Of a stretch of DNA of 64,000 nt, positions 1 to 64,000 are shown piece after piece. The stretch covers positions 1 through 64,000 of the IMG/VR virus record IMGVR_UViG_3300037423_001065. One strand, 5' to 3'. This DNA is from a virus. The notes beneath the pieces were generated by a model. It was not told the DNA's origin. It did not search any database and worked only from the letters and a program-made list of their open reading frames with translations. Every line of letters begins with the position of its first letter. Position 1 is the stretch's first letter. A program made the position numbers and the translations under genes.

Positions 1-1
1 C

Positions 2-1393
2 CGCGTCGCCGCGCACGGCAAGCACGGCGTCACCGGCGAGATTGACGGCGCCCACCACAAGATCACCTGGGACAAGGTCCTGGGCCACAAGTCGCGCGTC
101 GCCATCCACGGCCGCATCATCGACCAAGGCGAGGATGGCATGCTCCTACAGGACCAGGCCGGCCGGCGCCGCTACGTCGCTACCCCCAACGAGGCAAAAG
201 AGGACCCGCTCGTGATCGCGAAAGCATTCGACCCGCGCCGCCCCGTGCTCCTGTTCAAGGGCGGGCCGATCGCGAACCGGCCGGGCCTGGTCAAGCGGCC
301 GGTCACGGACAAGAACGGCGTCCAGACGCAGCGCTGGGTCAGCACCGACCAGGCGGCCGCGCCGGCGCAACCAGGCGCGCACGTCGGTTTCGTGAACGGC
401 GCGCACCGCGGGCACGGCCAGGTCACGGCCGCCGGCCAGCATGGCGTCACCGTCAAGGACGACGCCGGCGGCGAGCATCGCGTGCGCCACGGCGCCATCA
501 CGCACCACTGGGAAGGCGCCGGCAAGCCGACCAGCTCGCCGCACGAGCAGCGCCAGGCCGACGCCGGCGCCGAGCCGGCGAAGGGTGACGCAGTGTTCGA
601 CCAGGCCGAGGTGGCGAAGCTGCCGAAAAAGGTGAACCAGCCGCACAAGACCTGGGGCGACCTGGTCAAGCACGGCTCCGAGGGCCTGGAGCAGTTCAAG
701 CAGCAACTGTCCGGCATCGCGAAGTCCATGGGCCTGGTCGAGGGCAAGCGGCCCGACGACATGACCGAGAAGGACTGGGCCGACGAGAACGGCTTCGTGT
801 TCATCGCGCCGCTCAAGAGCGAGGCGCGCTCGAAGGAAAAGGTCGAGGCCGATTACGGCGGCGACTGGTCGCAACTGCGCGACGTGGTGCGCGCGACCAT
901 CAGCGTGCCCAGCATGGCGGACGTGAAAACCGCGATCGCCAAGCTGAAAGAGGCCGGCGTGCACCTGGCGCAGCAACCCAAGGACCGGTTCTCCGAGCCG
1001 ACCAGCGAGGGCTACCGCGACGCCATGACGATCGTCAAGCTGCCCAACGGCATGCTCGCCGAGCTCCAGATTCACGTGAAGGCGATGACCCTGGCGAAGG
1101 AAAAGGGCCATCACGCCTACGGCGTGTGCCGATCGCTGCGCGCGAAGTACAACGAGGCGTCGCCCACCGACAAATGGTCGGACGAGGACCACACCAAGTT
1201 CTACGAGGCGCTGAAAGAGCAGAAGGAGCTGTACGGCAACGCCTGGGCCCAGGCGACGGCCGGCGGCCAGCCGGAGGCGAAGGTCGCCGGCAAGGACGGC
1301 AAGCCCGGCGCGTCGCAAAAAAGCGACGAGCGGCCCTTGCAAAAAGGCGGGACTTCATCGAAAATGATCATGTTGGTTAGGAAATCGAAGTGA
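2..1393 (+). CDS. 5'-truncated multidomain protein: SH3/KOW-like repeats plus a RelA/SpoT-like (small alarmone synthetase-type) nucleotidyltransferase domain
   Basis: Frame is open from position 2 into ORF 140-1393. Motifs PLKSEARSKEK, LRDVVRAT, GYRD, ELQIH and GHHAY match the RelA_SpoT synthetase pattern. Confidence 0.75.
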   Translation, partial: RVAAHGKHGVTGEIDGAHHKITWDKVLGHKSRVAIHGRIIDQGEDGMLLQDQAGRRRYVATPNEAKEDPLVIAKAFDPRRPVLLFKGGPIANRPGLVKRPVTDKNGVQTQRWVSTDQAAAPAQPGAHVGFVNGAHRGHGQVTAAGQHGVTVKDDAGGEHRVRHGAITHHWEGAGKPTSSPHEQRQADAGAEPAKGDAVFDQAEVAKLPKKVNQPHKTWGDLVKHGSEGLEQFKQQLSGIAKSMGLVEGKRPDDMTEKDWADENGFVFIAPLKSEARSKEKVEADYGGDWSQLRDVVRATISVPSMADVKTAIAKLKEAGVHLAQQPKDRFSEPTSEGYRDAMTIVKLPNGMLAELQIHVKAMTLAKEKGHHAYGVCRSLRAKYNEASPTDKWSDEDHTKFYEALKEQKELYGNAWAQATAGGQPEAKVAGKDGKPGASQKSDERPLQKGGTSSKMIMLVRKSK

Positions 1394-1632
1394 ACGAAAA
1401 CCCGAACATGGTCTACATCGAGAACGAGGGCGCGCTGTTCCGCGGCCCGGCTCGTAGCAACCCTGTCGAGGTCTGGAACGTCGCGAAGGGCGCGTTCGTT
1501 CCGTACATGGGTAGCAAGGACAAGCCGATCGACTGGGGCAACGAAATCAGCGAGGCGGAAGCCAAGGAGCTGATGGGCGAAGGCGCCGAAGTCGAGGGCG
1601 AGCAAGAACAGCCGGCTCCTGCCGGCGAATGA
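1390..1632 (+). CDS. Small acidic hypothetical protein (80 aa), possible antitoxin/partner of the upstream enzyme
   Basis: GTG start overlaps the upstream stop (GTGA); phage-like codon usage. Confidence 0.7.
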   Translation: MNENPNMVYIENEGALFRGPARSNPVEVWNVAKGAFVPYMGSKDKPIDWGNEISEAEAKELMGEGAEVEGEQEQPAPAGE

Positions 1633-1641
1633 AAGCGCGAG

Positions 1642-1895
1642 GGGCCCGGGGTGACAGCCGGGTCTAACTTTACCGGGTAGGCGTACCGAAGCGAGCGGTC
1701 CCGGGTCTATGACAAAAGCGCTAGGAGCCTGGTGCTGCGCACCGTTCTGTCGCGGAGCGCGGCATCAGGCGCCGAACATTTTCAGAACCCCGGGGGGTGT
1801 GTCGGGTTGGCGCCGGCACCGTGTCATCGGAACCTCCTAGCGAAGCAAAGCCCACACTGCCCAATGTGAGCCTCCCGGGATTCACTACTACCTGA
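1642..1895 (+). ncRNA. Candidate structured ncRNA A (nested multi-stem with possible pseudoknot)
   Basis: Complementary segments 1674-80/1888-94, 1697-1705/1874-82, 1719-27/1834-42, 1728-40/1757-69 and 1770-75/1807-12; crossing pair 1709-14/1822-27; followed by a terminator. Confidence 0.55.
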
Positions 1896-1896
1896 C

Positions 1897-1928
1897 ACGC
1901 CGCGGCGCATTCTGCCCGCGGCGTTTTT
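1897..1928 (+). terminator. Rho-independent terminator
   Basis: ACGCCGCGG/CCGCGGCGT stem followed by a T run. Confidence 0.8.
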
Positions 1929-1930
1929 GC

Positions 1931-1946
1931 GTCGTGAGCCGAAACT
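1931..1946 (+). promoter_or_regulatory. Putative late promoter motif driving ncRNA B
   Basis: GTCGTGAGCCGAAACT, immediately after a terminator; matches the recurring motif. Confidence 0.6.
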
Positions 1947-1951
1947 GGGTA

Positions 1952-2165
1952 CTGCCATCGGGAGATGGCGGCTTGGCCTGCGCGTTCGCGCGCTGTGCTG
2001 TTGCGACCCTGAGCGGCTTCCATTGGGGAAATAAAGGCCGCAGTTAGGTCACGATCGTGTCGTCTAGGGGTAGGCGGCATCCTTTCCTGCGGGGCTTCGG
2101 GGCTCGCAGTAGACGGGGGCCTAACCGTGAGGCCGGGGCGGGAAACCGCTCCGGCCTTTCGTCTT
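1952..2165 (+). ncRNA. Candidate structured ncRNA B (about 210 nt) ending in a terminator hairpin
   Basis: Hairpins with GGGA, UUCG, cUUCGg and GAAA tetraloops; stems 2013-19/2035-41, 2060-66/2110-16 and 2087-93/2103-09; own promoter motif; terminator at 2130-2165. Confidence 0.6.
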
Positions 2166-2181
2166 GTCGTGACTCGATGAT
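2166..2181 (+). promoter_or_regulatory. Putative late promoter motif (leaderless start)
   Basis: GTCGTGACTCGATGAT, 6 nt before ATG 2188, no SD sequence. Confidence 0.7.
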
Positions 2182-2187
2182 CGCGAG

Positions 2188-3342
2188 ATGGGCCTGTTTG
2201 TCGACCTCGAGCCGCTGTCCGAATCGCAAACGGACATGGCGCTCAACCTGATCTACAAGGCCATCCACGATCACAACGGCGAGGAGATTTGGCTCCCGCT
2301 GGACAACCCTTTCGTGGCGCGCCTCGCCGAGCTGTTCACGCAGCGCGGACTCGATCGCCTGGACGCCTTCCGCCGCGAGCTCAAGGCATGGTCCGAGGGC
2401 GCGCGTCACCGCGCCGGCATGGAGCGCGTCGCGCGGCCCGCCGGCATCATGGAGCGCTGGTCGCCTGGCGAACTCGAGCTGGTGAAGCTGTACCTCGAGC
2501 ACCTGCCGCCCGCCGAGTGGACCCTCGAGGACCACATGATGATGGTGGACTGGCTGACGCAGCGCTACCTGCCGGCCAGCGACATGCAGACCGAGGCCGA
2601 GTGGCTGGCGACCCGCGCGACGCTCATGGGGCGCGTGCAGGCGAGCATGGACCAGGTGACGGCCGCCCAGGCCGACCAGGTCATCGCGGCGCTGCCGCTC
2701 ACCGCCCAGGCGGCGATCGACCTGTTCCCGTTCACGAAACCGCAGCGCGCCGGCCTCGAGTACGCCGTCGAGCGCGCCGGCGAGAACGTGCGCGAGGTCG
2801 CCAACGACGTGCGGCGTCGCATGCGCCAGACGATCGCGCAGCACGTCAACGCCGTGCACCTGGGCGACGCGCCGCTGGCCGCCTCGCTCGAGACCAAGCT
2901 GGGCGACCAGTTCGCGCAGCTCAATCGCGACTGGCGTCGCATCGCCGTGACCGAGACCGTCGAGGCGCAGAACCAGGGCTACATCGCCAGCCTGCCGCGC
3001 GGCGCGCGCGTCAAGCGCATCGAGCAGTACAAGGGCGCGTGTAAGTTTTGCCGCAACATCGACGGCCGGGTCATGAACGTGGTCGACGCCGGCGACGTGC
3101 ACAAGAACGGCCAGACCGACATTTGGCCTGGCAAGACCAACGTCGGCCGCTCGGCGGCGCTGCACAAGCGCCTGGGCGGCCTGCTGATCGAGCGCGAGCC
3201 GCACGAGCTGTGGTGGCCGGCTGCAGGAACGCAACACCCCCACTGCCGCGGCCGCTGGGTGCCGACGATCGCCGACCAGGCCGGCGACGACCCGCAGTTC
3301 GGCGACTGGCTGCGCAAGACCCTGGCCGGGAGCAAGACGTGA
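2188..3342 (+). CDS. Head morphogenesis protein, MuF/SPP1 gp7-like
   Basis: WRRIAVTE, CKFC and C-terminal HPHCRGRW motifs typical of the MuF family. Confidence 0.8.
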   Translation: MGLFVDLEPLSESQTDMALNLIYKAIHDHNGEEIWLPLDNPFVARLAELFTQRGLDRLDAFRRELKAWSEGARHRAGMERVARPAGIMERWSPGELELVKLYLEHLPPAEWTLEDHMMMVDWLTQRYLPASDMQTEAEWLATRATLMGRVQASMDQVTAAQADQVIAALPLTAQAAIDLFPFTKPQRAGLEYAVERAGENVREVANDVRRRMRQTIAQHVNAVHLGDAPLAASLETKLGDQFAQLNRDWRRIAVTETVEAQNQGYIASLPRGARVKRIEQYKGACKFCRNIDGRVMNVVDAGDVHKNGQTDIWPGKTNVGRSAALHKRLGGLLIEREPHELWWPAAGTQHPHCRGRWVPTIADQAGDDPQFGDWLRKTLAGSKT

Positions 3343-3566
3343 TCCTGTACCAGGCGCTCGAGCTGCGCGACGAGCTCGGCAAGCCCCTGGGCCGCTGGCG
3401 CCAGACCATGAGCTGCGACGAGGCGCCGCGCCTGGAGCATCCGGTGCCGCTGTGCTCCTGCCCGAACGGGCACGAGTCGCGCCAGGCCGCGCGCCAGTGC
3501 CCCGTGGTGCAGGCGGCGCTGCCGCCGGAGCTGCGCGATCGACCGGACGACGAGGCCAGCGAATGA
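3339..3566 (+). CDS. Small Cys/His-containing hypothetical protein (75 aa)
   Basis: GTG start overlaps the MuF stop, and its stop overlaps the next ATG; CSC..GH....A..C pattern. Confidence 0.65.
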   Translation: MILYQALELRDELGKPLGRWRQTMSCDEAPRLEHPVPLCSCPNGHESRQAARQCPVVQAALPPELRDRPDDEASE

Positions 3567-4741
3567 CCATCCTGCTGCTCAAGACCCATGTGAGGGGGTA
3601 CGTCAAGCGCGACGGCACCGCGGTGGCCCCGCACCAGGACAAGCGCCCGGCCGCGCACGGGCATCCGCCGCCGGCGATGACCGCCGCCCAGGCGAAGCAG
3701 CGCGACCTGTTCGAGGAGCATGCGCCCAAGGTGTTTTCCATCTCAGCTCATGGCTCCGCGGTCGCGATCGCGCCCGGGCCCGACCTCGCCAGCTATGACA
3801 AGGTCCTGATCGGATTCAGCGGCGGCAAGGACAGCATCGCGTGCCTGCTCGCGCTTCTCGAGAACGGCGTCCCGCCGGAGAAGATCGAGCTGCACCACCA
3901 CGACATTGACGGTGAGGGCGCGTCCTTCATGGACTGGCCGATCACCAAAGACTACTGCCGCAAGATCGCGGAAGCGGTCGGCGTGCCGATCTACTTCTCC
4001 TGGCGCGAGGGCGGGTTCGAGCGCGAGATGCTGCGCGAAAACCAACGCACGGCGCCGGTGATCTTCGAAAAGCCCGACGGGACCCGTGGGCGCGCTGGCG
4101 GTGAACATGGACCGCTGGGCACGCGCAGAAAATTCCCCCAGCAGTCCGCCAACCTCACGACGCGCTGGTGCAGCGGCGCGCTCAAGGTGGATGTGATGGC
4201 CGCGGCCGTTCGCAACCAGGAGCGGTTCACCGGCAAGCGCACCCTAATCGTGACTGGCGAGCGCGCCGAGGAGAGCTCCAACCGGGCGAACTACAAGGCG
4301 TTCGAGCCCGATCGCGCGCACAGCTCGACGCGCCACGTCGACCACTACCGGCCGGTGCACGGCTGGAGTGAGGCCCAGGTCTGGGACGTGATGCGCAAGC
4401 ACGGCGTCGTGCCGCACCCGTCGTATCAGCTCGGCTACGGCCGGCTGTCGTGCCGGAATTGCATCTTCGCCGGCCCGAACCAGATTGCGACGAACAACAC
4501 GCTCTACCCGGCCGAGACCGGCAAGGTGGCGCAGCGCGAGCGCGAGTTCGGCGTGACCATCCACCGCAAAGAGGACCTGATGACGCGCGCCGCGAAGGGC
4601 CGCGCGTACCAGGCGGCGATCGACCAGCCGGAGGTGGCGGCGCTGGGCAACTCCAAAACCTGGGCGGGACCGGTCATCGTGCCGGTCGACCAGTGGAAGC
4701 TGCCGGCCGGCGCTTTCGGCGAGAAGGACGGACCATGCTGA
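3563..4741 (+). CDS. PAPS reductase-family (PP-loop) protein with N-terminal cargo tag
   Basis: FSGGKDS PP-loop, WCSGALK, TGERAEES and RLSCRNC motifs; likely start ATG 3563 (ATGA overlap). Confidence 0.85.
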   Translation: MTILLLKTHVRGYVKRDGTAVAPHQDKRPAAHGHPPPAMTAAQAKQRDLFEEHAPKVFSISAHGSAVAIAPGPDLASYDKVLIGFSGGKDSIACLLALLENGVPPEKIELHHHDIDGEGASFMDWPITKDYCRKIAEAVGVPIYFSWREGGFEREMLRENQRTAPVIFEKPDGTRGRAGGEHGPLGTRRKFPQQSANLTTRWCSGALKVDVMAAAVRNQERFTGKRTLIVTGERAEESSNRANYKAFEPDRAHSSTRHVDHYRPVHGWSEAQVWDVMRKHGVVPHPSYQLGYGRLSCRNCIFAGPNQIATNNTLYPAETGKVAQREREFGVTIHRKEDLMTRAAKGRAYQAAIDQPEVAALGNSKTWAGPVIVPVDQWKLPAGAFGEKDGPC

Positions 4742-6690
4742 TTGTGTTGGCGAAGGCCCACGTCAAGGGCTATGTGAAACAGGACGGCACCGTGGTGCGG
4801 CCGCACGACGACAAGCGGCCGGCGGCAAAGCCGGTACAGCCGTCGCTCGAGCTGCGCGAGCCCACCGGTGGCGACCAGGTCACGCCGTTCCCGTACGCGT
4901 CCGGCATGAGTCGACGCCGCGACATGGAGGCGGCGATCGAGTCGCCGGCCGGCCTGGGCACGGAAATCGGCGAGCTGTCCAACTTCGGCATGGACCGCAT
5001 CGTGGAAGCCATCCGGCGCGAGAAAAAGCCGGTGTTCGTGGACTCCGGCGCCTTCAACGCGTTCAAGCGCGCGATGCGCGAGGGCGACGCCAGCAAGGCG
5101 CGCCTGGACTTCGCGCCGATCTTCGCGAAGTACTCCGAGCTGTCGCGCCGGGTGTGCCAGGACGTGCCGTATCGCGACCGCGCGCTGCTCATGGTCGTCG
5201 CGCCCGACGTGATCGGCGACCAGGTCGCGACGCTCGAGCTGATCGAGAAGCACGCCGACCAGGTGCAGGCGTGGCTCGAGGCCGGGCACGAGGTCATCGT
5301 GCCATTCCAGCGCGGGCCGCTGAACCAGCGCGAGGCGTATGACCGCGTCGCCGCGGCGCTGGGCGGTACCGACTTCGTCGTCGGCATCCCGTCGGCGGCG
5401 GCCGCCATGACCGCGTCCGACCTGCGCGAGCTGCTGTCTGGCGACTACCTGCCCGATCGCCTGCATATCCTCGGCGCCGTGAGCTCGCACCGCATGGAGG
5501 AGCGCATGGAGGTGATCCGCGAGTGCTACGTCTCGGACGTGCCGGGAGTGACCTGCGACGCGAACGTGATGCGCTCGAAGCTCCAGGAACTCGGCGGCCT
5601 GTCCGGCGGCGTGAAGTTCGACAAGATCAAGGAGATTCTGTCGCGCGTGGTGCCGAAGCAATGGGGCGGCTCGCTCGAGCCCGTGCTGGCGAAGGCGATG
5701 CTGGACGAGGACGACGCCCAGGTGGGGTTCTTCACGGCGCCCGTGCGCCACGTGGACGTGTTCGCCCAGGGCTGGACGCCGCCGACGCGCGCCCAGGCCG
5801 AGGCCGGCGAGTACTTCAAGCCGACGGTGCAGTGGCGCGGCCTGACCATCCGCATCGAGAATCCCGCGGGCTCGACGCGGCACTGGCGTGGCGGCGCGAC
5901 GAAAATGCGCTACGACTACGGGTACTTCGAGGACACGATCGGCGCCGACGGCGACGAGCTCGACGTGTACCTGGGCCCGTCGCTGGCCTTCGCGCCGAAC
6001 GTCTACATCGTGCGCCAGCGCCGACACGGCGACCCGGCCGCCGGCTCCTGGCGGCGCTACGACGAGGACAAGGTCATGGCCGGCTTCCTGTCTGAAAAGC
6101 AGGCGCGCGCAGCCTACCTCATGCACTACGACGACCCGCGGTTCCTGGGCGAGGTCGTCACAATGCCTGTGGACAAGTTTGTGGAAAAGGTCCATGCGAT
6201 GGGCGGCAAGCCCGGCATGCTCAAGGCGCTGATGTTCATGACCCAGGTCGGGAACTACATGCGCAACGGCCATCCGGTGCAGGGCTACCAGCGCCACGAG
6301 ACGCGCGAAAGCACCGACCCGCACGCCGGCATCCGAGCGGCCCACCAGCGCCAGCGCCAGGCCCTGCGCGACCACTTCCGCCAGTACGGCGACGGCTTCG
6401 AGCTGCGCCACTTCGACGGCAAGCAGTGGGCCGTCCTGATGCCCGATGCGAGCCACGAGGGCAAGTACCGGTACCAGGTGTTCGATGACCGCGGGCTGCG
6501 CGCGCACTACACGTACAACCGGCCGGAGGACGCGCTCGACGGCGCCTACGATGCCGGGTTCCGCGAGCATGATCCTGGCGCCATGGAGCGCCTGGCGCCC
6601 GTCTGGGCGGCCCGCTTCGATGACCCCGAGGTGCAGGCCCGGGCGTCGGTCTCCGGCGAGCGGGAAGATGGCGACCGCACGCAATCGTGA
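4735..6690 (+). CDS. Polyprotein: cargo tag + TGT/DpdA-like base-exchange domain + inorganic pyrophosphatase-like domain + C-terminal domain
   Basis: VDSGAF, PDVIGD and HILG (TGT-like); IENPAGSTR, DYGYF, GADGDELDVY and DEDKVM (PPase-like). Start ATG 4735 follows AAGGA. Confidence 0.7.
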   Translation: MLIVLAKAHVKGYVKQDGTVVRPHDDKRPAAKPVQPSLELREPTGGDQVTPFPYASGMSRRRDMEAAIESPAGLGTEIGELSNFGMDRIVEAIRREKKPVFVDSGAFNAFKRAMREGDASKARLDFAPIFAKYSELSRRVCQDVPYRDRALLMVVAPDVIGDQVATLELIEKHADQVQAWLEAGHEVIVPFQRGPLNQREAYDRVAAALGGTDFVVGIPSAAAAMTASDLRELLSGDYLPDRLHILGAVSSHRMEERMEVIRECYVSDVPGVTCDANVMRSKLQELGGLSGGVKFDKIKEILSRVVPKQWGGSLEPVLAKAMLDEDDAQVGFFTAPVRHVDVFAQGWTPPTRAQAEAGEYFKPTVQWRGLTIRIENPAGSTRHWRGGATKMRYDYGYFEDTIGADGDELDVYLGPSLAFAPNVYIVRQRRHGDPAAGSWRRYDEDKVMAGFLSEKQARAAYLMHYDDPRFLGEVVTMPVDKFVEKVHAMGGKPGMLKALMFMTQVGNYMRNGHPVQGYQRHETRESTDPHAGIRAAHQRQRQALRDHFRQYGDGFELRHFDGKQWAVLMPDASHEGKYRYQVFDDRGLRAHYTYNRPEDALDGAYDAGFREHDPGAMERLAPVWAARFDDPEVQARASVSGEREDGDRTQS

Positions 6691-6699
6691 CAGGATGAT
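6684..6699 (+). promoter_or_regulatory. Putative late promoter motif
   Basis: ATCGTGACAGGATGAT, overlapping the upstream TGA stop. Confidence 0.6.
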
Positions 6700-6725
6700 C
6701 TAGGGCACCCGGACCAGGCGCGCCC

Positions 6726-9700
6726 ATGATCATCCTTTTCCAGAAATCCCAACTCGCCCTGTTCGACACGCCCGTGCGAGTGGCGACGCACGTGCGCAAG
6801 GACGGCGTCGTGATCCCGGAGCACACCGCGACGCGGAAAAAGGGCGTGCACGCCGCGCACCACGGCCGCCTGCAAGCCTTCATCGACAACCACGGCGGCG
6901 CCGCCGGCATGGCCCGCACGCTGTCGTCCATGTCGGCCGCTCACCAGCAGCGCCTCTACGCCGAGATGGCGAAGCTGGGCGGCATCACGCCCGAGGAGGT
7001 CGCCGCGAAGTTCCCGGACGTGAAGCCGGCGCCGGAGCCCGTGCCGGATATGTTCACGCCGCCGCCGGCGCCTGCAGCGGCCGAACCCGCGCAAGTCGTT
7101 GAAAACACTGGGGACGAGGAGCCGCGATCGACCGACGACGACCACCCGGCGCCGACGCCGCGCCAGTCGCTGCGCGACCTGAGCGACGCCGATCGCAAGC
7201 GCTGGCTCGAGCTGCACCGCACGCAGCACGAGACCCACTACCACGAGATGGGCAAGGTGCGCGCCGAGATGGAGCGCGTGCACTCGAAAAAGAACAAGGC
7301 GGAAACCGCGATGCGCGAGGCCGAGGCCGGTCTCGAGTCGCAGCGCAAGGCGCCCGTGCCGGACGTTGTGCGCGAGGGCCAGTTCGAGGGCTCCATCGGC
7401 GCGCACCGCGCGGAGTTCAAGAAGCACGCCGCCAAGCTGGACGAGCTCGCCGGGCACCTGGAGACCCTGACCGGGTTGCGCGATCGCCTGGGCAAGCAGA
7501 AGGACGAAATCCTGGCCGGCAGCGGCGACCTGCGCATGAACCTCATGTCCGGCCAGCGCTCGACGCTCCAGGAGGAGCTGGACGCCCAGAAGCACTACGC
7601 GCGCGAGTACCGCGACTACTTCAAGGGCAAGGACAAGAAGCCGAAGGCCGAAACGAAACGCGCCAAGCGCGGAACGGAGCCGGCCAAAGCTGAAACGAAA
7701 CCCGCAGAAGTCGAAACGCCGGTGCCCGACACGCACGATCGCGCCGCGCCGTTCGGCGTGCCGGCCGGCATCAGCAAGGCCGAGCGGCGCTCGATCAACA
7801 GCCAGGTGGCCGCACGCATCGCGCAGGGCGGGCCGTTCGACGGCGCCGACCGGCACCTGATGCGCCAGTACAGCGGCAACGGCGGATGCGGCGACAGCCT
7901 CAACGAGTACTACACCGACCCGGCCGTCACGCGCGGCATGTGGACGGCGATCGCCGCGATGGGCGTCACGCATGGCGACGTGCTCGAGCCTTCCTGTGGC
8001 ACCGGCGTGTTCCTGCACACCGCGCCGACCGGCTTCAAGGTCACGGGCGTCGAGCTGGACCCGGTGAGCGCCACGGTGGCGTCTGTACTGCACGGCGATC
8101 GCCATGAGGTGCACACCGCTTCGCTCGAGCGCTTCGCGACCATGGACGATCGCCAGTTCGACGTGGTGATCGGCAACCCGCCGTACGGCCCGCGCGGCAT
8201 GCTGGCGAAGGACGACAAGAAGTACATCTCCACCGCCGAGCAGTACTTCGTGGACACGGCGATCGACAAGGCGAAGCCGGGCGGCATCATCGCCCTGGTC
8301 GTGCCCACCGGCATCCTGGACTCGAGCTCCGGTCGCTCGATGCGCCAGAGCTGGCTGTGCCGGGCCGAGTTCCTGGGCGCGCAGCGCATGCCGAACACCG
8401 CGTTCGAGCACTCGCACACCGAGGTGACAACCGACGTTGTCTACTTCCGCAAGCGCCCCGACGCCGTCGGCCAGGCCCTCAACACCCTGGACGAGAAGAT
8501 TCCCGACGACCTGGCGGCGCTCAAGAAGCTGGGCGTCTGGGACGAGGAGTTCATCGCCGGCTCGTACTTCACCGGCCGCGGCGCCGCGAACATCCTGGGC
8601 ACGATGGGCCCGGGCTGGCGCGCCCAGGCCGGCATGGGCAACGACATTACCGTCAACGGCTCGATGGCCGGCGTCCCCGAGGCCCTGGCGGCCTTCACGC
8701 CCGACAGCGAGTCGCGCCCGGCGACCGATCTGAGCGTCGACCAGGTGCTCGACACTCTCCAGGGCGAGCCGCGCGAGCGCGCGCGCAACGCCGCGCAGCG
8801 CGATCGCCCCTACCTGAACACCGCCAAGGTCGGCGACGTGAAAACCGTCGACGGCGTCGAGTACATCCTCCAGGGCGACCCGCCGCGCTGGCATCGCGTG
8901 GACGAGTTCATGCAGGCGCCGGCGATCGCCGACGCCGCGCCGATCGCCGCGGAAATCGACCGCCTGTTCAACGGCCAGGCCGTGAACCGGCCGCAGCTCG
9001 AGGCCGACGTGCGCGCCTGGGTGGCGAAGCACGGCATCCCGGCCGACAACAAGGACCTGATGACCGCGGCGTCGTCGGACCGCACGCTGTACCGCCTGAT
9101 CGGCGCCGTCAACCGCCAGGGCGAGCTGTCCGACGCCGTGCTGGGCAAGGGCTCGCGCGCGCTCGAGGGCGGCTTCGACGCGACCGCCGAGGCGATGGCG
9201 CTGGAGGCGAAGTCGGGCGACTTCACGGCCGCCGAGCTCGCCGAGCGCCTGGGCAAGAACCTGGACGAGGTCGAGGAGCACCTGGCCGCGGACGCGCGCT
9301 ACGCGTGGGTCGGCGACGGCCGCTGGGCGCCCATGAGCATGTACCTGACCGGCGAGCTGTGGCCGAAGCTGGACGCCGCGCGCGCCGCTGTCGCCGCCGG
9401 CCATCCGCTCAAGGACAAGCTCGCCGACCAGGTCTCGCGCCTGGAGAAGGCGATCGACCCGAAGGCGCTCGAGGACGTTGAAATCCAGCTCAATTCCGCG
9501 TTCCTGCCGCTGCACGTCATCGAGGCGTTCTTCAACTGGAAGCAGTACGACAGCGACGAGGCCAACGAGTGGACGAAAAAGCAGAAGCCGCTCGAGCTGG
9601 TGTTCCGCGACGGCGTCTACATCGTCAGCGGCGGCAACCAGTACGGCACGGCGAAGCTGCTGGACAAGTACCTCAATCGCACCGGCATCCGCAAAGAGGA

Positions 9701-12700
9701 GGACCTGCCGACGATCGAGCGCCTGAACGACGAGTTCAAGCAGTGGCTGTGCACCTCGCAGTACCGCGACGCCGTCGAGGACCTTTACAACCGCAAGTTC
9801 CGCGGCTTCGCGCAGCGCGACTTTTCCGATGAGCCGATCGACGTGCCGGGCCTCACGACGGACCGCGACGTGCGCGCCTGGCGCTGGTCGAGCCTGCGGC
9901 GCAGCCTGTCGGACGGCAAAGGTATCGTCGCGGACGACGTTGGCCTGGGCAAGACCCTGGGCGGCCTGCTGCTCGCGCGCATGGCGAAGATGCAGGGCAC
10001 CGCGAAGCGCCCGATCATCGTCGTGCCAAAGTCCGTGCTCGCCAACTGGTACGCCGAGTCCCAGGTGTGGTTCCCGGGCTCGCGCGTGCTCACGATCGGC
10101 GCCAACTTCGCGCGCGACAAGACCGGCGAGCTGGTAGGCCGCGACGACGACGCCGCGGAGCGCAAGCGCAAATACCACGACCTGACGCAGAACGACTACG
10201 ATTTCGTGTTCATCAGCGAGCCGGCGTTCGAGGAGGTCGACCTGAACCCGGAGACCAAGGAGAAGTACTACTCCGAGGACTTCTGGGTGCAGCGCGGCGA
10301 GGCCCTGGGCAACGCCGGCGACAAGCGGCGCAAGGCGATCAAGGAGCGCTTCGAGCAGCACCTGGCGCAGCGCGAGTTTCAGGACCGCACCGACGCGATC
10401 TGGTTCGATGACCTCGGCGTTGACATGCTCATCGCCGATGAGATGCACCACCAGAAAAACCTCTACGCGGCGCGCGCGCGCTTCGGTGAGAACCCGAAGT
10501 TCCTGGGCGGCCAGGGGCTTTCGAATCGGGCCCTGGACTTCAACCTCAAGACCCGCTGGGTGCGCGAGCACAACGGCGGCAAGGGCATCTACGGCCTGAC
10601 GGCGACGCCGACGAAAAACAGCCCGCTCGAGATTTACTCGATGCTGTCGCATATCGCGCCGGAGGCGTTCGAGAACATCGGCATCCGCAACAGCGAGGAG
10701 TTCCTGGACCGCTTCTGCGAGTTTCAGAACGACAAGGTGCTATCGACCCAGGGCGCGATCGAGGACGCGCTCGTGGTGTCCGGGTTCAAGAACCTGGACG
10801 AGCTGCGCGAAATCATGTTCCGGTTCATCGACCGGCGCACCGCGCAGGACGTGGGCCTCAAGCTGCCGGAGCGCGACCAGCGCACGCACCTGATCGAGAT
10901 GAGCAAGGCGCAGGAGAACGTCTACGCCGAGCTGCGCGCCCTGGCCGAGGAGAGCGCCGGCAAGAAGGACGCGACCGGCGACTCGCACATTTTCTCGATC
11001 ATGGACAAGATGGGCAAGGCGGCCCTGGACCTCGAGCTCCTGGGGCACGCCGGCGCCCGCTCGCCGAAGATCGAGGCCCTGGCGGAGCAGGTCACGGCCG
11101 GCTTGAAGGACGGCGGCCAAATCGTGTTCTGCGAGTCGGTGCCGACGCACGACAAGATCGTGCGCGCCCTGGTCGACGCCGGCGTGCCGCGCGAGCAAAT
11201 CGGCGTGATCAACGCCCAGGTGGCGGGCTCCGCGGTCAAGCGCCAGAACATCGCCGACAAGTTCAACGCCGGCAAGCTGCGCGTCGTCATCGGCAACGTC
11301 ACGATGGCCGAGGGCCTGAACCTCCAGAAAACCACGACGGACATTCACGAGCTGGACATTCCCTGGGAGCCCGCCACGGTGCAGCAGCGCCTCGGCCGCG
11401 GCATCCGCCAGGGCAACCTCAACGAGTCCGTGCGCACGCACTCCTACCTGGCGCGCGGCAGCTTCGACGGCTACCGGTACCAGGCCGTGCACGCCAAGCG
11501 TGACTGGATGGACCTGCTCTGGTCCGGCGGCGATCGCGTCGAGAACCTGGCGCGCGAGGGCAACCTCACCCTGGACGACATGCGCATCATGCTGGCGGCC
11601 GACCCGGACGAGGCGCGCGCCAAGTTCGAGGAGGACAAGACGGCCGCGATGAAGCGCTATGACGCCGAGCAGCGCGCCGACGCCCAGAAGCAGTTCGTCC
11701 GGTTCGTGGACCTGCACCGCAACTACTCGTCGCTCAAGAACAAGGACACCAAGTCGGCGACGATGCTGCGCCAGCGGCTCGAGGCGGCGAAAACGTCCCT
11801 GTTCAACAATCCGCACTGGCCGGCGAAGGCAGCGCTCGAGACCGGCTCCGACACGCTGATCCACCCCCAGACCGGTACGACCCTGGCGGCGAACGTCGGC
11901 CTCGAGCTGCCGAGCGAGGGCAAGGTCGTGATCACCGGCGTCAACATGCGCGACGGCACCGTGACGCTGCGCCGCTACGCCGACCTCGAGGGCGGCAAGC
12001 GCGCGACCGTGAAGCTGGACGAGCTCAAGGAGGCCGCGCCGTTCAAGTATGACGCCGAGGCCGAGAACAAGGAGGCCCAGGAGAAGTTCGAAGCCGCGGC
12101 CGCCGAGAAGCTGGACTCGATCGAGTCGTACGAGGAGATTGCGGCGCTGCCGACCGCGGTCATCGACAAGAACGCGGCGATGCTCCAGGAGCGCATCAAG
12201 CAGGGCATGAAGGAGTACAAATTCCGCATGCCGTACGGCGCCATCACGATGGTGGACAAGCAGACCGGGCAGCTCGAGTCCGTCGAGGACTATCACGCGC
12301 GCGACAAGCACGACACGCACGACTACCTGCTGCCGACCAGCGACGCGCGCGAGAAGTCCATCCAGGCGTACATGGACGCCGAGCGCCAGGCGAAGATCGG
12401 CACGCAGTTCTTCTCCGGCAAGCGCAACAAGTCGTACTACACCGCGGCGCGGAAGTACGTCGGCACGCGCTACGGAAACGAGCACGCGAACCCGTTCAAG
12501 GCGTCCCTCGAGCGCCTGGGTGGCAGCTCCAGGACGTACGGCGTCGACGCGCCGCTTGTCAAGGAGGCGAAGCAGCGCCTGGCCGCCGAGCAGGTGAGCG
12601 CAATTCGACACGCCAGCTCGATCAAGTCGGCGTTCGACGCCCTGTACCCCCTGGCGACCGTCGAGGGCCGCACCGAGGGCTACGGCGAGGAGGGCATGCA

Positions 12701-13181
12701 GGCGAAGTACCCGAAGGAAGCCCTCACCATGCTGTGGGCGCGCGCGCGGCACCTGGGCGCCCTGGGCAAGCCCATGGCCGAGGCGTTCGACAAGAAGCAC
12801 GCCTTCTACGCCGTCAGCAAGGGCCACGAGCTCAGCGTGCACAACGCCCTGGTCAAGATGGCGCTTTCCAGCGGCTACAACGACCTGGCGGAGGCGATGC
12901 TGGAAAGCGGCCGCCGGCACCACAAGACCAACATTCACGCCGAGACCGTGCGCGTCCTGGGCCAGGGCTGGAACCACTCGCGCGGCCTGCTGCAACACCT
13001 GCGCCACGCGGCCGATGAGGCCGGCGTGCTGGACATGACGCCGAACCAGCTCCGCGAGTACAAGCTGAGCGGCAAGTTCGCGCCGTACAGCGGATACGGG
13101 GGCTACTACACGAGTCACCACTCGAGCTCCGGAAAGACCATGCGCGAGCTCATCGCGGAAAGCCTGGAGACCGCCAAATGA
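6726..13181 (+). CDS. DarB-like N6-adenine DNA methyltransferase-SF2 helicase fusion (2151 aa)
   Basis: EPSCGTG and NPPY MTase motifs; DVGLGKT, DEMH, TATP, EGLNLQ and QRLGRGIRQG helicase motifs. Confidence 0.88.
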   Translation: MIILFQKSQLALFDTPVRVATHVRKDGVVIPEHTATRKKGVHAAHHGRLQAFIDNHGGAAGMARTLSSMSAAHQQRLYAEMAKLGGITPEEVAAKFPDVKPAPEPVPDMFTPPPAPAAAEPAQVVENTGDEEPRSTDDDHPAPTPRQSLRDLSDADRKRWLELHRTQHETHYHEMGKVRAEMERVHSKKNKAETAMREAEAGLESQRKAPVPDVVREGQFEGSIGAHRAEFKKHAAKLDELAGHLETLTGLRDRLGKQKDEILAGSGDLRMNLMSGQRSTLQEELDAQKHYAREYRDYFKGKDKKPKAETKRAKRGTEPAKAETKPAEVETPVPDTHDRAAPFGVPAGISKAERRSINSQVAARIAQGGPFDGADRHLMRQYSGNGGCGDSLNEYYTDPAVTRGMWTAIAAMGVTHGDVLEPSCGTGVFLHTAPTGFKVTGVELDPVSATVASVLHGDRHEVHTASLERFATMDDRQFDVVIGNPPYGPRGMLAKDDKKYISTAEQYFVDTAIDKAKPGGIIALVVPTGILDSSSGRSMRQSWLCRAEFLGAQRMPNTAFEHSHTEVTTDVVYFRKRPDAVGQALNTLDEKIPDDLAALKKLGVWDEEFIAGSYFTGRGAANILGTMGPGWRAQAGMGNDITVNGSMAGVPEALAAFTPDSESRPATDLSVDQVLDTLQGEPRERARNAAQRDRPYLNTAKVGDVKTVDGVEYILQGDPPRWHRVDEFMQAPAIADAAPIAAEIDRLFNGQAVNRPQLEADVRAWVAKHGIPADNKDLMTAASSDRTLYRLIGAVNRQGELSDAVLGKGSRALEGGFDATAEAMALEAKSGDFTAAELAERLGKNLDEVEEHLAADARYAWVGDGRWAPMSMYLTGELWPKLDAARAAVAAGHPLKDKLADQVSRLEKAIDPKALEDVEIQLNSAFLPLHVIEAFFNWKQYDSDEANEWTKKQKPLELVFRDGVYIVSGGNQYGTAKLLDKYLNRTGIRKEEDLPTIERLNDEFKQWLCTSQYRDAVEDLYNRKFRGFAQRDFSDEPIDVPGLTTDRDVRAWRWSSLRRSLSDGKGIVADDVGLGKTLGGLLLARMAKMQGTAKRPIIVVPKSVLANWYAESQVWFPGSRVLTIGANFARDKTGELVGRDDDAAERKRKYHDLTQNDYDFVFISEPAFEEVDLNPETKEKYYSEDFWVQRGEALGNAGDKRRKAIKERFEQHLAQREFQDRTDAIWFDDLGVDMLIADEMHHQKNLYAARARFGENPKFLGGQGLSNRALDFNLKTRWVREHNGGKGIYGLTATPTKNSPLEIYSMLSHIAPEAFENIGIRNSEEFLDRFCEFQNDKVLSTQGAIEDALVVSGFKNLDELREIMFRFIDRRTAQDVGLKLPERDQRTHLIEMSKAQENVYAELRALAEESAGKKDATGDSHIFSIMDKMGKAALDLELLGHAGARSPKIEALAEQVTAGLKDGGQIVFCESVPTHDKIVRALVDAGVPREQIGVINAQVAGSAVKRQNIADKFNAGKLRVVIGNVTMAEGLNLQKTTTDIHELDIPWEPATVQQRLGRGIRQGNLNESVRTHSYLARGSFDGYRYQAVHAKRDWMDLLWSGGDRVENLAREGNLTLDDMRIMLAADPDEARAKFEEDKTAAMKRYDAEQRADAQKQFVRFVDLHRNYSSLKNKDTKSATMLRQRLEAAKTSLFNNPHWPAKAALETGSDTLIHPQTGTTLAANVGLELPSEGKVVITGVNMRDGTVTLRRYADLEGGKRATVKLDELKEAAPFKYDAEAENKEAQEKFEAAAAEKLDSIESYEEIAALPTAVIDKNAAMLQERIKQGMKEYKFRMPYGAITMVDKQTGQLESVEDYHARDKHDTHDYLLPTSDAREKSIQAYMDAERQAKIGTQFFSGKRNKSYYTAARKYVGTRYGNEHANPFKASLERLGGSSRTYGVDAPLVKEAKQRLAAEQVSAIRHASSIKSAFDALYPLATVEGRTEGYGEEGMQAKYPKEALTMLWARARHLGALGKPMAEAFDKKHAFYAVSKGHELSVHNALVKMALSSGYNDLAEAMLESGRRHHKTNIHAETVRVLGQGWNHSRGLLQHLRHAADEAGVLDMTPNQLREYKLSGKFAPYSGYGGYYTSHHSSSGKTMRELIAESLETAK

Positions 13182-13507
13182 ACGCCCGCGCATTCGCCGA
13201 AAGCACGCTCCAGCTCCTGCAACAGGACCCGCGGCGCTACCGCAATTTCGGCCCCTACTGGTGGTTCGTCAAGGCGCTGCTCAAGCAGTTCTACACGCGC
13301 GACAACCTGCACCTGCTCGGTGACTACGAGGAGCCGGACGCGCTCACGCGCATGGCGCCGGAGGCGACGACCTCGCTCGACGCCGCGCTGCAGGCGGCCG
13401 TCGAGGAGTACCGCCAGAACGCCACGTACAACCTGGGCCGGACGACCGTCACCGACGCGAACGGCGAGGTCTACACCCTGAGCGACCCGGACGCCGGGCT
13501 GTCGTGA
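13178..13507 (+). CDS. Hypothetical protein (109 aa)
   Basis: ATGA overlap with the upstream gene; typical codon usage. Confidence 0.75.
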   Translation: MNARAFAESTLQLLQQDPRRYRNFGPYWWFVKALLKQFYTRDNLHLLGDYEEPDALTRMAPEATTSLDAALQAAVEEYRQNATYNLGRTTVTDANGEVYTLSDPDAGLS

Positions 13508-13516
13508 TCCCACAAT
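13501..13516 (+). promoter_or_regulatory. Putative late promoter motif
   Basis: GTCGTGATCCCACAAT, overlapping the upstream stop. Confidence 0.65.
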
Positions 13517-13526
13517 CGGAGCCAAC

Positions 13527-14087
13527 ATGAACAAGCCCGTCGTTTTCCTCAAGTCGCACGTCGAGCCCTACACCAAGAAGGACGGCACGACCGTTGCGGC
13601 GCACGAGCGTCTGGTGAACATGCGCGCTCACCCGAAGGGGTACAAGCCGGGCCAGCACGTGTTTTTCCCGCACCCGCAAAAGAAGGGCAAGAACGGCCTG
13701 GGCATCTACATGGGCGAGCGCGAGGGCAAGTCCGTGGTGCATCACGTGCACGGCGAGGACGGCAACCAGCATGACGTGGAGCACGACCAGGTCAAGGGCG
13801 CGCGCGGCATCCCGAAGCCCGCGGACCCGGCGGCCGACGCCGAGAAAAACCTCGAGCGCGCGAAGGGTGGCAACAAGTCCGGCGTGCCGGACGATCACCT
13901 CGAGCTCATGGAGCAGTCGCTCGCCAACGACGAAAACAGCTCCGACGAGGAGCTGCATGACCATTTCGTCAGCTCCGGCGTGCACCCGGACCATGCCCGC
14001 GAGGCGATCAAGCACCGCGAGAAGTTCACCTCGGCCCCGCTGCCGGCCGCCGGCGAGCTGCGCCGGCTGATGGCGAAAAAGGACTGA
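13527..14087 (+). CDS. Hypothetical protein with N-terminal cargo tag and SH3/KOW-like domain
   Basis: Starts VVFLKSHVEPYTKKDGTTVAAH, similar to the N-termini at 3563, 4735 and 6726. Confidence 0.75.
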   Translation: MNKPVVFLKSHVEPYTKKDGTTVAAHERLVNMRAHPKGYKPGQHVFFPHPQKKGKNGLGIYMGEREGKSVVHHVHGEDGNQHDVEHDQVKGARGIPKPADPAADAEKNLERAKGGNKSGVPDDHLELMEQSLANDENSSDEELHDHFVSSGVHPDHAREAIKHREKFTSAPLPAAGELRRLMAKKD

Positions 14088-14091
14088 CGGC

Positions 14092-14107
14092 GTCGTGACC
14101 CTACGAT
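14092..14107 (+). promoter_or_regulatory. Putative late promoter motif (leaderless start)
   Basis: GTCGTGACCCTACGAT, 6 nt before ATG 14114. Confidence 0.7.
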
Positions 14108-14113
14108 GAGGCG

Positions 14114-17100
14114 ATGGCCGATCGCCCCATCGTTTTCCTGCCCGCCCAGGCCCTGGCGAAGGCCGCCGCCATCCCGGACGGCGCGCGCTGGATTACCGTT
14201 CACCCGAACGGACCCGGCACTGAGGGCCAGCCCGTGCTCATTCAGCCCCAGGCCGACGGCTCGGCGCACGTCATCGGCGGCGCTGGCGGCAAGCTGAACT
14301 ACCTCAAGCTGCGCGGCGTCAAGAAGGAATCCGAGTACCAGGCCGAGGCGGCGCAGCGCAAGAAGGCGAAGGCCGAGGAGCGCAAGGTCCAGGCGCAGCG
14401 CGATCGCGAGGCCGGCATCGCTGAAAAGAAAAAGCAGGCGAAGCAGGACGTTGCGCGCCAGCAGCGCGAGCACGAGGCGAAGTTCGTCCAAACCGTCGCC
14501 CAGGCCATGGGCTGGGACCCGAAGGCGCTCGAGTTCCCAGAGGACCAGTACGCGAACGTCTCCGACGCGGCGCGCAACAAGGCGGCCGCCGAGCACCACC
14601 GCGAAATCATGCGCAAGGCGTCCGAGGCCGTCGAGATGCAGCGCCAGCGCCTGGTGGCCGACCATGCCGCGCGCATGGAGGCCGGCATCGGCGAGGTGCC
14701 GCTCGATTCGAAGGACCCCGAGGTGCTGTCGGTCGAGGACCTGGACCCGACCCCCATCGGCGCCGCGGCGACCGGTTTCTCGCACAACTTCAAGGAGCGC
14801 GCCGAGAAGGCCGGCCTGACGGACGAGGAGCTGAAACAGGAGGTGGCGCCGATCAAGGAGGCGCGCCTGGCGCAGCTCACCGACGACCAGCGCAAGGCGG
14901 CGATCGCGCGCGGCGAGACCGCGAAGATGGTCAAGAACGAGCTCGAGAAGATTCGCGAGCCCATCGCCCCCAAAAACGACACCTCGCTGGCCGACGCCCG
15001 CCAGGCCGCGGAGATTCTGCGCGCTGCGAAGCGCCTCAAGCAAATCCAGAAAAAGGCGCGCGAGGCGAACGCGGCGATCGACAAGTCCACCGCGGAGCCG
15101 AAGGCGTACATCCTCGAGTACACCGCGGACCCGGAGGCCGACTCGAAGATCGCCGAGGACCTGGCGAACGACTTGCGCACCGCGCAGACCATGGCGTTCC
15201 TGTCCGAGTTCAATCGCCTGGCCGGCGATCGACCCGAGGAGACCCTGGGCAAGCACATTGCCGTGGGCGCCTACAACAGCATCAACAGCCTGGCCCAGGC
15301 CGTCGGCGGCCAGGCGCTGGTCGACCGCAGTGTCGTGGACGTGCTCGGCGTCGCCGGCGCCGCACAGGTGCTGGCGCGCCGCATCCACAACGACCTGCCC
15401 GAGGATGCCGAGCGCATCACGGAGGGCATGCAGGACTTCCACCTGCACCACTACATGGACGCGAGCGCCGAGGCCATGGGCCGCGCGCAGGAGCTCCTGG
15501 ACGCCGCGAAGGAAATCGAGCTGGGCGAGGCCGAGACCGGCCAGGACCTGCAAGTCGCCCAGGAGATGAACGCGCGCCGGCGCCGCGCCGTCGTGGAGGC
15601 CCAGAAGATTCTCGGCCAGACCCTGGGCGAGATGGAGGCGAACGCCGCGCTCACCGTCGCCCTCAAGCAAGGCAAGAAGGGCCAATTCCAGGTCTCGATG
15701 GGCAAGCGCTCGATCGAGTCCGCGATCACCCAGGCGCGGGCGATCGGCCTGCAGCGCGGCGACTACCAGGTGGACACCGCCGGCGGCAACACCTTCCTGA
15801 CCGTCACCGGCGCCGGCCTCGATCGCCTGGCGAAGCCGATCGACCGCGCCGACCTCGAGCAGGTCCGCCGGAACCTGGCGATCATCCGCGGCGACCAGGA
15901 CGAGGACGGCTGGCTCCCGCTGGGCGTAGCGCGCCGGCCAGACCTCGCCATGGACGTGAAGCCGGGCGTCGCGCCGCGCCTGGCCGAGCCATTCAACCCG
16001 GGCGCCGACCTCGAGCAGGCGCTCCTCGATTACATCGGCGGGCGCGCGGCCGACGGTGACACGCCGGGCGACATAGTCGCGGACATTCAGTCGGCGGCGT
16101 TCTTCGACAAGGTCGGGCCCGGCCGCGCCGACGAGTACCGCAAGGCACTGGACGCCGTCGCACCGCTCAAGGACGGCCGCGGAAAGCCGCGCCGCGCTGA
16201 GGCCCTGGCCGGCGACTTCGACGGCTACGCCGACCTGTTCGTGCAGAAGCGGCACCCGGCTGGCCGGGCGGCGATCAACCGCCAGCAGTTCAAGGTGGAC
16301 CAGGTCAGCGTCGACGCGCTGCACCGCGCCCTGGCGGAAACGCCGGATGGCGTCGCCGCCTTCAAGCAGCTCGGCGAGCTCGAGCCGCATGACCAGCGCG
16401 CGCTGCGCGAGTTCTTCTACCGCAACATCGCCAAGGAGGGCGACGCCGCGGGCAACCTGCGCCGCGAGCTCGAGGACCACGTCGCCGCGGAGCCGGAAAA
16501 GACCGTCGGCGATATGTTCGGCGAGCAAACCGAGAACCCGGCCTGGGCCGAGTGGCGCGCGCGCCGCGACGAGCTGGCCGCCAAGGTCGGCAGCGCGTCG
16601 CTCGACTGGCCGAAGTACGTCGATGCCATGCACGGCAACGAGAAGGCGTACGAGGCCGTGCAGGACCTGATCCGATCGCGCGTCGCGAAGTCGTTCCTCG
16701 AGGCGCACAACCGGCTGAACCCGCGCTCGCCGCTCAAGCTGGGGCGCACCGTCATCCGGAACAACCTGAACCACCTGGACGCCGTCGACCCGGCCGCGCG
16801 CGAGGAGCGCATGGCCAGCGAGCGCGCCCTGGTGGACAGCCTGCGCGAGCGCTCCGCCGGCAAGTACGCCGCCGGCGCCGTCTCCGACAAGCTGGACGCC
16901 GCCCGCGAGAAAAACGAGGCGCTGGAGCAGGCCCAGATGGGGTTCTTCTCCACCGACGACGCGCCGGCCGCGGCCGACGACCAGGCGCCGCAGCTCGCCG
17001 GCGACGAGCGCTACACGATCGGCCACGAGGCAGAGCGCCAGCTCGCCGGCATGATGGGCGTCGTCGGCCGCAACTTCAAGCCAGGCCAGCCGCTGCGCCT

Positions 17101-18691
17101 GTGGGAGCCGACCATGTCGGGCGGCAAGAACGCCGCGCGCCAGCGCCTGGTCAAGCTGGTCGACGCGAACAAGCGCGTCGTCGCGGCCTTCGGTACCGGC
17201 TCCGGCAAAACCCTGCTCGGCCTGGCGTCGTTTTCGCACCTGCACGAGCAGGGCAAGGCCAAGCGCGGGCTGTTCCTGGTGCCGTCGATCGTGCAGGGCC
17301 AGTTCGCCGGCGAGGCGCTGCGCTACCTCGAGCCCGGCAAGTTCAAGTGGCATATCGAGCCTGGCGCCAGCCGCGAGGAGCGCATCCGCGCCCACAAGGA
17401 CGCGAGCAACCACTTCACGGTCATGACGCATCAGTCGTTCCGCGACGACATGATGCACCTGGCCGCGCAGCACGCCGGCGTCTCCCCGGACGAGATGGCG
17501 TCGCGCGTGGCGGCCATGTCCGACGGCGAGCGCAAGGACTGGATGAAGGCGACGCTCGAGCGCGAGGGCATCAGCTATGACTACCTGAACGTGGACGAGG
17601 GCCAGAACACCCTCAACCGCGCCGGCAAGGAAAACTCCAGCCTCGCGAACGTGGTCGACGCGCTGTCGCACCCAGAGGTGACGCCGTACTACGTCACGGC
17701 CAGCGGCGACCCTGTCAAGAACGATGCCAGCGAGGTATTCGACCTGCTGCGCAAGATGGACCCGGCGCGCTACGTCGATCGCGGCGAGTTCATGCGCCGC
17801 TACGGCGCCGACACCCTGTCATCCAAGGACGGCCTGCGCCGCGAGATGGCGCGCTACATCTTCCCCAGCAAGATCGACCCGGACGTGCACGCCGACCGCA
17901 AGGAGTCGAAGCTGGCGCTGTCCGCCGGCCAGAAGTCGGCACTCGCCGAGCTCGAGGGCCACTTCACCCGGGCGCGCATCGCGCGCATCCAGGGCAAGGT
18001 GGACGTGGACGCCATGAAGGCGATCGCGCCGCATGCCTTCGAGGGCCTGGCGGATGCCGAGCACGAGGCGCGCGCGAAAGAGCTCCAGCAAAGCCTGGGC
18101 ATCATGAAGTCGTCCGCGGTGCTGCGCACGATCATGGAGCACCCGGACAACCCGATCGCCGACGACCTGATTGCGAAGGCGGCCGAGCGCAAGGGCAAGC
18201 CCGGCGTGGTGTTCGCGCACTCGCTCAAGCAGGTCCAGATGCTGGCCGAGCGCCTGGAGAAGGCCGGACACCGGGTCGTCACGATCACCGGCAAGGACGG
18301 CCCGAAGGAGAAGGAGCGCAAGCGCCGGATGTTCAAGCCGGAGCAGGGCGAGGCCCAGGCGGACATTCTGGTGGCGTCCGACGCCGGAGCGACGGGCATG
18401 AACGTGCAGCGCGGGCAGTGGCTGTACCAGGCGGACACGCCGATGACGGCCATGACGCACGCCCAGCGCAACGGCCGCATTTTCCGCACCGGCCAGGAAA
18501 ACGATGTGGAGCTGATCGACGCCGTGCCGGACCATCCCGAGGTGCACCGCGCGCGCGATCGCCTCCAGAAAAAGTACGGCCTGCGCGACCTCATGACCTC
18601 GAGCATGGAGGGCCTGGACGACTCCGGCGTCGCCCAGTTCCTGCGCGAGCGCCAGGTGCGCGAGGCGGATTCCCCTGGTGCTCTTTTTTGA
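14114..18691 (+). CDS. Large protein (1525 aa) with C-terminal SNF2-like SF2 helicase
   Basis: GTGSGKT, VDEGQ, GATGMNVQ and QRNGRIFRTG motifs; N-terminal ALAKA followed by a WITVHPNG hairpin. Confidence 0.8.
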   Translation: MADRPIVFLPAQALAKAAAIPDGARWITVHPNGPGTEGQPVLIQPQADGSAHVIGGAGGKLNYLKLRGVKKESEYQAEAAQRKKAKAEERKVQAQRDREAGIAEKKKQAKQDVARQQREHEAKFVQTVAQAMGWDPKALEFPEDQYANVSDAARNKAAAEHHREIMRKASEAVEMQRQRLVADHAARMEAGIGEVPLDSKDPEVLSVEDLDPTPIGAAATGFSHNFKERAEKAGLTDEELKQEVAPIKEARLAQLTDDQRKAAIARGETAKMVKNELEKIREPIAPKNDTSLADARQAAEILRAAKRLKQIQKKAREANAAIDKSTAEPKAYILEYTADPEADSKIAEDLANDLRTAQTMAFLSEFNRLAGDRPEETLGKHIAVGAYNSINSLAQAVGGQALVDRSVVDVLGVAGAAQVLARRIHNDLPEDAERITEGMQDFHLHHYMDASAEAMGRAQELLDAAKEIELGEAETGQDLQVAQEMNARRRRAVVEAQKILGQTLGEMEANAALTVALKQGKKGQFQVSMGKRSIESAITQARAIGLQRGDYQVDTAGGNTFLTVTGAGLDRLAKPIDRADLEQVRRNLAIIRGDQDEDGWLPLGVARRPDLAMDVKPGVAPRLAEPFNPGADLEQALLDYIGGRAADGDTPGDIVADIQSAAFFDKVGPGRADEYRKALDAVAPLKDGRGKPRRAEALAGDFDGYADLFVQKRHPAGRAAINRQQFKVDQVSVDALHRALAETPDGVAAFKQLGELEPHDQRALREFFYRNIAKEGDAAGNLRRELEDHVAAEPEKTVGDMFGEQTENPAWAEWRARRDELAAKVGSASLDWPKYVDAMHGNEKAYEAVQDLIRSRVAKSFLEAHNRLNPRSPLKLGRTVIRNNLNHLDAVDPAAREERMASERALVDSLRERSAGKYAAGAVSDKLDAAREKNEALEQAQMGFFSTDDAPAAADDQAPQLAGDERYTIGHEAERQLAGMMGVVGRNFKPGQPLRLWEPTMSGGKNAARQRLVKLVDANKRVVAAFGTGSGKTLLGLASFSHLHEQGKAKRGLFLVPSIVQGQFAGEALRYLEPGKFKWHIEPGASREERIRAHKDASNHFTVMTHQSFRDDMMHLAAQHAGVSPDEMASRVAAMSDGERKDWMKATLEREGISYDYLNVDEGQNTLNRAGKENSSLANVVDALSHPEVTPYYVTASGDPVKNDASEVFDLLRKMDPARYVDRGEFMRRYGADTLSSKDGLRREMARYIFPSKIDPDVHADRKESKLALSAGQKSALAELEGHFTRARIARIQGKVDVDAMKAIAPHAFEGLADAEHEARAKELQQSLGIMKSSAVLRTIMEHPDNPIADDLIAKAAERKGKPGVVFAHSLKQVQMLAERLEKAGHRVVTITGKDGPKEKERKRRMFKPEQGEAQADILVASDAGATGMNVQRGQWLYQADTPMTAMTHAQRNGRIFRTGQENDVELIDAVPDHPEVHRARDRLQKKYGLRDLMTSSMEGLDDSGVAQFLRERQVREADSPGALF

Positions 18692-18705
18692 GTAACATAG
18701 GCGCC

Positions 18706-18888
18706 ATGTTTCGAATCAGCCTAGTCGCCCTGGCATCGCGGTACGCCCTCTACGGCCAGCCGACGCATGGCCTGAGTAGCATCCCCGGCACCCAGGCGTC
18801 CGGAAGCAACGCCCTGCGCCTGCTGCGGCACCACTTCCTGCCGGGCCAGACCGGGCACCAGGTCCTGCTCCTGCGGAGGCCCGAATGA
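18706..18888 (+). CDS. Small hypothetical protein (60 aa)
   Basis: Fills the gap, and its stop overlaps the next ATG. Confidence 0.45.
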   Translation: MFRISLVALASRYALYGQPTHGLSSIPGTQASGSNALRLLRHHFLPGQTGHQVLLLRRPE

Positions 18889-19145
18889 ACGACATGCGGG
18901 ACACGCCGCGCCGGCAGCTCGGCGAGCTCGGCGCCCTGGCGACCAGGACCGAGGCCGACGAGCGACGCATCCTCGAGGCGGCCGAGAAGCGGCTCGAGCG
19001 TGTCGAGGGCGAGCTGGACTCCGCGCGTGCCGTGGCAATGGGTGCGCCGGCGGACGCCGATCGGTACCAGGCGCTGATCGAGGAGCGCGGGCGATTGAAC
19101 CAGGTCATCGCCCAGGCGCGCGCCGTGCTCGAGCCCGACGACTGA
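18885..19145 (+). CDS. Hypothetical coiled-coil protein (86 aa)
   Basis: GGAGG SD upstream; followed by a terminator. Confidence 0.7.
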   Translation: MNDMRDTPRRQLGELGALATRTEADERRILEAAEKRLERVEGELDSARAVAMGAPADADRYQALIEERGRLNQVIAQARAVLEPDD

Positions 19146-19167
19146 TCGTCGCAACACCTGACATATA

Positions 19168-19190
19168 GGCCGCCGCGAGCGGCCTTTTTC
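19168..19190 (+). terminator. Rho-independent terminator
   Basis: AGGCCGC-CGCGA-GCGGCCT followed by TTTT. Confidence 0.7.
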
Positions 19191-19216
19191 GTGTCCGCGC
19201 GCGATGGCGTTGTCCG

Positions 19217-19232
19217 GTCGTGACAACACCAT
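19217..19232 (+). promoter_or_regulatory. Putative late promoter motif (leaderless start) for the head operon
   Basis: GTCGTGACAACACCAT, 7 nt before ATG 19240. Confidence 0.7.
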
Positions 19233-19239
19233 ACGCTCC

Positions 19240-20169
19240 ATGTTTCCGTCCGACGAAAGCCTCATCGCGGCTGTCCCGTCCTTCATCAGCATCGGTTCGA
19301 TGTTGAAGGCGACGCCGTCGATGGATGGCGGTCGCCGCTTCCTGTACTGCGAGGCCAGCAACGAGGGCCTGGACCAGCAAAACGAGGTCGTCGCCGCGAA
19401 GGCGCTGGCCGAGTCCGCCGAGTACTTCAAGCGCTACGGCAACATCGACCTGGAGCACTACACGCTGATCGGCAAGCCGAACCCGGCCAAGGGCTGGCCC
19501 GGCATTCCCGACGCGAACCTGTACGAGATTGGCCGGCCGTGCGACGTGCGCCAGACCGGCAAGTCCACGTTCGTGAAGTCGGAGATTTACTCCGGCGACG
19601 GCATCGCGGCCGCGCGCGCCAACGAGTTCTGGTCGTCCCTGACCGAGCTCAATCCGCCGCAGCGCTGGTATCCGTCCGTCGGCGGCGCGATCGACAAGTC
19701 GGCGACCAAGGTCGTGATCGACCCCGAGACCAAGCTGCGCAAGGCGATCGTGCAAAAGGTCCGCTGGACCAACATCGGTTTCAGCAAGACGCCGGTCAAC
19801 CAGCACGTGCCCGAGTGCGCGACGCTGCCCATGGGTGCGTTCGCGAAGTGCTTCGGCGCCGAGGGCTTCGACCTGGCGAAGGCGCTCGAGGCGAGCTACG
19901 CAACGGACGCCGTCGGCAAGACCGGCGGCGGTGCCCTCGGCATGCAGTCGCTCGATCGCGGCCAGGCGCCCAGGAACTATCACGAGTTCCGCGAGAAATT
20001 GGCCGAGCACGTCCGCACGGGCGTGATCGGCGAGAACCCCGGTGCGGGCGAGCTTGTCTCGTACGCCGCCAATCATTTCAGCTTGCCGTCCGACCAAGCG
20101 GCTGAATGGGTCGAGCGCTTCGTGCGCGATTTGAAAACTGGTCTCAACAAACGGAGCATGAAATCATGA
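19240..20169 (+). CDS. Prohead maturation protease
   Basis: ASNEGLDQQNE, IDLEH, SVGG and TPVN motifs of the HK97/herpes-type protease fold; lies before scaffold and capsid. Confidence 0.8.
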   Translation: MFPSDESLIAAVPSFISIGSMLKATPSMDGGRRFLYCEASNEGLDQQNEVVAAKALAESAEYFKRYGNIDLEHYTLIGKPNPAKGWPGIPDANLYEIGRPCDVRQTGKSTFVKSEIYSGDGIAAARANEFWSSLTELNPPQRWYPSVGGAIDKSATKVVIDPETKLRKAIVQKVRWTNIGFSKTPVNQHVPECATLPMGAFAKCFGAEGFDLAKALEASYATDAVGKTGGGALGMQSLDRGQAPRNYHEFREKLAEHVRTGVIGENPGAGELVSYAANHFSLPSDQAAEWVERFVRDLKTGLNKRSMKS

Positions 20170-20867
20170 GTCAATTCCAGAAGCTGCTGGCGGACCTCGC
20201 GCAGGCCCAGGCAGGCACGGATACCCTCGCGAAGTCGCTCCCGGCGGGCGGCGAAGGCGCCGGTGCCGGCGCGGGTGGCGAAGGTGGTGAAGGCGGCGCA
20301 GCGGCCGGCGGCGAGGGTGCCGGCGGTGAAGGCGGCGCGGCGGGCGCGGGCGAAGGCGCGGGCGCGGGCGGCGAAGGCGGCCAGGCGACCCTCACCAAGT
20401 CGCTCAAGGTCACGCTGGCCGACGGCACCGAAGTCGAAGCCGAGGACGGCACCGAGCTCGTGAAGGCGCTCATGGCGCGCCTGGACGACGCCGAAACGAC
20501 CCTCACCAAGTCGCTGACGATCACCATGGACGTGATCGGCAAGCAGAACGCGATGATCAAGTCGCTGAGCGAGCAAGTCACCGCGCTGCGCGGCGAAGGC
20601 CGCGGCCGCAAGACCGTCATCGCGATCCACGACAAGGGCGGCGCCGCCGCCGGCGGCCAGGGCGCGGGCGCCCAGGGCGGCGAAGGCGAGCTCGCCAAGG
20701 GCGGGGCCGAAGTGTCCGCCGACGACTTCATGCTCAAGGCGCACGCCGCCTATGACCAGAAGCTGATCGACGGCGTCGGCCTCGGAACCATCGACGTGTG
20801 CCTGCGCTCCGGCCAGCCCGTCCCCACCGACCTGATTTCCAAGGTTGCGAAGGCCAAGACGGCCTAA
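20166..20867 (+). CDS. Putative capsid scaffolding protein, Gly/Ala/Glu-rich
   Basis: Lies between protease and capsid; coiled-coil segment; several LxKS motifs. Confidence 0.7.
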   Translation: MSQFQKLLADLAQAQAGTDTLAKSLPAGGEGAGAGAGGEGGEGGAAAGGEGAGGEGGAAGAGEGAGAGGEGGQATLTKSLKVTLADGTEVEAEDGTELVKALMARLDDAETTLTKSLTITMDVIGKQNAMIKSLSEQVTALRGEGRGRKTVIAIHDKGGAAAGGQGAGAQGGEGELAKGGAEVSADDFMLKAHAAYDQKLIDGVGLGTIDVCLRSGQPVPTDLISKVAKAKTA

Positions 20868-20911
20868 GCCCCTGCGAAAACCCAGCCCACCAACTCTCAT
20901 CGAGGTTTGAA

Positions 20912-22417
20912 ATGAAACAACTTCTCGCGCAATTCGCGAACGTGGCGGCCGGTACCGGCGCCGCGGCAGCGCTGGGCGGCTCGCATGGCGGCGCCCTCTC
21001 GCAATTCGAGGAGCTCCAGAAAGCCCTCCAGGCGAGCAACTACCAGACGGACGTTTCGACGCTGACCGGCGGCGGCGCGCTCGGCGTGCAATCGCTGGAC
21101 ACGGCGATGAAAACGACCATCCAGGAGAACGAACACTTCATCCTGTTCAACCAGCTCCAGAGCACGAACGCCACGAACATCGTGGACGAGTACACGCGCC
21201 AGACGAGCGTGGGCGGCTTCCTGGGCGGCACCACGAACACCCAGATGGGTGTCGTGCGCGCGGCGCAGGGCGACTACAGCCGTGAAATCGGCCTGGTCAA
21301 GTTCCTGATGACCCTTCGCCAGGTCGGCTACGTGCTGAACATCGGCAAGAACATCGTGGAAGCGACCGCGGTCGAGGAGCGCAACGGTGCCCTGCAGCTC
21401 CTGACGGACGCCGAGTACCTGCTGTTCTACGGCAACGCCGACGCGAGCCCGACGCAGTACGACGGCATCTTCGCGCAGCTCGACAAGGAAATCGCCGCCG
21501 GCGGCATGCCCAGCGACTGCGTCCTGAACATGAACGGCGCGAAGCTCGACTCCGTCGACCCGTTCTCGAAGATCAACGTCGCGGTCTCGCGCTACGGCTC
21601 CTGGGGCCGCAGCACGGACGTGTACCTGCCCAACTCCGTGCAGAACGACCTGAACATGGGTCTCGACCCGGCGTTCCGCTGGGGCCCCGGCCAGAACACG
21701 CCGCAGATCGGCTCGCACGTCGAGGGCATCCGCCTGACGAACGGCGTGCTCAAGACGCACATGGACACGTTCATCCACGACGAGGCGCACCCGATGCAGT
21801 CCCCGTTCGAGGTGAACTTCGCCGCGATCGCGACGGCCAACGTCGGTTTCCGCCCGGTGTCGATCGCCGGTGTGGCCGCCGCGGGCACGCCCGCCAACTG
21901 GTTCACCGCGGGCCGCGCGGGCAACTACTACTACGCCGTCGAGGCCATCGGCGCGAGCGGCGAGGGCATGTCCGGCGTCGTGAAGTCGGGCCAGGTGGCC
22001 GTGGCCGCGGGCAACAAGGTGACGCTCACGATCACGCGCTCCGCCGCGGCGACCGAGTCGGGCTATCGCATCTTCCGCTCGAAGCAGGACGGCGTGAACA
22101 CCACGTCCGAGTTCCGCCTCATGGCGGTGGTGAAGTGCGCCGGCGCGACGACCACGTACGTGGACGAGAACCAGAACATCCCCGGCACGACCGCCGTCCC
22201 CATGCTGAACATGAGCCGTTCGGCGGACGCGATCGGCTGGCGGCAGTTCCAGCCGATGACCAAGATTCCCCTGCCGTTCGGCATCGGTGGCGTCCCGGTC
22301 ATCTCGTGGTTCCAGTTCCTGTTCGGGTACCTGCGGATCACCAAGCCGAAGCACCACGGCTACATCAAGAACATCCTGCCGGCCAACGCCCTGTGGCGTC
22401 CGCACACCGGCGAGTAA
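20912..22417 (+). CDS. Major capsid protein
   Basis: LQKAL...GGALGVQSLD N-arm resembling SPO1/A511/K-type capsid proteins; LFYGNAD and QYDGI motifs; GAGG SD; terminator downstream. Confidence 0.88.
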   Translation: MKQLLAQFANVAAGTGAAAALGGSHGGALSQFEELQKALQASNYQTDVSTLTGGGALGVQSLDTAMKTTIQENEHFILFNQLQSTNATNIVDEYTRQTSVGGFLGGTTNTQMGVVRAAQGDYSREIGLVKFLMTLRQVGYVLNIGKNIVEATAVEERNGALQLLTDAEYLLFYGNADASPTQYDGIFAQLDKEIAAGGMPSDCVLNMNGAKLDSVDPFSKINVAVSRYGSWGRSTDVYLPNSVQNDLNMGLDPAFRWGPGQNTPQIGSHVEGIRLTNGVLKTHMDTFIHDEAHPMQSPFEVNFAAIATANVGFRPVSIAGVAAAGTPANWFTAGRAGNYYYAVEAIGASGEGMSGVVKSGQVAVAAGNKVTLTITRSAAATESGYRIFRSKQDGVNTTSEFRLMAVVKCAGATTTYVDENQNIPGTTAVPMLNMSRSADAIGWRQFQPMTKIPLPFGIGGVPVISWFQFLFGYLRITKPKHHGYIKNILPANALWRPHTGE

Positions 22418-22446
22418 TCGCCGGCGCGCCCGACAGGTGAAAGAGC

Positions 22447-22480
22447 GCCCGGGCTTCTGAAAGGAGGCCCGGGCTTTTTT
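22447..22480 (+). terminator. Rho-independent terminator after the capsid gene
   Basis: GCCCGGGCTTC...GAGGCCCGGGC followed by TTTTTT. Confidence 0.85.
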
Positions 22481-22501
22481 AAGACGCAACCAGGAACGGA
22501 C

Positions 22502-22954
22502 ATGAGCAACAAGGTCAAGGTCATCTGCACGCGACCCAACGCGAGCGAGGAAATCAACGGCGTGAAGTTCGAGAAGCACCCGGACGGCATCGGCATGGTG
22601 TCCGAGCCGATCGACGCCGACACGGCGCAGCACTTCCTGAGCATCGAGGGCTACGAGCTCGTCGGCGCCAAGAAGGAAGCGCAGACCGATTCGGGCAAGG
22701 GCTCCGGCAGCGACGGCGCCGGCTCGAGCACGACCCAGGCGCCCGCGAACACCGCGAAGGCGACGGGCAAGGGTGGCAACAAGGGCCACAAGGACAAGCC
22801 GGCCGGCGACAACGCGGGCCAGCAGCAAGCTCCCGCCGGCGGCGGCGAGATGACTCCCAGCACCGGCAACGCGAACGCGGAAACCGGCGGCGGCAGCGAC
22901 AACAAGGGCGCCGAAGGCGCCGGTACCCCGGGCGGCACGCCCGAGGTGTTCTAA
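22502..22954 (+). CDS. Hypothetical virion protein with low-complexity C-terminus
   Basis: AGGA SD; folded N-terminal ~55 aa followed by a G/A/S/T-rich tail. Confidence 0.75.
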   Translation: MSNKVKVICTRPNASEEINGVKFEKHPDGIGMVSEPIDADTAQHFLSIEGYELVGAKKEAQTDSGKGSGSDGAGSSTTQAPANTAKATGKGGNKGHKDKPAGDNAGQQQAPAGGGEMTPSTGNANAETGGGSDNKGAEGAGTPGGTPEVF

Positions 22955-23007
22955 GCCCGCCTGGCTACCCACCAGGCGATCGACACGTACCCCGAAGCGA
23001 AACCAAC

Positions 23008-24456
23008 ATGCAAACCGTAGAGACCGGAATCGAAGGAGCGTCGCCCCAGGTGCTCATTGCCCCTGCGCCGCGCCCGGCGGAGGCGGACATTTATCGCCAG
23101 ATGTGGGCCCGGCCGGAATACCGCGCCGTCGCCCCGGGCGAGGACATGGTGCCCGTGTTCATGGACGTGGCGCGGCCGAAGCCCGGCGCGACCATCCTGG
23201 ACATGGGCTGCGGCACCGGCCGTGGGTCCTTCGCCCTGGCGTTCAACGGCCTCAACGTCACCATGCTGGACTTCGCCAGCAACTGCCTGGACGAGGACAT
23301 TCGCCCCATGCTCGAGACGCAGGCGCACGCCTTGCGCTTCGTGGAGGCGGACCTCACCAAGCCCCTGCCGGCGAACGCGGAGTACGGCTACTGCACCGAC
23401 GTGCTCGAGCACATTCCGCCCGAGCACGTCGATGCGGTCCTGGACAACACGCTGATGGCGGCGCAGCACGTGTTCTACCAAATCAGCACGGTAGACGACG
23501 TGTGCGGCGCGCTGATCGGTCATCCCCTGCACCTGTCGGTGCACCCGTACGAGTGGTGGCTCAAGAAGTTCACCGAGCGCGGCTGCATCGTGCACTGGAG
23601 CGGCCAGAGCGAGAACGCCTGCTGCTTCTACGTGAGCGCCTGGTCGACGGGCACCGACGTGGTCGAAGTCGGCACGCTCAACATGGCCGAGGACGACGTG
23701 CGCGCGAACGTGCGGCACAACATCGCCCAGGGTTACGCCCAGGCCGTCCCGCACGAGACCAACGACGTGGAAGTCATGATCGTCGGCGGCGGGCCCAGCC
23801 TGGCCGGCCAGGTCGAGAAGATTCGCGAGCTGCGCGAGGCCGGCGTCAAGCTGATCACGCTCAACGGCGCGCACGACTGGTGTCTCGATCACGGCATCAC
23901 GCCGTCCGCCTTGATCATGGTGGACGCTCGCCCGTTCAACGCGCGCTTCACGCGCCGCCCGGTGCCTGGCTGCAAGTACATGCTGGCGAGCCAGTGCGAC
24001 CCGTCGGTGTTCGATGGCATCCCGCGCGACCAGGTCATTCTCTGGCATACCACGGCCGACATGATCCAGGGCGAGCTGAACGAGCAGTACAAGGACGACG
24101 TGTGGTACGGCGTGCCCGGCGGCTCCACGGTGCTGCTGCGCGCGATTCCGCTGCTGCGCATGCTCGGCTTCAAGAAGTACCACCTGTTCGGCTGTGACTC
24201 GTGCCTGTCCGACGAGGAGGTGCATCACGCCTACTCGCAACCCGAAAACGACGGACCTCTCGTCACGCCGCTGATCGTCGGCGGCCGCATCTTCAAGTGC
24301 CATCCCTGGATGATTGCCCAGGCGCAGGAGTTCATGGACCTGATCAAGGTCCTGGGCAACGAGTTCGAGCTCGAGATGTACGGCGACGGCCTTCTCACCC
24401 ACATCCTCAACACCGGAGCCGACCTGGCGCCGGATTCCATCGACGCAACTGCTTAA
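23008..24456 (+). CDS. SAM-dependent methyltransferase fused to a Maf/DUF115 (MptE-like) glycosyltransferase-like domain
   Basis: LDMGCGTG and DVLEH (class I MTase); IVGGGPSL, GGSTV and LGFKKYHLFGCDS (Maf-type). Confidence 0.75.
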   Translation: MQTVETGIEGASPQVLIAPAPRPAEADIYRQMWARPEYRAVAPGEDMVPVFMDVARPKPGATILDMGCGTGRGSFALAFNGLNVTMLDFASNCLDEDIRPMLETQAHALRFVEADLTKPLPANAEYGYCTDVLEHIPPEHVDAVLDNTLMAAQHVFYQISTVDDVCGALIGHPLHLSVHPYEWWLKKFTERGCIVHWSGQSENACCFYVSAWSTGTDVVEVGTLNMAEDDVRANVRHNIAQGYAQAVPHETNDVEVMIVGGGPSLAGQVEKIRELREAGVKLITLNGAHDWCLDHGITPSALIMVDARPFNARFTRRPVPGCKYMLASQCDPSVFDGIPRDQVILWHTTADMIQGELNEQYKDDVWYGVPGGSTVLLRAIPLLRMLGFKKYHLFGCDSCLSDEEVHHAYSQPENDGPLVTPLIVGGRIFKCHPWMIAQAQEFMDLIKVLGNEFELEMYGDGLLTHILNTGADLAPDSIDATA

Positions 24457-24468
24457 CCGGAGCAAAAC

Positions 24469-24936
24469 ATGGCAGCAGGTACCTGGAAAATCTACGCGAA
24501 AGCGAAAAAGTACTTCGGCGCGGGCACGATCACGCTCGGCGCCGGCGTGTTCAAAATGTCGCTGCATCGCGCATCGGCATCGGCGGCCATCCTGGCGCTG
24601 TCGACGCGCTCGACGTTCGCCTCCATCCCGGGTGAAATCTCGGCGACGGGCGGCTACGTGGCCGGCGGCCGCAACCTGGTGCCGGCAACGGGCCAGTGGA
24701 CGGTCGGCGCCTCGGCGAAGCAGTTCAAGTTCACGTACTCGACCGCGGGTCTCGTGTTCACGGCCAACGGCGGCAACCTGACCAACATCAAGTACGCCGT
24801 GATCCGCAACTCGACGGGCGCGGGCGCCGGCAAGGTGCTGTGCTTCTGCACGCTGTCGACGGCCGCGTTCACCGTGACGACCGGCAACACGCTGACGATC
24901 AAGCCGGCTGCGACCGGCGTGTTCACCCTGGCGTGA
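24469..24936 (+). CDS. Small beta-rich virion structural protein (fibre-associated)
   Basis: GGAG SD; EISATGGYVAGG motif; precedes the giant repeat protein. Confidence 0.7.
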   Translation: MAAGTWKIYAKAKKYFGAGTITLGAGVFKMSLHRASASAAILALSTRSTFASIPGEISATGGYVAGGRNLVPATGQWTVGASAKQFKFTYSTAGLVFTANGGNLTNIKYAVIRNSTGAGAGKVLCFCTLSTAAFTVTTGNTLTIKPAATGVFTLA

Positions 24937-24937
24937 T

Positions 24938-24953
24938 TGCGTGACGGCACAAT
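24938..24953 (+). promoter_or_regulatory. Putative late promoter motif (leaderless start)
   Basis: TGCGTGACGGCACAAT, 7 nt before ATG 24961. Confidence 0.55.
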
Positions 24954-24960
24954 CGCCGTC

Positions 24961-25209
24961 ATGGTCATCACGCCAGGCACGGGGACGCTGAGCGTCGCCT
25001 CTACGGAGGCGACGCTTTCGCTCGCCCTGCCGGCGCCGGCCGCGCGCGTCGATCGCGTTGCCATCGTGAACGCTCCGGTGCGACTGGGGCGACGCGGCCA
25101 GGACGCCGTCAGCTCGACCGGCCCGCCTGCGCTGGTGACTCTCCTCCTCCTCGAAGCCGAGGCGGTTCGCGAACGCGGCCGCCCGGCTTTTTCTTTGGGT
25201 GCTCGGTAA
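24961..25209 (+). CDS. Small hypothetical protein (82 aa) carrying one ITPxxG fibre-type repeat
   Basis: Begins MVITPGTGTLSVASTEATL; abuts the next gene. Confidence 0.55.
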   Translation: MVITPGTGTLSVASTEATLSLALPAPAARVDRVAIVNAPVRLGRRGQDAVSSTGPPALVTLLLLEAEAVRERGRPAFSLGAR

Positions 25210-28200
25210 GTGGCAACGAAAACCCTCTACCCGTTGTGGGACTCGAACGCCGCAGGCTCGACCAAGCTGGTCGACATGCAGGATGGCGGCACCGCCCCGG
25301 CGACCGCCACGATGGTGACGGGCTGGACCGTCGGCACCACGGTGGCGACGCGCTACGCCGAGATGACCAACGGCGCGAAGGTGGCCGCGGCATCCTTCGG
25401 CACCACGGCCCTGCCGGACGCCGCGGTCAGCAACGCCAACGGCGACTCGTGCCGCTCGCCGTCCGCCTACTCCGGCGTCTTTGCCAACTCGAATTGGGTT
25501 TTCAACTTCGCCTGCGCGCGCAGCGCTGGCACGAACTCTGGGTCGTGGGCTCTGCGCATGCGCGTGTTCGCGTCGACCGACGCCACGGGCGCGACTGGCC
25601 TGCGCGAGCTCACCGGCTCGACCCAGGTGTCCGGCACGGTCACCACGGCCGCGTCGATGACGGGCTCGCTCACCTGGACGCCTGGCGCCACGGTGCGCCT
25701 GAATAACGAGTACCTGTTCTTCTCGCTCGCCATGGTGACTGTCACCGCGGCCAGCAACTCGAGCACCGCGATCGCCATGGGCAAGGGCTCGGGGACGACC
25801 ATCGTCACCCCTGACTTTGTCGCCGACACGGTCATCACGCCGTCGGTTGGGGCGGCGTCCGTCTCTGGCGCGGCGCCGACGATGACGCGCACGGGAGGCG
25901 ATACCCCGATCACGCCGTCGGTAGGCTCCGCGGCCCTCGCCGGCGTCGCGCCGACGCTGTCCAATGGCGTCGCCATCACGCCGTCCGCCGGCGCCGTATC
26001 GGCCGCCGGCGTGGCTGGAACCAACGGTCGCACCACGACGCCGTCCGCTGGCTCGCTGTCGATCGCCGGCGTGGCGCCAGGTGTCACGCGCCAGACGACG
26101 ATCGCGCCCGCGGCGGGCTCCGTAACTGCCGCCGGCTCCTCGAGCTTGACCGACCTCACGCTGACGCCCAGCACGGGGTCGGCTGCGGTCACGGGACAGG
26201 CTCCGACCGTGTCGCAGTCGGCCACGGTGCACACCTTCTACCTGCTGCCCGACACCGCCGCATCGTTCTCCGGCGCGGCGGCGATCCAGTCGGACGGCGC
26301 CGCGCCTGCAGCGGCCAACGCCACGGCGGGCTTCAACCCTGGCACGGCATCGCTCAACAAGTACCAGCCGTTCCAGCGCGGCGTGGTGGCCGGCCCAAGC
26401 CTGCTCAGCACCACGGCGCTACCCGACACGACCATTGACGACACGAACGGGAACACGTTCCGCACGTCGTCTCAGTACACCGGCCAGTTCGACGGCTCGA
26501 GCTCGTGGTTCTTCAACTTCGCGTTCGTCGCCAACCGCAGCGGCGACCCGGGGCGCATGGCTATCCGGGTGCGGGTGTTCGCGGCCAGCGACCCATCCGG
26601 CGCGGGCGCGCGTGAAATCACGACGGCGACGCTGGAAACGAACGCGATCGCCAACGCCAACGCGACGGAGCAGTTCGGCACCGTCACCTGGGCGCCTGGC
26701 TCGTTCCGGCTGGACCAGGAATACCTGTTCTTCTCGATCGCCAACCGCACCACGGTCACGCCGAACTCGACGGCCCTGACCTGGACCCTCCGCTCCGGGT
26801 CGACGTACATCACTACCGACGCGTTCGCGGTGACGACGGTCATCCAGCCGGCGGCGCGAAACCTGTCGTTGACCGGCGGCGCCGGCACGGCTGACATTGT
26901 TCGAACGGCGACGCCTGGCACTGGCGCTGCCGCGGTCAGCGGCCAGGCCGCTACGCGACTTATCGACGCGCCCTTTACGCCTGGCGCGGCCGCGTTGACT
27001 GTTTCGGGCCAGGCTGGCGGCACTACCGCCATCACGATCACGCCTGGCGCCGCCGCCTTGTCGGTCGCCGGACAAGCGGCCGACGTGACCGACACCGGCC
27101 AGCCGTTGCAGTTGTACTTTTTGCCGGACACGACCCTGGGCAGCGGCTTCGCCGAGGTGCAGTCCGACCCGCCGGCCTCCGGCACCAGCAGCACCGGATG
27201 GAACGCGACCGGCATCAACGCGGCGCCGCAGTACTCGCCCATGGCGCGCGGCGTGCAGCAGCTCGCAAGCACTTTCTCCGCCGCGGTCCTGCCCGACACG
27301 ACGCTCGACGCCGCGCACGGCGACGCGTTCGTGCTCGGCTTCTATCGCGGGCAGTTCGCGGCCGGCAACTGGACGATCTCCTTTGCCGCTGACGTAACGC
27401 TCAACCAGTCGTATGCCCTGACGGCCCGGCTGCTGACTAGCCCGAACAGCGACGGCAGCGGGGCTACGGACGTGGGCGGCGGGGTGCTGTCCAGCAACAC
27501 CCTGACGGGGCCTAACTCCGGCACGTCGAGCGGGACGTTCTCGATCACGTTCAACCCTGGCGCAATTTCGTGCGACCCGGCCGCTGGCGTCTACCTGTTC
27601 CTCTCGATCGCGATTGAGGTGACGGTCAAGAAGGGCGGCTCGCATGCCGTGTTCCTGGATACGGGGGCGAGCTCGTATGTGCTCACCTCCGCATTCCAGG
27701 GGCAGGTCCTCTCGACGCCGGCGGCGGCTTCGGTGTCGATCGCCGGCTATGCGCCGACGGCGGCGATCGTGCGCGAGACAACGCCCTTCTCTGGCGCGGC
27801 CAGCGTTGCCGGCGTGGCGCCGACGGCCGTCGTCACGATCTTTCCGATTCCGCAAGCAGGCTCCGCGGCGATCACCGGCGCCGCTCCGACCGTCCTGCTC
27901 GGCGCGCTACTCATCCCGACGGCGGGCTCTGTCGTTGCCTCGGGCCAGGCCGGAACGGTCGGCGGCACGAAAGCGCCCAGCTCGGCGAGCGCGACCATCT
28001 CCGGGGCCGCGCCGACCCTCGCGATGGCGACGGTACCGGGCGCTGGCGCGATCGCGCTGGCTGGCGCCGCGGGCACGATCGGTGTCACGGTCACGCCAGG
28101 CGCGGGGTCGGTCGCGACGGCCGGCGTGGCGCCGACGCGCATCGCCGGCGCGGTCATCACGCCAGCGGTTGGCTCGGTCTCGGTTTCCGGCGTCGCCGGC

Positions 28201-31200
28201 ACGCGCCTGGTCAACTCGCTGCCGGCGCCCCTGGCCGGCTCGGCGTCGATCGCCGGCGCATCGGCGACGGTGCAGAGCGGCGCTGTCATCACGCCGGCAG
28301 CGGGCGCCATTTCGGCCGCGGGCGTCGCCTCGAGCTCCGGCGTCACGGTCACGCCCGCCGCCAGCGCTGTCGCCTCCTCCGGCGCCGCTGCCGCTGTCAC
28401 GACCCAGTTCAATCGCACGCCGGTCGCCGGGGCGGCAGCGCTGTCGCTGGTCGCGCCAGCCGTCACGCAGCAATTCAACATCGCGCCGAGCTCTGGCGGT
28501 GTCGCGGCGACGGGCCAGGCGCCGACGATCGCCGAGACCGGCCTGTTCACCTGGTACATGGACGACGGCGTGTCGTTCTTCGGTCAGACGTTCGCCAAGC
28601 TCACTCAGCCGCAGTTCTCGGCCTCGGGCTACCTGTCGTCCACTGGCTGGAATGTTCTCTCCGTGAGCAGCGCCCAGTACGCGGAGTTTCAGAACGCGAC
28701 GATGGTCTCGTCGTTCTCGGCCGGCGCGCGCCCGAGCACCACGGCGAAGCTCAGCACCGGAAACGCCCTCATTAGCAACGGCGAATACGGCTCGTTCGCC
28801 GCCGGCACGTGGGTGTTCAACTTCAAGCTGCAAGGCTACAGCGACGGCGCGCGCAAGCCGCAGGGGTACCTGCGCGTCCGTGTGTTCAAGGGCGCCGTTG
28901 ACACCGGCGTAGACCAGCAGGTGATAACCGAGCTCACCGACAGCGCGAACATCCCGCAGAGCGCGCTGTTCGGCGACACCGGCTGGTCCGGCACCGACCT
29001 GACCGTGAACGTGCCCATCACGTGGAACGCCTCGGCGTTCACGCTGGCGGAGGGCGAGTACCTGTACGTCAAGGTCGCGATCCTGACGAACAACAACGCG
29101 AACGGCACCTCGGCGACCTGGTCGCTGTACTACAACATCGGGCAGTCCTCGATCCTCACGGCGCCGTTCCAGCAGAACACGAACATGCCGAGCATCGGCG
29201 GCGGCGGACCATTCACGGCGACCGCTACGCTGACGGGCAACCAGGCCAGCCTCACGCGCCAGAACGTGATCACGCCGGCCGTGGGTGCGGTCACGAGCTC
29301 CGGCCAGGTGGCGACGCGTGTCGTGGACTTCCCGCGCGCTCCTGCCGCCGGAGCCATCTCCGCGACCGGCGCTGCCGGTACCGCGCAGACCGTCACGTTC
29401 ATCGCGCCTGGCGCCGCGGCGGTCTCCGCGTCCGGCCAGACGGCCACGTCGGTGCGCGGCTCGGTACAAACGACCGGCGCCGGCTCGGCTTCCGTGAGCG
29501 GCGCTTCGCCTTCGGCCGTCGTGACCACTTTCACGACGCCGAGCTCCGGCGCGATCGCCGCTGCCGGCGGGCTGGCTGGCGTGACCCAGCAGACGTTCCT
29601 CGCCACGTCGACGGCGACGGCCAATGTCATCGGCCAGGCGCCGACGGTCGGCGTGCAGCGCTTCGCGACGCCCGGGCGCGGTTCCGTGGCAATCGGCAGC
29701 GCGGACCCTATCGTGCAGCTTAGCGGCGACCCGCCGGCGACTGGCGCGGCCGACCTGGACGGGCAGCTACCAACGCTGTTCCGCGAGGACTCGATCACGA
29801 CGGCGACCGGTGGCGCAGCGCTGTCGGGCGGCATCGGCGCGCCCTCGATCGGCTTCCCGCTCACGCCGGCGCGCGGCTCGGTTTCGATCGTCGGTCGCGT
29901 GCCAGGCTTCGACACCGGCATCAGCGATGGCGCTGACGCCGCGGCCGTCGACGGCGTCGCCGCCGTTGTCATCGCCGGCTCCGGCGCGTACCCGGCCGGC
30001 CAGGACGTGGCGATCGACGGCCAGGCGCCCGTGTTGGCCCTGGGCGAGTTCGACGCGCCTCCGGCGGCCGCGCTGGCCGTCAGCGGCGGCCAGGCGATCG
30101 TTGTCGCGGGCCGCGTGCTCACTCCCAGTGGCCCGCCCATGGTTGCGATGGGCGGCGACTGGGTGTCCTCCTTCGGCGCCGTCGCGACGCCTGGTGCCGG
30201 CGCCATGCAGGCGAGCGGCACCGGCGCGCGCATCGTCCGCTTCGACGCCATCACGCCAGGCGGTGAGCCCGCCATGGTCATCACGGGCAAGGCGCCCGTC
30301 CTAGTTCGCGGCCGCGTCGCGATGCCTGGCGCCGGGTCGATGGTGGCCGCAGGTGCCGCGCCGACTCGAACCGTTGACCAGGCGCGCCAGCCAGGCGCCG
30401 GCCAGGTGGCGGTTGCGGCGGCCGCAGCGGTCGCGGTCTCGAGCACGATCCCGGTCGCCGGCGCCATGACGGCGCTCGGCCAGGCTGCGACTGTCATCGA
30501 GGGCGCGGTGCTGACGCCGGGCCGCGCGAGCATGGGAACCACGAGCTATGCGCCGGGCGACGCCGTCGATGCCGGCCGACAACCTGGCGCCGGCCAGGTG
30601 TCGCTCGCCGGCGCCGCGCCGCTCGTGGTGGGCTCCACGGTGCCCGATACCGCGGCGGCGCTGGCGGTCGGCCTGGCGCCGGTCATCGTGCGCGGCAACG
30701 TCGTGCAGGCGGCCGCCGCGGCGATCGCCGTCACTGGCGCCGCTCCGGCGCGCGTGACCGATCATGCCGCGCGCCCTGGCTCCGGCACCGTCGCGCCCTC
30801 GAGCGCCGCGGCGGTCGTCGTCGCCGGCCGCGTGGTGACGCCTGCCGCTGCCGCGTTGTCCGTGACCGGCCGCCCTGGCGCCGCGCCGAGCAATTACGCG
30901 CTGACGCCTGGCGCCGGCGCCGTGGTCACGCACTCGGAAGCCGTCTCCGAGGCCGGCGGGATCGTCGTCACGCCGCCGGCTGGCCGCGTCGACGCCGCCG
31001 GCGCCGCTCCCGTGCCGGGCTATACCCGGGCGCCCTCCGCGGCCGCGGTCTCGATCGTCAGCGCGGCGCCGCGCGTCGCCTTCGATCACTACATCACGCC
31101 GGCCGCCGGCCAGGTGTCGATCGTGGGCCGCGCGCCTGGCGCCGCGGGCTCCCAGGTCATGGTGCCGGCAGCGGCCGCCATCGCCTCGAGCTCTGGCGCG

Positions 31201-31419
31201 CCTACGATCGGCCGCGATACGCCGATCACGCCGGCCGCCGGCACGGTCACGCTCAAGCCTGGCCGCCCGCATCTGGGCGCCGGCCGCGGCGCCGACTTCA
31301 AACTCACCGACGGCGGCGGCTTCAAGCTGCGCAATCGGCCGCAGCCTGGCGAGCAGGCCGACTCGTTCGCGTTGAAGCGTGACGCTACGATGTTCAAGCT
31401 GGAAAAGGACGACCAATGA
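25210..31419 (+). CDS. Giant Ala/Thr/Gly/Ser-rich repeat fibre protein (2069 aa)
   Basis: Dozens of ~22-aa TPxxGxxxxxGxAPT repeats and four diverged copies of a ~190-aa beta domain. Confidence 0.8.
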   Translation: MATKTLYPLWDSNAAGSTKLVDMQDGGTAPATATMVTGWTVGTTVATRYAEMTNGAKVAAASFGTTALPDAAVSNANGDSCRSPSAYSGVFANSNWVFNFACARSAGTNSGSWALRMRVFASTDATGATGLRELTGSTQVSGTVTTAASMTGSLTWTPGATVRLNNEYLFFSLAMVTVTAASNSSTAIAMGKGSGTTIVTPDFVADTVITPSVGAASVSGAAPTMTRTGGDTPITPSVGSAALAGVAPTLSNGVAITPSAGAVSAAGVAGTNGRTTTPSAGSLSIAGVAPGVTRQTTIAPAAGSVTAAGSSSLTDLTLTPSTGSAAVTGQAPTVSQSATVHTFYLLPDTAASFSGAAAIQSDGAAPAAANATAGFNPGTASLNKYQPFQRGVVAGPSLLSTTALPDTTIDDTNGNTFRTSSQYTGQFDGSSSWFFNFAFVANRSGDPGRMAIRVRVFAASDPSGAGAREITTATLETNAIANANATEQFGTVTWAPGSFRLDQEYLFFSIANRTTVTPNSTALTWTLRSGSTYITTDAFAVTTVIQPAARNLSLTGGAGTADIVRTATPGTGAAAVSGQAATRLIDAPFTPGAAALTVSGQAGGTTAITITPGAAALSVAGQAADVTDTGQPLQLYFLPDTTLGSGFAEVQSDPPASGTSSTGWNATGINAAPQYSPMARGVQQLASTFSAAVLPDTTLDAAHGDAFVLGFYRGQFAAGNWTISFAADVTLNQSYALTARLLTSPNSDGSGATDVGGGVLSSNTLTGPNSGTSSGTFSITFNPGAISCDPAAGVYLFLSIAIEVTVKKGGSHAVFLDTGASSYVLTSAFQGQVLSTPAAASVSIAGYAPTAAIVRETTPFSGAASVAGVAPTAVVTIFPIPQAGSAAITGAAPTVLLGALLIPTAGSVVASGQAGTVGGTKAPSSASATISGAAPTLAMATVPGAGAIALAGAAGTIGVTVTPGAGSVATAGVAPTRIAGAVITPAVGSVSVSGVAGTRLVNSLPAPLAGSASIAGASATVQSGAVITPAAGAISAAGVASSSGVTVTPAASAVASSGAAAAVTTQFNRTPVAGAAALSLVAPAVTQQFNIAPSSGGVAATGQAPTIAETGLFTWYMDDGVSFFGQTFAKLTQPQFSASGYLSSTGWNVLSVSSAQYAEFQNATMVSSFSAGARPSTTAKLSTGNALISNGEYGSFAAGTWVFNFKLQGYSDGARKPQGYLRVRVFKGAVDTGVDQQVITELTDSANIPQSALFGDTGWSGTDLTVNVPITWNASAFTLAEGEYLYVKVAILTNNNANGTSATWSLYYNIGQSSILTAPFQQNTNMPSIGGGGPFTATATLTGNQASLTRQNVITPAVGAVTSSGQVATRVVDFPRAPAAGAISATGAAGTAQTVTFIAPGAAAVSASGQTATSVRGSVQTTGAGSASVSGASPSAVVTTFTTPSSGAIAAAGGLAGVTQQTFLATSTATANVIGQAPTVGVQRFATPGRGSVAIGSADPIVQLSGDPPATGAADLDGQLPTLFREDSITTATGGAALSGGIGAPSIGFPLTPARGSVSIVGRVPGFDTGISDGADAAAVDGVAAVVIAGSGAYPAGQDVAIDGQAPVLALGEFDAPPAAALAVSGGQAIVVAGRVLTPSGPPMVAMGGDWVSSFGAVATPGAGAMQASGTGARIVRFDAITPGGEPAMVITGKAPVLVRGRVAMPGAGSMVAAGAAPTRTVDQARQPGAGQVAVAAAAAVAVSSTIPVAGAMTALGQAATVIEGAVLTPGRASMGTTSYAPGDAVDAGRQPGAGQVSLAGAAPLVVGSTVPDTAAALAVGLAPVIVRGNVVQAAAAAIAVTGAAPARVTDHAARPGSGTVAPSSAAAVVVAGRVVTPAAAALSVTGRPGAAPSNYALTPGAGAVVTHSEAVSEAGGIVVTPPAGRVDAAGAAPVPGYTRAPSAAAVSIVSAAPRVAFDHYITPAAGQVSIVGRAPGAAGSQVMVPAAAAIASSSGAPTIGRDTPITPAAGTVTLKPGRPHLGAGRGADFKLTDGGGFKLRNRPQPGEQADSFALKRDATMFKLEKDDQ

Positions 31420-32522
31420 GCACGACCGAAGTGAACGTAGCGCTCGAGACGCCGACGGCGGAAAAGGACAAGGACTCGATCAAGGTCTACAACTTCGACC
31501 TGGACGACCTGTTCCCGGTCGATGACGCGCTCGCCGCGGTCGCGTGGACCGTGCCGGCGGGCCTGGTGCAGGTGTCGGCATCGCACGATGACCGCACGTG
31601 CTCGATCGAGCTGTCGGGCGGCGTCGAGGGTCAGTGGTACATCGTGCGCGGCACGTGGCTGACGGTCGCCGGGCTGCAGGACGAGATTGTGCTGCGCCTG
31701 TTCATCAAGCAGGACGCCGAGGACGCCGTGCAGCTCGGCACGGCGCTGTTCCCGAATCGCTTCACCGCGGTGCAGCGCATGCGCGCCGATCGCCTGCTCA
31801 TGGCGGCCGCCGGCATCATGCCCAAGGTGTCAGTCTCCGACGACTACATCTGGGACAAGATTCGCGCGGCCGAGGCGGAGGCGCAGCGCGACCTGAACGT
31901 GTTTTTCCAGCCGACGGCGCTGTTCCCGTTCGACCCGACGAGCGACGAGCTCGCCGCGCTGACGCCAGGCATGCCCTGGGCGATCGACCCGGCGCAGGAC
32001 TTCGGGCCGGAGAACTTCCTCGAGGACCGCTGGGGCTTCTTCATCACGCGGCAGAAGCCGGTCATCAGCATCACGTCGGTGCAGATGGTCTACCCGAGCC
32101 CTGGCGCCGTGAAATACGCGTTCCCGCCGGAGTGGCTGCGCGTGGACCGCAAGTACGGGCACGTGCGCATCGTTCCGACGAGCGCGCTCAGCCTGGGCTC
32201 GCTGTCGGCCTCCGTCATCCAGCTTTTCTCGAGCCGCACGATTCCCCAGGCGCTCGAGGTGCGCTACATCGCCGGCCTGGCGAACGCCGTGCAGGACTAT
32301 CCGGAGCTGGTCGACCTGGTGCTCAAGAAGGCCGCCCTCAAGATCATCGGCGACCGCTTCCTGCCGCAGTCCGGCTCGATCAGCGCCGACGGCCTGTCGC
32401 AGAGTTTCAGCAACGACATGAGCAAGTACCACGATGACGTGAACGTGATCATCAACGGGCCCAAGGGCTCCAACGGTGGTCTCATGCGCGCCATTCACGG
32501 CATCCGCATGGGGGTGCTCTGA
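31416..32522 (+). CDS. Head-tail adaptor/neck protein with N-terminal Ig-like domain
   Basis: SISADGLSQS motif and position between head and tail genes. Confidence 0.7.
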   Translation: MSTTEVNVALETPTAEKDKDSIKVYNFDLDDLFPVDDALAAVAWTVPAGLVQVSASHDDRTCSIELSGGVEGQWYIVRGTWLTVAGLQDEIVLRLFIKQDAEDAVQLGTALFPNRFTAVQRMRADRLLMAAAGIMPKVSVSDDYIWDKIRAAEAEAQRDLNVFFQPTALFPFDPTSDELAALTPGMPWAIDPAQDFGPENFLEDRWGFFITRQKPVISITSVQMVYPSPGAVKYAFPPEWLRVDRKYGHVRIVPTSALSLGSLSASVIQLFSSRTIPQALEVRYIAGLANAVQDYPELVDLVLKKAALKIIGDRFLPQSGSISADGLSQSFSNDMSKYHDDVNVIINGPKGSNGGLMRAIHGIRMGVL

Positions 32523-33166
32523 TGTTGTTCAACGCCGGCGCCTTCAACGAGCTGCTGAACGGGCTCGGCGAGTGGTTCGAATGGCGCCGCGCGTCGGCGT
32601 GCCCGTGCGTGAATCCCGCGTCGCTGTCGCCGAAGGCGAATTGCCCGAAGTGCTTCGGCAAGGGCTATATGTGGGGCCCGGGCACGCGCGCCATGGCGGG
32701 CGTGGCGAGCTCGAACGTGCAGCAGCAGTGGGCCCGGTTCGGCCGCTGGGAGCAGGGCGACATGGTCCTGTCCATCCCCGAGGACTCGCCCATGTACGAA
32801 ATCGGCATGTTCGATCGCGTGCTGTGCGAGACGAGCACCGACTCGTTCACCCTGTCGCTCGTGCGCGGCTCCGCCGGCGATCGCGTGCACGGCATGATCA
32901 AGGAGTTCACCAGGGTGTTCTGGTTCGACAACGACCTCAACATCGTGGAGGGCGGCATCCCCACCTCGGACGCCAACGGCCGCCTGACCTGGGCGCAGGG
33001 CGAGCCGCCGGCGGGCAAGTCCTACACGATCGAGGGCGTGAAGTACCAGGAGTACTACTGCTTCGGGCCGTTCTCGAACGACCGCATGAAGCACGCCGGC
33101 ATGCGCCTGCCGCGCCGGATGGTGCTGCGCAAATTCGACCTGCTGGGCCGCAACTCGACGGCTTAG
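32522..33166 (+). CDS. Neck/head-closure protein
   Basis: CPC...CPKCFGKG motif, as in neck proteins of large myoviruses. Confidence 0.7.
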   Translation: MLFNAGAFNELLNGLGEWFEWRRASACPCVNPASLSPKANCPKCFGKGYMWGPGTRAMAGVASSNVQQQWARFGRWEQGDMVLSIPEDSPMYEIGMFDRVLCETSTDSFTLSLVRGSAGDRVHGMIKEFTRVFWFDNDLNIVEGGIPTSDANGRLTWAQGEPPAGKSYTIEGVKYQEYYCFGPFSNDRMKHAGMRLPRRMVLRKFDLLGRNSTA

Positions 33167-33951
33167 GCGATCTTGACGGCCTCGCCGAAGGCGAGCTCGG
33201 CGAGCGGCTGCATGCGCTCGGCGACGCCGCGGGCCAGGCCCAGGCCAGGGCGCGGCGCCACGACCCAGCCAGGCGAGCCCTCCATCATCACGCGGAACGT
33301 GAGGTACGCCGAGCTGCGCGCGCCGCCTGGCGTCGTCGTGCTGAACCGGTACATGCCTTCGTGGTTCTTGTTGCCGCCCAGGGCCACGGCGCCCACCAGG
33401 CGATCGCCCCAGGAGTAGCGGCGCTGCGGCACCGTGACGGCCTGGCGGGTCTTGGGGTCCATGGCGCCCGTGCCTGACACCCGGGAGCCCATGCCCGTGA
33501 CGCGCGAGGCGGCGAGCTGCGAGACCGCGGCGAAGATCGACGGCGGCATGGCCGGCGCCAGGGCGTCGCTGCCGGGCGTGTTGTGCCGCATCGGGATGAT
33601 CAGGTAGCGCTTGCCCTTCTTGGTGGTGCGCACCTTGAGGCTGGTGTCCAGCATGGACTTGAGGTCCTTCGCTGGCCGGCCGTTCTCGATTTCCTCGGCG
33701 TACTTGTAGTCCGTCCAGACCAGGCCGGAGAAGTCGCCGGTCATCTTCGCCTGGATCGAGGCGGCGTAGGCGTCCTTCTCGCCGCTCCAGAGGCCCCGGG
33801 CGCGCTGCACGGACTCCATCCAATCGGCCTGCGTCTGGGCGACGACGGCGCGCACGGCCTGATTGAGCCGCGGCAGCACCTGGGCGTTGATCACGTTGCC
33901 GGCGGCCGACATGACGCCCGCCAGGTCAACTCGAATCCGAAATTCCGCCAT
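33163..33951 (-). CDS. Neck/tail-completion-like protein (HK97 gp10-like) encoded antisense within the structural module
   Basis: YAEEIENG, GKRYLIIPMRH and TFRVM motifs; fills the gap exactly; has its own promoter motif. Confidence 0.7.
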   Translation of the reverse strand: MAEFRIRVDLAGVMSAAGNVINAQVLPRLNQAVRAVVAQTQADWMESVQRARGLWSGEKDAYAASIQAKMTGDFSGLVWTDYKYAEEIENGRPAKDLKSMLDTSLKVRTTKKGKRYLIIPMRHNTPGSDALAPAMPPSIFAAVSQLAASRVTGMGSRVSGTGAMDPKTRQAVTVPQRRYSWGDRLVGAVALGGNKNHEGMYRFSTTTPGGARSSAYLTFRVMMEGSPGWVVAPRPGLGLARGVAERMQPLAELAFGEAVKIA

Positions 33952-33957
33952 GCAGGC

Positions 33958-33973
33958 AGTATGGCGTCACGGC
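33958..33973 (-). promoter_or_regulatory. Putative late promoter motif (leaderless start), minus strand
   Basis: GCCGTGACGCCATACT on the minus strand, 6 nt before ATG 33951. Confidence 0.65.
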
Positions 33974-33979
33974 GCCGGG

Positions 33980-33995
33980 GTCGTGACAACATCAT
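33980..33995 (+). promoter_or_regulatory. Putative late promoter motif for the tail operon
   Basis: GTCGTGACAACATCAT, back-to-back with the minus-strand copy. Confidence 0.7.
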
Positions 33996-34004
33996 GCGAG
34001 GACC

Positions 34005-34859
34005 ATGATTTCCTCGGTCCGCCCACTCTACGTGGGCAATGCGCTGCAAGTCACGCTCGCGCCGCCCGCCGGCGCCGTGCAGTGGCGCATTCTGCGCAAG
34101 GAAACCAACACCTTCACCGACCAGGACGACCCGGGCGCCCTCCTCGCCTTCGAGGGGCGCGATACCGTCGTCACCGACGCCGAGCCCGGCCTGGTCAACG
34201 AGACGCCGATCTACTACAAGCCGTTCTACCAGGACGACGCCGGCGCCTGGTCGACCGCGCCGGCCGTGTCCGGCACGCCGCTGGCGACGTACGAGGAGCA
34301 CAGCACCGACGTGCTGCGCCTGGTGCGCAACCGCCTCGAGGACGGCCTCAAGGTCGAAGTGCAGCGCGGCACGTTCGTGCTCGAGGGCGGCCGCGACGTG
34401 ATTGCCGTCTACTCGGCGCCGCCGGCCGCAGGCGCCGTGGACCTGCCCGTCGTCACCGTGCACCTGGCGAGCGAGCGCGCCGAGGCGAGCGCGATGGGCG
34501 AGCTGATCGTGCCCGACACCCTGCTGCCTGGCGGCGACTGGCTCGAGCACGAGGGCCGCGAGGCCGACGTGCAGCTCGAGATTGTCGGCTGGTGCCTGAA
34601 CCCGGACGAGCGCATTGCGATGCGCCAGGCCATCCGGCGCCTGCTCATGGCGAACCTGGGCGTGTTCGCGGCCGCCGGCATGAACGAGGTCGCCTTCCAA
34701 TTCCAGGACCTGGACGCCATCAACGGCGAGTACGCGGCCAACGTCTACCAGGCGATGTGCACGCTCACCTGCAAGGCGCCCGTCGTTGTCATCAACCGTG
34801 TCACCCCGATCGCGGACGTGCAAATCACGTTCTCCGCGGAAGAAATCCCCACCCATTAA
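34005..34859 (+). CDS. Putative tail terminator/completion protein
   Basis: Position before the sheath; LPVVTVHL segment; N-terminal Fn3-like region. Confidence 0.6.
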   Translation: MISSVRPLYVGNALQVTLAPPAGAVQWRILRKETNTFTDQDDPGALLAFEGRDTVVTDAEPGLVNETPIYYKPFYQDDAGAWSTAPAVSGTPLATYEEHSTDVLRLVRNRLEDGLKVEVQRGTFVLEGGRDVIAVYSAPPAAGAVDLPVVTVHLASERAEASAMGELIVPDTLLPGGDWLEHEGREADVQLEIVGWCLNPDERIAMRQAIRRLLMANLGVFAAAGMNEVAFQFQDLDAINGEYAANVYQAMCTLTCKAPVVVINRVTPIADVQITFSAEEIPTH

Positions 34860-34871
34860 CCGGAGCCCACC

Positions 34872-35120
34872 ATGGGAAAGACCAACCAACAAACCGAGAC
34901 GACGACCAACGAGACCGCGGCCGCCGCGCCTGCTGCTGCCGCCGCCGCGCCGTCCGAGGAGGTCACGCTCGAGGAGTTCTGCATCCGCCTGTCCAAGTCG
35001 GACAAGCGCGTGGAGATGATCGGCGGTTTCAACGCCTCCGAGACGGCCGCCGGCCACGTGAAGGACACCGAGGCGAGTTTCCGCGCCCGGTACGACCAGT
35101 TCTGCAACAAACCCGCTTAA
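34872..35120 (+). CDS. Hypothetical protein (82 aa)
   Basis: GGAG SD; small gene just before the sheath. Confidence 0.7.
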   Translation: MGKTNQQTETTTNETAAAAPAAAAAAPSEEVTLEEFCIRLSKSDKRVEMIGGFNASETAAGHVKDTEASFRARYDQFCNKPA

Positions 35121-35135
35121 CCAGAGGAGTCCACC

Positions 35136-36851
35136 ATGGGCGTTTTCTTCGGGGGCCGACTCATCACCTCGCCGGCGGTCGCGTCGGTGGTGGATGACTC
35201 CGGTCTCGCCAACAAGAACCTGACCGTCGGCAACGTCGTTGCCTTGATCGGTCGCTCCGCGGGCGGCCAGCCCAAAACGGCGCTGCGATTCGGCACGCCC
35301 GACCAGGCGAAAGCTGCGCTCATCTCGGGCGAGCTGCTGGACGCCGTGCTCAAGGCATTCGACCCGAGCGCGCAGACCGGCTCGCCGTCGGAAGTCGTCG
35401 CCGTGCGCGTCAACCCGGCGCTGCAATCGGCGCTCACCCTGGTGGACGGCTCGAGCGCGAACGCGATCGACCTCAAGTCCACCGACTACGGCCTGGTCGC
35501 CAACTCGATCAAGGTCAAGGTCGAGGCCGCGACGAACCTGGGCAAGAAGCTGACGGTGCAGCGCGGCAACGCGTACTACACCGCCGACGACGTGTATCGC
35601 AAGGCCATGTCCGTGCGCTACACCGGCGCCCAGGCGACGGCGACCATGACCATCACGGGCAACGCGATCACGCTGCAGGCGCCGGCCGGCAACACCGTGG
35701 CGACCGTGGACATGACGGTGTACGACAGCATCCAGGAGGTGGTGGATTACATCAACTCCGTGACCGGCTTCACCGCCGCGGTGCTCGACGGAAACGGCGA
35801 AAAGACCGCCCTGGCCGGCCTGGACTTCGTCACCAACGTGGACGTGAAGTCGGCGCTCTACACGGTGCGCGCGGACCTCCAGGCGTGCATCGACTGGATC
35901 AACGGCAGTGCCGAGGGCTTCCTGGACGCGACGCGCGCCACGGGCGCCGGCGCACCGCCCGCGAACATCGGGTTCACGTACCTGTCCGGCGGCACCGACG
36001 GCAACGTCACGAACAACGACTGGTCGGACTGCTACACGGCCCTCCAGCAGGAGGACGTGCAGTGGGTCGTGCCGATCAGCGGCGACCCGTCCATCCACGC
36101 GATGAACGACTCGCACTGCTCGTTCATGTCGACGGTGGGCCAGATGGAGCGCCGCGGCATCGTGGGCACGGCGATCGGCACCAGCGACGCGGCCGCGATC
36201 ACCGCGGCCCTGGCGCTGAACAGCGACCGCACGTCGCTCGTGCACATCGGCTACTACGACTACAACAGCGACGGCAAGCTGACGCTGTACGCGCCGTACA
36301 TGACGGCCGCCCTGCTCGCCGGCGCCTTCGCCAGCGTGAACCCGGGCACGCCGCTGACGAACAAGACGATCAAGGTCCGCGGCCTGGAGCGCTACCTGCG
36401 CAACCCGACCGACACCGACCAGCTCATCAAGGGCGGCGTCCTGTGCGTCGAGCGCACCAAGAAGGGCTACAAGGTCGTCCAGTCGATCACGACCTGGCTG
36501 GCGAACGACAACTACAACCGCGTCGAGGTCAGCACCGGCGTGGCGGTGGACTTCGTTGCGCGCAACGTGCGCGACGTGCTGGACGACCTGCGCGGCATGA
36601 AGGGCACGCCCATCCTGCTCACGCAAGCGGTCAGCCGCGTCGACTCGACCCTCGCCGAGCTCGCGCGCGCCGAGCCCCAGGGCCCGGGCGTGATCACCGG
36701 GGACAAGGCCAACCCGGCGTACAAGAACATCCAGGCGACGCTGGACGGCGACGTGCTGCGCGTGCAGTTCGAATGCCACCCGGTCATCGGCGTGAACTAC
36801 GTCCTGGTCTCCATCTTCGCGACTGCCTTCTCGGGCAGCGCGTCCGCCTAA
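35136..36851 (+). CDS. Tail sheath protein
   Basis: ALIGRSAGGQP, LSGGTDG and VVQSITTW motifs; 571 aa; precedes the tube gene. Confidence 0.9.
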   Translation: MGVFFGGRLITSPAVASVVDDSGLANKNLTVGNVVALIGRSAGGQPKTALRFGTPDQAKAALISGELLDAVLKAFDPSAQTGSPSEVVAVRVNPALQSALTLVDGSSANAIDLKSTDYGLVANSIKVKVEAATNLGKKLTVQRGNAYYTADDVYRKAMSVRYTGAQATATMTITGNAITLQAPAGNTVATVDMTVYDSIQEVVDYINSVTGFTAAVLDGNGEKTALAGLDFVTNVDVKSALYTVRADLQACIDWINGSAEGFLDATRATGAGAPPANIGFTYLSGGTDGNVTNNDWSDCYTALQQEDVQWVVPISGDPSIHAMNDSHCSFMSTVGQMERRGIVGTAIGTSDAAAITAALALNSDRTSLVHIGYYDYNSDGKLTLYAPYMTAALLAGAFASVNPGTPLTNKTIKVRGLERYLRNPTDTDQLIKGGVLCVERTKKGYKVVQSITTWLANDNYNRVEVSTGVAVDFVARNVRDVLDDLRGMKGTPILLTQAVSRVDSTLAELARAEPQGPGVITGDKANPAYKNIQATLDGDVLRVQFECHPVIGVNYVLVSIFATAFSGSASA

Positions 36852-36867
36852 CCGGAGGTAGTTCAAC

Positions 36868-37293
36868 ATGGCGACGCAGAACCTCAAGACCCGCTCGGGT
36901 AACCGCATCATCGTGACGTTCGACGGCAAGCAAATCGGGCTTGTCCAGAACGTGCGCATGAACGACGACTACGCTCCGGAGCCAGCCTCCGGCGTGGGCG
37001 ACATTCACGTGCAGGAGTACGTCCCGACGATGGCCCGCCACAGCATCACGGTGCAGACCATGGTGCTGAACAAGGGCAACATGCGCGACGTGGGCATCGC
37101 GACCGAGAACGGCGACGGCATGCTCCAGGGCATGGTTTTCGACATCGAGGTGTACTCGAAGGACGACAACACGCTCCTGCGCAAGTACAAGGGCTGCTCG
37201 TACGCGAGCGGCGACGTGGAAGTGCAGAAGCACGCCATCGTGATGGCCTCGGCGCAGTTCAATGCGCTGGACGTGGTCAACACGAGCATCTAA
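36868..37293 (+). CDS. Tail tube protein
   Basis: 141 aa gene after the sheath; DGKQIGLVQ and GVGDIHVQEYVP motifs. Confidence 0.85.
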   Translation: MATQNLKTRSGNRIIVTFDGKQIGLVQNVRMNDDYAPEPASGVGDIHVQEYVPTMARHSITVQTMVLNKGNMRDVGIATENGDGMLQGMVFDIEVYSKDDNTLLRKYKGCSYASGDVEVQKHAIVMASAQFNALDVVNTSI

Positions 37294-37311
37294 GCCTGGC
37301 GCGACCAGACC

Positions 37312-37340
37312 AGGGCCGCCCTTCCCCGGCGGCCCTTTTT
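37312..37340 (+). terminator. Rho-independent terminator after the tube gene
   Basis: AGGGCCGCC...GGCGGCCCT followed by TTTT. Confidence 0.8.
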
Positions 37341-37360
37341 CCTTAAACCCCGGAGTTCCC

Positions 37361-37714
37361 ATGCACGCAGCAAGCCCTACCGACTTTCCCGTCGAAGTGC
37401 CCGGCGTCGGCGCCTTCATGTTCGCCAAGCGAATGATGGCCGACCATCTCAAGATCAACGTCGAGTACTCGCGCCTCACCGAAGGCGTCGAGCCGACGCC
37501 CTGGCTCGACACGATCGCGACGTGCATCGCCGTGATCAAGACCCTGGCCGTCCGCGTCCCCGACGACTGGGACATTGACGCCATGGACCCGCTGGACGAG
37601 GAGACCTACAACAAGCTGCTCAAGGTGCACGGTGCGCTGCGAGCGAAGGAGGACTCCTTTCGAGGCAAACCGAAAGCGCCTGTCGAAGGAGGCGGGCAAG
37701 CGCCGAGCGTCTAG
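37361..37714 (+). CDS. Tail assembly chaperone (G-like)
   Basis: Lies between tube and tape measure; GGAG SD before ATG 37361. Confidence 0.75.
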   Translation: MHAASPTDFPVEVPGVGAFMFAKRMMADHLKINVEYSRLTEGVEPTPWLDTIATCIAVIKTLAVRVPDDWDIDAMDPLDEETYNKLLKVHGALRAKEDSFRGKPKAPVEGGGQAPSV

Positions 37715-37928
37715 CCTGGAGTTCTGGTACCGCGCCAAGTACAACCTCACCGCGACCGACCCGCGGTTCCTGGCGGCCACGATCGAGGAGATGGCCGCCG
37801 ACTACTGGGCGTGGTTCTTCAAGGAGAACCCCAAGGCGACGATCGAGGACGAGGACGAGGACTTTAACCTTGACGAGGTCCTGAAACAGATGGAGGAGAA
37901 CCCGGAGGACTGGGTGACCCTCACGTAG
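37659..37928 (+). CDS. Tail assembly chaperone extension (T-like), reached by a +1 frameshift
   Basis: +1 frame continues FEANRKRL...FWYRAKYNL...DPRFL after TCC-TTT-CGA at 37655-37663. Confidence 0.65.
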   Translation, partial: FEANRKRLSKEAGKRRASSLEFWYRAKYNLTATDPRFLAATIEEMAADYWAWFFKENPKATIEDEDEDFNLDEVLKQMEENPEDWVTLT

Positions 37929-37943
37929 ACGGGACAACATAAT
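37928..37943 (+). promoter_or_regulatory. Variant late promoter motif before the tape measure gene
   Basis: GACGGGACAACATAAT. Confidence 0.5.
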
Positions 37944-37952
37944 CGAGCGACC

Positions 37953-40841
37953 ATGGCCGGTATCAAAATCCCAGTAGAGGCAGCGTTCGACAAGGGCGAT
38001 GCCGACCGTGTCGTAAACGACTTCGCCGAGCAATTCAACAAGCTCGGCGCCGCGATCGCCCAGGCGAACAAGCAGCGCTTCAACCCGATCGACCGCGCGT
38101 CGATCGAGGACTTGAAGCGGCTCCAGGCCGGGTTCGAAAGCCTCAAGCGCGTGTCGGGCGACATGCGCAAGCGCCTCAAGGCCACCGGCCAGGCCGACAA
38201 GCCGTTCTTCGATGTGGACTGGCGCCAGATGTACCCGGACGAGCACTCTCGCAACCGGCAGATGCAGAAGGCGTTCGACTACGTCACCGGTGGCGGCCGC
38301 TTCCAGGCGCCGGCGCCTCCCCCGACCCCCGCGCCTGGCGGCCGGCCCGCGTCGCCCCCTCCTGGCCCGCCCGCGCCTCCTGCGCCCGGTGGTGGTGGCG
38401 GCGGCGGCGGCGGCGGTGGTGGTGGTGGTGGCGGCCAAATGCGCAACATCCTGGGCGCCGGCCTCAACGCCATGGGGCCAGTCGGCCAGGTCGCGAACGC
38501 CGGCCTCTCCGCCGGCATGTCCGCGGGCCTGGGCGCCGGCATCGGTGCCGCCGTCGGCATGGCGGCGATCAAGGTCATCGGCGCGATCGCGAACAAGATC
38601 GCCGCCGCGCAGCAAGAGTTCATCGGCTATGACACCCTCAAGCGCCAGCTCGGCGACGTGGGGGTCAGCTTCGAGACGTTGAAGGAGTCGCTGCGCGAGG
38701 CGTCGCGCGGCCTCGACATGACGTTCGAGGAGGGCCAGAAGCTCGGCTCGCAATTCGCGAAGCTGTCGGGCATGACCGCGGACCAGTACAAGACCCTGGC
38801 CGAGGAGGTCAACACGGCCGGCGGCTTCGGTCGCTCGTTCGGCATGGACCCGGCGCAGAGCACGCAGTTCTTCGCCCAGATGCGGCTTTTCCAGGTCACG
38901 CAGTCCCAGGAGGACAGCCGGCGCCTGGCGCTCGTGATCGGCGAAAGCCTCGCCAAGTCGAAGTCCTTCGCGAAGGCCGACGAGGTGCTGGAGGCGATCG
39001 CCGGATTCACCGCGCAGCAAACCCGCATCGGCATGAACGCGGCGAACGCCGAGGGCTATACGAGCTTCTACACCGGCATGGTGGGCTCGCGCATCCCGGG
39101 CATGGACCCCGCGAGCGCCGCGGCGCTGCTCGGGCGCGCCAACTCGACGTTCGCCAGCGGCGGCGGCGCCGGCGAAGCGGGCCAGAACTTCATCTACCAG
39201 GCGATCGGCGGCCAGCTTGGCCTGGACCCCATCCAGACTGCGCTGCTGCGCGAGCAGGGCCTGTTCGGCACCGGCCGCGGCACCTTCGGCGACAAGTCCA
39301 CCTTCGGCCAGTTCGCCAAGAAAAACGGCCTTGATACGCCTGGCGCCGCGGGCTCCGACGCGACCAACCTCGAGCTGATCATGCAGCAACTGAATCGGGT
39401 CTACAGCCGACCCGACCAGGCGATGCTCAGGGTCAACGCCATGTCGAACCTGTTCGGCGTGAACAACAGCCAGGCCATGGCCCTGTCGATGGTGGAGCCG
39501 GCGCAGCTTGGCGGCATCGGGAAGCGGCTGAAAAAGCTCGGCATCAACCTGAACGACGTAGACGCGACCGGCATTTCTCGCCTCTCGCAAATCGAAGCCG
39601 ACGGCTCGCTATCCGACAAGGAGAAGGACGCCCAGACGCGCGAGGCGGCGAAGCAGCACCAGGAGCAAACCGAGGGCTCGCGCACGCGCGCGACGATCAA
39701 CGGCGTGGAGCGCGCCGTGCAGGACCTGGCCGGCAAGTCGGTACCTCTGCTCAACGACATGCGCGCCGGCATTATGTTCCTGGCCGGCGAGCGCAACGGG
39801 ATGAGCTCGCGCCAAATCAAGGAGCGGGTCGCCGAGCTCGACGCGAACGACCGCATCGGGCAAATCAACAAGGACTTCGAGGCCAAGCTGCCGGCCGCGC
39901 GCACCGACATTGAAAAGGCCGAGGCCGAGTACAACAAGGCGTTCGAGGAGCATCGCACCAAGGGCCCGAAGATGACGCCCGAGGAGCGCGCGGCGTCCGA
40001 GAAGCACCTGGGCGAGCTGCGCGACAAGCGCGATCGCGCGAAGCAGCGCATCCCGCAGATGCGCGCCGAGGCCGACGCGAAGATCGAGGACGAGCGCCGC
40101 GCGCTCAAACAGGAAATCGCCGCCATCCGCACGCCGGTGTCCGACAACCGCGTGAACATGGAGGACTATGACAAGGGCGGCGTCGGCGGCGGCCGCGGCT
40201 CCGTCAACCCGCCTCTGCTCGGCGACACCGAGAAGCGCTCCAGCGACTCCACGACGCCCTACAAGGTCAGCGCCGCGGACCTGGCGGAGTTCGAGAAAAC
40301 CGACAGCATGATCGGCGCGCCGAAGGGCTTCTCGCGCGCGCAAATCGAGCAGGAGAGCGGATTCGACCCGAACGCGGTCAGCAAGAAGGGCGCGATGGGC
40401 TTCGCCCAGGTCATCCCGTCAACGCTGGCGGCGCTCGAGAAGCGCCTGGGCCGCAAGCTGGACCCTTCGAACATGCAGGACGCCATCATCATCCAGCGCG
40501 AGCTGATGGTCGAGAACACCCGGCATTTCGGCGGCGACTGGCGCAAGGGCGCCATGGCGTACAACTCCGGCTGGGACCCTTCGAAGTGGGGTAACGCCGA
40601 GACCGCGACGTACCTGCCGTCGATCGAGGCGCGCATGGGCAAGGCCGGCACGACGACCGACTCCATCACGCCGCTGCCGCGGTCGGCGTCGGAGACCGAG
40701 CAGGCTCGTGCGCGCGACGAGTTCCGCCGCTTCGAAATCAGCGGAACCTTCCAGTTGAACGGCCCGAACGGCATGCCTGCAGCGCCGCCCGTGCAGGCGA
40801 TCGCCACGGCGCGCGGCGCGGCGCGTCCGACGGGGACCTGA
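37953..40841 (+). CDS. Tape measure protein with C-terminal lytic transglycosylase (SLT) domain
   Basis: Ala/Gly-rich helical protein after the chaperones; QESGFDPNAVS.KGAMGFAQ and AYNSG SLT motifs. Confidence 0.85.
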   Translation: MAGIKIPVEAAFDKGDADRVVNDFAEQFNKLGAAIAQANKQRFNPIDRASIEDLKRLQAGFESLKRVSGDMRKRLKATGQADKPFFDVDWRQMYPDEHSRNRQMQKAFDYVTGGGRFQAPAPPPTPAPGGRPASPPPGPPAPPAPGGGGGGGGGGGGGGGGQMRNILGAGLNAMGPVGQVANAGLSAGMSAGLGAGIGAAVGMAAIKVIGAIANKIAAAQQEFIGYDTLKRQLGDVGVSFETLKESLREASRGLDMTFEEGQKLGSQFAKLSGMTADQYKTLAEEVNTAGGFGRSFGMDPAQSTQFFAQMRLFQVTQSQEDSRRLALVIGESLAKSKSFAKADEVLEAIAGFTAQQTRIGMNAANAEGYTSFYTGMVGSRIPGMDPASAAALLGRANSTFASGGGAGEAGQNFIYQAIGGQLGLDPIQTALLREQGLFGTGRGTFGDKSTFGQFAKKNGLDTPGAAGSDATNLELIMQQLNRVYSRPDQAMLRVNAMSNLFGVNNSQAMALSMVEPAQLGGIGKRLKKLGINLNDVDATGISRLSQIEADGSLSDKEKDAQTREAAKQHQEQTEGSRTRATINGVERAVQDLAGKSVPLLNDMRAGIMFLAGERNGMSSRQIKERVAELDANDRIGQINKDFEAKLPAARTDIEKAEAEYNKAFEEHRTKGPKMTPEERAASEKHLGELRDKRDRAKQRIPQMRAEADAKIEDERRALKQEIAAIRTPVSDNRVNMEDYDKGGVGGGRGSVNPPLLGDTEKRSSDSTTPYKVSAADLAEFEKTDSMIGAPKGFSRAQIEQESGFDPNAVSKKGAMGFAQVIPSTLAALEKRLGRKLDPSNMQDAIIIQRELMVENTRHFGGDWRKGAMAYNSGWDPSKWGNAETATYLPSIEARMGKAGTTTDSITPLPRSASETEQARARDEFRRFEISGTFQLNGPNGMPAAPPVQAIATARGAARPTGT
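38388..38435 (+). repeat. (GGY)16 trinucleotide tract encoding poly-Gly in the tape measure protein
   Basis: 16 consecutive GGT/GGC codons after a Pro-rich stretch. Confidence 0.9.
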
Positions 40842-40842
40842 G

Positions 40843-42333
40843 ATGCGCGTCCCCGTCTATCAGCCTGGCATCCAGGTGAAGCTGTTCAAGACCATCAAGC
40901 GCACGCTCCTGGACGATGGCACGACGCCCACCTCGAGCCGCTTCCAGAACATGGGCGACTCGATCGACCTGGTGCCATACCTGGGCGAAGGCGGCAGCGT
41001 GCGCACGACGAAATCCGTGCGCGACGCCGCCGGCGGCTTCTCGATCACGATGACGGACCGGCCGTTTCACGACGGCTCGAACACCCTGGCGGGCTCCAAC
41101 TTCGAGACCATGTACGGCCTCATCGAGCCCATGGACTTCATTGAAATCCGGATGCGCCATGACCCGGTAGCGGCCGGATCGAAGCCGCCGATCGTGATGC
41201 GCGGATTCGTCTCGGACGTGCAGCGCAACGAGGCGATGGGAGCTGACGGGCGCCCCATGCGAACGGTCGTCATCAACGGCCAGGACTACGGCAAGCTGTG
41301 GCAGCAAATGCGCATCATCTACTGGCCCGGCTACGTGCTCGGCCAGGACGTGCTGTCCAACTTCAAGCTGTTCACCCGGTTCGGCGTCGGCTTCAAGACC
41401 GTGCAGAAGGGTACCGACTTCGTGCGCGAGGTCATCTCCAAGGTGTTCAATCCGTACCTGACCGAGCTCATGCCGGCGAGCTCGCCGAACCCCAAGGAAA
41501 TCCTGGTCGACACCGTCGCCGACGTGCCCGGCGTCGCGTCCGTGACCGGGCCGCAGAACCAGGACGGCACGATTTACGAGCTGCTGCGCCAGTACCTGGA
41601 CGTTGGCGTGTGGAACGAGCTGTTCCTCGAGGACCGCGAGGACGGCGTGCACGTCGTCTATCGCACCAACCCGTTCAAGGCGGTCTCCGGCGAGCCGATT
41701 CAGGACGGCTCGACCATCCCGGACCTGATCGACGTTCCGGCATCCGACGTGATCAGCCTGTCGGTCTCGCGCAGCGACGCCAACGTGGCGAACTACTACT
41801 GGGTGCGCGCGCCGCGCTTCGACCTCAATAGCGAGGTGTTCCGCAAACAGTACGCGCTGGGCGCCGACAAGAAAACGCTGATTCTCGACACCTATGACAA
41901 CGCCAAGGACTCGCTGTACGGCGTGCGCCTGATGGACACCGAAACCCAGATGGGCGGCGAGGACGTGACCAGCTTCAACAGCGGCCAGGACAAGGACACG
42001 ATCGCGACGCGCGACGTGAGCATGTCCAACTGGGTGAACGATCGCCGGCGCATCCTGGTGGAGCAGAACCGCGACAACGTCGTGCTCGAGCAGGGCTCCA
42101 TGCGCATCCGCGGCCGCCCCGACATTCGCGCCGGCAGCTACGTGAACCTCAAGCGGGGCACCTTCTCGGCCGAGTACTACGTGCCCCAGGTCTCGCACGA
42201 GTACATGCCGATGCAGGGATTCTTTTCGACCGTCTCCCTCGAGCGCGGCACCGGGTTCGTGGAGCGCGCCAAGCGCGACGGCGGAGCATCGACGCCGTAC
42301 CTGGCCGAGATGGCGAGCGGAGACACTAAATGA
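40843..42333 (+). CDS. Baseplate hub protein
   Basis: Follows the tape measure; GRPDIRAG and YYVPQVSH motifs of hub proteins. Confidence 0.75.
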   Translation: MRVPVYQPGIQVKLFKTIKRTLLDDGTTPTSSRFQNMGDSIDLVPYLGEGGSVRTTKSVRDAAGGFSITMTDRPFHDGSNTLAGSNFETMYGLIEPMDFIEIRMRHDPVAAGSKPPIVMRGFVSDVQRNEAMGADGRPMRTVVINGQDYGKLWQQMRIIYWPGYVLGQDVLSNFKLFTRFGVGFKTVQKGTDFVREVISKVFNPYLTELMPASSPNPKEILVDTVADVPGVASVTGPQNQDGTIYELLRQYLDVGVWNELFLEDREDGVHVVYRTNPFKAVSGEPIQDGSTIPDLIDVPASDVISLSVSRSDANVANYYWVRAPRFDLNSEVFRKQYALGADKKTLILDTYDNAKDSLYGVRLMDTETQMGGEDVTSFNSGQDKDTIATRDVSMSNWVNDRRRILVEQNRDNVVLEQGSMRIRGRPDIRAGSYVNLKRGTFSAEYYVPQVSHEYMPMQGFFSTVSLERGTGFVERAKRDGGASTPYLAEMASGDTK

Positions 42334-43196
42334 GCCTGCGTCTGGGCCGCGTCGCGGCAGTTCACCCCGAAGATCACAGCGTCGACCTGGTCATGACGGA
42401 CGACGGCTCGCGCCTGGCCGGCGTGCAGGTCATGTCCGGCGCGGCGACGACGAACACCGGCAGCAACGACCTGGCGGACATTTCGATTCCATCGAGCGGC
42501 GACCCGTGGGACCTCACGACGCAAACCGACCGCGACGCGATGGCCGTCGTCGGTTTCTTCGGCCGGCACCCGATCGTGCTGGGCTTCCTGTTCCCGCAGG
42601 TGTGCCAGATGACGTTCGATCGCAAGAACTTCTCCGTCCACCGTCACCCGTCCGACGTGTACGTGGCGATCGACAACGACGGCAACACCGAGGTCTACCA
42701 CCCCAGCGGCACCTTCCTGCGCATCGGCGCGTCGCCGGCGCACGAGGACCTGACCGGCAAGGACGTGGACGGCGAGTGGAAGATCGCCAAGAACACCGAC
42801 TCGGCACCCTATGTGCACCTGGTCACGGCCGCCGCCGGCGCCGTCAAGGCGGACCTCCAGATTGACCCTGCCGGCAACATCAGCCTGGACCACGTCGGCA
42901 ACCTCACGTCGCACACCGCCGGCAACGCCGCCGTGACCGTCGACGGGACCACGACCGTGACCTCCGGCGGCAATGCGCACGTCACGGCGCCCCAGCTCCT
43001 GGTCACGTGTCCGGATACCACGTTCACAGGGCACGTCGCCATCCAGGGCGGCCTGGCCGTCTCCGGCGGCGAAGGCGCGGCCGTCTCCGGCAACCTGGCG
43101 GCGACCGGCGGCAGCTTCACGCACAACAGCGTGAACGTCGGCTCGACGCACCATCACTCTGACCCGCAAGGCGGAAACACCGGCGGCCCGTCGTGA
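42330..43196 (+). CDS. Baseplate central spike (gpV/gp45-like)
   Basis: OB-fold N-terminus, HPSGT motif, beta-helix repeats and C-terminal THHH metal-binding tip. Confidence 0.85.
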   Translation: MSLRLGRVAAVHPEDHSVDLVMTDDGSRLAGVQVMSGAATTNTGSNDLADISIPSSGDPWDLTTQTDRDAMAVVGFFGRHPIVLGFLFPQVCQMTFDRKNFSVHRHPSDVYVAIDNDGNTEVYHPSGTFLRIGASPAHEDLTGKDVDGEWKIAKNTDSAPYVHLVTAAAGAVKADLQIDPAGNISLDHVGNLTSHTAGNAAVTVDGTTTVTSGGNAHVTAPQLLVTCPDTTFTGHVAIQGGLAVSGGEGAAVSGNLAATGGSFTHNSVNVGSTHHHSDPQGGNTGGPS

Positions 43197-43205
43197 CCTT
43201 ACGCT
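43190..43205 (+). promoter_or_regulatory. Putative late promoter motif (leaderless start)
   Basis: GTCGTGACCTTACGCT, overlapping the spike stop, 6 nt before ATG 43212. Confidence 0.65.
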
Positions 43206-43211
43206 GAGGGC

Positions 43212-44534
43212 ATGCCCTTCTTTCCGCCGTCCGGCGGCATCGAGCTGCCCACGTCGCTGCCGTCGCTGCCCAGCCTATCCGGCCTCACGAGCTCGCTCGC
43301 GTCGGCCGTCGGCTCGCTGACGGGCGCGCTGCCTGGCGCGCTGTCGGGAGCGTCGGGCACCCAGGCCGCCAGCTCGGCGCCTGACAGCCAGAAGGCCGGC
43401 GAGCGGCCCATTTCCTTCCTGCTGGACGACCAGTCGCTGGGCGTCGCCGAGCCGACGCCGTTCCTGGACTTGGTCATCCGGCCGGAGGAGCTGACGCGCA
43501 CCGACCCGTCGCGCATCAATGTGCAGCAAACCCTGGGCGGCGCCTGGGCGGACAGCTTCGGCGCGGGCCTGCCGCAAATCACCATCAGCGGGCATACCGG
43601 CTGGCGCCGGCGCCCGTCGAGCGACCAGGACGGCGTCGACCGGTTCCTCGAGCTCAAGGACCAGGTCTTCGACCAGTGGCACCAGCGCCGCGACGCCGCA
43701 ACGCTGCGCGGCACGGACCCGAACAACGTGCGCCTGGTGTTCTCCGATGCCCTGGACGACTTCACCGTCGTCGTGGCGCCCATGAGCTTCGTCCTGCGCC
43801 GCTCGAAGTCGCGCCCGCTTCTGTGCCAGTACCAAATCGTCATGGTCGTGATCGACGGCGACCCCGGCATCGAGCGCGAGGACGACGCGGTCATGGACTC
43901 CGCGGCCGACCCCGCCATGCTCCAGGGCCTGGGCCTCACGAGCCTGACGGCATCGGTCGCCTCGATCACGGCGCAAATCGGCAACGTGCAGAAGATGGTC
44001 AACGGCTCACTGGTCGCTCCGGTGCAGGCGTTCATGGGCCAGACCGCGCAGCTTTACGGCCAGGTGCGCGCCGCGATCACGGCCGGGAGCCAGCTCGCCG
44101 GATCGTTGATCAGCGTCGCCCAGATGACCGCCCAGGCTGGCGTCAACATCTTTCGCAGCATCGCCGCGGTGGCGAGCATCCCGCAGATTGCGAAGGCGCA
44201 GCTCATGTCCGTGGCGAGCGCCTACTCCAACATCTCGTGCGTGCTGAATAACGCGCTGCACCAGCAAATCTACTTCCAGGACTATTCCGCCGTGTACGGG
44301 GCGAGCAACTGCTCGAGCACGTCGGGCGGCCGCCCCATCAGCTCGCTCGCCGGCGTGAACCCGTTCTACAGCGCGGTTCCGACGCCGATCGCGTTGCCGA
44401 TCAACCTCACCCAGGACGCGCAGACCGCGTTCCGCACCTTCGCCAGCGCCGACAACGTCCTGGCGCCCATCTCGCCCGCCGCCTTGACCTCGGGCCTGTC
44501 CTCCATCGCCAGCGGCTTCTCGATCAGCGTATGA
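43212..44534 (+). CDS. Baseplate/tail tube initiator-like protein
   Basis: RPEEL, QQTLGG and ITISGHTG tube-like domain; baseplate context. Confidence 0.6.
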   Translation: MPFFPPSGGIELPTSLPSLPSLSGLTSSLASAVGSLTGALPGALSGASGTQAASSAPDSQKAGERPISFLLDDQSLGVAEPTPFLDLVIRPEELTRTDPSRINVQQTLGGAWADSFGAGLPQITISGHTGWRRRPSSDQDGVDRFLELKDQVFDQWHQRRDAATLRGTDPNNVRLVFSDALDDFTVVVAPMSFVLRRSKSRPLLCQYQIVMVVIDGDPGIEREDDAVMDSAADPAMLQGLGLTSLTASVASITAQIGNVQKMVNGSLVAPVQAFMGQTAQLYGQVRAAITAGSQLAGSLISVAQMTAQAGVNIFRSIAAVASIPQIAKAQLMSVASAYSNISCVLNNALHQQIYFQDYSAVYGASNCSSTSGGRPISSLAGVNPFYSAVPTPIALPINLTQDAQTAFRTFASADNVLAPISPAALTSGLSSIASGFSISV

Positions 44535-45148
44535 GCCAATTCGACCGCCCGATGATCGGCTTCCGGTTCGTGACCACGGACGTGGGGGACACGCTGCAGG
44601 AAATCGCCGCGCGCGAGCTCGGCGACGCGTCGCGCTGGACCGAAATCGTCGCGTACAACAACCTGGTGCCGCCGTTCATCACGGACGACGCCGACGAGGC
44701 CGGACCTGGCGTCATCCTGACCGGCTCGCGGATTCGCTTGCCGGCGCCGTCGACGCAGGTGTCCGCGCGCCTTTCCGCCGACCAGGCGTTCGGCACCGAC
44801 ATGCGCCTCGATCGCGGCGCGCTCGCCGTGACGGACGCCGGCGACTTCGACGTGGTGTCCGGCTCCGCCAATCTCGTACAGGCGCTGAGCAACCGAGTCG
44901 TCACCGAGCGCGGCGAGCTCGTTTTCCATCCGCGCTACGGCTGCGAGACGCGTCGCCTGGTCGGCCTGGCGAACGGCCCCACCAAGCGGCTCCTGGCCGC
45001 GCAGTCCGCGAAGGCGGCCGTGCGCCAGGACCCGCGGGTGACGCGCGTCACCAAGGCGATCGGCAGCGTCAACGGCGATGTGATTGCCGTCGGCGTCGTG
45101 GCGGAGACCGTGCTCGGCTCCGGGGTTCAAGTCGTGGCGAAACCGTAA
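44531..45148 (+). CDS. LysM + gp25-like baseplate wedge/sheath initiator
   Basis: GDTLQEIAARELGD (LysM); GELVFHPRYG and DPRV (gp25-like). Confidence 0.8.
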   Translation: MSQFDRPMIGFRFVTTDVGDTLQEIAARELGDASRWTEIVAYNNLVPPFITDDADEAGPGVILTGSRIRLPAPSTQVSARLSADQAFGTDMRLDRGALAVTDAGDFDVVSGSANLVQALSNRVVTERGELVFHPRYGCETRRLVGLANGPTKRLLAAQSAKAAVRQDPRVTRVTKAIGSVNGDVIAVGVVAETVLGSGVQVVAKP

Positions 45149-45157
45149 GGGCCCAGC

Positions 45158-46339
45158 ATGGCATTCCAAATCAAGGACTTCACGTCGATCGCCGCATCCA
45201 TGGTCAACTGGATGCGCACGGTCACGACCAGAATCACCGACTTCAACATCGGCAGCGTGGCGCGCACCCTGGTCGAGGCCGCGGCCGCGGAGATTGACGA
45301 GCTCTACCAGCAAATGTTCATCGGGCTGCGCGAGGCCATCCCGGTGAGCGTCTACAACTCGTTCAACTTCCAGGCGCTCGATGCCCTGTCGGCGAGCGGC
45401 CTGGTGACGGTCAACATCGCCGCCCAGGCCAGTGACGTGCTGATCGTGGCCGGAACCCAGTTCAAGGTCGAGGGCAAGTCGGCGCCGTACACGTCCACCG
45501 CGGACGTGACGATCGTCGCCGGGCACACCTTCGGCAACGTGCCGGTGAGCTGCGACGTGCCTGGCGTCGCCGGCAACGTCGTGGCCGGTACCGCGTTCGT
45601 GCCGAACCCGAAACCGGACGGCTTCGTAGGCGCCAGCAACCAGGCCGGGCTCGTCAGCGGCCGCGACGCCGAGACCGACGAGGAGCGCAAGATTCGCTTC
45701 GCCGCCTTCATCGCCTCGCTGAACCGCGGAACCCTGGTGGCGATCGACTACGGCCTCAAGACGACCACGATCAAGGACTCCGTCGGCAACGAGGTGGAGC
45801 GCGTCGTCTACACGCAACTCGTGGAGCCCTACCTCACCGACGCGACGAAACCGATCGCCTGGGTGCAGTGCTACGTGCACAACGGCACCGGCGGCACCTC
45901 CGATGCGCTGGTGGCGCAGGGCAGCGCGGTGCTGCACGGCTACTACGATGCCGCCGGCAACGCCGTGCCGGGCTGGAAGGCCGCGGGCGTCAAGGTGGAC
46001 GTGATCAAGGCCGCGGAGCAGCGCGTGACCGTCGCCGGCGCCATCACGCCGGCGCCAGGCTTCGCGCACGACGCCCTGGCGACGACGGCGGCGGCCGCGG
46101 TCTCGGACTACCTGGCCGGCCTGAACATCGGCGTGCCGGCGATCCGCTCGGAAATCATCGCCCTGGTCATGGGCATCCCGGGCGTTTACAACTTCGCCCC
46201 GCTCCTGCCGGCCGGCGACGTGACGCCGGCGATCGGCACCAAGCTGATGCCCGGCACCGTCGGATTCAACACCCTGGTGCTCACGCCGCCGGCGGCCGCC
46301 GTGACCCTGGGCGGCAACCTCGCGACGCGCACGCCCTAA
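45158..46339 (+). CDS. Baseplate J/gp47-like wedge protein
   Basis: TDFNIGSVARTL, PGVAGNV and GRDAETDEE motifs. Confidence 0.88.
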   Translation: MAFQIKDFTSIAASMVNWMRTVTTRITDFNIGSVARTLVEAAAAEIDELYQQMFIGLREAIPVSVYNSFNFQALDALSASGLVTVNIAAQASDVLIVAGTQFKVEGKSAPYTSTADVTIVAGHTFGNVPVSCDVPGVAGNVVAGTAFVPNPKPDGFVGASNQAGLVSGRDAETDEERKIRFAAFIASLNRGTLVAIDYGLKTTTIKDSVGNEVERVVYTQLVEPYLTDATKPIAWVQCYVHNGTGGTSDALVAQGSAVLHGYYDAAGNAVPGWKAAGVKVDVIKAAEQRVTVAGAITPAPGFAHDALATTAAAAVSDYLAGLNIGVPAIRSEIIALVMGIPGVYNFAPLLPAGDVTPAIGTKLMPGTVGFNTLVLTPPAAAVTLGGNLATRTP

Positions 46340-46342
46340 GCC

Positions 46343-47446
46343 ATGCGCCTGACCCAGAAGCTCCTCAACTACCTGAACCGGGTATTCGACAAGGACCCGG
46401 TGCAGTTCCTGGCGCTGCGCCTGTCTTATGACGGCGCCATGAGCTGGCGCGTGAACGACGCCGTCCTCACGACGACCGTGACGGGTGGCAGCGGCCAGGC
46501 GCTGCAGGTGGACCTATCCGGGTACAGCGTCTCGGACCTGGCGACGTTCCTCGCCGCGCAACCTGGCTACTCGGTGCCGTACGTGGACTCCAGCGAGCTC
46601 TCGCGCCTGTCCGCGCGCGTGCTCCTGGATGGCGGCGCCGACATTGGCACGTCCAACGGCGACCACCTGTACGGTTACACCAGCGTGCTCTGGTCGTACC
46701 TCGAGGCGGTCGCGAACGAGCTCACTATCGCGAAGCAGCAAATCGCCCAGGCGCTGCGCCAAATGAGCACGCGCACCGCCGAGGGCGCATGGCTGGACGA
46801 GCTGGGCAGCTATTACGGCGTTCCGCGCCTGGACGGCGAACTGGACGCCAGCTACGGCCCGCGCATCATCGCCGAGGTGCTGCGGCCGCGCGAGAACAAT
46901 GTCGCCATCGAGGAGGCGATCCGGGTGTTCACCGGCCAGGACACCACGGTTACCGACGTGACGGCCTTCGCCGGGTCGTTCCCGTCGCATAACGGGCTCA
47001 TCACTCATAACGGAACGTACAACTACAGCTCGGTGGACGTGCCGGCGTACGGCCTGTTCGATGTGGCCTACGGCTACGATCTGATCAACGGCGGCAGCTT
47101 CGCCGAGTTTCAGCAGGTCATCACGGACCTGATCGGGCGGCTTCGCTCGGCCGGCACGCACCTGCGCGCCCTGAGCCTGGTCGGCAGCAAGATCGGCGAC
47201 GACTTCCAGTTCGCGCCAGCCGACGCCACGTCCATGAGCGTGCACGCCGCCCTGGCGGACGCCGCGGACGCGCCGGTCGAGGCCACGACCATGGCCGTGC
47301 GCCTGGCGCCGCTCGAGGACCTGGGCGTGCAGGGCTGGGACGAGGCCGGCGTCGCGATCGCCTACGCGACGACGTACAACGGGCTGCGCAAGCACGACGG
47401 CGTCGCCCGGTACAACAGCGGCTCCGTGGAGCTCGAGGCGCTATAG
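46343..47446 (+). CDS. Baseplate wedge protein (gpI-like)
   Basis: AEGAWLDELGSYYGVPR..GE.D motif. Confidence 0.75.
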   Translation: MRLTQKLLNYLNRVFDKDPVQFLALRLSYDGAMSWRVNDAVLTTTVTGGSGQALQVDLSGYSVSDLATFLAAQPGYSVPYVDSSELSRLSARVLLDGGADIGTSNGDHLYGYTSVLWSYLEAVANELTIAKQQIAQALRQMSTRTAEGAWLDELGSYYGVPRLDGELDASYGPRIIAEVLRPRENNVAIEEAIRVFTGQDTTVTDVTAFAGSFPSHNGLITHNGTYNYSSVDVPAYGLFDVAYGYDLINGGSFAEFQQVITDLIGRLRSAGTHLRALSLVGSKIGDDFQFAPADATSMSVHAALADAADAPVEATTMAVRLAPLEDLGVQGWDEAGVAIAYATTYNGLRKHDGVARYNSGSVELEAL

Positions 47447-47447
47447 G

Positions 47448-47463
47448 GTCGTGACACCAGAAT
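47448..47463 (+). promoter_or_regulatory. Putative late promoter motif for the fibre genes
   Basis: GTCGTGACACCAGAAT. Confidence 0.65.
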
Positions 47464-47487
47464 GCCCTGGCAGACAGGAGCACCCTG

Positions 47488-47982
47488 GTGAAATTCTTCG
47501 ACCGCTTCAAGAAGGGCCCCGAGGGCCATCTCGTGCTGAACGTGTTCCGGCACGGAAAGCTGATCGACCAGATGGACGAGCGCGATCGCATCATCGTCCC
47601 GCCGACCCTCATCGAGCGATTCAAGGGCAAGAACCTGATCGTGGACAGCTCCAAGCTGATTCACGCCAAGCTCCTCGGCGGCGACGTGGCGAACCGCAGC
47701 GTCTCCAAGTTCGGCGTGGGCACCAACGGCGCGGCGCCCGCCGGCGGCAACACTGCGCTGACGGCCGCCTACACCAAGGCCGTCGACGCCGTGAGCTACC
47801 CGGCCGTCAACCAGGTCGCGTTCGACTTCTCGCTCGCGACCGGCGAGGCCAACGGCAAGGCCATCCTCGAGTTCGGCCTGTTCACCACGGGTGACGTGCT
47901 GTACGCGCGCAAGATTCGCGCGACCCCGCTGAACAAGGAAGCCGACATTTCGTTCGCCGGCACCTGGACCATCAGCTTCTAG
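47488..47982 (+). CDS. Tail fibre attachment/collar-like protein
   Basis: EANGKAILEFGLF and LYARK motifs; AGGAG SD. Confidence 0.7.
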   Translation: MKFFDRFKKGPEGHLVLNVFRHGKLIDQMDERDRIIVPPTLIERFKGKNLIVDSSKLIHAKLLGGDVANRSVSKFGVGTNGAAPAGGNTALTAAYTKAVDAVSYPAVNQVAFDFSLATGEANGKAILEFGLFTTGDVLYARKIRATPLNKEADISFAGTWTISF

Positions 47983-47993
47983 GAACCCCACTC

Positions 47994-50207
47994 ATGGCCT
48001 ACCAACCGGAATCCGCCGTCTACGATGCGGGCGTCATCCAGCTCGAGACGAATACGCCCGTGCAGGGCGGTGTGGGCGGCGCATCGAACGCGCCCCTCCT
48101 GAACCTGGCGAACCGCACCGCCTACCTCAAGGCCCACCTGGATGCCCTCGAGGTCGGCGCCGCTGGCCTGGCGCCGATCAACAGCCCGGCCTTCACCGGC
48201 AACGCGACCACGGTCGACGTGGCGATGGGCAACCGCTCGCAGAAGATCGCCAACACGAATTTCGTGCAGGACACCGTCAGCGGCATCGCCAACATCAACT
48301 GCGCCGGCAATTCGAACATCGTCCTCACGGCGGTGCAGGCCGGCGTCGGCATCCTGAACCTGACCGGCGCGCTCACCGGCAACATCGCCGTCATCGTGCC
48401 CGGCGCCATCCCCAAGTCGTGGATCGTCGTCAACGGCACGACCGGCTCGACGGGCGGCAACCCGTACACCGTCACCGTCAAGACCGCCGGCGGCGCCGGC
48501 GTCGCCGTGACCCAGGGCAAGAGCAGCCTGGTGTGGTCTGACACCGTCAACGTCTACGATTCGAAAACCGACTTCGCGGCGATCGACCTCAAGAACGCCA
48601 CGGCCAACACCCAGGCCCCGGGCGACGCCACGGCCAAGCTGGCGACCGACGCCTTCGTGCAGGCCGCCATCTCGGGCATCGCCACGGTCAACGTGGCCGG
48701 CAACACGAACGTCGCGCTCAACCAGTCGCAGTGGGGCGCCGGCATCATCGTGCTCACCGGCGCGCTGACGGGCAACATCGCCGTCACCGTGCCTGCGGCC
48801 GCCGATCGCTGGATCGTCTCGAACCAGACCAGCGGCAACTTCACGCTGACGTTCAAGACCACCGCCGGCGCCGGCATCGTGGTGCCGGCCGGCTCGTCGT
48901 ACGAGCTGTGGTGCGACACGGTCGACGTGAAGCCGATCACGGCGCCGACGGATGCCACCTACCCCGTGGTGCGCAAGCCTGTCATCCAGTCGCCGACGGC
49001 CGCGCAGGTGCTCGCGACGCAGTCGCCGCAGGTTCTCGGCAACAGCTACTTCTCGCTGTACGGCGTTCCGCAGCTCGCCGCGCAATTCCAGGTCTCGAGC
49101 TCGCCGACGTTCGTCGTCACGGACGTGGACGTGACTGTGGGTCCCCAGAACTACGCCCAGGTCCCCGCCGGCGCGCTGCTGTCGAACACGGTCTACTACA
49201 CGCGCTGCCGCTACCAGGACCTCGAGCAGTCCTGGTCGCCGTGGTCCGACACGGTGTCCTTCACCACGGGCAGCAACACGATCACGCAACCGGCGATCAC
49301 GGCGCCGGCGAACGGCGCGACGAACATCGGCGATGGCGTTACGCTGACGGCGAACGCGTTCGCGATGACCAGCGGCGTCGACACGCACGCGAGTTCCGAC
49401 TGGGAAATCTGGACCGGCGCCGGCGGCACCGGCTCCCTGGTGTACTCGTCGTACGCCGACTCGGTCAACAAGCTCTCCATCGCGGTGCCGGCCGGCACCT
49501 TCGCGGTCAGCACGGTGTACCACCCGCGCGTGCGCTACAACAGCAACGGCGGCGGCACCTCGGCCTGGTCGAACGACGTGCAGTTCACGACGGCGAACAG
49601 CTTCGGCACCGTCCTGGCGCCAGGCGGCGCGTACGGCGGAGGCTACTTCGCCGGCTACATCACGCTGAGCGGCCAGCGCTACGCGCTCATCGTTTCGGAC
49701 GTGTCCGGCTCCATTCGCAACGGCGACCTGGTCGGGAACAACGGCATCGCGACCTCGACCTCCGACGGCAAAGCCAACACCGCGGCCTACATCGCGGCCG
49801 GGCACTACAGCGGCGGCAACGACGCCGTCAACTTCGTCAAGAACTACCGCGGCGGCGGCTACAGCGACTGGTACCTGCCGTCGCTGTACGAGGCGGAAAT
49901 CCTGTATCGCAACCTCAAGCCGACCACGGACGCGAACAACACCGCGTTCGGCGCCAACGCCTTCGCATCGCCGGCGCCCACCGGCAACTACCTGGCGAAC
50001 AACCCAGCCCAGACGACGGCCGCCAACTTCCAGTACCCGGCGGGGGCCGACAACCTCTGGGACAACAACGACAGCATGGGGTGCCTCACCTACGTGGGTG
50101 GCGGCAACAACTCGGCGTACCTGATCAAGCGTCGCGACGGCACCCAGCAGACGCACGGCCCCGGCAACAACATGAACTACCGGGCCATCCGCCGCATTCC
50201 GGCCTAA
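47994..50207 (+). CDS. Tail fibre/receptor-binding protein with duplicated shaft module, Fn3-like domains and C-terminal DUF1566/C-type-lectin-like domain
   Basis: N-terminal LANRTAYLK; two GAGII.LTGALTGNIAV.VP repeats; GGYSDWYLPS..E and terminal YRAIRR. Confidence 0.8.
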   Translation: MAYQPESAVYDAGVIQLETNTPVQGGVGGASNAPLLNLANRTAYLKAHLDALEVGAAGLAPINSPAFTGNATTVDVAMGNRSQKIANTNFVQDTVSGIANINCAGNSNIVLTAVQAGVGILNLTGALTGNIAVIVPGAIPKSWIVVNGTTGSTGGNPYTVTVKTAGGAGVAVTQGKSSLVWSDTVNVYDSKTDFAAIDLKNATANTQAPGDATAKLATDAFVQAAISGIATVNVAGNTNVALNQSQWGAGIIVLTGALTGNIAVTVPAAADRWIVSNQTSGNFTLTFKTTAGAGIVVPAGSSYELWCDTVDVKPITAPTDATYPVVRKPVIQSPTAAQVLATQSPQVLGNSYFSLYGVPQLAAQFQVSSSPTFVVTDVDVTVGPQNYAQVPAGALLSNTVYYTRCRYQDLEQSWSPWSDTVSFTTGSNTITQPAITAPANGATNIGDGVTLTANAFAMTSGVDTHASSDWEIWTGAGGTGSLVYSSYADSVNKLSIAVPAGTFAVSTVYHPRVRYNSNGGGTSAWSNDVQFTTANSFGTVLAPGGAYGGGYFAGYITLSGQRYALIVSDVSGSIRNGDLVGNNGIATSTSDGKANTAAYIAAGHYSGGNDAVNFVKNYRGGGYSDWYLPSLYEAEILYRNLKPTTDANNTAFGANAFASPAPTGNYLANNPAQTTAANFQYPAGADNLWDNNDSMGCLTYVGGGNNSAYLIKRRDGTQQTHGPGNNMNYRAIRRIPA

Positions 50208-50225
50208 GCCTGACAACCTGACACG

Positions 50226-50251
50226 AAACCCGGCCGCGGCCGGGTTTTTTC
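50226..50251 (+). terminator. Rho-independent terminator after the tail fibre gene
   Basis: AAACCCGGC-CGCG-GCCGGGTTT followed by further Ts. Confidence 0.8.
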
Positions 50252-50253
50252 AT

Positions 50254-50269
50254 GTCGTGACCGAACAAT
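50254..50269 (+). promoter_or_regulatory. Putative late promoter motif for the lysis cassette
   Basis: GTCGTGACCGAACAAT, right after the terminator. Confidence 0.7.
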
Positions 50270-50298
50270 GCTGACACCGTCACGCGTCGGAGTCCTAC

Positions 50299-50619
50299 AT
50301 GAAGCACCTCGAATCCTGGTTGAAGCGCGTCAAGGTCTTTTCCGACCTCTCGGCGTGGTTCCTCATCGCGCCGGCGTTCGCCGCGCTGTGGTTCATGGAC
50401 CCGCCCACCGCGAAGGCCCTGCTCCAGTGGAGCCTGTTCGGCATCGTCATGGCCGGCGTGGCCGTCATGGTGAGCCGCCTGGTGTTCCCCGACCTGCACC
50501 TGAACGACTTCATCAAGCGCGCCTATAACGGTGGCATCGCCTCGGCGATCGTCTCGGCCGCGGTGATCCTGTTCGTCGGCCTGGTGTTCTTCGGCCTGGT
50601 GTACTGGGCGAAACCGTGA
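50299..50619 (+). CDS. Holin
   Basis: 106 aa with three hydrophobic segments, upstream of the endolysin. Confidence 0.75.
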   Translation: MKHLESWLKRVKVFSDLSAWFLIAPAFAALWFMDPPTAKALLQWSLFGIVMAGVAVMVSRLVFPDLHLNDFIKRAYNGGIASAIVSAAVILFVGLVFFGLVYWAKP

Positions 50620-51317
50620 CGCGAGTCGTCGCGCTGCTGCTCGCGCTCGCCAGCCTGGCCGCCTTCGGCCAGGTCGTTCCGCCGCGCGCGCTCGAGCTCA
50701 TGCCGACGATCATCAACACGCAGCGCTCGGTGTGGCCGGACGCGCCCATGCCGTCGTTCCTGCCGGCGCAAATCGAGCAAGAGACGTGCCCCTCGCTCAA
50801 GAGCCCGAAGTGCTTCAACCCGCGCGCCGAGCTCAAGACCTCGCGCGAGTACGGCTTCGGCCTGGGCCAGACGACGATCGCGTATCGCCAGGACGGCAGC
50901 GTGCGCTTCAACAAGTGGGCCGAGCTGCGCACGCGATACCCGAGCCTGCGAGGCTGGACCTGGGAGGACCGCTACAACCCCGGATTCCAGCTCGCCGCGC
51001 TCATGGAAATGGACAAGGCGAGCTACCGGCTCTACCCCTTCGCTGCGACGCCGCGTGACCGCCTGGCGTTCACCCTGGGCGGCTACAACGGCGGCGATCG
51101 CGGCAACATGCAGGACCGTCTCCTGTGCCAGAGCACACCTGGCTGCGACTCCAATCGCTGGTTCGACAACGTCGAGCGCTACAGCCTCAAGTCAAAGATC
51201 GCGAACCCCGGCTATGGCAAGTCGGCGTTCGAAATCAATCGTGAGTACCCGAGGAATGTTCTGGGAATCCGGCGTCCGAAGTACGACCCTTTTTTCCGGA
51301 CAGAAGGACCTCAGTGA
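50616..51317 (+). CDS. Endolysin, lytic transglycosylase type, with N-terminal signal-like sequence
   Basis: QIEQE, GLGQ and YNGG motifs; hydrophobic N-terminus. Confidence 0.8.
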   Translation: MTRVVALLLALASLAAFGQVVPPRALELMPTIINTQRSVWPDAPMPSFLPAQIEQETCPSLKSPKCFNPRAELKTSREYGFGLGQTTIAYRQDGSVRFNKWAELRTRYPSLRGWTWEDRYNPGFQLAALMEMDKASYRLYPFAATPRDRLAFTLGGYNGGDRGNMQDRLLCQSTPGCDSNRWFDNVERYSLKSKIANPGYGKSAFEINREYPRNVLGIRRPKYDPFFRTEGPQ

Positions 51318-51318
51318 A

Positions 51319-51618
51319 ATGGACCAACCCATCAGCCCCTGGGTGCTCATCGGCTTCAACGTACTGCTCGGCGTAGCATCGTTTTTCGGGGCGATGTGGC
51401 TGCGCAAGATGGAGAGCGACATGAACGACTTGCGGAAGGCGCACACCGATTCACTCGCGCAGCAGAACCAGCGCGAGGTCCAGCTCCTGGAGAAGCTACA
51501 GAACTACGTCGCGAAGGACGACTTTCGCGAGTTTCGCGACGAGAACCGGCGCAACTTCGAGGCGGTGTTCAACCGCATCGACGCGCTGGCCGATCGGCTA
51601 CCCGTCAAGAGCACCTGA
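51319..51618 (+). CDS. Membrane-anchored coiled-coil protein of the lysis cassette
   Basis: One N-terminal TM segment, then a coiled coil with YVAKDDF. Confidence 0.65.
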   Translation: MDQPISPWVLIGFNVLLGVASFFGAMWLRKMESDMNDLRKAHTDSLAQQNQREVQLLEKLQNYVAKDDFREFRDENRRNFEAVFNRIDALADRLPVKST

Positions 51619-51620
51619 TC

Positions 51621-51986
51621 ATGCTCCCCATCCCCGGAACCTTCACTCTCCAGGCGACGCTAATCGCCGGCGCCGTCGCTCTCGTGGTCGGCCTGGCGGG
51701 CGGCGGCTATGCCATGCACGCCTGGTACGCGCCCCAGCTCGAGGCCGAGAAGTCGAAGGTCCAGAGCCTGGGCGAGAAGATCAAGGACCAGAACGACGCG
51801 ATCGCCGCGCTGCAGGACGCCGACAAGAAGCGCGCCGCCGATGCGGCCGCGAAGATCAAGGCGGCGCGCAACGCCCAGGCCGCGGCCGAGGCCGACGCGC
51901 AGAACCTTCTGATGGCGCAACCGCTCGCCGGCGAGGACCGCTGCACGGCCGCCAGCCGCTTGATCCGCGAGGAGCTGCCCAAATGA
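51621..51986 (+). CDS. i-spanin (Rz-like)
   Basis: N-terminal TM segment and Ala-rich coiled coil. Confidence 0.75.
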   Translation: MLPIPGTFTLQATLIAGAVALVVGLAGGGYAMHAWYAPQLEAEKSKVQSLGEKIKDQNDAIAALQDADKKRAADAAAKIKAARNAQAAAEADAQNLLMAQPLAGEDRCTAASRLIREELPK

Positions 51987-52246
51987 TGCGTGCGCTGTCG
52001 ATCGCCTGCCTGGCGGCCTTCCTGGCCGCCTGCAACACCCTGCCGCGCGAGGTGAAAGTCCCCGTGACGGTCTACTGCAAGGTCGAGAAGCCGGCCGAGC
52101 CCGCCTGGGCGACGAAATCGCTCAAGCCGGACGCCGACATATTCGACCAGGTCAAGGCCCTGCTGGCCGAGCGCAAGCAGCGCATCGGGTACGAGCGCCT
52201 GCTCGAGGCCGCGGTCGACGGGTGCCAGCCGCCGGCCGGCCGCTAG
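51983..52246 (+). CDS. o-spanin (Rz1-like lipoprotein)
   Basis: Lipobox LAAC and Pro-containing mature part. Confidence 0.8.
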   Translation: MMRALSIACLAAFLAACNTLPREVKVPVTVYCKVEKPAEPAWATKSLKPDADIFDQVKALLAERKQRIGYERLLEAAVDGCQPPAGR

Positions 52247-52392
52247 GCGAAAATCCGCTGCGCCTTGTCGGCGAGCTCTTGCTGGCGCAGCATGATGCGC
52301 GGCACGTCCGGGTGTAGCGGGTCGATTTCCGACATGGCCCAGCGGTAGAACGCCTGGGCGACCATGACGTGGATGAGGCTGAGAATCTTCAC
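52243..52392 (-). CDS. Small 49-aa protein absent from the ORF track
   Basis: GTG 52392 to TAG 52243 (VKILSLIHVMVAQAFYRWAMSEIDPLHPDVPRIMLRQQELADKAQRIFA); preceded at 6 nt by the promoter motif. Confidence 0.6.
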   Translation of the reverse strand: MKILSLIHVMVAQAFYRWAMSEIDPLHPDVPRIMLRQQELADKAQRIFA

Positions 52393-52398
52393 GTTACA

Positions 52399-52414
52399 AC
52401 CTTAGCGTCACGAG
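52399..52414 (-). promoter_or_regulatory. Putative late promoter motif (leaderless start), minus strand
   Basis: CTCGTGACGCTAAGGT on the minus strand, overlapping the upstream TGA. Confidence 0.55.
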
Positions 52415-53046
52415 CCGACCAGGTCCATCTGGCCGTCCGTGGCGCCCCTATCCGCCTTCCGGCGCTTCGCCGGCTTCGGCTCGAGCTTGTGCTCGATCGA
52501 CAGGATGGTTCGGTCTGGCGCGCCCTCCAGGCGCTGACGCCAGGTGTCCTCGAACACCGGCTTGAAGCGCTCGGACAGGGCGGCGTACGTGAGCGGGCGC
52601 AGACTTCGCAGCAGGTCCGGATTGGTCACGAACAGCCGGAACATCTCAGCGAACCACTCGGCGTCATCGGGGCAGTAGGACGTGAGCGGGTCCTCGCCGA
52701 CGCGCTTGCGCATCTCGATGCTGAAATCGCTGTAGTACGGCCCGCGGCGCGCGATCGCGTTCACCAGGTCGGCGTGGTGCCCCAGCTCGTGCGCCAGGAC
52801 GCCGTAGGGCGTGCGATCGACCGAGTGCCCGGGGAACGACCACTGCATGCCGGCGAAGCCGATCGAGGCGCACGCCTGCACGTTGATCGTGATGAGGCCG
52901 CGGCGGTAGTAGGCGCAGACGCCGAAGGGCCAGCCCTTCGGGTCAGCTTCCTCGACGGCCGGCAGCTCGAGCCCGTTCGCGGCGCAGAACCTGGCGATCA
53001 GGTCCTTGCCGCGCGCGAGCATCGACGGCTTGGTCTCGTACGTCAC
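52408..53046 (-). CDS. Zincin-like metallopeptidase
   Basis: LAHELGHH and downstream EWFAE motifs; GTG start overlaps the thyX stop. Confidence 0.7.
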   Translation of the reverse strand: MTYETKPSMLARGKDLIARFCAANGLELPAVEEADPKGWPFGVCAYYRRGLITINVQACASIGFAGMQWSFPGHSVDRTPYGVLAHELGHHADLVNAIARRGPYYSDFSIEMRKRVGEDPLTSYCPDDAEWFAEMFRLFVTNPDLLRSLRPLTYAALSERFKPVFEDTWRQRLEGAPDRTILSIEHKLEPKPAKRRKADRGATDGQMDLVGS

Positions 53047-53693
53047 AGCGTCAGAACCTCGGCCAGCGCCGGGAACTGCTCGAGCAGGATGCGCTTGGCA
53101 TCGAGCGCGATCGCGCGGTGCTCCTTCTGCGTTCCCTGTTCGGTGCGCAGCTCGACGTAGTGAATCCACGATCGGATCGTGCCGGCCATGTAGAGCACGC
53201 TCTCCGTCGTGCCCTCGGGCAGCACGGCGCGCGCGACCTCCTTCGCGATGCCCTTCGCGAGCGCCGCCTGGTAGACCTCCGCGGCGCGCTTGGCGTGTAG
53301 CGCCTGCATCGACGCCCACCAGCCCTGCAACTCCATGTCGTCGGTCTCGTTGCTGGCCTGGCGGTTCTTGGCGTCCTGCAGCCGGGCCTCGCGCAGCACG
53401 GGCGGCGCCACGACGGCCGCGTAGCGCTGGCTGAACTCCTGGAAGCTGAAACTGCGATGCCGCAGGATTTGCCGGGCAATGTCGCGCGTCGTCGTGATTT
53501 CGAGCGTCATGCTCGCCATCTCGAAGGGGGACCAATGCGCGTTGCCGGCCAGGTAGCGAAGCAGGCGCGTCGACGTGGCGGTGTTGGCCTGGTTCGCCGG
53601 GTTGCTCACGCGCGCGCAGTACGCGATGAGGTCGCCGGCCTCCTGGCAATCAGGGATGACCGGCTTGCTGATGGCGATGAGGCGGGCCGTCAT
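53043..53693 (-). CDS. thyX: Flavin-dependent thymidylate synthase
   Basis: HWSPFE and RHRSFSFQEFSQRY signature; start ATG 53693. Confidence 0.93.
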   Translation of the reverse strand: MTARLIAISKPVIPDCQEAGDLIAYCARVSNPANQANTATSTRLLRYLAGNAHWSPFEMASMTLEITTTRDIARQILRHRSFSFQEFSQRYAAVVAPPVLREARLQDAKNRQASNETDDMELQGWWASMQALHAKRAAEVYQAALAKGIAKEVARAVLPEGTTESVLYMAGTIRSWIHYVELRTEQGTQKEHRAIALDAKRILLEQFPALAEVLTL

Positions 53694-54265
53694 GCTGCAC
53701 CCGCGGTCTGCGTCTGGGGGAGCTCGTGCGACAGCAGCGGGAACATCGGCTCCCGGTAGCTGGCCGACTTCAAGAACTTGCCCTTGGGCGCGTCCGGCTG
53801 GTCGCTGGCCGACTTCATGATCATGGTCGGGTAGTCGCCCTCGAAATACACGTCCGTGACGCCGGCGGCCGCGTGTTTGGCGATCGTCGCCTCCTTGTCG
53901 GCCGGGTCCTTGATGAACCTGGTCATCACGCCGTCGATGACCGCGCGCATGTCCGCATCGGCGTCGATGCCCATGAGGTGGTGCGCGCCGTAGCTGAACA
54001 CGTTTATGTCGCACAGCGAGTCGCGGACCTGGTGCAGGTCCGGCGCGTTGGGCATCTGGGCGACGGCCGCCTTCAACGCGGCGACGGCGGCCTTCGTGGC
54101 GGCCGGATCGGCGCCCAGAGCGATGAACAGCTCGCCGACCTCGTCGGGGATGTTCATGCACTGCTTGCCGATGCGTGCCCAGTTGATGCTGCTCGAGAAG
54201 CCCTTGGGGTTCCCGAACGCGTTGTTCATGTAGCTCACGAGCATGAAGTTAGTCGGTCCGTTCAT
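53690..54265 (-). CDS. MazG-like nucleotide pyrophosphohydrolase
   Basis: DEVGEL...RDSLCDINVFSYG pattern; next to thyX. Confidence 0.7.
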   Translation of the reverse strand: MNGPTNFMLVSYMNNAFGNPKGFSSSINWARIGKQCMNIPDEVGELFIALGADPAATKAAVAALKAAVAQMPNAPDLHQVRDSLCDINVFSYGAHHLMGIDADADMRAVIDGVMTRFIKDPADKEATIAKHAAAGVTDVYFEGDYPTMIMKSASDQPDAPKGKFLKSASYREPMFPLLSHELPQTQTAGAA

Positions 54266-54614
54266 CGTCCTCTTTCGTTGGTGGCCTTCCGGCCGGGGTG
54301 GAAATTCGGGCCTGGTGCAGGCGCTTCGCGTCCTCCAGGATTCGGTCGGCCGCCTCGAGTCCGCGGGCCTTGTAGATCGACGCCGGCACCGCGCTCGAGC
54401 GCCGGTTCTGGAACTCCTCCACGATCACGTCGCGGCCGGTCTTGCTGTCGTACGTCACGAGCTGCGATCGGTCCGGCACGCCGTAGAGGTACAGGTGCTT
54501 CGCCGCTCGGTTCGGCTTGTTGGCGAGCAACCAGGCGCACTCGCACTCGTGGCGCCAGGCTTCCGAGCTGGTGTCGACGGGCTCGCCGGTGAGCTCGCTG
54601 ATGACGGTCGGCAT
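54249..54614 (-). CDS. Hypothetical protein (121 aa)
   Basis: TSSEAWRHECE motif; tight packing with neighbours. Confidence 0.65.
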   Translation of the reverse strand: MPTVISELTGEPVDTSSEAWRHECECAWLLANKPNRAAKHLYLYGVPDRSQLVTYDSKTGRDVIVEEFQNRRSSAVPASIYKARGLEAADRILEDAKRLHQARISTPAGRPPTKEDDERTD

Positions 54615-55010
54615 TCAATGCGCCGCCATCCGCTGGTGGGTCGTGGGCGGCTTCTTCGGTACCGGCCAGAGCCGGCCGTCGCGGCGTCGCCAGTCGCGCG
54701 ACATGCCGATCGCGAGCTTCTTCACGTCGAACCCGTAATGGCCCTCGCTGGCGTGCTCGTGAATGTCCTCCTCGACCATGCCGTAGATGTACCCGCCGCA
54801 CTCGCCGGCCAGCCACGACTTGACGACCTCGCAATGCGCGCAGGTCTTGTACTGGCAGAACCGGCCGTCGAACACGCCGCTTTCGTAGCTGTACTTCTCG
54901 CCCGGCAGGATGGCCCGCCGGCACTCGTGGCACCGATGCTCCTTGCGCGCGGTGCGCATCTCGTCGGTGAGCAGGTTTACGCGCTCGTCGGCGCCGTCGA
55001 TCATGCACAT
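54615..55010 (-). CDS. Hypothetical Zn-finger protein
   Basis: ARKEHRCHEC...CAHC. Confidence 0.7.
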   Translation of the reverse strand: MCMIDGADERVNLLTDEMRTARKEHRCHECRRAILPGEKYSYESGVFDGRFCQYKTCAHCEVVKSWLAGECGGYIYGMVEEDIHEHASEGHYGFDVKKLAIGMSRDWRRRDGRLWPVPKKPPTTHQRMAAH

Positions 55011-55012
55011 GG

Positions 55013-56119
55013 TCAGGTCTTGACGATGGTCACGCGCTCGGCCGCGCGCGTGAGGGCGGTATAGAGCCAGCGCGCGGCGTTCTCGCGGAACACGGCCGAC
55101 TCATCGAAAACGAAAACATAGTCCCACTGCGAGCCCTGGGCCTTGTGCCCGGTGAGCGCCCAACCGAACGTGAACTGGTCGGCGTGCTTCTTCTCGAACC
55201 ACTCGAGGTCGGCCTCGGTGCCGCGGAAAAACTCGATCGGCGTCTCCACGTCGACCGGCAGGAACACCTTCGGGTCGTCCAGGGACTTGACCGTCATCTT
55301 CACGCGCTTGGGGTTGCCGTCCTCCTTGAATCGCAGCGGCTCCCAAAGCGACCCGTTGAGCAGGCCCTTCGTACGGTTGTTCTTCAAGCACACCAGGCGA
55401 TCGCCGAACACCGGCCGCTCGCCCTCGTACCCTTTGAGCTGGCGGATGCGAGCATTGAACGCCTGGCGCGTGCGATTGCGGCCGACGAGCACCTGGTCGG
55501 CCGCCAGGACCTCCTCGCGCTCGAGCTGGTCGCGCGTGATCACCTTGCTGTCGCCCCAGGTGCCGAGCTCGAGCGCGCGGCCCTCGCGCACGTCCATGGA
55601 CATGCGGATGATCGGGCTCTCGGCCGCCTGGCGGTGAATCTCGGTGAGCATCACGTCCGGCTCGCAGTCGGTGAAGTAGCCGGCCCCGTCGATCGGGGGG
55701 AGCTGCGCGGGGTCGCCCAGCACCAGGATGCGCGTGCCGTAGCTCACCAGGTCCTTGCCCAGCTCCTCGCCGACCATGCCGACCTCGTCCACGATGACCA
55801 GGCGGGCATACGCCACGTCGCTGTCCGGGTTGAGTTTGAAGATTGTCTCGCCGGTGATAATGTCCTCGTCGGGCTTGTAGATCGCGCTGTGAATCGTGCT
55901 CGAGGGCGAGCATCCCTTGCGACTGAGCACAAGGGCGGCCTTGCCCGTGAAGCACATAAACAGGACCCGGCCGTCAACGTCTGCCGCGATCTGCTTCGCC
56001 AGCGTCGTCTTGCCGGTACCGGCGAAGCCGAACACGCGGAAGATTTGCGGGCCGTGAGGGTCCGCAAGCCAACGCTTTATGGCGAGCAGGGCGCGGTCCT
56101 GCTGTGGAGACCACTGCAT
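55013..56119 (-). CDS. RecD/Dda-like SF1 helicase
   Basis: GFAGTGKT, VDEVGM, GDPAQLPP, HKAQGSQW and YTALTRA motifs. Confidence 0.88.
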   Translation of the reverse strand: MQWSPQQDRALLAIKRWLADPHGPQIFRVFGFAGTGKTTLAKQIAADVDGRVLFMCFTGKAALVLSRKGCSPSSTIHSAIYKPDEDIITGETIFKLNPDSDVAYARLVIVDEVGMVGEELGKDLVSYGTRILVLGDPAQLPPIDGAGYFTDCEPDVMLTEIHRQAAESPIIRMSMDVREGRALELGTWGDSKVITRDQLEREEVLAADQVLVGRNRTRQAFNARIRQLKGYEGERPVFGDRLVCLKNNRTKGLLNGSLWEPLRFKEDGNPKRVKMTVKSLDDPKVFLPVDVETPIEFFRGTEADLEWFEKKHADQFTFGWALTGHKAQGSQWDYVFVFDESAVFRENAARWLYTALTRAAERVTIVKT

Positions 56120-56131
56120 CCGCGCCCCTGG

Positions 56132-57280
56132 TTAGAACACGTCGTCGTCGCTGCGCGGGCCGCCCGCCTGGCCGTTGCCCTGGGGCTCCTCCGGCGGAAT
56201 GTCGTCCGGCGGGCCGCCTTCCTCCTGCGGCGGGGGCGGAGCGGGCGTCGGCGCCGGCGTGGGCTTGGGAGTGGGCTTCGGCGTCGCGGCGGGCTTCGCG
56301 GCGGCCGCGGCGGGCTTCGAGGCAGCGGCCGGCGCCGGCGTAGCGGCGGGCGCGGCAGGCTTCGAAGCCGCGGCAGGCGCGGGTGTCGCGGCAGCTCCGG
56401 CGGCGGCCGCCTGGGTGATTGCGGCCGCTTGGCTGGCGGCGCCGGTGGGCGCGGAGCCCGACACGTCGAAGTACTCGGCCGGCTTGCGGCCGTCGTTCTT
56501 GATGGCGTTGTAGACGCCCGTGAGGTTGATCAGCTCGTCCAGCGTGCACGTGTCGATCGAGTGGCCCAGGTAGCTCTCGAGGTGCGCGATGGTCACGCCG
56601 TACGTCTGGAACGCTGTCGCCATGTTGCGCACGCGTTCGGAGATGGGCTTGTCGACGGCGCCGGCGATCGTCGCGCGACACTTCGCGATGCCGGCCTCGA
56701 CCATCTGCTTCGGCACGAGCGCCAGGATGCGGCCGCGGATTTGCTTGCTGGCGACATTCGCGATGCGGTCGTCAATGTCGCGCTGGTCGCGCAACTTGCG
56801 CGGGCCGCTCTGCGTGTCGAGCGTGTGCATGACCGTGATCTGGCGCACGCTGCGATTGTTGTTCTCCATGTCCCAGGCGAACACCTCCACCTCGGACTTG
56901 CCCTCGGTGCGGCCCAGCTCGCGGTGGCCGTACTGGAAGTTGCCGAAGCAGCGCGCGACCTCCTCGGCGAAGCGGATGCTGGGGCCCGTCACCTTGCCGC
57001 CGGCGCGCGGCACGCTGTAGAACGCGGCCTGGGCGAACGCGGCCTGGGAGCACGCCTCCATGAAGTCGGCATGCGCCTTCGTCAAGCTGCGCGGGAAGCG
57101 CTTGGCGAGCACGAGCTGGCCCTGGGCCTCGGCGATCGCGCGCTCCTGCTCGATGGCGACGGCGCCGACGTTCATCGCGCCGTGGTCGCGCATGCGCGCG
57201 AACGGGTCAACGCCGCCAGGCTGGCGCTGGCCCTGGGTTGCGGGCAGGTTCTCGCTGCCGGTTTCTTCGTGTTCGTTCAT
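56132..57280 (-). CDS. Putative single-strand annealing protein with Pro/Ala-rich acidic tail
   Basis: AKRFPR, GPSIRFAE and WDMENN motifs; acidic DDVF end; same operon as the RecE-like nuclease; GAGGA SD. Confidence 0.6.
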   Translation of the reverse strand: MNEHEETGSENLPATQGQRQPGGVDPFARMRDHGAMNVGAVAIEQERAIAEAQGQLVLAKRFPRSLTKAHADFMEACSQAAFAQAAFYSVPRAGGKVTGPSIRFAEEVARCFGNFQYGHRELGRTEGKSEVEVFAWDMENNNRSVRQITVMHTLDTQSGPRKLRDQRDIDDRIANVASKQIRGRILALVPKQMVEAGIAKCRATIAGAVDKPISERVRNMATAFQTYGVTIAHLESYLGHSIDTCTLDELINLTGVYNAIKNDGRKPAEYFDVSGSAPTGAASQAAAITQAAAAGAAATPAPAAASKPAAPAATPAPAAASKPAAAAAKPAATPKPTPKPTPAPTPAPPPPQEEGGPPDDIPPEEPQGNGQAGGPRSDDDVF

Positions 57281-57293
57281 GTTGTCCTCGGGG

Positions 57294-57899
57294 TCAGTGC
57301 ACTTGCGGGGTGTCGCCGGCGGGGGTGTCGCCGGCGGGCTGGGTGTCGTTGGCGGCCGCATCGGCCGCGGGCTGCTGGGGCTGCGCCGCGCGCACGACGG
57401 CGTCGGTGAGCTCCTGGATGCCGCCCTGGTAGAACTGGATGACCGGCGGGCCGCCCTGAATGAACACGAGCGCGACGTTCGGCTGGCCCTTGTCGTCGTT
57501 GAGGACCGCCATCTGGCAGAGGCGGTTGTGCACGGCCATGGCCGACAGCACCATCTCCACGGGCAGGTCCAGCACCGTGGCCTCGTCAAGCTGGCCGATG
57601 AGGGCCTGCGCGTCGTGGTAGGTGATTTCCGCGTCGTTCGGGTCCAGGCCGGGCCGCGTGAAGCGCACCAGGCGCGCGTGCGGCATGTACTCGTCCGGGT
57701 TCATGTTGCCCATGAGCCAGTCCGTAATTTCGCGGCTGTCCTCGAACAGACCGGTCGTGTCCTGGAGGGCGGCCTCCATGGTGGGGAACTCGTCGTTGCG
57801 CTCGTTGTGATAGAAGGCGGCGCGGTTGTTTGCGACGATCGCAGTTGCCAATTCGTAGGTGTGCCCGGTGGGGAAAGCGAGCTGGATGAAGGGTTTCAC
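57294..57899 (-). CDS. Hypothetical protein (201 aa)
   Basis: GGAG SD and GTG start. Confidence 0.7.
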   Translation of the reverse strand: MKPFIQLAFPTGHTYELATAIVANNRAAFYHNERNDEFPTMEAALQDTTGLFEDSREITDWLMGNMNPDEYMPHARLVRFTRPGLDPNDAEITYHDAQALIGQLDEATVLDLPVEMVLSAMAVHNRLCQMAVLNDDKGQPNVALVFIQGGPPVIQFYQGGIQELTDAVVRAAQPQQPAADAAANDTQPAGDTPAGDTPQVH

Positions 57900-57961
57900 G
57901 GGTGCTCCAAAAATGATGAGGTTGATTCTATTTGATCAAGTCAGCAGGGGTCCAGATTTTT

Positions 57962-59257
57962 CTAGTGCTCGATCGCGAAGTCGTCGCCGGTGACGCGCGT
58001 AACGAACATCTGGAGCCCGCTGTCGGTGGCGCGCGCGCGGAACGCCTCGAGCGCTTCCGGGTCCAGGGCCTCGATGCGGTCGACGCAGATGACGCCCAGG
58101 TCGCCGGCGCGCACCTGGGCGAGCTCGACAGCCGCCTCCACCTGGCGGGCGGTGTTCACGCGATCGAACGGCACGCCGTCGATATAGAGCTCGCCGTCCT
58201 TGACCTCGGCGCCGGTGATCGGTAGCGACTCGAGCAATTCCAGCTTGTACGCGTCGATCGCCGCGAGCTGTTCGGTCTCGCTGGCCGCCTGGGTCTCCAG
58301 CGACTCGAGCTCGGTCTCCAGGTTCGCGATGGTCTCCAGCGTCTGCTGGCGCCGGCCGTGGGCCTCGCGATCGCCGGCGATGCGGTCCAGGGCCATGCGC
58401 ACCGGCTGCGAGTCGGCGTTGTACTTCTCCTGGTTCTTCTGGCGCTGCGCGTTTGCCTTGCCCTCGGCCGTCGTGTATCCCTCGCGCAGGCCCGAGATTT
58501 CCAGTTGCAGCGCGGCGATCTTGTCCATGCGCTCCTGGATACCCTTGTCGCGATCGGCGCGCATGCCTTCGAGCTTCGTGTCGATGCGCTGCTTCTCGCC
58601 GAGGAGCCAGGCGTCGAGCTCCGCCAGCTTGGCGCGCAGCTCCTGCTCGTCGCCGTCGGCCTGGCCCTGCGGTACCGGCGGCAGCGCCTGGCGAAGCTGG
58701 GCGATCGTCGCCGACTTCTCCTTGACGGCGCGGTTGGTGCCCGTGCGGCCGTCGTAGACCTGCTGGCGCACGTCGTCAATCACGGTGAGCGCGTGCACGC
58801 CCTGGCGCTGGCGCGGCTCCATGCCGGTGATCTTCGCCAGGCGCTCGTAGTCGGCCTCGATCGGCAGCGACTCGAGCAGCACGCGCACGCGGTCCTTCGA
58901 GTCGGCGAGCAGGAACTGGACCGGGTTCACGCTGAGCGCGTCGGTGATTTGGCGCAGCGCGTCGACGGGCTTGTTCACCCTCTTGCCCTCGCGCTTCACG
59001 ACGGTGTCGGAGCCCGACTCCGTCACCTTGCGCGTCACCTCGGTGCCGTCGTCCAGGAGCAGGACGATTTCGCCCTTCTTCTGGCCGGCGCGCAGGAGCG
59101 TGGCGTCGTGCCCGCCCTTGAGCGCCGCCTTGATGGCCTCGAGGATGCTGGTCTTGCCGGTGCCGTTCTTGCCGCTGATCTGGTTGAAACCGTCGGGCGT
59201 GAACTCGAACTCCTCGATGCCGAGGATGTTCTGGATGCGGACGTGTGTGATGCGCAT
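57962..59257 (-). CDS. SMC/Rad50-like AAA ATPase with coiled coil
   Basis: GKNGTGKTS Walker A, long coiled coil and ICVDRIEALD Walker B region. Confidence 0.8.
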   Translation of the reverse strand: MRITHVRIQNILGIEEFEFTPDGFNQISGKNGTGKTSILEAIKAALKGGHDATLLRAGQKKGEIVLLLDDGTEVTRKVTESGSDTVVKREGKRVNKPVDALRQITDALSVNPVQFLLADSKDRVRVLLESLPIEADYERLAKITGMEPRQRQGVHALTVIDDVRQQVYDGRTGTNRAVKEKSATIAQLRQALPPVPQGQADGDEQELRAKLAELDAWLLGEKQRIDTKLEGMRADRDKGIQERMDKIAALQLEISGLREGYTTAEGKANAQRQKNQEKYNADSQPVRMALDRIAGDREAHGRRQQTLETIANLETELESLETQAASETEQLAAIDAYKLELLESLPITGAEVKDGELYIDGVPFDRVNTARQVEAAVELAQVRAGDLGVICVDRIEALDPEALEAFRARATDSGLQMFVTRVTGDDFAIEH

Positions 59258-59260
59258 GGC

Positions 59261-59851
59261 TCAGGCCCCCAGCTCGCGAAGGCGGTTGGAGAGAAGGCCG
59301 TACGCGCGGCCGACGTGCAGCTCGGCGAGCTCGGTCCAGTCGGCGACGATCGCGCCCCAGGTGGGCGACAGCTCGCCCATGCGCTCGAGGTGAGGCGCCA
59401 GGCGCGGGACGGTGCGCACGAGCTCGAAGCAGCGCGAGAAGTCATCGGCGTCGCGCGGGTGCGCGGTCGGGTCGCGCAGCTCTCCTGCTTCGAACTGGTA
59501 CCCGGTGAGGTGCTGGAACATCGCCATGGAGCTGTTGCCACGGTCGCCGGCGCCGAGCCACTTCGCCGAGCCCTCCGGCAGTCCGAGCTGTCGCTCGATG
59601 GCCTCGTACTTGGCGATCGCCGCCGGCGCCAGCACTTCGCGCAGCTCCTTGCAGTCGTCGGGCTCGCCGAACGCGAAGTTGGCGCCGGCCAGGCGCGCGA
59701 GCGTCGGGTCCATGATGGCCTTCTTCGGCTCGTGCGTGAGCTGCGCGAGCGCGCCGAACACGCGCATGGGGACCATGCCGAAAATCAGGACGCACCGCCG
59801 ACGGTGCTCGATCGTGTAGCGGGCGTCGCCGCTGATGAGGGTCGTGTTCAT
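59261..59851 (-). CDS. Hypothetical protein
   Basis: ATGA overlap with the exonuclease stop; GNSS and HPRDADDFSRC motifs. Confidence 0.7.
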   Translation of the reverse strand: MNTTLISGDARYTIEHRRRCVLIFGMVPMRVFGALAQLTHEPKKAIMDPTLARLAGANFAFGEPDDCKELREVLAPAAIAKYEAIERQLGLPEGSAKWLGAGDRGNSSMAMFQHLTGYQFEAGELRDPTAHPRDADDFSRCFELVRTVPRLAPHLERMGELSPTWGAIVADWTELAELHVGRAYGLLSNRLRELGA

Positions 59852-60687
59852 CGCTTCATCCACTTCGGAAGTTCAAGGGGCAGCGCCTCGATGCCGTAGT
59901 CGGGCCAGGCCGTCGCGGTGCCGTACGTCTGTTTCAGTTGCACGATGCGACCGAAGTCGCGCCGCGCGGTATCGCGCGCCACGGCGATCTGCTCCGGCGT
60001 CGCGAAGTAGATGCCGATGGCATAGGGCGGCTTCTTTTCCACCGCCAGGTACACGAACGACTGGGGCGTCTGTCCGTACAGAATGTCCATCACGTCGAAG
60101 TACCAGGGCGGCTGCAGGTCATAGCGGAAATTCGCCACGGACCGGCCGAAGCCTTCGGGGCTCGCGTCCTCGGTGGACTTCACGTCGATCGCCATGTCGC
60201 CGGCATCGCGCAGGTAGTCGAAGCGGCACTTCACGAGCTCGTTGTGCTCCGGGTCCAGCGCGAAAAACGTCTGCTCCGGCTTGCCGTCGGTGAGAAGGCC
60301 GCGCGCCACGGGATGGCGGTAGACGGCGTCGCGCACCAGGAGCACGGCCTGGTAGTCCTCATCGGCCAGGATGATCTTGCCGGCGTGCTCCGCGCAGAAC
60401 GCCGCGTATTCGGCCTTGCCGGCGTTCGAGCGACGGTCGATGCCGGGATTCGGCACGCACACCGCGCTGAGGGTGTCGGGCTCGAGGATGGCCGAGTGGA
60501 TGCACGTGCCGAGCTGCATCGCCGGCGTGGGCTCCGATCGCTCGCGCTCCGGATTGAGGTACTTGTGCCAGTAGTGCAGGGGCGCCTGGTTGGCGATCAC
60601 GTCCAGGTGCGACTTACTCACGCCAGGCCCGGCGTGGTATTCGTCGTTCGTCATCTCGACGTGCCCCATGGGGGTGTTCTCGTGCAT
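59848..60687 (-). CDS. RecE/exonuclease VIII-like PD-(D/E)XK nuclease
   Basis: YHA..GVSKS, GTCIH, KCRFD, DVKST and YDLQ motifs; GAGGAG SD before ATG 60687. Confidence 0.88.
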   Translation of the reverse strand: MHENTPMGHVEMTNDEYHAGPGVSKSHLDVIANQAPLHYWHKYLNPERERSEPTPAMQLGTCIHSAILEPDTLSAVCVPNPGIDRRSNAGKAEYAAFCAEHAGKIILADEDYQAVLLVRDAVYRHPVARGLLTDGKPEQTFFALDPEHNELVKCRFDYLRDAGDMAIDVKSTEDASPEGFGRSVANFRYDLQPPWYFDVMDILYGQTPQSFVYLAVEKKPPYAIGIYFATPEQIAVARDTARRDFGRIVQLKQTYGTATAWPDYGIEALPLELPKWMKR

Positions 60688-60689
60688 CG

Positions 60690-60845
60690 GGCTCCTCTTG
60701 ATCAAAAATGGGTGAGCGGATTCTCAATCAAATTTGATCAAGTGGCAACGGCTTTTTGTTCGCGTCGCAAATTTGCGACACGATAACCATTGATCAAAAT
60801 TGAGCGCCTGGGCTAAACTCGCGGCACTTGCACCTTTTGAGGACC
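60690..60845. promoter_or_regulatory. Divergent early control region with sigma70-like promoters and three TTGATCAA palindromes
   Basis: AT-rich; minus-strand TTGCCA-N17-GAGAAT, plus-strand TTGATC-N18-TAAACT; TTGATCAA at 60698, 60734 and 60790. Confidence 0.65.
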
Positions 60846-60849
60846 ATCA

Positions 60850-61101
60850 GTGCCCGCCGCCGAGACGAAACCGTACGACGAGGAGTTCCGCGATCGACTA
60901 CAGAAGATCGAGGCGGACGTGCTCGAGCTCGGTCTGAACTTCACCGTGATCTGTAGCCGCGCCGGCATCAGCCGCGCGACACCCGACCGCTGGAAGCGGC
61001 ACACGCCCAAGACCATCGCGCTGGTCGCGAAGGTGGAAAGCATCATCGCCGAGGAGCGCGCCAAGCTGCCGCGCCGTCGCCCGGCACGCAAGAGGGCATA
61101 G
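60850..61101 (+). CDS. Small HTH (Cro-like) transcriptional regulator
   Basis: NFTVICSRAGISRATPDRW HTH pattern; GAGGA SD. Confidence 0.7.
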   Translation: MPAAETKPYDEEFRDRLQKIEADVLELGLNFTVICSRAGISRATPDRWKRHTPKTIALVAKVESIIAEERAKLPRRRPARKRA

Positions 61102-61158
61102 CCAACGAAACACCCGCGGGGCCCGGACCCTTCAAGTTCGCACTGGGCCCTTCACGAC

Positions 61159-62859
61159 ATGAGCAACATCCAGCTTCGGGACTACCAGGCGAAAGCCTTC
61201 GATGAAATCCGCGTCAAGTTCCGTGACGCCGAGCAGCATCCCGTGCTGTTCGTGCTGCCCACCGGCGGCGGCAAGACCTACACGTTCTCGGCGATCGCCG
61301 ACTCCGCGGCCAGGCGCGGGCGCGAGGTCATCATCATCGTGCACCGCAAGGAGCTCCTGACCCAGGCGAGCCAGTCGCTCACGAACCTGGGCATCGAGCA
61401 CGGCCTCATCAGCCCGTTCTTCACGCCGAACCCGCACGTGCTCGTGCAGGTGGCGAGCGTGGACACCCTCCTGATCCGCCTCAAGAAAAAGCCGCACAAG
61501 CCGAAGCCTGGCGGCCTGCTCGTGATCTTCGATGAGGCGCACCACGTCGTAGACAGCAACAAGTGGGGCCGCGCGTTCGAGGCCCTGGGCCGCCCGCACA
61601 TGCTGGGCGTGACGGCGACGCCCGTGCGCACCGATGGCAAGGGCCTGGGCGCGCACGCCGGCGGCGTGTTCAAGTCGATGGTGCTAGGCCCGTCGGTCGC
61701 CGAGCTGATCGAGCGCGGCATGCTCGTGAACCCGATCGTCTACACGTCGTACGAGACGCCGGACTTCTCGGACCTCAAGACCAACAAGGACGGCGACTAC
61801 AACCTCCAGGACCTGGCGGCCAAGGTCGATAAGCCGAAGATCACCGGCGACGCCGTCGAGCACTACTCGCGCATCTGCCCTGGCGCCAAGGCCATCGTGT
61901 TCTGCGCGTCGATCGCGCACGCCAAGCACGTTGCCGAGGCGTTCAACGCCGCCGGCTTCAAGTTCGAGCTGCTGGTCGGCGCGCCGGAGATGAGCGACGC
62001 CGAGCGCACGTCGGTGAATCGCCGGCTGCGCCGCGGCGAGATTGACGGCGCCTGCACCGTGGACCTGGTGAGCGAGGGCTACGATTTGCCCGACCTCGAG
62101 TGCTGCATCATGCTGCGCCACACCGCGAGCGAGGGCCTGTTCCTGCAGCAGGTCGGCCGCATCATGCGCCCGTCGGACGCCAAGCGCGGATGCTGGCTCC
62201 TGGACCACGTCGGCAACGTCGGCCGCCTGGTCGACGGCGAGTTCAAGCGCAAGCACGGCCTGCCCAACGAGGTGCGCGAGTGGACCCTGGACGGCCGGCG
62301 CAAAAAGAAGCGCAAGAAGGACCAGGACGACGAGCCGACCATTCCGATGAAGCAGTGCCCGCAGTGCTTCGCCGTGCACGCGCCGGCGACGCATTGCCCG
62401 GCGTGCGGGTTCGAATACCCGGCCGCGGCGCGCCAGCTCGAGCAGGTCGACGGCGAGCTCGTGCCGCTGGACCAGGCTGCGATCGCCGAGCAGCGCAAGC
62501 AGCAAATCCGCATCCAGGCGACCTCGAGGACCGTCGAGGAGATGATGCAGAACCTGGGCTACACGCGCGGCCGCGCGGAGGCGATCGTCAAGGCCCGCGA
62601 GGAGAAGGACGCCCTGCGCAAGGCGCTCGAGGACGACCTAGCCGCCTGGCGATCGGAGACCGGCATCCCGCCCCAGGAGCTGATCGGCATGTTCCTGGCC
62701 GACCTCAAGCGGCTGAAACCCAAAGAGCTCAAGGCGAAGCACGAGCACGTGCAGCGCGCCAGGGCGACGTACTTCAAGGCGCAGCAGGCCGGCGACGACC
62801 CGGTCCTGGCGCTGCGCCTCGAGCAGATTCTCAACCCGGCGGACTCGCCGCTCCTCTGA
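61159..62859 (+). CDS. SF2 DEAH helicase with C-terminal Zn ribbon
   Basis: PTGGGKT, DEAH, TATP, QQVGR and CPQC...CPAC motifs. Confidence 0.9.
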
Positions 62860-62869
62860 AAGGCCCACC

Positions 62870-63325
62870 ATGGCATCCGTAAACAAGGTCATCCTGATCG
62901 GCAACGCCGGCCGAGACCCCGAGACGCGCACCTTCCCCAGCGGGGACAAGGTGTGCAACGTCACCATCGCGACCACCGAGAAGTGGAAGGACAAGAGCTC
63001 CGGCGAACAGAAGGAGGCGACCGAATGGCACCGCCTGGTGTTCAACGGCCGCCTGGCTGAAATCGCCGGCGAGTACATCAAGAAGGGCTCCCAGATTTAC
63101 GTCGAGGGCTCGATCAAGTCGCGCAAGTACACCGACAAGGACCAGGTCGAGCGCACGGCCGTCGAGATTCGCGTCGACAAGCTGACGCTGCTCGGCTCGA
63201 AGCCGGCCGGCGAAGGCGGCGGCCAGCAGTCGCGCGCGCCGGCGCCCGCTCAGCGCCCCGCGGCGCCGGCGGCCGGCGGCCGCAAGGCCGGGTTCGATGA
63301 CATGGACGACGACATTCCGTTCTGA
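62870..63325 (+). CDS. ssb: Single-stranded DNA-binding protein
   Basis: [12 protein letters not shown]...DDDIPF. Confidence 0.95.
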
Positions 63326-64000
63326 TGGCCTGGTCCAAGGGTTACGCCGAGTGGATTGATGGGGACACCGCGTTCCTGTCGATCGCGTTCACCTGGCTGC
63401 TCGATCACGCGTACATGCGCGCCCTGTCGCTTCGCGCGACGGGGCTCAAGGTGCGCGCGGGCGGCCCAGCGCTGTTCCTGGTGCAGATGCGGCACGAGCT
63501 CGCGGACCTCGATGGCGTCGAGCTGGGCGGCGATGTGCCGGAGGCTGTCACCAGGCACAACCCGGACGCCACGTTTTTCAGCCGTGGGTGCCCGGTGGGG
63601 TGCGGCTTCTGCATCGTGCCGGCGATGGAGGGGCGCGAGTTCACGCTCATCCCGAACGCCGTGCCGCGGCCGGTGCTGTGCGACAACAACCTCTCGGCGC
63701 TGCCGGCCGACTACCAGGACTTCATCATCGCCAGGTACCAGGGCGCCGGCGTGAAGCTCACCGATGCGAACAGCGGGTTCGAGCCGATCACGTTCACGCC
63801 CGACGTGTACGAGCGCTGGCGGCCGCTGATCAACGAGGGCGGCGGGCCCTGGCGCTTCGCGTACGACGAGCTCAAGGAGCGCGACGACGTGCTGCGCGTC
63901 ATGCGCATGCTCGAGGCCGAGCCGGCGAAGCGCAAGCGCGTGTACGTGCTGATCGGCAACGAGCCTTTCGCCGAGTGCATGCGGCGCCTCCAGGAGGTCC
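63325..64000 (+). CDS. Radical SAM protein, 3'-truncated (absent from the ORF track)
   Basis: ATG 63325 overlaps the ssb stop; the frame contains SRGCPVGCGFCIVP (CxxxCxxC) and LCDNN and stays open to the window end. Confidence 0.85.
   Translation, partial: MAWSKGYAEWIDGDTAFLSIAFTWLLDHAYMRALSLRATGLKVRAGGPALFLVQMRHELADLDGVELGGDVPEAVTRHNPDATFFSRGCPVGCGFCIVPAMEGREFTLIPNAVPRPVLCDNNLSALPADYQDFIIARYQGAGVKLTDANSGFEPITFTPDVYERWRPLINEGGGPWRFAYDELKERDDVLRVMRMLEAEPAKRKRVYVLIGNEPFAECMRRLQEV

What the first reader, a model, noticed from the sequence alone, without database searches (positions are those of the whole stretch)
4735..6690. Polyprotein with cleavage-like motifs exactly at domain boundaries (TGT-like | PPase | unknown)
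Seen: PVLAKA (~5681-5697) separates the TGT-like and pyrophosphatase domains. GMLKAL (~6214-6231) follows the PPase and precedes a degenerate hairpin tag (TQVGNYMRNGHPVQGYQR). No 7-deazaguanine synthesis genes are visible in the window. Inference: maturation releases three independent cargo proteins, one a guanine base-exchange or glycosylase-like enzyme of unknown target.
Basis: partly seen in the sequence, partly recalled or inferred. Interest (0 to 1): 0.7.

Follow-up and report, generated by a model that had tools for sequence, protein, structure and literature searches.

The report
Phage head cargo polyprotein with cut sites
A 98-kb phage encodes one 651-residue protein made of three enzyme-like modules, separated by short lysine motifs that also mark the capsid, scaffold and protease, so the head protease probably cuts it into three proteins that are injected with the DNA.

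Summary
ORF 4735-6690 (651 aa) carries PVLAKA at 5680-5697 and GMLKAL at 6214-6231. Two AlphaFold models place both motifs in disordered linkers between three confident folds:
- a TIM barrel (X, residues 48-311);
- an InPase pyrophosphatase (PF18823, residues 345-489);
- a small alpha+beta domain (Y, residues 529-642).

The motif h-x-K-[A/S] is not specific to this protein.
- It ends the 7-residue N-terminal leader of this protein and of four neighbouring head-module genes.
- It sits at the aligned propeptide boundary of the major capsid protein in this phage, PHB04, Mecenats66 and SPO1.
- It occurs 8 times in the scaffold (0.8 expected).
- It follows 34 of 50 InPase domains in relatives (background 3.5%).
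- In PHB04 the InPase is a separate gene that begins and ends at these motifs.

Cleavage by the prohead protease is therefore the best reading, but it is inferred, not shown.

'TGT-like' is only partly supported. TGT, ArcTGT, Cap10 and DpdA are among the nearest folds, and conserved Asp residues sit on strands 3, 4 and 8. However, no TGT or DpdA profile matches and the zinc site is absent.

The phage has no deazaguanine synthesis genes. An earlier follow-up in this scan described a similar protein on other DNA.

The parts
4735..6690 (+). ORF of the three-module cargo protein (P0001, 651 aa)
   Evidence: an 82%-identical orthologue P0002 has the same start
4735..4755 (+). N-terminal hydrophobic leader MLIVLAK, ending in the K-[A/S] motif (residues 1-7)
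   Evidence: The same kind of leader starts the genes at 3563, 6726 and 13527, with a K-to-P variant at 14114, and starts 25 of 181 related proteins. pLDDT is below 50.
4756..4821 (+). Basic beta-hairpin tag, AHVKGYVKQDGTVVRPHDDKRP (residues 8-29)
   Evidence: Predicted hairpin at 13-14/20-21. The tag recurs at module starts in P0002-P0016.
4876..5667 (+). X domain: eight-stranded (beta/alpha)8 TIM barrel, residues 48-311, weakly TGT/DpdA-like
   Evidence: AF2 mean pLDDT 81.8, with most of the barrel above 90. Fold searches. Found in 775 clusters in metagenomes.
5680..5697 (+). Junction 1 motif PVLAKA (residues 316-321), a putative prohead-protease site
   Evidence: Lies in the disordered stretch 313-345. 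Equivalent motifs follow X in close relatives.
5767..6201 (+). InPase domain (family I pyrophosphatase, polyvalent-protein clade), residues 345-489
   Evidence: PF18823 E 3.5e-32. AF2 pLDDT 84-95. Family I PPases at Z 6.2-6.7. The DGDELDV signature and the acidic residues are invariant.
6214..6231 (+). Junction 2 motif GMLKAL (residues 494-499), a putative prohead-protease site
   Evidence: M and K are invariant in all 19 aligned InPase relatives. 34 of 50 InPase domains have the motif within 16 residues of the domain end. Low pLDDT.
6241..6294 (+). Second-type hairpin tag before module 3 (residues 503-520)
   Evidence: Weak predicted hairpin at 508-515. Same subtype in P0002, P0006, P0012, P0013 and P0021.
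6319..6660 (+). Y domain: alpha+beta fold of about 115 residues (529-642), function unknown
   Evidence: AF2 pLDDT 80-95. Homologous modules only in P0002, P0006, P0180 and P0181. Best PDB match is YkuJ at Z 5.5. Atlas structure TM 0.61 to LPD16 clusters.
19204..20169 (+). Head maturation protease, the presumed processing enzyme
   Evidence: phrog_1028 E 9e-35. It carries SMLK|AT, and FDLAK|AL followed by a copy of the capsid N-terminal segment.
20166..20867 (+). Scaffold-like protein with 8 copies of the motif
   Evidence: 8 observed against 0.81 expected. The same holds in PHB04, Mecenats66 and SPO1.
20912..22417 (+). Major capsid protein, with ELQK|AL at the propeptide boundary
   Evidence: phrog_752 E 2e-91. 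The K is invariant in an alignment of four phages; sequence is variable upstream of it and conserved downstream.
3563..4741 (+). Neighbouring tagged PAPS-reductase/PP-loop protein
   Evidence: PF01507, phrog_424, weak BrxP/DndC matches
6726..13181 (+). Neighbouring tagged DarB-like methylase-SNF2 helicase (2151 aa)
   Evidence: Pfam N6_Mtase, Eco57I, SNF2-rel_dom, Helicase_C

Best explanation
P0001 is a virion-packaged 'polyvalent' cargo protein of a PHB04-like myophage. It is built as a string of cassettes: leader and hairpin, a TIM-barrel enzyme X, an InPase pyrophosphatase, a second hairpin, and a small domain Y. Each cassette border carries the motif hydrophobic-x-K-[A/S]. The same motif marks the capsid propeptide boundary, the scaffold, the protease itself, the portal C-terminus and the 7-residue leaders of the other head-module enzymes.

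Proposed mechanism (inferred):
1. The hydrophobic leader, and perhaps the hairpin, bring the precursor into the prohead.
2. The prohead protease then cuts at or next to the Lys. This removes the leader and splits the precursor into three proteins of about 34, 20 and 17.5 kDa.
3. These proteins stay in the head and enter the cell with the DNA.

InPase is an intact pyrophosphatase. X is most likely a zinc-less, distant relative of the TGT/DpdA base-exchange enzymes, acting on nucleic acid or a nucleotide at the start of infection. The function of Y is unknown.

Shown here: the domain limits, the motif positions, the conservation of the motif and its distribution among lineages. Inferred: packaging, cleavage and all enzymatic activities.
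For: Domain limits: both motifs lie in linkers with pLDDT below 50, between folds of high confidence.

The motif is shared with head-maturation substrates.
- The scaffold has 8 copies against 0.81 expected.
- The capsid has ELQK|AL, after which the sequence becomes conserved, and the K is invariant across this phage, PHB04, Mecenats66 and SPO1.
- The protease carries FDLAK|AL followed by a copy of the capsid N-terminal segment.
- The portal C-terminus has NLQK|SF.
- The same set of sites is present in PHB04, SPO1 and Mecenats66.

Leaders: four neighbouring head-module genes, and 25 of 181 related proteins, begin with a hydrophobic run that ends in K-[A/S/T].

Module shuffling happens at the motifs.
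- In PHB04 the InPase is a separate 169-aa gene. It starts at ..VVLLK|A and ends at ..AMIK|A plus a short hydrophobic tail.
- P0003 to P0012 permute X, InPase, Y and other domains at these same points.
- 34 of 50 InPase domains have the motif within 16 residues of the domain end, against 3.5% of random windows.
- M and K are invariant in the alignment.

The motif belongs to the phage lineage, not to the InPase fold: it is absent after InPase in Atu_ph08 and Rb1.

Packaging context:
- The gene lies between the portal and the protease/scaffold/capsid genes, beside MuF-like, DarB-like and Ulx-like genes.
- InPase matches PHROGs annotated as virion structural, minor head and DarB-like proteins.
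- P1 DarB is packaged through an N-terminal signal (PMC9024508).
- T4 gp21 cuts at I/LxE and SPN3US gp245 at AXE in head and ejection proteins (PMC12991175, PMC10052503).

X domain:
- The top Foldseek PDB hits are TGT (E 1.6e-5).
- VIA scores: ArcTGT Z 13.9, Cap10 13.5, TGT 13.4, DpdA 12.2.
- In the Atlas the nearest annotated families by structure are TGT (TM 0.63), and a cluster in which 17% of members carry the DpdA family scores 0.92 by features.
- Conserved D103+F107, D158, Q192/G194 and D275 lie at the ends of strands 3, 4, 5 and 8. DpdA has D95+F99 at the beta3/alpha3 loop and its nucleophile D256 where the beta8/alpha8 insertion begins, with D130 and H181/G182 between them in the chain (PMC10164549).
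Against: - There is no protein-level evidence of any kind: no virion proteomics for this phage or for PHB04 was found.
- The exact scissile bond is unknown.
- The strict motif also occurs in proteins outside the head module at about the chance rate, so the sequence alone does not prove cutting.
- The helicase leader has P in place of K.
- For X, class II aldolases score higher than TGT (Z 14.7-16.0).
- hhalign against a TGT profile gives 3.4% probability.
- Pfam TGT, DpdA and Beta_protein find nothing even at lax E-value limits (E <= 1 for TGT, 10 for the other two).
- PADLOC and NCBIfam also find nothing.
- X has no CxCxxC...H zinc site and no equivalent of insertion 8.
Confidence: 0.6

Rival explanations
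1. The K-[A/S] motifs with their hydrophobic flanks are assembly or docking strands, not cut sites. They would bind the scaffold, the protease or the capsid interior by strand addition. The protein would then stay full-length in the virion as a classical polyvalent protein.
For: The motif is always flanked by a hydrophobic, strand-like run, such as the leaders and the C-terminal tails LVLFL and LFW. N4 vRNAP and several polyvalent proteins are delivered uncut (PMC5512222). The leader is only 7 residues long, which is short for a propeptide.
Against: The scaffold carries 8 copies and the capsid motif sits exactly where conservation begins. That is the pattern expected of protease substrates. 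Stand-alone and fused forms interchange at the motif, so the modules work as separate proteins.
Confidence: 0.2
2. The internal motifs are relics of recent fusions between genes that each carried a leader. They have no present function, and the protein acts as one chain.
For: PHB04 has the InPase as a separate gene with its own leader. Junction 2 in P0001 has lost the second K that relatives keep (LMFMTQ against LLIKS).
Against: M and K after InPase are invariant in 19 diverged relatives, and the motif is kept in 34 of 50. Neutral relics in disordered linkers should decay. Motifs also follow X in relatives where no leader or hairpin comes next.
Confidence: 0.08
3. The modules are made separately by internal translation starts at M322 and at M500/M502, just after each motif.
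For: An ATG directly follows each motif.
Against: There is no well-spaced Shine-Dalgarno site: GAAGG ends 2 nt before the ATG at 5698, and only AAGG precedes 6232. Relatives have I, G, L or S at these positions instead of M.
Confidence: 0.03
4. X is a TIM-barrel enzyme with no functional link to TGT, for example an aldolase-like, phosphoesterase or glycosidase-type enzyme acting on a nucleotide or a cell-wall substrate. In that case the DSGAF match is convergent.
For: Class II aldolases give the top VIA Z scores of 14.7-16.0. All TGT and DpdA profiles fail. The Zn site is missing. The phage has no deazaguanine genes.
Against: X lacks the His metal ligands of class II aldolases; its conserved residues are Asp, Gln and Arg. 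Foldseek and the Atlas both rank TGT families first among annotated folds. The order of motifs is collinear with TGT across 235 columns.
Confidence: 0.4

Closest known systems
Polyvalent proteins of phages and conjugative elements (Iyer, Burroughs, Anand, de Souza, Aravind 2017; PMC5512222)
   Same: Several unrelated effector domains sit in one polypeptide that is encoded among the portal and head genes. The InPase (PF18823) is one of the signature domains of this class. X also occurs in plasmid 'LPD1 domain-containing' polyvalent proteins.
   Different: That work proposes release of domains by embedded zincin-like or papain-like peptidases. P0001 has no peptidase domain and instead carries the capsid-protease motif at each junction. 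The paper's main text mentions neither a TIM barrel nor TGT and uses 'hairpin' only for other structures; the junction motif was not found under the terms searched.
T4 internal proteins and Alt, with a capsid targeting sequence cut by gp21 at I/LxE
   Same: A short N-terminal signal ends in the prohead-protease motif. Enzymes are packed in the head and injected. The same motif is used in capsid and scaffold proteins (as cited in PMC12991175 and PMC9024508).
   Different: The P1 residue is Lys here, not Glu. The leader is 7 residues long. T4 cargo proteins lose one propeptide and are not split into several enzymes.
Head and ejection protein processing in SPN3US and phiKZ (gp245, AXE motif; PMC10052503)
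   Same: One protease motif is shared by the capsid, the portal, the protease itself and the ejection proteins.
   Different: There, 13 of the 14 mapped sites remove N-terminal propeptides. No mature multi-enzyme polyprotein is reported.
P1 Dar antirestriction system (DarB, Ulx; PMC9024508)
   Same: DarB-like and Ulx-like genes lie next to P0001. In P1, the first 30 residues of DarB are enough to direct a protein into the capsid.
   Different: The N-terminus of P1 DarB has no visible likeness to the leader-hairpin tag. The P1 capsid protein is cut after Glu120.
tRNA-guanine transglycosylase and DNA preQ0 insertase DpdA (PMC10164549, PMC6884629)
   Same: Same (beta/alpha)8 barrel. A DSG(G/A)F motif with an aromatic residue four positions after the Asp. 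Conserved Asp residues at the ends of strands 3, 4 and 8, and a Q-x-G after strand 5.
   Different: No profile match. No CxCx2C...H zinc site and no insertion 8. No preQ0 pathway in the phage. X is a virion cargo module rather than a replication-phase enzyme.

Membership tests
Phage polyvalent (multi-effector, virion-delivered) proteins | Two or more unrelated effector domains in one polypeptide | tested here: met
   Three separate confident folds in a single ORF
Phage polyvalent (multi-effector, virion-delivered) proteins | Encoded among portal/head (late) genes | tested here: met
   The gene lies between the portal/MuF-like genes and the protease/scaffold/capsid genes, in synteny with PHB04
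Phage polyvalent (multi-effector, virion-delivered) proteins | Physical presence in the virion and delivery into the host | not testable with these tools
   Needs virion proteomics
InPase, PF18823 (family I pyrophosphatase of polyvalent proteins) | Profile match above the curated cut-off | tested here: met
   111.5 bits against a cut-off of 26.8, residues 353-485
InPase, PF18823 (family I pyrophosphatase of polyvalent proteins) | Conserved acidic metal-binding residues | tested here: met
   The DGDELDV and DEDK blocks are invariant in 19 relatives
InPase, PF18823 (family I pyrophosphatase of polyvalent proteins) | OB-type PPase fold | tested here: met
   Family I PPases at Z 6.2-6.7 with 112-124 residues aligned
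TGT / DpdA transglycosylase superfamily | (beta/alpha)8 barrel | tested here: met
   Eight strand-helix units with pLDDT above 90
TGT / DpdA transglycosylase superfamily | Match to the family profiles (PF01702 TGT, PF23859 DpdA, PADLOC, NCBIfam) | tested here: not met
   No match, even at lax E-value limits of 1 to 10. hhalign probability is 3.4-4%.
TGT / DpdA transglycosylase superfamily | Three invariant Asp: general acid on strand 3, base recognition on strand 4, nucleophile on strand 8 | tested here: inconclusive
   D103, D158 and D275 are invariant or nearly so, and they sit at the ends of those strands. No residue-level superposition could be made.
TGT / DpdA transglycosylase superfamily | Structural Zn site CxCx2C...H and insertion 8 | tested here: not met
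   X ends about 35 residues after strand 8 and has no Cys cluster
TGT / DpdA transglycosylase superfamily | Fold similarity that stands above other TIM barrels | tested here: inconclusive
   Foldseek ranks TGT first, but with TM of only 0.37-0.40. In VIA, TGT-family members score Z 12.2-13.9, below the class II aldolases at up to 16.0.
TGT / DpdA transglycosylase superfamily | Base-exchange activity | not testable with these tools
   Needs an enzyme assay
Prohead-protease-processed head cargo (T4 IP/CTS type) | N-terminal signal that ends in the motif also used at the capsid maturation site | tested here: met
   Leader ..VLAK|A against capsid ..ELQK|A. The K is aligned and invariant in four phages.
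Prohead-protease-processed head cargo (T4 IP/CTS type) | Demonstrated cleavage at the motif | not testable with these tools
   No proteomic data were found for this lineage
LPD16 (PF18830) for domain Y | Profile match | tested here: not met
   No Pfam hit at E 0.05. The only link is an Atlas structure TM of 0.61 to LPD16 clusters.

The most novel reading that the evidence does not exclude
The leader plus K-[A/S] code would be a general, readable address-and-release system for capsid cargo, running from SPO1-like to PHB04-like phages. Under this reading, polyvalent cargo genes evolve by shuffling cassettes that are bounded by prohead-protease sites, so the capsid protease takes the role that embedded peptidases play in other polyvalent proteins. 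One cassette, X, would be a zinc-less TGT/DpdA-like enzyme injected with the DNA. It would exchange or remove a base in nucleic acid, or in a signalling nucleotide, at the first moment of infection, without any phage-encoded deazapurine pathway.
Probability: 0.3. Interest if true: 0.8.

Novelty: new variant of a known kind. Interest (0 to 1): 0.6.

Why it matters
If the junction motifs are cut, this phage lineage makes true polyproteins of injected enzymes using its ordinary capsid protease.

- The contents of the head could then be predicted from sequence alone.
- It would explain how cargo genes fuse, split and swap so freely.
- It would offer a simple tag-and-cut-site recipe for loading foreign proteins into laboratory phage capsids.

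The X domain is also worth attention. It is a large family with no catalogue entry: 775 clusters at 50% identity. It occurs alone, in giant polyvalent proteins and on Pseudomonas and Cupriavidus plasmids, yet has no tblastn match in 50,697 deposited phage genomes. If it proves to be a base-exchange enzyme, it would be a new branch of the TGT/DpdA superfamily that works as delivered cargo.

Tried and rejected
X domain searches that gave nothing useful:
- A profile of X against PDB sequences matched only a designed TIM barrel at E 0.03.
- Pfam run on all 40 aligned X proteins gave only a weak DUF6610 hit, below the cut-off.
- PADLOC and NCBIfam gave nothing for X or Y.
- hhalign of X against E. 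coli Tgt alone, and against a six-sequence TGT profile, gave 3-4% probability, with only the order of motifs collinear.
- Pfam TGT, DpdA and Beta_protein searched on the whole genome found nothing.
- tblastn of X against the phage collection found no match.

Y domain:
- No homologue of 84-270 aa was found, and only four longer ones.
- Fold matches stay at Z 5.5 or below.

Other dead ends:
- The P1 DarB, DarA, DdrA/B, Ulx and Hdf N-termini show no likeness to the tag.
- Literature searches for a mapped capsid cleavage site in PHB04-like or SPO1-like phages found none in the held library. The LP65 paper is not held.
A viral-contig scan with E. coli Tgt returned only near-identical copies.
- The first protein-atlas call failed.
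- Internal translation starts were considered and judged unlikely.
Full report
**What is there.** The window is the first 64 kb of a 98,102-base virus contig that CheckV rates complete. Its closest deposited relative is Bordetella phage vB_BbrM_PHB04, 94 kb. ORF 4735-6690 on the plus strand encodes 651 residues. Its ATG overlaps the stop of the upstream gene and follows a GAAGGA site. An 82%-identical orthologue from another metagenome has the same start.

**Domain limits.** Pfam finds InPase (PF18823) at residues 353-485 with 111.5 bits. Two AlphaFold runs on alignments give three confident folds:
- an eight-stranded TIM barrel at residues 48-311 (X);
- the InPase at 345-489;
- an alpha+beta domain at 529-642 (Y).

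Residues 1-10, 29-47, 313-345, 497-507 and 516-527 fall below pLDDT 50. Both motifs therefore lie in linkers.

**The motif is a property of the head module, not of this protein.** I scored the pattern [LIVMF][AILTVQ]K[ASTG] against shuffled versions of every protein of the phage.
- The scaffold-like protein has 8 copies against 0.81 expected.
- The portal has 4 against 0.82, one of them 13 residues from its C-terminus.
- P0001, the protease and the capsid protein each have 3 against about 0.6-0.8.
- Proteins outside the head module sit near expectation.

The genes at 3563, 4735, 6726 and 13527 all begin with a hydrophobic run that ends in K-[A/S/T]. The helicase gene at 14114 has a variant with P in place of K.

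The capsid protein reads ..ELQK|ALQAS.. at residue 37. In an alignment with PHB04, Mecenats66 (39% identical) and SPO1 (25% identical), this K is invariant. The sequence before it is variable and the sequence after it is conserved. That is the usual signature of a propeptide boundary.

The protease carries ..FDLAK|ALEAS.. followed by a near copy of the capsid N-terminal segment. The scaffolds of PHB04, Mecenats66 and SPO1 are likewise studded with x-K-[A/S].

By analogy with T4 gp21 (I/LxE) and SPN3US gp245 (AXE), whose motifs are shared by capsid, scaffold, protease and internal proteins (PMC12991175, PMC10052503), the simplest reading is that h-x-K-[A/S] is the recognition site of this lineage's prohead protease. 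This is an inference. I found no proteomic or N-terminal sequencing data for these phages.

**Modules are exchanged at the motifs.**
- In PHB04 the InPase is a stand-alone gene of 169 residues. It starts ..VVLLK|AD and ends ..AMIK|A plus an 11-residue hydrophobic tail.
- Relatives from metagenomes show X-InPase, InPase-X-Y, X-InPase-ParB-like, X-InPase-RadC and other orders. The joints always have the form P-x-M-I-K-[A/S/G] or L-A-K-A, often followed by a new leader and hairpin.
- In an alignment of 19 InPase relatives the M and K after the domain are invariant.
- Of 50 InPase domains with a complete C-terminal end, 34 have the strict motif within 16 residues, against 3.5% of random windows.
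- The motif is missing after InPase in distant phages (Atu_ph08, Rb1) and in giant polyvalent proteins. It therefore belongs to the phage lineage rather than to the InPase fold.

**The tag.** After the leader comes a basic hairpin, roughly H-V-x-G-Y-x-K-x-D-G-T-x-V-x-x-H-x-D-K-R. It is predicted as a hairpin at moderate confidence. InPase modules have the leader but no hairpin. The leader plus motif is therefore the common element, and the hairpin is an optional extra found mainly on enzymes that act on nucleic acids. The stretch before Y belongs to a second recurring subtype (x-V-x-x-Y-x-R-x-G-x-x-V-x-G-Y) that relatives also carry. What the hairpin binds is unknown. It shows no likeness to the N-terminus of P1 DarB, whose first 30 residues are sufficient as a capsid-targeting sequence (PMC9024508).

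**The three modules.**
- *InPase.* It keeps the family I signature and its acidic residues and matches solved pyrophosphatases at Z 6.2-6.7. Iyer et al. suggest that such domains clear PPi or act on nucleotides during early infection (PMC5512222).
- *X.* This is a large family with no catalogue entry: 775 clusters at E <= 0.001, found alone and inside proteins of up to 7,000 residues. It occurs on 47 plasmids, including 'LPD1 domain-containing' polyvalent proteins, but has no match in 50,697 deposited phage genomes. Points for a TGT/DpdA link: TGT is the top Foldseek hit, although TM is only 0.37-0.40; ArcTGT, Cap10, TGT and DpdA score Z 12.2-13.9; TGT families are the nearest annotated folds in the Atlas; and invariant D103 (+F107), D158, Q192/G194 and D275..R280 sit at the ends of strands 3, 4, 5 and 8. 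In DpdA, D95 (+F99) lies at the beta3/alpha3 loop and the nucleophile D256 where the beta8/alpha8 insertion begins, with D130 and H181/G182 between them (PMC10164549). Points against: class II aldolases score higher (Z up to 16.0); every sequence profile fails; and the zinc site and insertion 8 that define TGT and DpdA are absent. I rate homology to the superfamily at about even odds and base exchange as unproven.
- *Deazaguanine genes.* The phage has no QueC, FolE or QueD.
- *Y.* Y recurs only as a module in four related polyvalent proteins. It has no convincing fold match and only a structural hint towards LPD16.

**Relation to earlier notes of this scan.** A follow-up on another genome (e1-3283444) called a similar protein a head-packaged DpdA-like enzyme. 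My tests agree on the fold and the context but do not establish membership in the DpdA family.

**Verdict.** This is a polyvalent virion cargo protein whose domain borders carry the lineage's putative prohead-protease motif. Polyvalent proteins and protease-processed head cargo are both known kinds. Using the capsid protease's motif as the cut site between enzyme modules, together with a shared leader-hairpin tag, appears in none of the papers I could search. I class it as a new variant of a known kind.

Noticed in passing
Alignment A1 (solo X-domain proteins from metagenomes): 19 of the 39 stand-alone X-domain proteins end in the dipeptide Ala-Ala (..LAA, ..IAA, ..WAA), which recalls an ssrA-like C-terminal degron or a processing signal. 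Among 59 short hits, 18 end in AA.
   Followed up: partly
window 1640-2187: A stretch of about 550 bases with no ORF lies between the small gene that ends at 1632 and the MuF-like gene. In PHB04 the stretch between the same two flanking genes holds an HD phosphohydrolase gene (with the leader-hairpin tag) and a NinI-like phosphatase gene.
   Followed up: no
window 2-1393 and contig end 97746-98102: The RelA/SpoT-like ORF runs off the 5' end of the window. Joining the contig ends does not restore its start: about 33 N-terminal residues present in PHB04 gp034 are missing. The contig is therefore not a simple closed circle at this point. This protein also carries internal K-motifs plus a hairpin-like stretch, and ends ..PLQK|GG followed by a hydrophobic tail.
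   Followed up: partly
L016 (Bacillus phage SPO1, 913-3853): The capsid protein (..ALNK|ALEAG..), the protease (..PLDK|SLEAG..) and the scaffold (13 x-K-S sites) of SPO1 share the same Lys motif. In SPO1 too, the protease C-terminal part mimics the capsid N-terminus. The putative protease specificity therefore looks much older than the PHB04-like group.
   Followed up: partly
window 4870-5670 (X domain): tblastn finds no X homologue in 50,697 GenBank phage records. It does find 47 plasmids, mostly Pseudomonas megaplasmids and Cupriavidus plasmids, several of them annotated as LPD1 domain-containing polyvalent proteins.
   Followed up: partly
window 3563-4741 with 4735-6690: A PP-loop (PAPS-reductase-like) enzyme lies directly upstream, translationally coupled to a TGT-like barrel fused to a pyrophosphatase. 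This recalls the QueC-like Cap9 / TGT-like Cap10 pair of type IV CBASS; Cap10 is among the fold hits (9ntn, Z 13.5). PHB04 lacks both the PP-loop gene and X, so the pairing is not obligatory.
   Followed up: no
P0180, P0181 (relatives): A third hairpin subtype, H-x-R-R-L-K-S-G-K-V-V-x-V, follows the double motif ..MIK|S-CVLFFK|S.. in these proteins. In several fusions two cut motifs lie 5-6 residues apart, which would release a short hydrophobic peptide.
   Followed up: no
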